Assembly: GCF_014280175.1 (NCBI RefSeq)
Contig: NZ_CP047931.1
Span: 660,001-692,000 of the forward strand
From: Synechococcus sp. A15-28
Lineage (GTDB): Bacteria > Cyanobacteriota > Cyanobacteriia > PCC-6307 > Cyanobiaceae
Length of the DNA: 32,000 nucleotides
Direction: 5' to 3'
The translations under genes were made by a program, and so were the position numbers. The notes beneath the pieces were generated by a model. It made no database searches, had not been told where the DNA came from, and saw nothing but the letters and a program-made list of their open reading frames with translations. This document shows positions 1 through 32,000 of the stretch, in pieces; within the stretch, counting starts at the first letter, position 1, and every line of letters begins with the position of its first letter.

Positions 1-1382
1 CCTTCGGTGGTCCAGAAACTACCGCTAATGGTCGCTTCCCCCTCCAGGCAGACATCACCTCGGGGGGACGAGCAACTCAGCAGAGGTGTGAGGTAGGCCT
101 CAGGATCCGGATAGCTGCCTCGCCAGTCGAGCATTACTGCTTTGAAGGCTCCTTCTCCGAGCTGGCGGTAGATGGTGGTGGATTCCACCCCATCGAGCTC
201 CAGCACAAGGCAGTCCTGTAAATCGCGCTTGACCTGCGCCTGCCAGGTGAGGGCCAGCAGCTTGTCGGCGGGGACGTTGGAACGGAAGGTCAGGGGAATC
301 CGCAGGGGGTTCCCCTGACAAAATCCCTCCTGGCGCAACAAATCCCGGGCCGCTTCGGGGGCGTGAGCAGGCCAACTGCTTTTGTGCGTTCCCGGGAGGC
401 TGGGGGGAACCAGCGATCGCAGCGGTCGTCGCAGGCCGTAGCTGACCCGCTCGCTGATCTCCTGGCGGTTGATGCTGAGGGCCAGTGCCTGTCTCAGGCG
501 TGGGTTGTTCAGCGGTGCCGCGTTGGAAAGCAGGGTGATGTAGCCGATCTCTGTCGCTGGACCGCTGGCTTCCAGCAGCTCCCCCTGCTGGGCCTGTTGA
601 TGCAGAGCATCGCGCTGGTCTTCATCGATGGAGGGTGAGAGAAGCACGTCGACTTCGCCGCTGCGCAAGGCGCCGTAGAGCGCGGTGGAGTTGCTCAGCG
701 TGATCAGATCCAGCCCAGCGTTGGTGGGAGGTTTGCCCCAGTACTCCGCAAATGGCTCGAGGCGCTGGTGGTGCTCACTGAAGTCGCTCAGCCGATAGGG
801 ACCCGTGCCAACAAAACGGTTGTGGAGAAAACCATCGCGATGCTGGGCATAGGCCGTTGGCGACAAAGGCGTGAGGTTCACCGAGGTCAGCAGACCCTCG
901 AGGGAGGTGGAGGGGCGACTCAGATGCAGCACGAGTCGATCGACTGCAGCCACCTCAACGGAGCTGATCCGTCCTCCCACCACGTAGCTGAGGGTGCCGA
1001 TCTCCAGAAAGCGGCGCAGGCTGAAGGCCATGGCCTCAGCGTCGAACGTTGTCCCGTCGTGAAAGCGCACATCCCTGCGCAGAGGAATGGTCACGGTCAT
1101 GCCGTCGGGGCTGACGATCGGGTCGGCCACGGCAAGTCTCGGGATCAGTTCCCCTCGCTCATCAAGGCTGTAAAGCGGATCCCCCAGGGCACTGAGCAGC
1201 TGGATGGTGTTGACGGTGCTGGCCTGGGCGGGGTCCAGGGAACTGATCTTGCCGGCAGAGGCCACCGTGATCCGACCCGTTTCCGTGGTGATGGGCTGAC
1301 ATGCCAGTTGGGCCAGGCCGAGCAGCACGGCACCGAAAGGGGCCAACCAAGACGTGGTCCGCTGTCTGTCAGCAGGCGTCAA
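1..1382 (-). CDS. ABC transporter substrate-binding protein, family 5 (peptide/nickel/oligopeptide type); C-terminal end runs off the left window edge
   Basis: Absent from the ORF track because there is no stop inside the window. Manual minus-strand translation gives one open frame: ...RQRTTSWLAPFGAVLLGLAQLACQPITTETGRITVASAGKISSLDPAQA...VRFHDGTTFDAEAMAFSLRRF...FVGTGPYRLSDF...ITLLSNAAPLNNPRLRQALALSINRQEI...SGSFWTTEG. These are typical SBP family-5 signatures with a signal/lipobox-like N-terminus. Start placed at TTG 1382..1380 is tentative, as the frame stays open further upstream. The + ORF 768..1412 is its antisense shadow. Confidence 0.8.
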   Translation of the reverse strand, partial: MTPADRQRTTSWLAPFGAVLLGLAQLACQPITTETGRITVASAGKISSLDPAQASTVNTIQLLSALGDPLYSLDERGELIPRLAVADPIVSPDGMTVTIPLRRDVRFHDGTTFDAEAMAFSLRRFLEIGTLSYVVGGRISSVEVAAVDRLVLHLSRPSTSLEGLLTSVNLTPLSPTAYAQHRDGFLHNRFVGTGPYRLSDFSEHHQRLEPFAEYWGKPPTNAGLDLITLSNSTALYGALRSGEVDVLLSPSIDEDQRDALHQQAQQGELLEASGPATEIGYITLLSNAAPLNNPRLRQALALSINRQEISERVSYGLRRPLRSLVPPSLPGTHKSSWPAHAPEAARDLLRQEGFCQGNPLRIPLTFRSNVPADKLLALTWQAQVKRDLQDCLVLELDGVESTTIYRQLGEGAFKAVMLDWRGSYPDPEAYLTPLLSCSSPRGDVCLEGEATISGSFWTTE

Positions 1383-1662
1383 GACATTCGGGAGCCGACC
1401 TTGCGTATTTAAGCCCGACAGCTGAGATCTGCTGCAAGGACACCTCGAAGACCGGAGATCCCAATTTCGGTTCCATGGGCCAGCGGCGGACCCAGCAGCG
1501 GTCATGCTCTCCGTCGACACCGATCACCTGAAATATTCCTGCATCGCTGTGCAGGTTGACCTGATCCCCCTGCTGAATGTCCATGGCAGTTAACGGCTCC
1601 AAGAGCCTGCAGCCTTGAACAGCAGCGTCAGCGGTGGCGTTCGACATGAACAGTTCATGCAT
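1369..1662 (-). CDS. small hypothetical protein (97-aa ORF; real start may be the Met at 1647)
   Basis: ORF track. The composition looks protein-like (GDQVNLHSDAGIFQVIGVDGEHDRCWVRRWPMEP), and it fills the gap between hom and the SBP gene on the same strand. Its last ~14 nt overlap the tentative SBP start. No family recognised. Confidence 0.5.
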   Translation of the reverse strand: MHELFMSNATADAAVQGCRLLEPLTAMDIQQGDQVNLHSDAGIFQVIGVDGEHDRCWVRRWPMEPKLGSPVFEVSLQQISAVGLKYARSAPECLDAC

Positions 1663-1735
1663 GGATCAGCAAAAACTGACCCGTCCTGTTGAAGATCTTG
1701 ACACTGAAAGGGGCCTGTCGGGAGTGCCCTCGCCG

Positions 1736-3043
1736 TCAAAGGCAGCCCAGATGTGCTGCCAGTCCGGAGACTTCACTCAGGGCAGTAATGGAATCTAGAG
1801 CGGCAATCACCTTGCGCTGACTGACCTCATGGGTGATGACAACGATTTCTGCGCCCGCCTCGCTGGCATTGAATTGAACGATCGACTGGATGGACACCCC
1901 GGCATCCCCGAAGCGGCCGCCCACCTTGCCGATCACCCCAGGAGCATCTTCCGTAGTGAAACGCACGTAATGGCGTTGTCGGATGTCGCCGCTGTCCGCC
2001 AGAACGCAGGGTCTCCAGCTGCCAGCCGCCAACAGGGGATCGACGCTGCCCTGATCATCACTGGCCTGGCGGATGCCGGCGATGTTGAGGATGTCGGCGA
2101 CGACCGCCGAAGCCGTGGGTCCGGCTCCCGCTCCGGGGCCATAGAACATGACCCGTCCGATGGGGTCCCCCTCGACGAGAATGGCATTGTTGACGCCATT
2201 CACTCCAGCCAAGGGGTGGTCGCTTGGCACCAGGGTCGGTTGCACCCGCAGTGACAGGGGCAGTGGATCACCGGTGCCTGCAAGGCGCTCAGCAACGGCC
2301 AGCAGCTTGACGCCGTAGCCGAGCTGTCGGGCATACTCCACATCGCGGCCCTGCAGTGCGCTGATACCAGTGGTGGGTAGGGCGTCGCGATCCACGGTCC
2401 CGCCAAAAGCGAGGGCTGAAAGGATGGCAATTTTGTCTGCGGCGTCGAGACCGTCCACATCGGCAGCGGGATCGGCTTCCGCATAGCCAAGTCGCTGGGC
2501 CTCAGCCAGCACATCGGCATAGGCCGCCCCCTCATCCGCCATTCGGGTGAGGATGTAATTGGTGGTGCCGTTGATGATGCCGCTCACCCGATTGATCCTG
2601 TTGCCGCCGAGGGATTGCTTCAGCGGTTCGATAATCGGAATGCCGCCGCCCACAGCGGCTTCGATCAGCACGTACACCCCTGCTGCCTTGGCAGCGTTGG
2701 CAATTTCAGGACCATGGCGTGCAATCACCGCTTTGTTGGCGGTCACCACGGATTTGCCGTTGGCAATGGCCTGAAGAATCAAGCTGCGGGCGGGTTCAAT
2801 GCCGCCGATCACCTCCACCACGACGTCCACCTTGGGATCGTTAACCACCTCATTTGGATTGGTGGTGAGCACGGCATCGGGTAGAGCCACCGTGCGGTGG
2901 CGGTTAAGGTCCCGGACGGCCACCCGGATCAGGTCCAGATCAGCAACCAGAGGGTGACGCTCTTCTGGATTCAGCAGAATTTCGGCCACCCCACCGCCAA
3001 CGGTGCCCAGCCCCAGCAGGCCTACGCCGATCCTTGCGCCCAT
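1736..3043 (-). CDS. hom: homoserine dehydrogenase
   Basis: 435 aa. N-terminal NAD-binding GLLGLGTVGGGV, a central catalytic region (VVTANKAV..., GIINGTTNYIL, AEADP..DV.G.DAA.K) and a C-terminal ACT-like domain. Confidence 0.95.
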   Translation of the reverse strand: MGARIGVGLLGLGTVGGGVAEILLNPEERHPLVADLDLIRVAVRDLNRHRTVALPDAVLTTNPNEVVNDPKVDVVVEVIGGIEPARSLILQAIANGKSVVTANKAVIARHGPEIANAAKAAGVYVLIEAAVGGGIPIIEPLKQSLGGNRINRVSGIINGTTNYILTRMADEGAAYADVLAEAQRLGYAEADPAADVDGLDAADKIAILSALAFGGTVDRDALPTTGISALQGRDVEYARQLGYGVKLLAVAERLAGTGDPLPLSLRVQPTLVPSDHPLAGVNGVNNAILVEGDPIGRVMFYGPGAGAGPTASAVVADILNIAGIRQASDDQGSVDPLLAAGSWRPCVLADSGDIRQRHYVRFTTEDAPGVIGKVGGRFGDAGVSIQSIVQFNASEAGAEIVVITHEVSQRKVIAALDSITALSEVSGLAAHLGCL

Positions 3044-3097
3044 TCCCCGTGATCCGTGTTGGAAAGTTTCCTCTGACTCTATGAATTGGTGGGCTCT

Positions 3098-3523
3098 TCA
3101 AGTGTTTGCCAGGTGCTGTGCCTGAGCCTGCATGGTGCGCAGGATGTTGAGAAATCCATTCGCCCTTGAGGGGGTGAGGCTGGCCTGAAGTCCGGTGGCA
3201 GCAATGAAGGAGGGATCCACCGCCTGCACCTGTTCAGGGGTCAGGCCCTCCAATCCCTGAATCAACAGTGCCAACAGCCCCTTGGTGATCAGGGCGTCGG
3301 AATTCCCCTGCCAATGCATCACCCCCTGTTCGAGAACCCCTTGAACGAACACTTGGGACACACAGCCCTGCACCTTGATCGCCTCGGTCTGCTGCTCGAC
3401 CGGAAGAGGCTTCAGCTTTTTGGCCAGCCACAGAACGTATTCATACCGTCGCTTGGGATCGGGCGTGCCAGCCAGCTTCTCCACCATCCGGTCGAGGGCG
3501 TCACTGCCGCTGCTGGGGGCCAT
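3098..3523 (-). CDS. sufE: SufE-like cysteine desulfuration / Fe-S assembly protein
   Basis: 141 aa. RRYEYVLWLAKKLKPLP...IKVQGCVSQVFV carries the conserved SufE active-site Cys context. Confidence 0.9.
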   Translation of the reverse strand: MAPSSGSDALDRMVEKLAGTPDPKRRYEYVLWLAKKLKPLPVEQQTEAIKVQGCVSQVFVQGVLEQGVMHWQGNSDALITKGLLALLIQGLEGLTPEQVQAVDPSFIAATGLQASLTPSRANGFLNILRTMQAQAQHLANT

Positions 3524-3530
3524 CGAAGTA

Positions 3531-3938
3531 TCAGTCGAATCGACGTCGCACGTTAACCAGGAGGCCCACCAGCATCAGCGTCAGCGGCAGTGACACCACC
3601 TGATCGAGATCCACCTGACCGCTGCTCACCGGCAGCTCCAGGTAGTCCCTGTGGCCAGGACCTCCATCCACCTGAAGGTCCAGCACTCCATCAGCCACAT
3701 CGCTGAGGTCAATCAGCAAGCGGCCATCGGCATCGGTGCTCCCCAGTTCGCGCTGCGGCGTTCCATCAGGGTTCAGCAGCCGCACCACAGCCCCCTCAGT
3801 GGGTTCGCCGTTGGAAAAACTGCTGCTCAGTTCAAGGTTGCCTTCCAGATAGGTCAAAGCGCTCTCGATCTGATGGGCGCCAGCCGGCAGAGCCGACGTG
3901 GTGCCCATGACCAGCATCAAGGCCAGCAGACGCCGCAT
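3531..3938 (-). CDS. small exported protein with cleavable signal peptide and C-terminal membrane anchor (function unknown)
   Basis: 135 aa. N-terminus MRRLLALMLVMGTTSALPAGA|HQIE has an AxA-type cleavage site. The middle is a beta-rich acidic domain. The C-terminus is a hydrophobic helix LPLTLMLVGLLV followed by RRRF. Confidence 0.7.
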   Translation of the reverse strand: MRRLLALMLVMGTTSALPAGAHQIESALTYLEGNLELSSSFSNGEPTEGAVVRLLNPDGTPQRELGSTDADGRLLIDLSDVADGVLDLQVDGGPGHRDYLELPVSSGQVDLDQVVSLPLTLMLVGLLVNVRRRFD

Positions 3939-3974
3939 GGGATGGGTTGATGGGAGTGCCCATGATGCGCTGCA

Positions 3975-4523
3975 TCAACTGGGCTGACCAGGTCCGAGTT
4001 CCGTGATCCAGCCGGTGAAGGGCACATCCCAGGCGTCACGGGGCAGAGGATCTGCGCAGATGCAACCGGAGGGAAGCACCACCCAGGCCGGCACGGCTGC
4101 CCAGGTGGGATCAGCGCGCAACCGGTCGTAGTAGCCGCCGCCGTACCCCAGCCGGATGCCGGTGTGGTCGATGGCCAGCGCCGGGACGAGCAAGAGGCTG
4201 AGCTGGTCTGCAGCGAGAGCTGATCCCTCGGCCGGAGCGGGGATTCCACAACCGTCGGCCTGCAGGGGCGTGTCTCCCCAGAGCCGGTACTGGAGCCCCC
4301 CCACGCCGTTCGCGACCGGTAAGGCAACAGCGCTTGGTGTGGCGGCGCGAATGGACCGCAGATCCACTTCACCGTTCAACGGCCAGTACAAGCCGAGATG
4401 GCCTGTCTGAATTGGCGAGGACTGAACCAGGGTCAGCACCTGTCGGCAAATCGCCGAACTGAGTGAAAGCTGCTGCTGGCGTCGCTGTCGGAAATGACGC
4501 CGTAGTTCCTGTTTGCTTGTCAC
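3975..4523 (-). CDS. 5-formyltetrahydrofolate cyclo-ligase
   Basis: [13 protein letters not shown]...[15 protein letters not shown] is the MTHFS signature. The track ORF starts at TTG 4535. I prefer GTG 4523..4521, which forms a GTGA start/stop overlap with the ruvC stop (4522..4520). Confidence 0.88.
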
Positions 4524-4984
4524 CTCTGGAACCAACCCGTCAGAGCCACCGCCAGGGCGTCGGCGGCATCGTCAGGCCGCGGCGGTTCCGTCAGATCCAG
4601 CTCACGCATCACCGCCTCCAGCACCTCCTGCTTTTCGGCATGGCCGAAACCTGCCAGCGCCAGCTTGATCTGCATCGGTGGAAACTCAACCACCGGAATC
4701 TTGAATCGGGCCAGGGTCATCATCACCACTCCCCTGGCTTGCACCACATTGATCGTGTTGCTGGAGCGGTAGAAAAAGAATTTCTCCACCGCCGCCAGTT
4801 CAGGCTGCCAGGCCCGGATCAGCTGCCGCAGGTCCGCAGCGATCTCCACCATCCGCTCGCCGTCGCTTCGACCCGGGTCGGTGCGAATGATCCCGCAGTC
4901 GAGCATCCGCTGATGCCCGCCGCTGGTGTCAATCACCCCGTAACCCACCCGAGCCAGGCCCGGATCGATGCCGAGGATTCTCAT
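4520..4984 (-). CDS. ruvC: crossover junction endodeoxyribonuclease RuvC
   Basis: 154 aa. [19 protein letters not shown]... is the canonical RuvC N-terminus with catalytic Asp. Confidence 0.95.
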
Positions 4985-4990
4985 GGGGGA

Positions 4991-6079
4991 TCAGGCGGCG
5001 AGGGCCAGCTCGAAATCAGCGCGGTCGCTGCTTTCGCTGCGTTCAAACACTTTGCAGAACACCTTCACCACCCGATCGCCGGAATCGACTTGCTCCAGGG
5101 GATCCTTACGCAGGCGATGGCGCAGGCAGCAGGAGGCCACCCGGGCGACATCCTCCTCACTGACCTCCGTCCGGCCCTCGAAGGCCGCCAGGGCCCGGGC
5201 CGCTCGGTTCGTGACGATGTCACCCCGCAGACCATCCACATCCAGCTCGCCGCAGACGGCGGACACCCGCAGGCGCAGGTCGTCGTCAATGGTCACGGCA
5301 CTCAACCGTTGCTGCGCTTCCACCACCCGCTGCTGGAGTGCGTTCTGGCTGGCTTCCACCGCCGTGCTGAAGCCGTCGGGATCGCTGTCGAAGGCGGTGC
5401 GTTGATCCACCACCTGAACCCGCAGCTCGGGATCGCGCACCGTGCGCACTTCCACGCTCATGCCGAAACGGTCGAGCAGCTGCGGGCGTAGTTCGCCTTC
5501 CTCAGGGTTGCCGGAGCCGATCAGCACGAATCGTGCTGGATGGCGCACGGAGACGCCCTCCCGTTCCACGGTGTTCCAGCCGGAGGCGGCGGAATCAAGA
5601 AGAACATCGACGAGGTGGTCGTCGAGCAGGTTCACCTCATCCACGTAGAGCAGCCCGCGGTTGGCCTTGGCCAGCAGACCGGGCTCGAAAGCTCGCACGC
5701 CTTCGCTCAGGGCCTTTTCGATGTCGATGGTGCCGCAGAGGCGATCCTCCGTGGCTCCCAGTGGGAGATCCACCATGGGCACCTGGCGGGGCTCTGTGGT
5801 GATGGACTCCCCCCGTTCCATCCGTTCTCTCAACTCGCTGCTCTGCAGATCGGGATCCGTGGACGAACTGTTGTAAGGGTCACCTGTCACCACATCGATG
5901 TCCGGCAGCAAATCCGCCAGCGCTCTGATGGTGGTGGATTTCCCTGTCCCCCTGTCACCCATGATCATCACGCCGCCGATGCGGGGATCGATCACATTGA
6001 GCAGAAGCGCGAGCTTCATCTCCTCCTGACCGATCACAGCGGTAAACGGAAAAACCCTGCGCTTCCGGGGTGCTGTCAC
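4991..6079 (-). CDS. chlI: magnesium chelatase ATPase subunit I
   Basis: 362 aa. FPFTAVIGQEEMKLALLLNVIDP.IGGVMIMGDRGTGKST (Walker A), LLYVDEVNLLDDHLVD (Walker B) and a full-length ChlI/BchI pattern. Confidence 0.96.
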   Translation of the reverse strand: MTAPRKRRVFPFTAVIGQEEMKLALLLNVIDPRIGGVMIMGDRGTGKSTTIRALADLLPDIDVVTGDPYNSSSTDPDLQSSELRERMERGESITTEPRQVPMVDLPLGATEDRLCGTIDIEKALSEGVRAFEPGLLAKANRGLLYVDEVNLLDDHLVDVLLDSAASGWNTVEREGVSVRHPARFVLIGSGNPEEGELRPQLLDRFGMSVEVRTVRDPELRVQVVDQRTAFDSDPDGFSTAVEASQNALQQRVVEAQQRLSAVTIDDDLRLRVSAVCGELDVDGLRGDIVTNRAARALAAFEGRTEVSEEDVARVASCCLRHRLRKDPLEQVDSGDRVVKVFCKVFERSESSDRADFELALAA

Positions 6080-6099
6080 GGCCGAATCACCTGTTGTGA

Positions 6100-7458
6100 T
6101 CAGGATTGTTTCACAGGCCGAACGGTGAGCACCTGCGGAGGGGTGGCATCGGCCGGGTAGATCAGTCGAATCCGTACATCTCGCGCTTCGCCAGGTTTGA
6201 GCGTGACCTGACCGAGGGATGCTCCCTCCTGTCCCTGGCGAAGCACCAGATGCACGGTCTGGCGTCCGTAGGGGCTGCCATCGGCGTCATCAAGGCCAAC
6301 CACCTCAACCGGTCCACGGAACATCACGGGCCCCGAAAGGCTGCTGCGGAACCGCAGGGCATCGGAGGCTTGATCCGTTTTCAAGGGGGATTCGAGGGCC
6401 AGACTCAGGGTCTGCGCTGCTGCACCACTGTTTTTGAGTGGCAGGGTCAGGTCGTATTCGACCCCGTAGTTCCCATGGGCGGCCCAGGCTGTGCCGGGAT
6501 ACAGCGCCTGCAGTTCTGCCGTCTGCACCTGCCCTGTTCCCAAACTGCCGCGCTCGAGGCTGCTGATCGGCCAGGACACAGGCTCGTTCTGAATCGACAG
6601 GGTTGTGCTGCCGGGGTCCGTAATGCGGGTCTGCCATCGGCTGCCGATCTGGACACCGCTGACGCGGGAATAAATGATCTTCCCCTTGCTCCCGCGAGGG
6701 GTGGGGTTGTGTTCTTTTCCACTGAGCTCGCCGCTGCTGAGCAGGTCGATCAAGTCCTGAACGTTCGGCGCTTGATGGCCGTCACCATGGGCCGCAAGGG
6801 TGGCCAGGGCCACTGGTGCGGAGCTGTGAAGACGCAGTTGAAGATTGCGGCCATTCAGCAGGGGGTCGAGCCCCTGCACCGGGATGGGCAGCTGCAGCAC
6901 AACCGTTGGGGAACCGGGCTTGAGGGTCCAGCGTCGTGGCGACAGTTCCTGAGCTTCTCGTCCCTTCAGCAGGTCTCCCGCAACCCGGCTGCCAGGACCA
7001 GCGGCAATCACGTCATTGGTTTCCCGCATCAGCGGAGGCAGCGGCAGAAACGGAGCCGCGGTCTGGCCAGGTTCGGTGGCCTGGGACAGGGAGGTGCTTC
7101 CTTCGATCAGCGTGAGCGTGACATCTTCATCGCCGATGGGTGCCATCAGCAGGGCCAGCCACAGGGTGGAGTCGAGGGTCTCATCCGTGCCTGCATAGAC
7201 GTGATGGCTGAACAGATCGAAGCGGCCGCTCAGGTCCACGGAGATCGATGCATCCCCACCATCGGGAAACGTGGAAAGGAGGATGCCGTCCTCCTTGATC
7301 AGCTCCGGGTTGTTGTCGTTCACCATCAGCACGGCGTCCAATTGCCCTGGCAGCGACCGGACGCTCTGTTGCCGTTGGATGACGTCGGCGATGGCAGAAG
7401 GGGCCACACCTGCGGTGAGGCCGGCGATGACGGCACCAAGAAGAACGAGCGATCTCAT
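6100..7458 (-). CDS. conserved secreted cyanobacterial protein of unknown function (possibly the DUF3370 family, from memory only)
   Basis: 452 aa with signal peptide MRSLVLLGAVIAGLTAGVAPSAIA. Its ATG forms an ATGA overlap with the upstream gene's stop (7455..7458). The nearly co-extensive + ORF 6106..7479 is judged a shadow. Confidence 0.8.
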   Translation of the reverse strand: MRSLVLLGAVIAGLTAGVAPSAIADVIQRQQSVRSLPGQLDAVLMVNDNNPELIKEDGILLSTFPDGGDASISVDLSGRFDLFSHHVYAGTDETLDSTLWLALLMAPIGDEDVTLTLIEGSTSLSQATEPGQTAAPFLPLPPLMRETNDVIAAGPGSRVAGDLLKGREAQELSPRRWTLKPGSPTVVLQLPIPVQGLDPLLNGRNLQLRLHSSAPVALATLAAHGDGHQAPNVQDLIDLLSSGELSGKEHNPTPRGSKGKIIYSRVSGVQIGSRWQTRITDPGSTTLSIQNEPVSWPISSLERGSLGTGQVQTAELQALYPGTAWAAHGNYGVEYDLTLPLKNSGAAAQTLSLALESPLKTDQASDALRFRSSLSGPVMFRGPVEVVGLDDADGSPYGRQTVHLVLRQGQEGASLGQVTLKPGEARDVRIRLIYPADATPPQVLTVRPVKQS

Positions 7459-8543
7459 GGTGTGGACTGCTGGGGTTGAGAGGCGGTTCGGCGCGGTGGA
7501 GCCGCTTCCGGCTTGAGGTGGGGGGCCATGGCTGCTGCCATGGCACGGATCAGATTGGTGGACCTTGGGTCGTTGAACGGACCCTTCACCAGAAAACCCG
7601 CCACGGCGCGGCGACCATCGGGCAGTTCGATCAAGCCGGCATCGGCATAGGCGATGCCGATGTCGCCGGTCTTGTTGTAAACGCGATAACCCTTGCTGGC
7701 CAGGCTGGAATCGGGGGCGCCCTGGGCGCCGCCAAGACCTTTCATCAATCCCGTCGGCAGAAGCGTGTTGGTGACGGAGGTCGCCATGACCTCACGGAAT
7801 AAATCACGGCTGCGCAGGCTGAGGGTTTCACCGGTGTCGACCAGGGCGATGCTGCGACTGAGGTCGTAGGCACTCGTGGTGTTGGTGCCGTCCAGATCAG
7901 GCAGCCAGTTGTTGACTTCGGTGGCCATCAGACCGAGGTCCTGGAAGAGCTGATTGATGGTCTGCTGCCCCCCCACCCGCTCGATCAGAAGATTGGTGGC
8001 GGAGTTGTCGCTGACGCGAATCATTTCCGTGGCGGCGACTCGGGCAGGGAAACGGCTTCCGAGCGGTCGAGATGCCATCCACCCCGCGCCTCCCCCAACG
8101 AGTTCCTTCGTCAGCAGAAGTGGTTCATTCCAGTGCAGATCGCCAGCGTCAATCCGTTGCAGTGCGGTCAGCAGAATCGGTGTTTTGATGGAACTGGCCG
8201 CTGGCATCGGTCGATCGGCGTTCATCTGGGCGAAGCGGCCGTCGTCGAGGAGCAGCATGTAGGCGCTGGCCTCAAGATCCTTCTGTGTGGCCGCGATGGC
8301 GCGCCATCGGGCGGAGAGCTCGGGGATTTCTCGGGTCGGCTCGAAACGACCCACAACTGGCTTTCGGATTGACTCAGGCTTGTCCTGAGTTGGCTTCTCA
8401 ACGGCAGCAGTTTCAAATGGCTGCAGCCAGTCCGGCAGGTTGAGGGTCTGGCGTTGAACCTGCGGGGCGAACCAGCGCAGTGCTGACCCCGTCAGCACGC
8501 CCAGACCAATCCCCAGCACCATCAACCGCAGGAGGCGACGCAC
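7455..8543 (-). CDS. class A beta-lactamase-like serine hydrolase / penicillin-binding-type protein, membrane anchored
   Basis: Carries the S-x-x-K (ASSIKT), SDN (VSDNSATN) and KTG (NKTGDIG) motif triad. The track ORF extends to 8867, but that extension is R/P/S-rich and overlaps the TrmJ-like gene. I place the start at GTG 8543 (VRRLLRLMVLGIGLGVL signal anchor), or alternatively ATG 8522. Confidence 0.85.
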   Translation of the reverse strand: MRRLLRLMVLGIGLGVLTGSALRWFAPQVQRQTLNLPDWLQPFETAAVEKPTQDKPESIRKPVVGRFEPTREIPELSARWRAIAATQKDLEASAYMLLLDDGRFAQMNADRPMPAASSIKTPILLTALQRIDAGDLHWNEPLLLTKELVGGGAGWMASRPLGSRFPARVAATEMIRVSDNSATNLLIERVGGQQTINQLFQDLGLMATEVNNWLPDLDGTNTTSAYDLSRSIALVDTGETLSLRSRDLFREVMATSVTNTLLPTGLMKGLGGAQGAPDSSLASKGYRVYNKTGDIGIAYADAGLIELPDGRRAVAGFLVKGPFNDPRSTNLIRAMAAAMAPHLKPEAAPPRRTASQPQQSTP

Positions 8544-8620
8544 CGGAGATCCCCATCCAGGAGAACGACGAGAGGGACGGCTGCTGCTCAAGCGCGTCGT
8601 GCACTGTGACTCGCGTGAGG

Positions 8621-9337
8621 CTAGGGGCGGTCGGCGCGGATGGCCCAGCGAAGTTGCCGCACCATGCCTCGGAACAAAGCGACCTCCTCCGCTCTGCAGG
8701 TCGCGCGTTGCAAGAGATCCCGGACCTTGCCCATGCGCGCTGCACGGGTGTGGGGCAGTAGGAAGCCAGCCTCCAGGAGCAGCTCTGCGGCATCGTCCAA
8801 CAGCCCGGTCAGCTGAGGTGCCGGTGCAGGTGCAGGATCTTTGCTGCGGGAGGGGCGAGCTTGCCATTGATGCCGGGCCAGGTCGTGAAGGACCACGGCG
8901 ACGGCGTGGGAGAGATTGAGCGAGGGATAGGCCTCCTGGCTGTGCAGCGTCAGAACCCGCTGGCAGAGTCTGAGTTCATCGTTGGTGAGGCCGCGGTCTT
9001 CCCGCCCAAAAATCAGGGCGTAAGGGGGATCTCCCGACAGCATCCAGTCGATGGCGGTGTCTGGGTTCTGCAGCGGTATGCCTCCATGGTCCAACCGGCC
9101 GCAGGTGGCGATCACACGCCTGCAATCCCCGATGGCGGACTGCAAATCAGGGTGAATGGTGGCCTGTCGCAGAAGAGGGGCCGCATGGACGGCCATCCGG
9201 AGAGCGTCATCACAGAGAACCTCGCAGCGGGGATTGACCAACCGCAGTGAGTGAACACCGAAATTGGCGCAGAGCCTTGCCACACTGCCGATGTTCAGTG
9301 GCCCGGCAGGCTCGACCAGGACTATGGCGACGGTCAA
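8621..9337 (-). CDS. SpoU/TrmH-family RNA 2'-O-methyltransferase (TrmJ-like)
   Basis: 238 aa. IVLVEPAGPLNIGSVARLCANFGV..LRLVNPRC is a typical TrmH group-1 N-terminus, followed by IFGREDRGLTNDEL. The TTG start forms a TTGA overlap with the cytM stop. Confidence 0.88.
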   Translation of the reverse strand: MTVAIVLVEPAGPLNIGSVARLCANFGVHSLRLVNPRCEVLCDDALRMAVHAAPLLRQATIHPDLQSAIGDCRRVIATCGRLDHGGIPLQNPDTAIDWMLSGDPPYALIFGREDRGLTNDELRLCQRVLTLHSQEAYPSLNLSHAVAVVLHDLARHQWQARPSRSKDPAPAPAPQLTGLLDDAAELLLEAGFLLPHTRAARMGKVRDLLQRATCRAEEVALFRGMVRQLRWAIRADRP

Positions 9338-9723
9338 CTCAGGTTGTGCAGATGACTGAGCAGATCAGCCATCGATGCCGGCTCCATTTGGAAACTCGGC
9401 ATTGGCGGGGTGTCACCGCTCACGATCTGATGAATCAAGGCTGGATCGCGCATCCGCTCGCTGATGCCTGCCAGTTTGGGTGCCAGCAGTCCTTGCCCTG
9501 CCAGCCCATGGCAACCAGCACAGTTGATCCGGAACAACTGTCCCCCATGCTCGGGATCCCCTGGAAGTTCAAGGCTGGCTCGGACGTAGGGGTCCTGTTG
9601 TGCGCCGTTGATCATCCAGATCAAAAGGACGGCGCAAGCCGACGCCGCGAGCACCACCAGTGCCGTGATCAATCCCCTGCTGGATTCTTGTTGTTCCGCT
9701 GCAGTTGATGTCGGCTCGATCAC
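9334..9723 (-). CDS. cytM: membrane-anchored c-type cytochrome (cytochrome cM-like)
   Basis: 129 aa. N-terminal TM helix LITALVVLAASACAVLLIWMI, heme-binding CAGCH and a downstream PPMP axial-Met context. Confidence 0.8.
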   Translation of the reverse strand: MIEPTSTAAEQQESSRGLITALVVLAASACAVLLIWMINGAQQDPYVRASLELPGDPEHGGQLFRINCAGCHGLAGQGLLAPKLAGISERMRDPALIHQIVSGDTPPMPSFQMEPASMADLLSHLHNLS

Positions 9724-9781
9724 AACAGTGGGTTTTGCATGAAAGAATTGTGCTTAATCCTGCTCGTTGGCGCGACCTCCC

Positions 9782-9898
9782 ATGATCGAACCCCTGCTTT
9801 GCGGCATTGTTCTGGGACTGATTCCCGTCACGCTTCTTGGATTGTTCGTGGCTGCCTGGAATCAATACCGTCGCGGTGGCAGCGCTCTCGGCGGCTGA
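9782..9898 (+). CDS. petG: cytochrome b6-f complex subunit 5 (PetG)
   Basis: Below the ORF-track size cut-off. Manual translation gives [38 protein letters not shown] (38 aa), a close match to the conserved PetG sequence. ATG at 9782, TGA at 9896..9898. Confidence 0.93.
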
Positions 9899-10448
9899 TC
9901 AAGACGAGGGAACTGGTTCCGTAGCGGCGTTGATCCACCACGGTCCAGTCCTCTCCAGGACTTGGTGGTTGACCTGAACGGTGTTCGCAGATCAACAGAC
10001 CATCGGGCTCGAGCCACGGCTGCTTCCCGAGTAGTGCAAGCGTCTTTTGGTAGAGACCTCCGTCGTAGGGAGGATCGAAGTAAATCAGATCAAAGCCGCT
10101 TTCTTGCCAGTCCTGCTGCAACCAAAGCAGCACGTCGCGTTTGACAACCTTCACCTTGGTCTGGGCTGCGTGGGACGTCGCGACAGCCTCCAGATTGCGT
10201 TTGCAGATGCTCGCGCAGCGCGGATCCCGCTCCACGGCCGTGACCGAGCGAGCTCCGCGTTCGATCGCTTCACAGGCCATCACGCCGCTGCCGCTGCAGA
10301 GGTCAAGCCAGCGGCAATCCATCAAACGCGGTCGAACAATGTTCATCACGGCTTCGCGGACCCTGGCTGTGGTCGGTCGCGTTGCGCTTCCCCGCGGGCT
10401 GAGCAGGCGTCGACCACTGATCAGGCGCAATTGCCCTGATCCATTCAT
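9828..10448 (-). CDS. rsmD: 16S rRNA (guanine966-N2)-methyltransferase RsmD
   Basis: [15 protein letters not shown]...[19 protein letters not shown]...DLIYFDPPY are the RsmD motifs. Start chosen at ATG 10448, which makes an ATGA overlap with the hisH stop; the track ORF begins at 10487. The 3' end overlaps petG on the opposite strand. Confidence 0.88.
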
Positions 10449-11086
10449 GCGCTGATCGGGGCGCCCTGGTGAAGCCAAGACAACCATCGCTCGAGCATGG
10501 CGCTACCGCTGTCCGCGGATTTTTCCGGATGGAACTGACAAGCGCCCAATCGGCGTTGCCACACCATCGCGGTGACGGACGACCTTCCGAAGGGTGCCGC
10601 GGCAGCCAGCGTTTCGGAATGTTGTGGCACCGCTGCATAGCTGTGCACGAAATACACCCAGGACTCGGGGTCTGAGGGGCCCAGCATGGGATTGGCTCGC
10701 TTGAGCTCCAATGGGGCCCAACCCATATGGGGTATCCGGGCACCCTGGTCAGCGGGCAAACGTTCCACGTGGCCCTGGATGAGACCAAGGCCCTCACGAT
10801 TGCCCTCACGACTGGATTCGAACAGCAACTGAAGACCAAGGCATATGCCGAGCAGTGGACGGTCGTCCCGGCTCCAGCGTTGAAGATCAGGAACCAACCC
10901 CGTCGACTGGAGATTCTCCATGGCTGGGTCAAACGATCCGACGCCAGGCAGGACGAGGGCATCGCATCTGTTGAGACCCTCAGGGCTCGAGATCCGTGCG
11001 GTTTCATGACCAAGGCGATTGAAGGCTTTCTCCACGGAGTGGAGGTTGCCCATGCCGTAATCGATCAGACCAAGGTTGAGTCCCAA
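10445..11086 (-). CDS. hisH: imidazole glycerol phosphate synthase, glutamine amidotransferase subunit HisH
   Basis: 213 aa. IDYGMGNLHSV..A...G, PGVGSF, catalytic GICLGLQLL and HSY near the C-terminal part. Confidence 0.95.
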   Translation of the reverse strand: MGLNLGLIDYGMGNLHSVEKAFNRLGHETARISSPEGLNRCDALVLPGVGSFDPAMENLQSTGLVPDLQRWSRDDRPLLGICLGLQLLFESSREGNREGLGLIQGHVERLPADQGARIPHMGWAPLELKRANPMLGPSDPESWVYFVHSYAAVPQHSETLAAAAPFGRSSVTAMVWQRRLGACQFHPEKSADSGSAMLERWLSWLHQGAPISA

Positions 11087-11112
11087 TCAGCTTTCCCCTA
11101 GTGAATTAGGGC

Positions 11113-11436
11113 TCAGAGGTACTTGGAAATCGTGCCGGAAAGCGTTGCCTTGGGAACGGCACCCACAACGGTGTCGACTTTCTGCCCCCCTTTGAACACC
11201 ATCAACGTTGGAATGCTGCGAATGCCGTACTGGCTTGCAACGTTGGGGTTCTCATCTGTATTCAGCTTGAAAACCTTGATTTGGCCATCAAACTCTTTGG
11301 CGATTTCTTCAACGATGGGAGCCACCATGCGGCATGGACCACACCAAGGGGCCCAGAAGTCGACCAGAACCGGGACGTCGCTCTGCAGGACGTCCTGCTC
11401 GAAAGAGGCGTCGGTGACCGCAGCGGCGCTGGACAT
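11113..11436 (-). CDS. trxA: thioredoxin
   Basis: WCGPC active site ([13 protein letters not shown]). A 107-aa product if started at Met MSSAAAVTD (ATG 11436). The track ORF start at 11484 adds an unlikely 16-aa extension. Confidence 0.95.
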
Positions 11437-11530
11437 ATGGTCGAAATGATGTGAACGGAATTTAGCAACATTGAACCGACTCAACAGCCCAGATCACTGC
11501 AGTGATGGGAACTGTGATGGTTCGCGCAGG

Positions 11531-11593
11531 AAGAGTGAAAGCCCGAGCGCGTCGGGCCGGGGGGTGTGAGGAGTGTGTGGGCATGGCCCGCAC
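11531..11593 (-). ncRNA. yfr1: Yfr1 small regulatory RNA (candidate, ~63 nt)
   Basis: The ultraconserved Yfr1 11-mer ACUCCUCACAC is on the minus strand (reverse complement of 11564..11574). Before it is the stem-loop GUGCGGGC-CAU-GCCCACAC. After it is the GC stem-loop GCCCGA-CGCGC-UCGGGC (11541..11557) and a U-rich tail UUUCACUCUU. A TAnnnT box (TAGTGT) lies 7 nt upstream of the proposed 5' end. The locus lies in the guaB-trxA spacer, which as far as I recall is the Yfr1 position in marine picocyanobacteria. Ends are approximate. Strand choice is discussed in findings. Confidence 0.7.
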
Positions 11594-11604
11594 ACTCCTC
11601 ACAC
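11564..11604. repeat. 19-bp inverted repeat (one mismatch/GU) with 3-nt loop; places the Yfr1 11-mer on both strands
   Basis: Left arm gtgtgaggagtgtgtgggc (11564..11582), loop atg, right arm gcccgcacactcctcacac (11586..11604). Read directly from the sequence. Confidence 0.9.
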
Positions 11605-11614
11605 TAGCCCTCAC

Positions 11615-12778
11615 TTATTTGCCCATCCCGAGGTGCTGGGCTTTTTGGTACGCCTTGCCCTCCGTCAACAATGATGGGGCCACCACAACCTCCACGTTCT
11701 GCATGTCTCGGATCGTGCGGGCTCCGAGGGTCCCCATGGAGGTCTTGAGGCAGCCCAACAGGTTATGGGTGCCGTCGTCGAGCTTGGCCGGTCCTCGAAG
11801 GATGCGTTCCAGCGAGCCCGTGCTGCCGACGTTGATGCGTGTGCCCCTGGGCAGAACCGGGCTTGGAGTGGCCATACCCCAGTGGAACCCTCGGCCGGGC
11901 GCCTCCTCTGAGCGGGCGATCGGCGAGCCGACCATCACAGCGTCCGCTCCGCAGGCGATGCATTTGCAGATGTCGCCTCCCGTCACGATCCCACCATCGG
12001 CAACGATCGGCACATACCGGCCTGTTTCCTTCTCATAGTCAGAGCGGGCGGCAGCGCAGTCCGCCACTGCTGTGGCCTGGGGGACGCCGACGCCAAGGAC
12101 GCCGCGGGATGTGCAGGCGGCTCCTGGTCCAATCCCCACCATCACGCCTGCAGCTCCGGCACGCATCAGCTGCAGGGCAACGTCGTAGGTCACGCAGTTG
12201 CCGATGATCACAGGAACCCCCATGTCACGGCAGAGTCCCTCCAGATCCAGGGTGGCCTGTCCCTCAGGGCCGATGTGGGCGGTGGACACCACCGTCGCTT
12301 GCACGAAAAACAGATCAGCACCCGCTTCGGCAATGGCCGATCCAAACCGGAGGGCTGCAACAGGTGTTCCACTTACGGCAGCAATGCCACCGCCGCGCTT
12401 GATCTCCTGAATCCGCTGACGGATCAGCTCCTCTTGCACGGGCTGGCTGTAGATCTCCTGCATCAAGGGGACAAACCTGTCCTTGCCGACAGCAGCGATG
12501 CGATCGAGAACAGCGTTTGGATCGGCGTAGCGGGTCTGGACGCCTTCCAGGTTGAGGACCCCAAGGGCCCCGAGGTTGGAGAGCCGGATCGCCATGTCCA
12601 CATCGACAACACCATCCATGGCACTGGCGATGATCGGAATCTCCCGTTCGATACCACCGAGGCTCCAGCGGGTGTCCGTCACCTCCGGGTCGACGGTGCG
12701 ACCTCCGGGCACGAGGGCAATTTCATCAATTCCATAGGCCCGGCGAACGGTCTTGGAGCGTCCGAGCTGAATGTCCAC
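11615..12778 (-). CDS. guaB: IMP dehydrogenase family protein (short form without a CBS insert)
   Basis: 387 aa. N-terminus (GTG start) [24 protein letters not shown], catalytic loop [20 protein letters not shown] and IADGGI. Confidence 0.88.
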
Positions 12779-12785
12779 CGTGCGT

Positions 12786-12805
12786 CTTGATGAAGTCTCA
12801 TCAAG
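12786..12805 (-). promoter_or_regulatory. perfect 8-bp hairpin 7 nt upstream of the guaB GTG start
   Basis: cttgatga-agtc-tcatcaag, read directly. It lies between the CAAD gene stop (12834) and the guaB start (12778). Confidence 0.35.
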
Positions 12806-12833
12806 CTACCAATCGGGTTGCGGCGAGCTGTGC

Positions 12834-13310
12834 TCAGCGACCGACAACCCGTTGCCAGCGGCCCACCAGCCCATCCAGAACCTTTCTGCGGTCGCTGCTG
12901 CGCACCAGATTGCGAACCGAAAAATTGGCCACCCAGATCAAGCCGGCCAGTTCAAACAACCCTGATGCCAGCGGCACAGCATCGATTGTGCGAAGAATGC
13001 CTCCATAGATCTGGAGAACAATGATCAGGACGATCAAGCCTCCCAACAGTCGAAGCGGGCCTTTCAGCTGGGTCCACTGGTTCTGGAGCTGATCGGTGTC
13101 GACCAACCCTTGAACCTTCTCTTTCAACAGATCCCATTCCCCTCCGGAAGCGTCCGCGTCAGCTGGGATCGTGACCGTTTCTGCGATGGCAGGGTCGGGG
13201 GTGGGCTCTGGAGCCACCGGCGCTGGTTCCGGTGTGGCGGAGGGCGTCGGGACGGGGACGGAACTGGCGTTGTCGACGTTGGCAGGAGATTCGTCGATGG
13301 GTCCCATCAC
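12834..13310 (-). CDS. CAAD-domain (CurT/CURT1-like) thylakoid membrane protein
   Basis: 158 aa. Pro/Ala-rich N-terminus followed by two hydrophobic helices (LLGGLIVLIIVLQIYGGIL and LFELAGLIWVANF) and a basic tail, the architecture of cyanobacterial CAAD/CurT proteins. Confidence 0.75.
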   Translation of the reverse strand: MMGPIDESPANVDNASSVPVPTPSATPEPAPVAPEPTPDPAIAETVTIPADADASGGEWDLLKEKVQGLVDTDQLQNQWTQLKGPLRLLGGLIVLIIVLQIYGGILRTIDAVPLASGLFELAGLIWVANFSVRNLVRSSDRRKVLDGLVGRWQRVVGR

Positions 13311-13346
13311 ATCCAGAAATTTGACCTGGAGCTTATCGGAGGTTTT

Positions 13347-13397
13347 CGGCCTTGATTCCTTCTCGGAGATAAACTGAAGGCCGGTGGTTTTTCGTTT
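13347..13397 (+). promoter_or_regulatory. terminator-like stem-loop plus U-run immediately 5' of the gyrA start codon
   Basis: cggcctt (13347..13353) pairs with aaggccg (13377..13383), a 7-bp stem with a 23-nt loop. It is followed by gtggtttttcgtttgt and then ATG at 13400. Confidence 0.35.
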
Positions 13398-13399
13398 GT

Positions 13400-16012
13400 A
13401 TGGCGGATTCTGTGGGACCAGGAGGCGGCGGTCCCGGCGATTCCGACGATCGAATCATTCAGGCGGATCTTCGCAACGAGATGTCGCGCTCCTACCTGGA
13501 GTATGCGATGAGCGTGATCGTGGGACGGGCCCTGCCCGATGCCCGCGACGGTCTCAAGCCGGTGCATCGCCGCATCCTTTACGCCATGTACGAGTTGGGG
13601 CTGACAAGCGATCGCCCCTACAGGAAATGTGCCCGTGTTGTGGGCGAAGTGCTTGGCAAATATCACCCCCATGGTGATACCGCCGTGTACGACGCCCTGG
13701 TGCGCATGGCCCAGGACTTCTCCATGTCGATGCCCTTGATCGACGGGCACGGCAACTTCGGGTCGGTGGACAACGATCCGCCGGCGGCCATGCGTTACAC
13801 GGAGTCCCGGTTGCAGGCGCTGACCACCGACAGCCTGCTGGAGGACATCGAGGCGGAGACCGTTGACTTCGCCGACAACTTCGACGGGTCTCAGCAGGAA
13901 CCAACGGTGCTTCCGGCTCGGATTCCTCAGCTGCTGCTGAATGGTTCAGCCGGCATCGCCGTCGGGATGGCGACGAACATCCCGCCCCACAACCTCAACG
14001 AGCTGATCAGTGGCCTGCTGGCGCTGATCGAGAACCCCGACATCACGGATCAGGAGTTGATCCGGCTGATCCCTGGCCCCGACTTCCCCACTGGAGGACA
14101 GGTCCTGGGCCGTGACGGGATCCGCGAAACCTATCTGGGGGGGCGTGGCTCCATCACCATGCGTGGGGTGGCGGCGATTGAAACGATCGAAGCCCCCGGT
14201 CGCCCGGACCGCGATGCGGTGATCATCACGGAGTTGCCCTATCAGACCAACAAAGCAGCGCTGATTGAGCGGATCGCAGAGCTGGTCAACGACAAGAAGC
14301 TGGAGGGCATCTCGGACATCCGCGATGAGAGCGATCGCGATGGCATGCGGATCGTGGTGGAGCTGCGCCGTGATGCCTACCCGCAGGTGGTGCTGAACAA
14401 TCTGTTCAAGCTCACGTCGCTGCAGAGCAACTTCAGTGCCTACATGTTGGCGCTGGTCAACGGTGAGCCGATCCTGCTCACCCTGCGCAAGATGCTCGAG
14501 GTGTTTCTCGACTTCCGTGTCGAGACGATTGAGCGCCGCACCCGCTACCTGCTGCGCAAGGCCGAAGAACGCGATCACATCCTCCTCGGCCTGCTTCTAG
14601 CGCTGGATCAGTTGGATCCGATCATTGCCCTGATCAGAGCAGCCCCCGATACGGCGACGGCCCGCCAGCAGCTGCAGGATCGTCATGGCCTCAGCGACAT
14701 CCAGGCTGACGCCATCCTGCAGATGCAGCTACGGCGTCTCACAGCGCTGGAGGCCGACAAGATCCGGCTTGAGCACGAGGATCTGGTCACCAAAATTGCG
14801 GATTACAAGGACATCCTCGGCCGGCGTGAACGGGTGTTCGGGATCATTCAGGACGAACTCAACCAACTCAGCGAGCGCTACACAACACCGCGTCGTACAG
14901 AGATTCTCGATCTCGGGGGTGGGCTTGAAGACATCGATCTGATCGCCAACGAGCGTTCCGTGGTTCTGGTCACCGAAACCGGCTACCTGAAACGGATGCC
15001 CGTGAGTGAGTTTGAGGCCACCAGCCGAGGCACCCGTGGCAAAGCCGGCACCCGCAGCCAGGGGGAGGAAGCCGTGAAGCTGTTCATCAGCTGCAACGAC
15101 CACGACACCCTGCTGCTGTTCAGTGACCGTGGTGTGTCCTATGCCCTGCCGGCTTACCGGGTGCCGCAGTGCAGCCGGACGGCCAAGGGCACGCCGGTGG
15201 TGCAGTTGCTGCCCATTCCGAGAGAGGAGGCGATCACATCGCTGCTTGCCGTGTCGGAGTTCAACGACGACATGGACCTGTTGATGCTGACCAGCGGCGG
15301 GTTCATCAAGCGCACCCGTCTTTCTGCCTTCAGCAACATCCGCTCCAATGGCCTGATCGCCATCAACCTGGAAGAGGGCGATGCGTTGAGCTGGGTTCGT
15401 CTGGCGGTGCCAGGCGACAGCGTGCTGATCGGATCCAATGCGGGGATGACCATTCACTTCCGCCTCAGTGATGAGGAACTGCGTCCCCTGGGCCGCACGG
15501 CTCGCGGCGTACGCGCAATGAATCTGCGCAATGGAGATGCCCTGGTGAGCATGGATGTGCTCCCGGTGGAGCTGGCGGATCGGATCGCCCAGAGCGCAGA
15601 GGATGAGGAGGAGGAGGACGACGATGCCTCATCCGGCGATGGCCCATGGGTGCTGGTGGCCTCGGCGTCCGGTCTGGGCAAACGCGTGCCGGTGACCCAG
15701 TTCCGTCTGCAGAAGCGTGCCGGCATGGGCCTGCGGGCGATGAAGTTCCGCACGCAGGACGATGCACTTGTCGGTCTGCGGGTGCTCGGTGCTGGTGAGG
15801 AGGTGCTGTTGGTCAGCGAGAAAGGGGTGATCGTGCGCACCAGTGCTGATGCCATACCCCAGCAGTCGAGGGCTGCAACGGGGGTGCGTCTGCAGCGACT
15901 GGATAAAGGCGATCGTCTGTCGGAAGTGGTTCTGGTACCGCCGGAGGCGGACGATGAATCTGCTGATGACAGCTCCTCTGACAACACAGAAGCTGACGCG
16001 CAGGACAGCTGA
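13400..16012 (+). CDS. gyrA: DNA gyrase subunit A
   Basis: 870 aa. [35 protein letters not shown], active-site region AAMRYTE, GyrA-box-type C-terminal beta-pinwheel repeats and an acidic C-terminal tail. Confidence 0.97.
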
Positions 16013-16014
16013 CC

Positions 16015-17268
16015 TTGGCTGAGCCGGTGGATGTGCTGGTGCTGGGGGGCGGTCCTGCTGCCCTCTGCATCGCTTCGGAACTGAACCAACGGGGTGTGGC
16101 TGTTGCGGGTATCGCCCCCGGTCCGGTCGACGATCCCTGGCCGAACACCTACGGCATCTGGGCCGATGAACTCAAAGCGGTAGGGCTTGAGCAGCTGCTG
16201 GAGCACCGCTGGAGCGAAACCGTCAGTTATTTCGGCACAGGCGGCACAACGGCTCAGGATCAGAGCCATGCCCACGGGATCGACTACGGCCTGTTCGATC
16301 GGGCGGCATTGCAGCGCCATTGGCTGGAGCGGGCCGACGGCGTGGTCTGGCATCAAGACACCGCTGAACGGGTGGAGTTGAAGGGTTCAACCACAAGCGT
16401 CAGCTGCGCATCGGGAAGCACGTTGCAGGCGCGCTTGGTGATTGATGCCTCCGGTTCGCGCACGCCCCACATCCGTCGCCCCGATCAGGGGCCGGTGGCG
16501 GGCCAAGCGGCCTACGGCGTGGTGGGGCGTTTCTCCAAGCCTCCGATCGAGGAGGGTCGGTTTGTGTTGATGGATTACCGCTGCGATCACCTCAGTGCAG
16601 CGCAACGCCAGGAACCACCCACGTTCCTGTACGCGATGGATCTGGGCGATGAGGTGTTCTTCGTGGAGGAAACCTCACTCGCCCTGGCTCCGGGTGTTCG
16701 CTACGACGTACTCAAGCAACGGCTCCAGCAGCGCCTGGATCGGCGCGGCGTGGAGATCACCGAGGTGATCCATGAGGAGTTCTGCCTCTTCCCGATGAAC
16801 CTGCCGCTGCCGGATCGCAACCAGCCGGTGCTGGCCTTTGGTGGTGCGGCGAGCATGGTGCATCCGGCCTCGGGTTACATGGTGGGATCGCTGCTGCGGC
16901 GGGGGCCTGATCTGGCCCAGGCCACTTCCGTAGCTCTCGCCAATCCAAGCCTTGGTTCAGCAGCGTTGGCACAACGGGGTTGGCAAGCGCTCTGGCCGGT
17001 CGAATTGGTGCTGCGCCATCAGCTGTATCAGTTCGGTTTGGGCCGCTTGATGGGCTTTAACGAAGCCTTGCTGCGCACCCACTTCGCCACCTTCTTTTCG
17101 CTGCCGCGGGAGGAGTGGTTTGGCTTCCTCACCAACACGCTGCCGTTGCCGCGATTGATGGGGGTGATGCTGCGCTTGTTTGCCTTATCCCCCTGGGAGC
17201 TCCGCCGTGGACTGGTGCTGGGAGCTGGTACGGCTCAGCGCCCGACTTTCGACCAGTCCAGCGGCTGA
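16015..17268 (+). CDS. crtL: lycopene cyclase, CrtL type
   Basis: 417 aa. N-terminal FAD/NAD fold DVLVLGGGPAALCIASEL and CrtL-like conserved blocks (FLYAMD, FGGAASMVHPASGY). TTG start 3 nt after the gyrA stop; GTG 16027 is an alternative. Confidence 0.88.
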   Translation: MAEPVDVLVLGGGPAALCIASELNQRGVAVAGIAPGPVDDPWPNTYGIWADELKAVGLEQLLEHRWSETVSYFGTGGTTAQDQSHAHGIDYGLFDRAALQRHWLERADGVVWHQDTAERVELKGSTTSVSCASGSTLQARLVIDASGSRTPHIRRPDQGPVAGQAAYGVVGRFSKPPIEEGRFVLMDYRCDHLSAAQRQEPPTFLYAMDLGDEVFFVEETSLALAPGVRYDVLKQRLQQRLDRRGVEITEVIHEEFCLFPMNLPLPDRNQPVLAFGGAASMVHPASGYMVGSLLRRGPDLAQATSVALANPSLGSAALAQRGWQALWPVELVLRHQLYQFGLGRLMGFNEALLRTHFATFFSLPREEWFGFLTNTLPLPRLMGVMLRLFALSPWELRRGLVLGAGTAQRPTFDQSSG

Positions 17269-18803
17269 ATCAGCGGGAACAGTCGGTCATCCGCTTGGAC
17301 CTGCTCGAGCCATCCTTCGGGCAGCTCGCTGCTGCCGTCAATGGCAGCCATCAGCATCCAGAACCGTTCCAGGTGGCGTTCGATGCGTTCCCGGGCCAGT
17401 CCGGTGGTCGTTCCCGCCCGAAGGATGAAACTCCAGTCGGATGACTGGGCCAGCAACAGCTCCCGCGCGGCCTGCTGCAGCCACTGCATCGCCTGCTCAC
17501 TGCCGACCCCGCGGCTGCAGCGCTGCACCATCGCGGCACTGGTTTTTTCCCACTCGGGAACGATCCAGCCATTGCTGTCGTTCAGCCAGTAATTGTGATA
17601 TCCGCCTTGGCCCCAGCTCGAAGGGCAAGGGTCGCAGAGCTGCAGCTGCTGGGAACCATCCAGCACATCCCGCAGTCGCGTGAAAGGAACGCCGTTGGCC
17701 GGCCCCTGGCGAAACAGCTCAGCCAGAAACGATGGGCCTTCAAACCACCAGTGCCCGAACAGTTCCGCATCAAAGGGAGCCACCAGCAACGGGCTCACCG
17801 TCATGCTGCTGCTGAGCTGATCGAGTTGGCGCCGTCGTCCCTGGAGGTAGTGGCTGGCGTGATGCCGAATTTTCTCGGCGGCAATGGCGGGGCGATAGGG
17901 CTGCTTCTGATCCAGCGGAGCGCTGTGGTCAGTGACGCGATGGAGTTTGAGGCCGAGGGGCCGCGGCTCCGTTAATCCAAGCGGTGCCAGGCGTTCCAGC
18001 GGGAGATCCCACCCCAGGTCGCGATGGAATTCCCTGTAGTCCGGATCACCGGGGTAGCCGTCCTTGGCGGACCAGACCGGCAGGGTCGCTTCGCTGTCCC
18101 GGCCGAAGAAGGCCACGCCGTTGCGGCTGCAGATCGGTGCGTACACCCCGTAACGGGGCCGGGGCCGACCATGCAGAAGTCCGTGTCCATCGAGGACGGC
18201 GTAGCGCAGCCCCGCGTCCCGCATCCACTGGTCCAGCCCTTCGTAATAGGCGCACTCCGGGAGCCAGATCCCCAGCGGACGTTCGCCGATCAGCCGGTGG
18301 TGCTCGCGCACGGCGGTGCGCAGTTGTCCGCGAACCGCCTCCGGATGCTGGCGAAGCAGTGGCAGATAACCGTGGGTGGCACCACAGGTGAGCAGATCCA
18401 CCACCTCGGCCCGTTGAAGAGCCGCAAAGCGGCTGATCAGGTCTCCATCACACGCCATCCAGGCGGACTTGTGACGCTGAATGGTGGCTTCGAGATGGTC
18501 CCTGGCCTCTGCAACACCCTGATCTGCAAAGGGGAGAAGGCCGAGGCGCTGATCCAACCAGCCGGGAAAACGCTGTTGCAGGTCTGGGTCACTGAGCAGT
18601 GACAGCAGGGTCGGGGACAGGCCGAGGGTCAGTTTCGGAGTGCTCTCCGGATCGGCTGCCGCTTGCTCAAGAACCTCCAGCAGAGGCAAATAGCACTCCA
18701 ACAGTGCCTGGAAAAACCAGTCTTCCTCCAGCGAGCCCGGCACCACGGAGCGCACGTAGGGCAAGTGGGCGTGAAGAACGAGGGCGAGGGCACCTTTGCT
18801 CAA
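17235..18803 (-). CDS. glycoside hydrolase family 57 protein (GH57 alpha-glucan branching/processing enzyme)
   Basis: 522 aa. LALVLHAHLPYVR at the N-terminus, GIWLPECAY, and FDAELFGHWWFEG, which I recognise as GH57 blocks. Confidence 0.88.
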   Translation of the reverse strand: MSKGALALVLHAHLPYVRSVVPGSLEEDWFFQALLECYLPLLEVLEQAAADPESTPKLTLGLSPTLLSLLSDPDLQQRFPGWLDQRLGLLPFADQGVAEARDHLEATIQRHKSAWMACDGDLISRFAALQRAEVVDLLTCGATHGYLPLLRQHPEAVRGQLRTAVREHHRLIGERPLGIWLPECAYYEGLDQWMRDAGLRYAVLDGHGLLHGRPRPRYGVYAPICSRNGVAFFGRDSEATLPVWSAKDGYPGDPDYREFHRDLGWDLPLERLAPLGLTEPRPLGLKLHRVTDHSAPLDQKQPYRPAIAAEKIRHHASHYLQGRRRQLDQLSSSMTVSPLLVAPFDAELFGHWWFEGPSFLAELFRQGPANGVPFTRLRDVLDGSQQLQLCDPCPSSWGQGGYHNYWLNDSNGWIVPEWEKTSAAMVQRCSRGVGSEQAMQWLQQAARELLLAQSSDWSFILRAGTTTGLARERIERHLERFWMLMAAIDGSSELPEGWLEQVQADDRLFPLIQPLDWSKVGR

Positions 18804-18910
18804 GTGACCAACCGCCCAAGAGAAGATGCGAATTTATCCGGTTTCAGCCGAGATGCCTGAACTAAGATGAATTAACTCATAGTCAATCCGACTAAGCCGT
18901 CGCGAGGGCG

Positions 18911-20539
18911 TTGTCCATGGCCAAGGATCCCGCTCGTGTCCTGATCTTCGACACCACCCTCCGGGATGGTGAGCAGTCCCCTGGGGCCAGCCTCAATCTG
19001 GAGGAAAAGCTGGCGATCGCGCAGCAGCTGGCCCGGCTGGGGGTGGATGTGATCGAAGCCGGATTTCCCTTCGCCAGCGCCGGCGACTTCGCGGCTGTTC
19101 AGCGCATCGCCCAGCAGGTGGGGGGCGAAAACGGTCCAATCATCTGCGGACTGGCCCGTGCCTCTCAGAAAGACATCAAAGCCTGCGCCGAGGCGGTCGC
19201 ACCGGCACCGCGCCGCCGGATCCATACCTTCATCGCCACCAGCGACATCCATCTGGAGCACAAGCTGCGCAAAAGTCGCGGCGATGTTCTTCAGATCGTG
19301 CCGGAGATGGTCAGTTATGCGCGATCCCTGGTGGAGGACATCGAATTCTCCTGTGAGGATGCTGGCCGCAGCAATCCTGAGTTCCTTTACGAGGTCATCG
19401 AAGCGGCCATCGCCGCTGGTGCCACCACGATCAACATTCCAGACACCGTTGGCTACACCACACCATCGGAATTCGGAGACCTGATTGCTGGCATCAATCG
19501 CCATGTCCCCAACATCGGGGAGGCGATTCTTTCCGTTCATGGCCACAACGATCTGGGCCTGGCTGTGGCGAATTTCCTCGAGGCGGTGAAGAACGGCGCT
19601 CGCCAGCTGGAGTGCACCATCAACGGCATCGGTGAGCGAGCAGGCAATGCCTCCCTTGAGGAACTGGTGATGGCCTTGCACGTGCGCCGTCGCTACTTCA
19701 ATCCGTTCTTCGGCCGCGATCAGGACAGTCCCACTCCCCTCACCGCCGTCCGCACCGAGGAAATCACCAAGACCTCGCGTCTGGTTTCCAACCTCACGGG
19801 CATGGTGGTTCAGCCCAACAAAGCCATCGTTGGTGCCAATGCCTTTGCCCATGAATCGGGCATTCACCAGGACGGCGTGCTGAAGAATCGCCTGACCTAC
19901 GAAATCATTGACGCCAAAACCGTCGGTCTGAGCGACAACCGAATTTCATTGGGCAAGCTCAGTGGTCGCAGCGCGGTGAGGGCAAGACTCGAGGAGCTCG
20001 GGTATGACCTGACCCGGGAGGACCTGGATGAGGCCTTTGCCCGTTTCAAGGATCTGGCTGATCGCAAGCGGGAGATCACCGATCGGGATCTTGAGGCGAT
20101 TGTCAGCGAACAGGTTCAGCAGCCCGAGGCGCGCTATCAGCTTCAGCTGGTGCAGGTGAGTTGTGGAACGCGTCTGAAGCCAACGGCCACCGTCACCCTG
20201 GCGGAGGAGAACGGTCAGGAACAAACCGTTTCTGCAGTGGGTACAGGGCCGGTGGACGCGGTGTGCCGTGCCCTCAATCAACTGGCTGGCGTCCCCAACG
20301 AGCTCATGGAGTTCTCGGTGAAATCGGTGACGGAGGGAATTGATGCCATAGGGGAAGTCACGATTCGGCTTCGCCGCAATGGCTCTCTGTACTCAGGCCA
20401 TGCTGCCGACACGGACGTTGTGGTCGCCGCCGCCATGGCCTTCATCAATGCTCTCAATCGTCTCGTGGCAGCCCAGGAGCACCAGCCCTTGCATCCCCAG
20501 CGGGATGCCGTTGATCTTGAAACGCGTCCGACCCTCTGA
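18911..20539 (+). CDS. leuA: 2-isopropylmalate synthase
   Basis: 542 aa. [35 protein letters not shown] and a C-terminal LeuA dimerisation/regulatory domain. Confidence 0.97.
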
Positions 20540-20544
20540 AGCTC

Positions 20545-21369
20545 ATGCGTCAGGCGGTTCAAAGAGCGCTCCAGTTGATGCTGTTGATTGCGCTAGCACT
20601 GCTGGTGCTGGTGCCATTGCTCTGGCTGGTGAGCACGTCTCTCAAAGGACCCACCGAGGATATTTTCAGCAGCCCTCCAGCTCTTCTGCCTCAACAACCC
20701 AGTTTTGAGGCCTACCGCCGCCTGTTTCAGGACAATCCGCTCACCACGTATCTGATCAACAGCACGGCGGTGAGCGTTCTGGCGGTTGGGGCCAATCTGC
20801 TGTTCTGTTCTCTGGCGGCCTACCCACTGGCCAGGATGCGTTTCGCCGGACGCGGCCTGGTGTTGGGACTGGTGGTGGCCACGATCCTGATCCCTTTCCA
20901 GGTGGTGATGATTCCCCTGTACCTCCTGATGGTTCAGCTGGGTCTGCGCAACACGCTGCTGGCACTGATCATCCCTCAGGCCGCCACGGCCTTTGGTCTG
21001 TACCTGCTGCGTCAGAGTTTTCTGGGGGTCCCGAAGGAGTTGGAGGAAGCGGCGCGGATCGACGGCTGCAGTCGGCTTGGGGAATGGTGGAACGTGATGA
21101 TCCCTGCGGCCCGTGCCGACCTGATCACCCTGGCGATGTTCGTGTTCATCGGCACCTGGAGTGATTTCCTCTGGCCGCTGGTGATTCTCGATGATCCAGC
21201 TCTGTACACCCTTCCCCTGGGACTGCAGCAACTCTCCAGCAGCTTCTCCCTTGATTGGCGGATTGTTGCTTCTGGCTCGGTGGTCTCGATCCTCCCCGTG
21301 CTTCTGCTGTTCATCCTTCTGCAGCGCTTCATCCTGCCGAATGCAAGCGGCGATGCGGTCAAGGGCTGA
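20545..21369 (+). CDS. ABC transporter permease, carbohydrate (MalG/UgpE-like) type
   Basis: 274 aa, six predicted TM segments and the EAA loop (LEEAARIDGCSRLGEWWNVMIP). Confidence 0.88.
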   Translation: MRQAVQRALQLMLLIALALLVLVPLLWLVSTSLKGPTEDIFSSPPALLPQQPSFEAYRRLFQDNPLTTYLINSTAVSVLAVGANLLFCSLAAYPLARMRFAGRGLVLGLVVATILIPFQVVMIPLYLLMVQLGLRNTLLALIIPQAATAFGLYLLRQSFLGVPKELEEAARIDGCSRLGEWWNVMIPAARADLITLAMFVFIGTWSDFLWPLVILDDPALYTLPLGLQQLSSSFSLDWRIVASGSVVSILPVLLLFILLQRFILPNASGDAVKG

Positions 21370-21399
21370 TCTAGAACACCAATCTCTTGGAGCCCTGGG

Positions 21400-21645
21400 A
21401 TGTCGCTGACACAACTCGATCAGTTCCTGTCGCTTCGTGAGTCGAATCCGCTTCTGGCGGAGCGGCTTGCTTCACCGCTTGACCTGGAGGATTTTCTGCA
21501 ACTTGCCGGGGAGTGGGGATTTCAATTGACGGAAGCTGACGTGCTGGATGCCCAGAAGAGGGCCATGGAGCAGGGCAGTGCATCGGCTCTGCAACAGGCT
21601 CAGGCCGAGGAATTCCGACGGCTGCGCAACTTCATTCATGGATGA
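21400..21645 (+). CDS. Nif11-family small protein (Nif11-like leader-type N-terminal domain)
   Basis: 81 aa. MSLTQLDQFLSLRESNPLLAERLASPLDLEDFLQLAGEWGFQLTEADVL matches the Nif11 N-terminal domain pattern (MS..QL..FL......L...L.......LA.E.GF.....D). The C-terminal 30 aa are helical and charged, with no GG/GA cleavage motif and no Cys. Confidence 0.8.
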   Translation: MSLTQLDQFLSLRESNPLLAERLASPLDLEDFLQLAGEWGFQLTEADVLDAQKRAMEQGSASALQQAQAEEFRRLRNFIHG

Positions 21646-21824
21646 GCCGTTCATGGCGTGCTCTCTGTCACAAAGAGCTGTGCCAAAGCTCACCGAATGT
21701 TGACCTGCTCTTCAAGAAAATGATGCAAGTAAGACATTTGAGATGTCCTTCTGGCAGGAGTCGGAGATCAGTTCTCAACAATTTGTTGATCAAGAATCCC
21801 AATTCACTGAACCTCAGTTGTTAA
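21642..21824 (+). CDS. candidate small ORF, 60 aa, basic, 4 Cys (speculative; mutually exclusive with 21743..21898)
   Basis: ORF track. Its ATG forms an ATGA overlap with the Nif11 stop (21642..21645). It lies in a low-GC stretch. No family recognised. Confidence 0.25.
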   Translation: MSRSWRALCHKELCQSSPNVDLLFKKMMQVRHLRCPSGRSRRSVLNNLLIKNPNSLNLSC

Positions 21825-21898
21825 TTCTGTCTGAACTTCAGACCAACGTTTCTGGGGAGTGTTTTCTCAGTTGGGATGATTTGATCGGACAACGCTGA
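21743..21898 (+). CDS. candidate small ORF, 51 aa, acidic (speculative; mutually exclusive with 21642..21824)
   Basis: Manual translation: MSFWQESEISSQQFVDQESQFTEPQLLILSELQTNVSGECFLSWDDLIGQR. Below the track cut-off. No family recognised. Confidence 0.25.
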   Translation: MSFWQESEISSQQFVDQESQFTEPQLLILSELQTNVSGECFLSWDDLIGQR

Positions 21899-21921
21899 GG
21901 TTGGTTCGCATCTCCTAAGGT

Positions 21922-22125
21922 TCAGACTTTCACAACATCCGGGGTTTCTCCATGCACTTGGCCGATCCAAAGTGCATGGGTTACTGCACCGTCATGGGTG
22001 TGGAAGGTCCATGCCTTGTCGGCTGACGCGATCGATTTGATCGACTGGTTCACGTCGCTGACGCAGAGATAACAGCCATCGGACTCCGTGCGAAGCACGT
22101 ATCGCTCGGCGTATTGAGTGAGCAT
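21922..22125 (-). CDS. hypothetical protein, 67 aa
   Basis: ORF track. Lower-GC region with protein-like composition. A strong hairpin ends 9 nt upstream of its ATG. Confidence 0.45.
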   Translation of the reverse strand: MLTQYAERYVLRTESDGCYLCVSDVNQSIKSIASADKAWTFHTHDGAVTHALWIGQVHGETPDVVKV

Positions 22126-22134
22126 GTCCTGAAG

Positions 22135-22166
22135 GATCTCTGATCACGGCATAGCGATCAGGGATC
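22135..22166 (-). promoter_or_regulatory. intercistronic stem-loop (11-bp stem incl. one G.U, 10-nt loop)
   Basis: gatctctgatc-acggcatagc-gatcagggatc, read directly. It lies between the 144-aa ORF stop (22202) and the 67-aa ORF start (22125). There is no U-tract on the minus strand. Confidence 0.4.
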
Positions 22167-22201
22167 TGGAGTCGAGAACGGTTTCAGGAAGATTTTTGTT
22201 T

Positions 22202-22636
22202 TCATTCGCCAAGGCTTAATAAGCTTTGTTGTTGGATGGCAAGTTCCTCGGGAGGCGCGATTCGGGTCTGGTGTCCTCCATTGCGAAACCAAGGCTCTGA
22301 CCACACCTCAAGGGTCAAGACATCTGAATCCAGTCCCCACGATTGCTGAAGGTATTGGCGGACAAGATCTTCCGGTGGTGCGGCCATTTGCTGCCAATGG
22401 ACGACCGCAAGAGCTCCTGGACTCGATCGGAGCGTCACCCGCCGCTGCTGTGGATCTCCGCCTTCAACGGCTTCCACGGTTTCCGTGAGTTGTTCATCGC
22501 AGACGAAAAGCTTCAGTGGGCCCTGCTCGTCGGTCTGGGGCAAGGGATATTTATTCAGATAAAGGGCTCGTGCTTTTCGAAACGAAGCAGCTGGGGCCCT
22601 GTTCATCAATGCTGCGTAAGCCTCAAGCAATCGCAC
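22202..22636 (-). CDS. hypothetical protein, 144 aa (GTG start)
   Basis: ORF track. This is the longest frame in the region. The antisense + ORF 22343..22645 has a W/C/H-rich, junk-like composition. No family recognised. Confidence 0.5.
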   Translation of the reverse strand: MRLLEAYAALMNRAPAASFRKARALYLNKYPLPQTDEQGPLKLFVCDEQLTETVEAVEGGDPQQRRVTLRSSPGALAVVHWQQMAAPPEDLVRQYLQQSWGLDSDVLTLEVWSEPWFRNGGHQTRIAPPEELAIQQQSLLSLGE

Positions 22637-22699
22637 AATCTTTGATGGAACATCATTGGGTTCATCCTGATTGACGACAGGTCATCTCTGCGTGACAGG

Positions 22700-23032
22700 A
22701 TGAGACTCATAGGAATGAAGCCTGTGGGGTCCTGGCTCAGCGTTGATCTTTGTGTCGTTCCTCTTGGGGTCGGGGTGAGCTTGTCCCCGTACATTGCGAC
22801 CTGTCAGCGGGTGATCGAGTCGTCCGGGCTCGTTCATGAGTTAGGTCCCAACGGCACGGCGATCGAGGGGCCCTGGGATGACGTCATGGACTGCGTTCGG
22901 GCCTGTCACGACGCCATGCATGACATGGGAGTGCCACGCGTCTACACCACGTTGAAGTTGAACACCCGCATCGACCGGCATCAGGCCTTTCACGACAAGG
23001 TTGAGGCGGTCCGCCGTGAACTGAACTCCTGA
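22700..23032 (+). CDS. UPF0045 / MTH1187-YkoF-like small protein (thiamine-binding-fold family)
   Basis: LSVDLCVVPLGVGVSLSPYIATCQRVIESSGLVHELGPNGTAIEGPWDDVMDCVRACHD fits the MTH1187/YkoF pattern (..v.P.g.g.s.s.yva....v...sgl...l.p.gT.iEG.wdev). The start could be Met-6 at 22715. Confidence 0.8.
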   Translation: MRLIGMKPVGSWLSVDLCVVPLGVGVSLSPYIATCQRVIESSGLVHELGPNGTAIEGPWDDVMDCVRACHDAMHDMGVPRVYTTLKLNTRIDRHQAFHDKVEAVRRELNS

Positions 23033-23085
23033 AATCTTGAGAAGTTCAGTGCATCCCAACGTCTGGCGATGATCTGGCGAGACCA

Positions 23086-23613
23086 ATGAGACAAGGGCGA
23101 GGGGATTTGGTGCTCCAGAAGGGTCGACGTCCAGCCTTGTGGTTGCTGGCTCCGTTGCTCATCGCGCTGAGCTGGGAGGGGCTCCCGTCGCGGGCATCAA
23201 GCTGGGATCAGATCGGCTCCTATCTGCGGTTGATTCAGAAAACCGGTGTTGAGGCCCTGGTCGCCAATGATTGCCCGCAAGGTCTGCTGGGAGCTTTTCA
23301 TGAAGGGCGTCAGGCCCTGTTGATGTGTGGCAACAATCTGCCGGATGATCCCGCTTACATCTGGGTCGTCCTTGCCCATGAATCCGCCCACGTCATGCAG
23401 TTCTGCAAGGGCGGTCCACTGATGCCAGCAGCGGTTTTGGGCGCTGGCATGGATCAGACCCGTCGCGCCGATCCGCGCGCTTTTCATGAGTTGAACCTGT
23501 ATCACAGCAGTCAGCATCACGTGGAGGCTGAAGCGCGCCTCGTTCAGGCTCTCCCTCCGGATGAGGTGGAACACCTCTTCAGACAGCATTGTGCGGAGCG
23601 GCTCGAGCCCTGA
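23086..23613 (+). CDS. small secreted protein with HExxH zincin-like motif
   Basis: 175 aa. Signal-like N-terminus RRPALWLLAPLLIALSW and the motif VVLAHESAHVMQFC (HExxHxxQ). Confidence 0.65.
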   Translation: MRQGRGDLVLQKGRRPALWLLAPLLIALSWEGLPSRASSWDQIGSYLRLIQKTGVEALVANDCPQGLLGAFHEGRQALLMCGNNLPDDPAYIWVVLAHESAHVMQFCKGGPLMPAAVLGAGMDQTRRADPRAFHELNLYHSSQHHVEAEARLVQALPPDEVEHLFRQHCAERLEP

Positions 23614-24232
23614 GGATCCGACGATTCTTTATGGGGACCCCTGGTTGCTGGTGGTGCTGAAACCGTCGGGATTGCTGTCGCAACCCGGCCGCGGCGATCA
23701 CCTGCAGGATTCCCTGATCACGAGGCTGCAGAGGTTGCGTGGGGAGCACCATCTGGTGCATCGGCTTGATCGAGACACCTCGGGCGTGGTGCTGGTCGCC
23801 CGGTGTCTGGACAGTCTCCGTCGCTGCAGTGCCCTCTTTGCCGCTCGACGCGTGAACAAGCTCTACGAAGCAGAAGTGGAGGGGCAGCTGCATGGTCGAG
23901 GCCGGATTGATTCGCGTTTGGCTCGCTTGGATCGAGATCCACCTCGGTATGGCGATCACCCCCAGGGACGACCCTCGACAACGTTATGGCGAGTGCGCGC
24001 CAGACAAGAGGACTCGACAAAACTCTGGCTGCGGCCTTTGACAGGGCGATCGCATCAGCTGCGAGCCCACCTGGCTGGCATTGGTCATCCGATTCTGGGA
24101 GACCCGATTTACGGTGAAGGGTCAATGACGCCGTTGCGATTGCACGCCAGGGCCCTGGGTTTTCAACACCCGTTCACGGGGCGCCGGCTGCGTGTGTTCA
24201 CTCGACAGGACGATGACAACCATGCCGGCTGA
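23561..24232 (+). CDS. RluA-family pseudouridine synthase
   Basis: LLVVLKPSGLLSQPG...HLVHRLDRDTSGVVLVAR (catalytic Asp motif HRLDxxTSG) and ...GRSHQLRAHLA.IGHPILGD.IYG. The start is ATG 23561 or GTG 23591. Either way it overlaps the 3' end of the preceding gene. Confidence 0.88.
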   Translation: MRWNTSSDSIVRSGSSPEDPTILYGDPWLLVVLKPSGLLSQPGRGDHLQDSLITRLQRLRGEHHLVHRLDRDTSGVVLVARCLDSLRRCSALFAARRVNKLYEAEVEGQLHGRGRIDSRLARLDRDPPRYGDHPQGRPSTTLWRVRARQEDSTKLWLRPLTGRSHQLRAHLAGIGHPILGDPIYGEGSMTPLRLHARALGFQHPFTGRRLRVFTRQDDDNHAG

Positions 24233-24488
24233 ATCTCTGGGTTATGCAGCTGCCTTTCTCACCACCATCAGTTTTTTCCCGCAGGCCGTGAAGACCCTCC
24301 GCAGCGGTGACACCCGTTCAATCTCTCTCGGTATGTACGCCCTGTTCACGGCTGGGGTGGCCCTGTGGTCGCTGTACGGCTGGATCGTCGGCGATGGCCC
24401 GGTGCTGATCGCCAATCTGATCACTCTGGTTCCGGCGACGGTTGTCTTGCAGCGCAAGATGGCTGCGGGAGTGCATTCTTCGGGGTGA
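24222..24488 (+). CDS. SemiSWEET / PQ-loop (MtN3-like) three-helix sugar transporter
   Basis: 88 aa from Met MPAESLGY. Three TM helices, with the PQ motif in helix 1 (AAAFLTTISFFPQAVKTLRSGDTRSISLGMY). The track ORF begins at 24192 inside rluA. Confidence 0.8.
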   Translation: MPAESLGYAAAFLTTISFFPQAVKTLRSGDTRSISLGMYALFTAGVALWSLYGWIVGDGPVLIANLITLVPATVVLQRKMAAGVHSSG

Positions 24489-24512
24489 CCGCAAATCCTT
24501 CATTTAGAGAAT

Positions 24513-27500
24513 GTGCAGAAACATGGTTTCGCTGAAGCTGATGGTGAAGCCATTCTCAGTGCCATGAACGCGATGCTCCTCGCGTCTGAAATGCCAGCAC
24601 ATCCCGATGATCCAACGCTCCAAAGTGAGCACATGGCTGCGATGGATCTGGCCAAACCGGAAGAAGCCACGCATGTCGCGACGGCCTCAGGAGATTGGTC
24701 CTCTGCCTCAACATGGCAGGGTGGGCGCATTCCTGATCAGGGCAGTCGGGTTCTGATCCCCGAAGCTCATTCGGTCACTCTGGATCGTGAACTGGCCTCG
24801 GAGCTTGAATGGCTTCGGCTGAATGGTGAGCTGCGCTTCGCAACTGATCGGGATACGGAATTAAGGGTCGACACGCTGGTCAGTGCCCCTGGTAGTCGAC
24901 TAGAGATCGGCACGGCGGAACAACCGGTTCAGTCGAATGTGCAAGCGCGGATCGTGTTCGCCGATCGTGGGCCTCTGACTGTTGAGAACGACCCGTTGCT
25001 AATGGGCCGTGGAGCGATTCTTCATGGCACCACGCGGATCCACGGTGCGGCAAAAACCTCTGCTGTGACCGCAGCAATAGATCTGAAACGAGGTGATCGG
25101 GAGATTGTTCTGACCGACCAACCGGAGGGTTGGTCGGTGGGGGATCAGCTGGTCATCGCTGGAACCCGTCCCGATGGTGGTGGGGATGAAACCGTCGTTA
25201 TTCAGTCCATTGAAGGGTCTCGCATTCTTTTGGAAGCCCCGTTAACCGAGGACCACCTCACTCCGCGGGATCACCTGAAGGTTCATGTGGCCAACCTCAG
25301 CCGCAATGTGGAATTCACCTCTGAGAACACAGCCATTGATCGTCGCGGTCACGTGATGTTCATGCATACCAGAGATGTGGATGTGGCGAATGCTGCGTTC
25401 AATGATCTGGGCCGCACCGACAAGCTTCGACCATTGGATAGTCCATATTTTGATGATGAAGGCTTCTTCGTGGAAGAGACTGGTAGTAATACAGGTGGCC
25501 GTTATTCTGTTCATTTTCACCGTAATGGTGTTGAGCGGAGTGGCTCTCCTGCTGTCATCCGTGGCAGTGTTGTAGCCGGCAATCCTGGCTGGGGGTTTGT
25601 CAACCATTCCAGTTATGTCGATTTCATCGACAATGTTGCCTTTGATGTGGTGGGTGCAGCTTTCAGCACCGAAGCTGGAGATGAGATCGGTCGTTTTCAG
25701 GACAACCTTGCCATTCGAATGCTTGGCACTGGTGATGAGCCCATCAGTCGACAGGAGGATGGCGATTTCGGCCATGCAGGTGATGGTTTCTGGCTGCAAG
25801 GGCCCGGGGTCGTCGTTGAAAACAATGTGGCTGCTGGGGCTACAGGAAGTGGCTTGATCCTCTATGCCGAACCATTGTTTGAAGATGGCTTGGGTATCAC
25901 GACCTTCCCTTCAGGCAATCTTCCTGATCCATTCGTTGCTGAGGGGGATGCGTCAGTGCCAGTTTCTTTGGCTCCCTTGGCTCGGTTCAGTGACAACGAA
26001 AGTTATGGTTCAGCTTTGGGAGCTCAGATTTATTACCACCGTACATTCATCACGATTGAGGAAGAACAGGAGGAACAGGCTCGATTTCAGTTTGCTCCGA
26101 GTGTGATGGATGGTATGAGTCTTTGGAGTAATAGTAACGGAATGCAGGTTAATTACACGGTTGACACTGATTTCCGCGATTTTGAAATCATTGGACCGGC
26201 TGATGGCTCTGGCGATACCGGCTTTGACGCTGCTTCAAACTTTTATAACCGCGGAACTCATCATTATGAAAACTTTGTCATTGAGGATTATGAGATTGGT
26301 TTCTCGGCTCCTCGTAGTGGTGTGATTCATGTCCGCAATGGTTATTTCAATAACATCACGGATTTTTATTTGAATGAGCCAAGGCAGCTGGGTCGCAGGA
26401 TGCGCTTCGAAGGTGATATCCAGTTTGGTGATCGTGCCAGTGGTGTTGTTGAGGGAGAGGTGGTGCCAAGGTCTTATTTTGAAATGGATCCTGAGCTTGC
26501 CCCTGCCGCGGATTCAGCGAACGAGCATTTCTTGCTGGATGATCAGGTTATTCTTGACTTCGGACCTTTTCAGGATCAGCAACTCTATTTCTATGAGCAG
26601 TTAGCGGATCATGTGCTTTTCCCTGAGTTGCCGGAGCAGCTGACTCCCGATGATCCTGGGCCAACGATTGGGGATGAGTTTGTTGGCGTAACCAATGCGG
26701 AGATTGCATCTGTGTTGGGTGAGTCGTTTGGGGGCGCCATGGTTCCAGATGATGCGCGAGAGGTGGATCGGATCCTGGGACTCGTTGGCTCGCCTGCGGC
26801 TGATCTTCCTGAGCTCAATCCCAACCCTCTCCCATTGGATGATGAAGAGGAAGACGATTTAGATGAGGACGAAGAAGAGGAAGAAGAGGAGATCGAGGAA
26901 GAGGAGAATGATTTGGAGGAAGATGAAGAGGGAATTGATGAAGAGGAGGATGATTTAGAGGAAGATGAAGAGGGAATTGAGGAAGACGTGGATGAGATTG
27001 ATGATCCCATCGACGAGCCGGAGGGTTCTGAGCTTGAGATCGGACTGTCTGAACAGGGAGGCAACCTTCGCCTCAGGCTCAGAAGTGATGAATTGATCGA
27101 GCGTTCTGATGACGTGGTGCGAACCCCCGTTGAGGGTTTTGATGCAATTTCTCTGTTCAGCTCCAATTTTTCCGAGAAAGTTAAATTCAAGTTTGATCCC
27201 CGTCTCGCATCATCTCCTGATGTTGTCAACTTATTCGCGGCAAGGGGGGGTGACCGAATTCAGATTGTTCAAAAGAATCAAGGCGGACCTGACTTGTTGG
27301 CGATTCATGGCCAACAAGGGCGTGATCGCCTCGATGCCAGCAAATTCGCTGGAGAGGTTGAACTGGATGGTGGACCTGGTCGAGATCTTCTGATCGGTGG
27401 ACGTTCGCGAAGTGAACTTTGGGGTGGTTCAGGCGCTGATACGTTTGATCTCAGTCGTGAATCTTCTGGTGTTCAGTGGATCATGGATTTTGATCCTGAT

Positions 27501-27650
27501 ATAGATCAACTTCGCTTGGATCAAACCGTTGGTGCTTACGAGATCGACGTTCGCGGAGATGATCTCTGGCTTCTGAGTGGTGAGCGAGCCGTGGCCGTTT
27601 TTGACGGCTTTGTTGATCAACAGGACACTCTTCAACTCTTGATCAGTTAG
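24513..27650 (+). CDS. large secreted protein: G8 domain + right-handed parallel beta-helix + polyacidic linker + RTX repeats with type-I-secretion C-terminal domain
   Basis: 1045 aa with a GTG start and no N-terminal signal peptide.
- G8-like block, about 24669..25040: ATHVATASGDWSSASTWQGGRIPDQGSRVLIPEAHSVTLD...LRLNGELRF...LVSAPGSRLEIGT.
- Beta-helix-like repeats follow, including GRYSVHFHR near 25495..25525.
- A 65-residue tract, 75% D/E, at 26838..27032.
- Three consecutive GGxGxD-type nonapeptides at 27369..27449: GGPGRDLLI, GGRSRSELW, GGSGADTFD.
- Then IMDFDPDIDQLRLD, which resembles a T1SS C-terminal target domain. Confidence 0.85.
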   Translation: MQKHGFAEADGEAILSAMNAMLLASEMPAHPDDPTLQSEHMAAMDLAKPEEATHVATASGDWSSASTWQGGRIPDQGSRVLIPEAHSVTLDRELASELEWLRLNGELRFATDRDTELRVDTLVSAPGSRLEIGTAEQPVQSNVQARIVFADRGPLTVENDPLLMGRGAILHGTTRIHGAAKTSAVTAAIDLKRGDREIVLTDQPEGWSVGDQLVIAGTRPDGGGDETVVIQSIEGSRILLEAPLTEDHLTPRDHLKVHVANLSRNVEFTSENTAIDRRGHVMFMHTRDVDVANAAFNDLGRTDKLRPLDSPYFDDEGFFVEETGSNTGGRYSVHFHRNGVERSGSPAVIRGSVVAGNPGWGFVNHSSYVDFIDNVAFDVVGAAFSTEAGDEIGRFQDNLAIRMLGTGDEPISRQEDGDFGHAGDGFWLQGPGVVVENNVAAGATGSGLILYAEPLFEDGLGITTFPSGNLPDPFVAEGDASVPVSLAPLARFSDNESYGSALGAQIYYHRTFITIEEEQEEQARFQFAPSVMDGMSLWSNSNGMQVNYTVDTDFRDFEIIGPADGSGDTGFDAASNFYNRGTHHYENFVIEDYEIGFSAPRSGVIHVRNGYFNNITDFYLNEPRQLGRRMRFEGDIQFGDRASGVVEGEVVPRSYFEMDPELAPAADSANEHFLLDDQVILDFGPFQDQQLYFYEQLADHVLFPELPEQLTPDDPGPTIGDEFVGVTNAEIASVLGESFGGAMVPDDAREVDRILGLVGSPAADLPELNPNPLPLDDEEEDDLDEDEEEEEEEIEEEENDLEEDEEGIDEEEDDLEEDEEGIEEDVDEIDDPIDEPEGSELEIGLSEQGGNLRLRLRSDELIERSDDVVRTPVEGFDAISLFSSNFSEKVKFKFDPRLASSPDVVNLFAARGGDRIQIVQKNQGGPDLLAIHGQQGRDRLDASKFAGEVELDGGPGRDLLIGGRSRSELWGGSGADTFDLSRESSGVQWIMDFDPDIDQLRLDQTVGAYEIDVRGDDLWLLSGERAVAVFDGFVDQQDTLQLLIS
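26856..26993 (+). repeat. in-frame tandem repeat inside the polyacidic linker (two 42-nt units plus a degenerate upstream unit)
   Basis: Unit 26910..26951 versus unit 26952..26993: 38/42 identical by hand alignment, including a 23-nt perfect run. They encode DLEEDEEGIDEEED and DLEEDEEGIEEDVD. A degenerate related unit begins at 26856 (gatttagatgaggac...). Confidence 0.85.
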
Positions 27651-27670
27651 GTGATGCGCTGATCCTTGAA

Positions 27671-29773
27671 TCAGGCCGATTGTCGAGGTCTGGCGGGAAT
27701 GGGATAGGGAATGCGGCGGTGTCTCATCCGCCGCCAAACCTTCACAAATGCCTGGACGACAAGTTCAACCTCAGAACGCGATAGTCCGCTTTTGCGAAGT
27801 TGCCCATCCTGTTGACGAGACTCCACGATGCGACGCACGGTGTCCTTCGCTTCATCGTCTGAGGTGTCGGGTGGTAATGAGCGCAAAGCCGCCTCGCAAC
27901 CATCGGCCAGCATCAGGATTCCTGTTTCCTTGGAACGGGGTGATGGGCCGTGATAGCGAAAGCGTCTCTCCTGCACCTTGGGATTTCTCTGACGGGCTTT
28001 GTGCAGAAAAAAGCCCATCTTCAAGGTCCCTTGGTGCTCCGGAATGAAATCTGCAATCGGCCGAGGCAGGCGGTGGCGTTTTGCCAGTTTCAGTCCTTCA
28101 TCCACGTGGGCCTGTAGAACAGCCGCGCTCTGTTCAGGATCGTTAAGAGCGTCATGGGGATTCGGACCGTCTTTTTGGTTTTCGATGAACCAGTCCGGGG
28201 CATGAAGTTTGCCGACATCGTGATACAAAGAGCCTGTTCGAATCAGATCGACATCAGCATTGATGGCACGAGCTCCTTCCTCGGCAAGGCCACAGATCAT
28301 CAATGTGTGCTCAAAGGTGCCAGGAGCTTCACAGGACAAGCGTCGCAGCAGAGGTCGCTCCTGGTCTGCCAATTCAAGTAATCGTGCACGGGTCAGCAAG
28401 CCGAAGGATCCTTCCAGCAGGGGAATCATCAACAGCGACAGCATCAGCAGCAGACCCAACAGCAGCGCATCTGTGCTCAGTTCATCGAGTCCTGGATTCA
28501 AGGAGCCCCACAGCCTCCACCCCGTCCATGGTTGGAGCTGGAGCAGCACCCATTGAGACACCAGGGCGCCCAGTGGCAACAGAACAGCGAGCTGAAGCAA
28601 CTGACCCCGACTGCGCTGACGACCAGCGATGACTCCTCCTGTTGTGGCGACAGCGACAGCGATCAACAGACGCCCATCACCCAGTCCATTGGCAGGCAGA
28701 GGCCAGATCAGGGCTGTGATCGCCATCCAGACCAGGCCACAGCCCGTTCCCAGTCCTTCGGTCAGGATCAGAGTGGGTGGCACCAACACCGCTAAGGGAC
28801 TGACCGTGGATTGGAACCAGAGCTTGGCCACCTGAGCCAGCAGCAGGAGTCCTAGGGCCAGCAACCCATGGCGGACTTCAAGCCCGGGACGCTCTCGTCG
28901 CATCACCAAGAGCATCACGCCGCAGGCAGCGAGGGCTTCGAGAAAACGACCCAGCCAGATCAACGGCTGGGGTTCGCGCTTCACTTTTCCGAAAAAGTCA
29001 AGAACGTCGTAGGCCTGAGGGCTGATCGGCTCCCCCTTTCGTGTAATGAGATCTCCCTTCCGCACATCGATGGTGGGGATCCCCTGTTTGGTCAGCTGTT
29101 CTTCAATCAGCTGTTTGCTGAGGATGGGGTCGGTGCGCAGGTTGCTGCTTCCCTGCAGGCTGCTTGCCAGGAGCTTGCCGGCCAGGGAACGGGCCGCAGG
29201 GTTGTCGATGACGTCACCCTGCAGTTGAAGACTGGCGGCTTGACGGAATTGATCCACCGCAAGGGTGCTTACCAGTCCCTGGCTGAGCATGCGGTTCGCG
29301 GCCTTCCTGACAACGTTGTCCCAGGCGAGATGCTCTTCATGGCTGCGTTGCTCCAGCCAGACCTGTTCATCCGCACTGAGATTGACCGGACCGACCCTGG
29401 CCGCTGACCCGCTCTCGCTCACCTGTTGGAGTTCGCTGAGCTGACGTTCCAGTCTCAGCTTGAGTGCCTGCGTCTGCTCCTGGTCAAGCACTTGAACGAC
29501 GGAGCGTGCCACCAGGGTGGAGCGGCGTTGCTCCAGAGCTGTGCTGTCCTGCACCAGGGCATCCTTGGGTGCGATGGCGTTAAAGGGGGCCAGCGCACCC
29601 GGCTGGAGATCAGGTTTCAGCAGCCATGGAAGGCTGGAAGCTCCGGCAACCATCAGGCAGAGCAACAGCACAAAGCTGGATTGCAGTGCAGTCCAACGGA
29701 GCAGGCGCCCAGCCGGACCCTGATGACGCAGCCAGCGTCTCCATAACTTGCTCACGCCGTTGAAGCGAACCAA
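27671..29773 (-). CDS. 7TM receptor with intracellular HD/HDIG phosphohydrolase domain (7TMR-HD family)
   Basis: 700 aa. N-terminal anchor and extracellular domain, a central block of about seven hydrophobic helices, and a C-terminal HD domain (EHTLMICGLAEE...GSLYHDVGKL...EHQGT). Confidence 0.88.
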   Translation of the reverse strand: MVRFNGVSKLWRRWLRHQGPAGRLLRWTALQSSFVLLLCLMVAGASSLPWLLKPDLQPGALAPFNAIAPKDALVQDSTALEQRRSTLVARSVVQVLDQEQTQALKLRLERQLSELQQVSESGSAARVGPVNLSADEQVWLEQRSHEEHLAWDNVVRKAANRMLSQGLVSTLAVDQFRQAASLQLQGDVIDNPAARSLAGKLLASSLQGSSNLRTDPILSKQLIEEQLTKQGIPTIDVRKGDLITRKGEPISPQAYDVLDFFGKVKREPQPLIWLGRFLEALAACGVMLLVMRRERPGLEVRHGLLALGLLLLAQVAKLWFQSTVSPLAVLVPPTLILTEGLGTGCGLVWMAITALIWPLPANGLGDGRLLIAVAVATTGGVIAGRQRSRGQLLQLAVLLPLGALVSQWVLLQLQPWTGWRLWGSLNPGLDELSTDALLLGLLLMLSLLMIPLLEGSFGLLTRARLLELADQERPLLRRLSCEAPGTFEHTLMICGLAEEGARAINADVDLIRTGSLYHDVGKLHAPDWFIENQKDGPNPHDALNDPEQSAAVLQAHVDEGLKLAKRHRLPRPIADFIPEHQGTLKMGFFLHKARQRNPKVQERRFRYHGPSPRSKETGILMLADGCEAALRSLPPDTSDDEAKDTVRRIVESRQQDGQLRKSGLSRSEVELVVQAFVKVWRRMRHRRIPYPIPARPRQSA

Positions 29774-29844
29774 AGCAAGGGACCTGACCTCATTACGCTA
29801 GCCGTACCAGCAGGGCATGCTGGAGGGACTGATGGGTTCCTGTC

Positions 29845-30726
29845 ATGGCCCTGCGGCTGGATGGCAAAACGCTGGCATCAACGGTGGAGGGTCGCCTCAC
29901 CGCTGTTGTCGACGCTTTCATGGGCGATGTTGGTCGGCCGCCAGGACTTGCAGTTCTTCGGGTGGGCGATGACCCGGCCAGTGCTATTTACGTCGCCAAC
30001 AAGGAAAAAGCGTGCGCCCGCGTGGGCATTGCCAGCTTTGGGGCTCATCTGGCGGCAGAGACCCCCGCGGATGAGGTGCTCAGCACGATCCAAACCCTTA
30101 ATGCTGATTCCCGTGTCGATGGCATCCTGCTTCAGTTGCCTTTGCCCAAGGGGTTGGATGAGCGTCCCCTGTTGGAGGCCATCGATCCGGCGAAAGATGC
30201 CGACGGTCTGCACACCCTCAATCTGGGACGGTTGTTGAAAGGCGAACCCGGCCCGCGCAGCTGTACACCGGCCGGTGTGATAGCGCTTCTGCGCAGCAAC
30301 GGCATCGATCCCGCTGGTCAACGGGCCGTCGTCATTGGGCGCAGCATTCTTGTTGGGCAGCCCATGGCCCTGATGCTGCAGGCCGCCAACGCCACCGTCA
30401 CCGTCACCCATTCCCGCACCGCTGATCTGGCTGCCCACACCCGCGAAGCCGACATTGTGGTGGTCGCTGCAGGCCGCCCTGGCATGGTCGGCGCCGAGCA
30501 CATCAAGCCCGGTGCAGCGGTGGTGGATGTGGGCATTCATCGCAAGCCGGAAGGGGGGCTTTGCGGTGATGTTGTGGCAGGGGAGGTGGAACCGATCGCT
30601 GCTGCCCTCTCCCCTGTGCCAGGAGGCGTTGGCCCGATGACGGTGACCATGCTGCTGGTGAACACGGTGGTTGCCTGGTGCCGACGGCATGGCAACGACC
30701 ATGGCTTGGAGGACCTGATTGGTTGA
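29845..30726 (+). CDS. folD: bifunctional methylenetetrahydrofolate dehydrogenase / methenyl-THF cyclohydrolase
   Basis: 293 aa. LDGK..A......[45 protein letters not shown] and [11 protein letters not shown]. Confidence 0.95.
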
Positions 30727-31424
30727 TGGCGGAGAACGCGATTCACTGGTTGTTCCCCACACCGGTGCTGCAGGCGGACCTCACACCACCGAGCGATGTG
30801 GCCCTGGCGATGCTGCAGCAGCTTGCTCTGTTTAACCAGAAGGTGTTCTCGAAGCCTGAGTTCCGTGATCGCAACAACCTCACCGGTGATCTGCTCGGTC
30901 AAGCGGGACTGGATCAATTGCATCGCCTGGAAGCGTTCCAGTGGCTCAATCAGCACCTGGCCATTCACGTGGACGACTACCTGAAGGAGCTGCTGGGGCC
31001 AAATCACGCTCTGCAGGTTCACATTCAGAAGGCTTGGCCTGTGGTCTGTGCTCAGCAAGGCGGGACGATTGAGCCCCATAGCCACCGCAATGCTCAGCTC
31101 AGCGCTGTGTTCTATGTCCGTACGGAACCGGACAATCCCAGTGGGGAGTTGGAGTTTCAGGCTCCAGACGATTACTTCAGTCACGTGATGGCAATCCCTT
31201 ATAAGGACGCAGCTGTCTCGGGGGGAGTGTTCGCTCCCTTACAGCACCGGCTGCTGCTGTTCCCCTCTGATCTGCGTCATCAGGTGACGGCCTATGAGGG
31301 GGAGTCACCTCGCTATTCGGTCTCCTACGACCTGGCTATCACCACAGCACCTGGTCAGGGGCGGGAAATGCGCATGCCGCATCCGATGGACTGGGTTCCC
31401 CTCTGCAATCCAGGGCCGGCCTGA
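30726..31424 (+). CDS. 2OG-Fe(II) oxygenase-like conserved hypothetical protein (TIGR02466-type, from memory)
   Basis: 232 aa from [15 protein letters not shown], a typical N-terminus of this family, with the metal-site-like EPHSHRNAQLSAVFYV and a later FPSDLRHQV. The ATG overlaps the folD stop by 1 nt (TGATG, 30724..30728). The track ORF start at 30678 lies inside folD. Confidence 0.75.
   Translation: MAENAIHWLFPTPVLQADLTPPSDVALAMLQQLALFNQKVFSKPEFRDRNNLTGDLLGQAGLDQLHRLEAFQWLNQHLAIHVDDYLKELLGPNHALQVHIQKAWPVVCAQQGGTIEPHSHRNAQLSAVFYVRTEPDNPSGELEFQAPDDYFSHVMAIPYKDAAVSGGVFAPLQHRLLLFPSDLRHQVTAYEGESPRYSVSYDLAITTAPGQGREMRMPHPMDWVPLCNPGPA

Positions 31425-32000
<576 letters not shown>

Follow-up and report, generated by a model that had tools for sequence, protein, structure and literature searches.

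A G8/CEMIP-type beta-helix protein with a C-terminal RTX-type module, encoded at a variable junction in marine Synechococcus

The AlgE1-7 proteins of Azotobacter vinelandii are mannuronan C5-epimerases that combine a beta-helix A-module with RTX R-modules and are secreted by a type I secretion system (T1SS). The rhizobial PlyA/PlyB and ExsH/EglC proteins are RTX glycanases that trim the producer's acidic exopolysaccharide at the cell surface, with the T1SS encoded elsewhere; the catalytic domains of ExsH and EglC are of the GH16 type. The crystal structure of animal TMEM2 showed that its G8 domain forms part of a beta-helix (PMC10206443). Its hyaluronidase activity is disputed (PMC10206443 versus PMC10474455): Niu et al. 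did not find activity in their structure paper and could not assign an active site (PMC10206443), and Ca2+ is reportedly required for activity (PMC10474455). The literature searched contained no work on G8 proteins of bacteria or cyanobacteria and no characterised bacterial member, in agreement with an earlier note, made from the sequence alone, that knew of no described function for this architecture in cyanobacteria.

Here, we analysed a G8 gene of Synechococcus sp. A15-28, a marine clade III strain, within a 32-kb window (the whole stretch of DNA under study). Its product (QNI41807.1 / WP_186587732.1) is already named in RefSeq and GenBank, as "G8 domain-containing protein" and "hemolysin-type calcium-binding repeat family protein", and the bacterial family is already annotated. 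The start codon is ambiguous, with GenBank using GTG (1045 aa) and RefSeq using M18 at 24564 (1028 aa). The ORF, whose disruption the earlier note had named as a refuting point, is intact, and the four parts read in it (G8, beta-helix, acidic spacer and RTX tail) were all recovered with the motifs as written.

The N-terminus and beta-helix core

24513-27650, + strand: whole ORF, GTG start, TAG stop, 1045 aa
24513-24599, + strand: N-terminal leader, aa 1-29, conserved in close relatives only; aa 1-25 predicted disordered
24600-24710, + strand: aa 30-66, conserved segment near the N-terminus (HP..P.L..EH.AA..L...ATH), modelled as helical
24711-25070, + strand: G8 region, aa 67-186, PF10162 match, first coils of the beta-helix
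25071-26807, + strand: aa 187-765, rest of the core, a right-handed parallel beta-helix, from Pfam, model and Foldseek
25347-25367, + strand: GHVMFMH, aa 279-285, with GH.M.M common to human TMEM2
25494-25529, + strand: GGRYSVHFHRNG, aa 328-339, with GRY.VHFH common to TMEM2
25590-25838, + strand: other polar residues that are invariant, placed on successive coils, from the alignment and TMEM2 comparison

In the Pfam scan, PF10162 matched the G8 region at aa 67-186 (E=3e-15, 56.7 bits, cut-off 22.9), as the earlier note had anticipated, and CEMIP_beta-hel PF24606 matched aa 321-450 (25473-25862; E=3.7e-10, 40.4 bits, cut-off 27.3). The expected beta-helix was thus recognised by the CEMIP-specific model and not by the generic Beta_helix PF13229, and aa 486-766 scanned alone matched no Pfam family. 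The AF2 model was confident (pLDDT 90.9), and its strands run on without a break from the G8 region into the beta-helix. The modelled core is a single right-handed parallel beta-helix of ~700 aa with the G8 region as its first coils. The G8-type block (DWSSASTWQGGRIPDQGSRVLIPEAHSVTLD...LEIGT) described earlier was therefore present, but its description as a separate N-terminal module did not stand, the region being part of the beta-helix in both the TMEM2 crystal structure and our model. In homologs that bear a signal peptide, the mature protein begins at the counterpart of aa 30-66, a segment in which H30 and H40 are nearly invariant.

An alignment of 110 sequences from several phyla contained 38 invariant columns, many of them H, E, D, R, N, W or Y. 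These include G279, H280, M282, M284 and H285 of GHVMFMH, R330, Y331, H334 and H336 of GGRYSVHFHRNG, and W360, H365, E387, G389, E391, N398, D418 and N438 further on; H248 is nearly invariant, as are F426 and W427, both at 90% or more. Because the invariant residues are spaced ~25-30 residues apart, on what would be successive coils, they form a candidate substrate groove or metal site.

In the Foldseek comparison proposed in the earlier note, the TMEM2 ectodomain ranked first (E=1.3e-14), followed by phage capsule depolymerases and K1 lyase and then by GH110, GH87, GH28 and AlgE4, while the viral library returned tailspikes and depolymerases. In addition, a profile of the G8 family matched TMEM2 8c6i (E=2.3e-8); the alignment includes the GRY.VHFH block, and GH.M.M, GRY.VHFH, H, E..G.E and FW...N.AAG line up, which in the A15-28 protein places H365, E387, E391, FW427 and N438.AAG against TMEM2. 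Since Pfam, the family profile and Foldseek agree, these results support true homology between the A15-28 protein and the G8 and beta-helix core of CEMIP/TMEM2, a relation first suggested by the G-R-Y-x-x-HFH block of the former.

The core family comprises 1,685 clusters at E<=1e-30, mostly in Planctomycetota-type heterotrophs. Given this size and the frequency of extra modules (RTX, dockerin, esterase, T9SS) on its members, the architecture is not unusual. RTX repeats occur in ~47 of the best 120 homologs, and all 31 sampled homologs matched both G8 and CEMIP_beta-hel. Homologs are also fused to SGNH esterase, carboxyl/feruloyl esterase, GH43, dockerin and T9SS tails, partners that link the family to carbohydrate.

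The acidic linker, RTX-type module and export

26838-27032, + strand: linker of 65 aa (aa 776-840) with 75.4% D/E, poly-acidic and predicted disordered
27033-27647, + strand: C-terminal all-beta RTX-type module, aa 841-1045, isolated model pLDDT 90
27309-27449, + strand: RTX nonapeptide block, aa 933-979 (GQQGRDRLD ... GGPGRDLLI GGRSRSELW GGSGADTFD)
27486-27518, + strand: DFDPDIDQLRL, aa 992-1002, aligning with the serralysin DF.xG.D.LDLS motif
27612-27647, + strand: extreme C-terminus VDQQDTLQLLIS, amphipathic helix at aa 1034-1044 in the model

The linker has exactly the length and acidity first reported (65 residues, 75% Asp/Glu). In-frame length differences between wild alleles occur only here, and the length of the linker in orthologs ranges from 0 to ~90 aa. 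The RTX-type module is kept at the extreme C-terminus in all picocyanobacterial orthologs. The nonapeptides and DF-x-x-x-x-D-x-L-x-L tail of the earlier reading were both located: two repeats are canonical (GGPGRDLLI at 953, GGSGADTFD at 971) and two are degenerate (GQQGRDRLD at 933, GGRSRSELW at 962), and the tail is DFDPDIDQLRL. Of the two models that had been suggested for this region, HemolysinCabind PF00353 matched aa 952-979 barely above its cut-off in the full-length scan (E=6.4e-05, 23.3 bits versus 23), reaching 28.4 bits with the C-terminal module scanned alone, and TIGR03661 did not match. DFDPDIDQLRL also aligns with a RefSeq 'type I secretion C-terminal target domain' protein, and the repeats and C-terminal cap align to that protein, serralysin, PrtC and AlgE R-modules. 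Furthermore, Foldseek with the isolated C-terminal model returned RTX rolls of T1SS substrates alone, as weak matches (E ~1e-2, TM ~0.37-0.42). These results support a C-terminal RTX beta-roll module whose sequence and fold neighbours are only RTX domains of known T1SS substrates, and the terminal helix is a candidate uncleaved secretion signal.

A crude hydropathy test showed no hydrophobic segment of Sec type at the N-terminus, and no T1SS ABC, MFP or TolC genes were found among the large ORFs of the window; on both the signal peptide and the exporter genes the earlier note had said the same. Likewise, T1SS genes were not found next to the six heterotroph homologs whose surroundings were inspected. 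Among 21 non-cyanobacterial homologs with a Sec-type signal, 20 have no RTX, and 29 of 32 picocyanobacterial homologs have RTX and no signal. In clade III strain WH 8102, three ABC exporters of the HlyB type and one HlyD protein are encoded away from the RTX genes (Linhartova 2010 Table S2). Judged from its sequence, T1SS export of the A15-28 protein is plausible.

Candidate function and evolution of the gene

We lean, with moderate confidence, towards the reading that the product of the ORF is a functional G8/CEMIP-type beta-helix protein, exported and stabilised by Ca2+, that most likely acts on acidic extracellular or cell-surface polysaccharide. A HlyB/HlyD/TolC-type type I system, with its genes at another place in the genome, would carry the very acidic, Cys-free chain (pI 4.16, 0 Cys), which has no Sec signal, out of the cell in an unfolded state and with the C-terminus leading. 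The RTX roll would fold on meeting Ca2+ in seawater and would drive and cap folding of the helix, and the acidic linker would act as a spacer between the catalytic helix and either the RTX module or the cell surface. A groove of R330, Y331, H334, H336, H365, E387, E391, D418, N438 and W427 would bind a glycan and cleave or modify it, possibly as a hydrolase, lyase or epimerase. Glycan-depolymerase activity is plausible; it is not simply transferable from the animal proteins, because TMEM2 activity is disputed and all activity-killing CEMIP/TMEM2 mutations map to the GG/lectin (GG-1) domain, which, like the other GG/lectin parts, is absent from the A15-28 protein.

We consider it rather unlikely that the protein works at the surface without catalysis, as a Ca2+-anchored adhesin, an S-layer-associated protein or a glycan-binding beta-helix, with RTX as its tether to the outer membrane and a helix that only binds ligand. 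Beta-helices are common passenger and adhesin folds, and Foldseek did include antigen 43 and PfbA, but these adhesin matches were at E=5e-3 or weaker compared with 1e-9 for depolymerases. RTX S-layer proteins such as clade III SwmA are acidic and Cys-free (Linhartova 2010); however, the strain has neither swmA nor swmB. The G8 domain was first predicted to be ligand-binding (PMC12423501), and no TMEM2 activity was found in the structure paper of Niu et al. (PMC10206443), but ~38 invariant, mostly polar or charged columns across phyla would be rare for adhesins, and the modules fused to family members are enzymatic (esterases, GH43) or dockerins.

That the beta-helix is a metalloenzyme or handles metal, and does not act on glycans, appears distinctly improbable; the His cluster would then be a NosD-like Cu, Zn or Ni site, to which the His-rich N-termini of mature homologs would also belong. 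H280, H285, H334, H336 and H365 are invariant, H30, H40 and H248 are nearly so, and His-rich N-termini follow signal peptides in homologs, but histidines are also common as catalytic or carboxylate-binding residues of lyases and hydrolases, and the strong fold neighbours are all carbohydrate-active enzymes. Weak matches to NosD PF05048 were seen in few homologs (1 of 31 in the alignment scan) and not in the A15-28 protein, and metal-trafficking genes were not found nearby.

23561-24232, + strand: rluA, left anchor of the variable junction
24192-24488, + strand: SemiSWEET (PQ-loop) gene, upstream and co-directional, 25 nt before the G8 start
27671-29773, - strand: 7TMR-HD receptor/phosphohydrolase gene, right anchor of the variable junction, convergent with the G8 gene

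The picocyanobacterial G8 gene occupies one fixed junction, rluA/SemiSWEET versus 7TMR-HD. Presence/absence mapping at this point, as first proposed, revealed a polymorphism exactly there: the gene is present at 7 of 34 resolvable wild loci and missing from the other 27, whose junctions are clean. The presence of SemiSWEET in wild loci is independent of it. Loci L053 and L054, with flanks that are 98-99% identical, are set apart by a 3-kb indel. All eight near-identical wild alleles are full-length and intact, with indels only in multiples of 3 and only in the linker, and dN/dS is 0.27-0.34 (~0.3) in the six more divergent of them; the three divergent orthologs examined (62-67% identity) are full-length and syntenic. 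The gene is intact under purifying selection. One SAG copy, L001, has a stop codon and a frameshift. L004 and L009 were rejected as disrupted copies, as their apparent breaks are scaffold N-gaps. Near-identical wild sequences form clusters of 39-117 members in several lineages.

GC3 of the G8 gene is 0.48-0.52 versus 0.58-0.77 in the flanks, the gene evolves faster than most neighbours, and the picocyanobacterial clade is nested within the heterotroph radiation in NJ trees, which carry no support values. No conserved carbohydrate-utilisation neighbourhood was found. The gene is flexible and was probably acquired horizontally, and its donor may have been a heterotroph lineage of Planctomycetota type. 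Since acquisition it has been inherited at the one fixed junction, and the presence/absence pattern shows retention in some Synechococcus lineages and deletion in others, which argues for a niche-dependent accessory trait and not core physiology. This flexible status and the polymorphism at the junction are new relative to the earlier sequence reading. Expendable horizontally acquired cargo without a current role, slowly decaying at a recombination-prone junction, would suit the clean absences, the recent indel between near-identical genomes, the anomalous GC3, the faster evolution and the L001 copy, but is very unlikely in view of the full-length alleles (8/8) and orthologs (3/3), the dN/dS, the linker-only indels, the retained catalytic-type invariant residues, the merely apparent L004 and L009 breaks and the wild clusters.

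Comparison with known systems

The preferred reading, an exported beta-helix protein acting on polysaccharide, can be set beside several known systems. CEMIP (KIAA1199/HYBID) and TMEM2 (CEMIP2, 8C6I) have a core homologous to the A15-28 core in sequence and fold; TMEM2 shares GH.M.M, GRY.VHFH, H365, E387..G..E391, FW and N.AAG with it, although identity in the structural alignment is only ~12%. The GG-1 lectin-like insert of TMEM2 (chain residues ~166-334) has no counterpart in the A15-28 protein, which has an acidic linker and RTX module in place of the GG-2 C-terminal domain and TM anchor and also lacks the signal peptide. Hyaluronan would be an unexpected substrate in the open ocean.

RefSeq 'G8 domain-containing proteins' (Planctomycetota, Verrucomicrobiota, Chloroflexota and Pseudomonadota MAGs) have the same ~730-aa core at 37-65% identity, with identical invariant residues and, frequently, an acidic linker after an LDPNPLP motif. 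In contrast to them, members of the picocyanobacterial clade end in a conserved 205-aa module of their own that contains only 2-4 RTX repeats, lack the LExLExRxLL motif or Sec N-terminus, and show an abnormally low GC3 relative to the host, which six heterotroph copies do not.

Serralysin Peptidase_M10_C and 'type I secretion C-terminal target domain' proteins share RTX and a DF..G.D.L.L cap with the A15-28 protein (44% identity over 55 columns, hhalign probability 97%; phmmer against serralysins, E=1.6e-5). However, neither TIGR03661 nor PF08548 of such tails matched the A15-28 protein itself, and it differs from them in ~95 residues of degenerate beta-roll upstream and in a family-specific extreme C-terminus (..DTLQLLIS). 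AlgE1-7 likewise place a beta-helix module of carbohydrate-active type before Ca2+-binding RTX without a signal peptide, and AlgE4 A-/R-modules and AlgE6 R-modules were among the fold and sequence matches, weakly (E ~1e-2), but the AlgE beta-helix belongs to a different family and its catalytic DPH(D/E) motif is missing here. Although the catalytic domains of PlyA/PlyB and ExsH/EglC are unrelated to the A15-28 core and the likeness is confined to the RTX segment (a weak match to EglC, NCBIfam NF052454), these rhizobial proteins provide a precedent for an RTX-tagged enzyme exported by an unlinked T1SS.

Domain architecture and fold of the G8 protein

The ORF listing of the window gave a single ORF for the G8 gene, and every motif that the earlier note had quoted from it was found at its place. 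The features of the protein are as follows.

Features of the G8 gene and its protein (aa, residues of the 1045-aa protein; cut-off, gathering score)
24513..27650 (+): G8 gene, GTG start, 1045 aa
G8 protein: WSSASTWQGG...LEIGT block, found by motif search
aa 67-186: G8 (PF10162), model positions 1-121 of 124, E=3e-15, 56.7 bits (cut-off 22.9)
aa 321-450: CEMIP_beta-hel (PF24606), E=3.7e-10, 40.4 bits (cut-off 27.3)
aa 328-339: GGRYSVHFHRNG
aa 776-840: acidic run of exactly 65 residues, 75.4% Asp/Glu
aa 933-979: RTX nonapeptides, two canonical and two degenerate (GGxGxDxUx-type)
aa 952-979: HemolysinCabind (PF00353), E=6.4e-05, 23.3 bits (cut-off 23)
aa 992-1002: DFDPDIDQLRL tail

The Pfam models named in the earlier note for G8 and for the RTX repeats were both matched above their cut-offs, and scanning the C-terminal 208 aa by themselves raised the HemolysinCabind score to 28.4 bits. 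CEMIP_beta-hel was also matched by 31 of 31 sampled homologs. The Pfam scan of the G8 protein returned nothing beyond G8, CEMIP_beta-hel and RTX, and no CAZy-type Pfam family. The domain-level reading of the earlier note is correct, and the observation behind it is real.

An AlphaFold2 model built from 110 homologs had a mean pLDDT of 90.9, with disorder confined to aa 1-25 and aa 788-837. The model starts with two short helices and continues with an unbroken run of short strands that extends from about aa 54 to about aa 760; the disordered acidic linker follows, and then an all-beta C-terminal domain that closes with a helix. When the PDB was searched with Foldseek, the ectodomain of TMEM2 (8c6i) ranked first (E=1.3e-14), followed at about 1e-9 by phage capsule depolymerases and the K1 capsule lyase and then by GH110, GH87, GH28 and the A-module of AlgE4. 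The named depolymerase-type matches (K1 lyase 7w1c, K64-1 S2-4, LKA1 gp49, GH110, GH87 and GH28) had E-values from 1e-9 to 4e-3, and matches in the viral fold library (BFVD) were generic tailspikes and depolymerases. By both the model and the Foldseek matches, the protein has the right-handed parallel beta-helix fold of polysaccharide depolymerases (GH28/GH87/GH110, PL1/PL6 and phage tailspikes). Furthermore, a profile of 31 homologs matched TMEM2 8c6i in the PDB at E=2.3e-8 and aligned GH.M.M (aa 279-284), GRY.VHFH (aa 329-336), H365, E387..G..E391, FW (aa 426-427) and N.AAG (aa 438-442) with the animal protein. The beta-helix core is homologous to that of CEMIP/TMEM2 by structure and by sequence profile, which bears out the relationship that the earlier note had proposed.

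However, the G8 protein is not of the CEMIP/TMEM2 type in the strict sense, because it has neither the GG domains nor a signal peptide or transmembrane anchor. Residues ~166-334 of the TMEM2 chain (the lectin-like domain GG-1) were skipped in the profile alignment and have no counterpart in the G8 protein; the C-terminal GG-2 has no equivalent either, the C-terminus being RTX; and in place of the signal peptide or type II transmembrane anchor of the animal proteins there is no hydrophobic N-terminal segment. In addition, "G8" in the TMEM2 structure is the opening stretch of the beta-helix (Niu et al. 2023, PMC10206443), so the G8 match at the N-terminus stands but the separate module that the earlier note had made of it does not. 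All reported activity-abolishing substitutions in TMEM2/CEMIP fall in GG-1, and in the same study the active site of TMEM2 was unassignable and its activity undetected (Niu et al. 2023, PMC10206443); this is contradicted by a report of robust Ca2+-dependent activity (Narita et al., PMC10474455). Since the domain carrying the activity-abolishing substitutions is absent and the activity of TMEM2 is disputed, the animal precedent is a lead and not a transferable function.

The bacterial G8 family and the RTX module

By its sequence matches, the G8 protein belongs to Pfam G8 plus CEMIP_beta-hel and to the bacterial "G8 domain-containing protein" family. A word-indexed search returned 667 matches, and an exhaustive phmmer search of 1.84 billion representatives with the core (aa 30-765) returned 4,826 proteins with E<=1e-3, of which 1,685 had E<=1e-30; at 50% identity the family comprises 1,685 clusters or more. 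The named members all come from MAGs, of Planctomycetota (Pirellulales, Fuerstiella), Verrucomicrobiota, Chloroflexota and Pseudomonadota. The protein itself is entered in GenBank as QNI41807.1 (1045 aa, "hemolysin-type calcium-binding repeat family protein") and in RefSeq as WP_186587732.1 (1028 aa from M18, "G8 domain-containing protein"), so that both halves of the title of the earlier note were already in public annotation; the architecture being common and annotated, the surprise is modest. Full-text literature searches for G8 proteins of bacteria or cyanobacteria yielded no relevant paper, in agreement with the earlier statement that no function had been described for this architecture in cyanobacteria. 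Two strains of clade III are without swmA and swmB, A15-28 being one of them (Dore et al. 2020, PMC7522525), and the supplements of that study do not mention the G8 gene.

Across the family the ~730-aa core is constant and the ends are variable. Among the 120 best hits, about 47 carried RTX repeats, six a dockerin, four an SGNH esterase, three a carboxyl/feruloyl-type esterase, and one each a GH43 domain and a T9SS tail. An alignment of 110 sequences contained 38 invariant columns, many of them polar (D160, D211, R264, N265, H280, H285, R301, K304, R330, Y331, H334, H336, W360, H365, E387, E391, N398, D418 and N438). From aa 334 on, the invariants recur every 25-30 residues, about one helix coil, and we read them as a putative line along one face of the helix. 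The case for an enzyme that works on complex glycans is built chiefly on this degree of conservation and on the carbohydrate esterases, GH43 and dockerins to which homologs are fused. The same evidence has to be set against two other readings. A non-catalytic, Ca2+-anchored surface or binding protein would accommodate the RTX repeats and is unlikely given the conserved polar residues; a His-based metalloprotein unrelated to glycans would accommodate the invariant histidines and, with carbohydrate-active enzymes as the strong fold neighbours, is improbable. The glycan-active enzyme is the reading that we prefer.

A poly-acidic linker following a conserved LDPNPLP motif is found family-wide and is hypervariable, ranging from 0 to ~90 aa in picocyanobacteria and reaching hundreds of residues in some planctomycete-type homologs. 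It is present regardless of the type of C-terminal module and is thus a spacer and not part of a T1SS signal. In many planctomycete-type homologs (P0033-P0117) an LE.LE.R.LL motif stands at the start in place of a Sec signal, and long RTX arrays are often N-terminal to the G8 core; in homologs with a signal peptide, the mature N-termini are His-rich, e.g. GHGHHKALPHPNDPVL. A conserved T1SS or carbohydrate operon around the distant homologs was rejected, since neither T1SS nor carbohydrate-utilisation genes lay beside them in the six heterotroph loci examined or in the further locus L002. ECF-type sigma factor genes were present beside or near the G8 gene in three of the six heterotroph loci (L019, 15123-15725; L021, 9275-9838; L060, 2759-3352); one locus also has FecR and a TonB-dependent-receptor-like gene, and one locus has an upstream peroxidase-NPCBM gene.

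The last ~205 aa form the extreme C-terminus in every picocyanobacterial ortholog and are kept at 39-95% identity (27% in the most divergent protein, P0036). In sequence, this module matched only RTX segments (serralysin, PrtC, alkaline protease, AlgE R-modules, RTX hemolysin, ZapA, EglC and PueAB), and the serralysin RTX blocks matched the G8 protein at E=1.6e-5. Modelled alone, it had a pLDDT of 90.1, and its fold neighbours were almost exclusively RTX rolls of proven T1SS substrates, with weak scores (E ~1e-2, TM 0.37-0.42). By hhalign, GGPGRD...DFDPDIDQLRL aligned with a RefSeq 'type I secretion C-terminal target domain-containing protein' at a probability of 97% and 44% identity over 55 columns. 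TIGR03661, which the earlier note had put forward as a check, gave no match at E<=10; the RTX repeats and the DF-type tail that it had described are both in place. Judged by its repeat content, the G8 protein is an RTX protein. The idea that the module serves as a movable export tag for other cargo of picocyanobacteria found no support, the strong profile matches being fragments of the same protein only.

The G8 protein has no Cys in 1045 aa and a pI of 4.16, and a crude hydropathy test found no Sec/Tat-like signal and no hydrophobic segment at its N-terminus, as the earlier note had stated. With a crude predictor, 20 of 21 non-cyanobacterial homologs with a Sec-type signal had fewer than two RTX repeats, and 29 of 32 picocyanobacterial proteins combined RTX repeats with no signal. 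No ABC exporter, MFP or TolC was found among the large ORFs of the window, again as noted before. In WH 8102 (clade III), three HlyB-type ABC exporters and one HlyD are unlinked to the nine RTX genes (Linhartova et al., PMC3034196, Table S2); in this group it is therefore nothing unusual for the transporter to be encoded elsewhere. We infer that the G8 protein is exported by T1SS.

The junction in wild populations and the origin of the gene

The neighbours of the G8 gene are those recognized earlier: rluA and a PQ-loop/SemiSWEET gene upstream, and the 7TMR-HD gene (27671..29773, -) convergent with it. At 23086-24488 a co-directional 175-aa ORF overlaps rluA by 53 nt and rluA overlaps SemiSWEET by 41 nt, and the G8 gene starts 25 nt past SemiSWEET; these tight co-directional overlaps and the short gap suggest one transcription unit. 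A consensus scan for promoters and terminators found no sigma-70-like promoter at window positions 23000-28000. Two other parts of the window were recorded:

21400-21645: 81-aa Nif11-domain ORF (PF07862, E=3.4e-12), conserved in all related loci, among small, partly unannotated ORFs between ABC permease and thiamine-binding-protein genes
6100-8867 (-): DUF3370 gene (E=7.6e-141) overlapping by 4 nt its neighbour, which encodes a 470-aa protein with a class A beta-lactamase-like domain

The Nif11 family includes leader-peptide-type proteins in picocyanobacteria, and the DUF3370 and beta-lactamase-like pair looks like a conserved cyanobacterial unit.

A look-up with the RluA sequence returned ten wild contigs, from Tara and further surveys, whose gene order is that of the window. 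Eight carried full-length alleles at 98.3-99.6% nucleotide identity, and dN/dS was 0.27-0.34 in the six more divergent of them. Length changes among the wild alleles were in-frame only and restricted to the acidic linker. The other two contigs (L004 and L009) have 100-N scaffold gaps, at 13321-13420 in each, inside the poly-acidic repeat; the pseudogene reading was rejected for them, because it is on account of these gaps that no gene is called. At such gaps gene callers skip the 3-kb gene and call spurious antisense ORFs, which can be misread as disruption. The gene is also intact between rluA(/SemiSWEET) and 7TMR-HD in three divergent lineages, whose proteins show 62-67% aa identity along their whole length. 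The gene is thus intact and under selection in wild populations. A 72%-identical copy in a single-cell genome (Synechococcus sp. AG-676-F02, L001) has an in-frame TAA at ~8351 and a frameshift at ~9586, where TTAAAGA is duplicated; the copy may be a genuine pseudogene, or the lesions may stem from faulty amplification or assembly.

To map presence and absence, we anchored metagenome contigs on the 7TMR-HD protein, which gave 38 loci, 34 of them resolving the junction. Seven of the 34 had the G8 gene, ten had SemiSWEET and rluA directly after the anchor, and 17 had rluA alone; the intergenic gaps were only 35-60 nt. In a tree of the 7TMR-HD backbone, the loci with G8 were concentrated in a single major clade and a further small group, and two other large clades wholly lacked it. 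In one pair of wild contigs, L053 (without G8, 1332-1390) and L054 (with G8, 1160-4187), the flanks are 98.8% and 97.8% identical and the difference is a 3.03-kb G8-bearing segment versus 59 nt, which is a recent indel polymorphism. A scan of genome contigs with the full protein found 3 loci only, the matches being dominated by low-complexity patterns (DEDEEEEE, IEEEQEEQ), and a contig look-up by exact sequence gave no match for the 1045-aa form. SemiSWEET (24192-24488 in the window) varied independently of G8 in the wild loci (L022-L059, and also L016): ten had SemiSWEET without G8, three (L023, L024 and L016) had G8 without SemiSWEET, and 17 had neither gene. Functional coupling of the two genes, with SemiSWEET importing released sugars, is thus unsupported.

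The GC3 of the G8 gene was 0.48-0.52 in four divergent Synechococcus lineages (the window, L014, L016 and L017), and that of every flanking gene was 0.58-0.77. In six heterotroph homologs, including the sister-clade copy (GC3 0.81), the GC content matched that of their own loci. In a neighbour-joining tree of the core (no support values), the picocyanobacterial proteins formed one clade whose sister was a small group with planctomycete-type N-termini, both nested inside the heterotroph radiation. The low GC3, the GC match in heterotrophs and this nesting indicate that the gene was probably acquired horizontally and was then inherited vertically at a fixed site and repeatedly lost. A decaying passenger of such a transfer, compatible with the absence of the gene from many junctions, is highly improbable beside the intact alleles and their dN/dS. 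A cyanophage origin found no support: among 50,697 phage records searched by tblastn, there were only two short matches to the G8 region, in unrelated phages (E=4e-10 and 1e-6, 26-31% identity), and the BFVD matches were generic tailspikes. Both tblastn matches are weak and lie in hypothetical proteins, one of Methanobacterium virus PhiF1 (MK994522.1, 24864-25475) and one of Curvibacter phage PCA1 (OP588919.1, 329-1006).

Predicted function and related secreted enzymes

We lean, with a little better than even confidence, towards the G8 protein being an exported, Ca2+-stabilised beta-helix enzyme active on glycans, most likely a depolymerase and less likely an epimerase or other modifying enzyme. 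It would be secreted C-terminus-first through an unlinked T1SS, its RTX roll would fold in seawater Ca2+, the acidic spacer would keep the roll apart from the helix, and a groove of conserved His/Tyr/Arg/Glu would act on acidic polysaccharide. The export route, the catalysis and the substrate are predictions; the strain's own exopolymer or capsule, or the exopolymers of neighbours, are speculative candidates, and a kps-like capsule cluster is shared by clades III and WPC1 (Dore et al. 2020, PMC7522525).

A wider reading joins these points, and we put it forward tentatively, as possible but doubtful. The bacterial G8/CEMIP-type helix would be the ancestral, self-sufficient catalytic core of animal CEMIP/TMEM2, with GRY.VHFH, H365 and E387/E391 in its groove; captured by horizontal transfer into some marine Synechococcus and exported by T1SS, it would cut the acidic exopolysaccharide or capsule of the producer (e.g. 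the kps-like capsule of clade III) or of its neighbours. If so, aggregation, sinking, phage access or sugar scavenging would be a strain-variable trait, an oligotrophic photoautotroph would possess an extracellular glycan depolymerase, and a simple bacterial model would be available for locating the active site of CEMIP/TMEM2, which is in dispute.

The family is large and widespread, lacks a functional study in the searchable literature and shares invariant polar residues with human TMEM2/CEMIP. There is dispute over the catalytic site and even the catalytic competence of the animal proteins, and a small bacterial member without GG domains offers an attractive way into their mechanism. In Synechococcus, the G8 gene is a trackable, flexible and probably horizontally acquired gene for a putatively exported protein: being cleanly present or absent at one fixed junction, it is easy to follow in metagenomes, and as a strain-variable gene with a probably exported product it is a candidate for differences in the chemistry of cell surface or exopolymer, in aggregation and export, in interactions with phages or grazers, or in mixotrophy.

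In architecture the G8 protein resembles the AlgE epimerases, which are T1SS-exported, RTX-tagged carbohydrate enzymes made of a beta-helix and RTX modules, and AlgE and EglC fragments were among its sequence and fold matches. However, the YG(F/I)DPH(D/E) motif of the AlgE A-module is absent, with no DPH, NPH or DP.H anywhere in the G8 protein; AlgE-like epimerase chemistry was rejected because this catalytic motif is missing, and the protein is not an AlgE-type epimerase. The rhizobial glycanases PlyA/PlyB and ExsH are likewise exported by T1SS with RTX tags and trim the producer's own EPS, and it is to such T1SS-exported, RTX-tagged carbohydrate enzymes that we liken the G8 protein.
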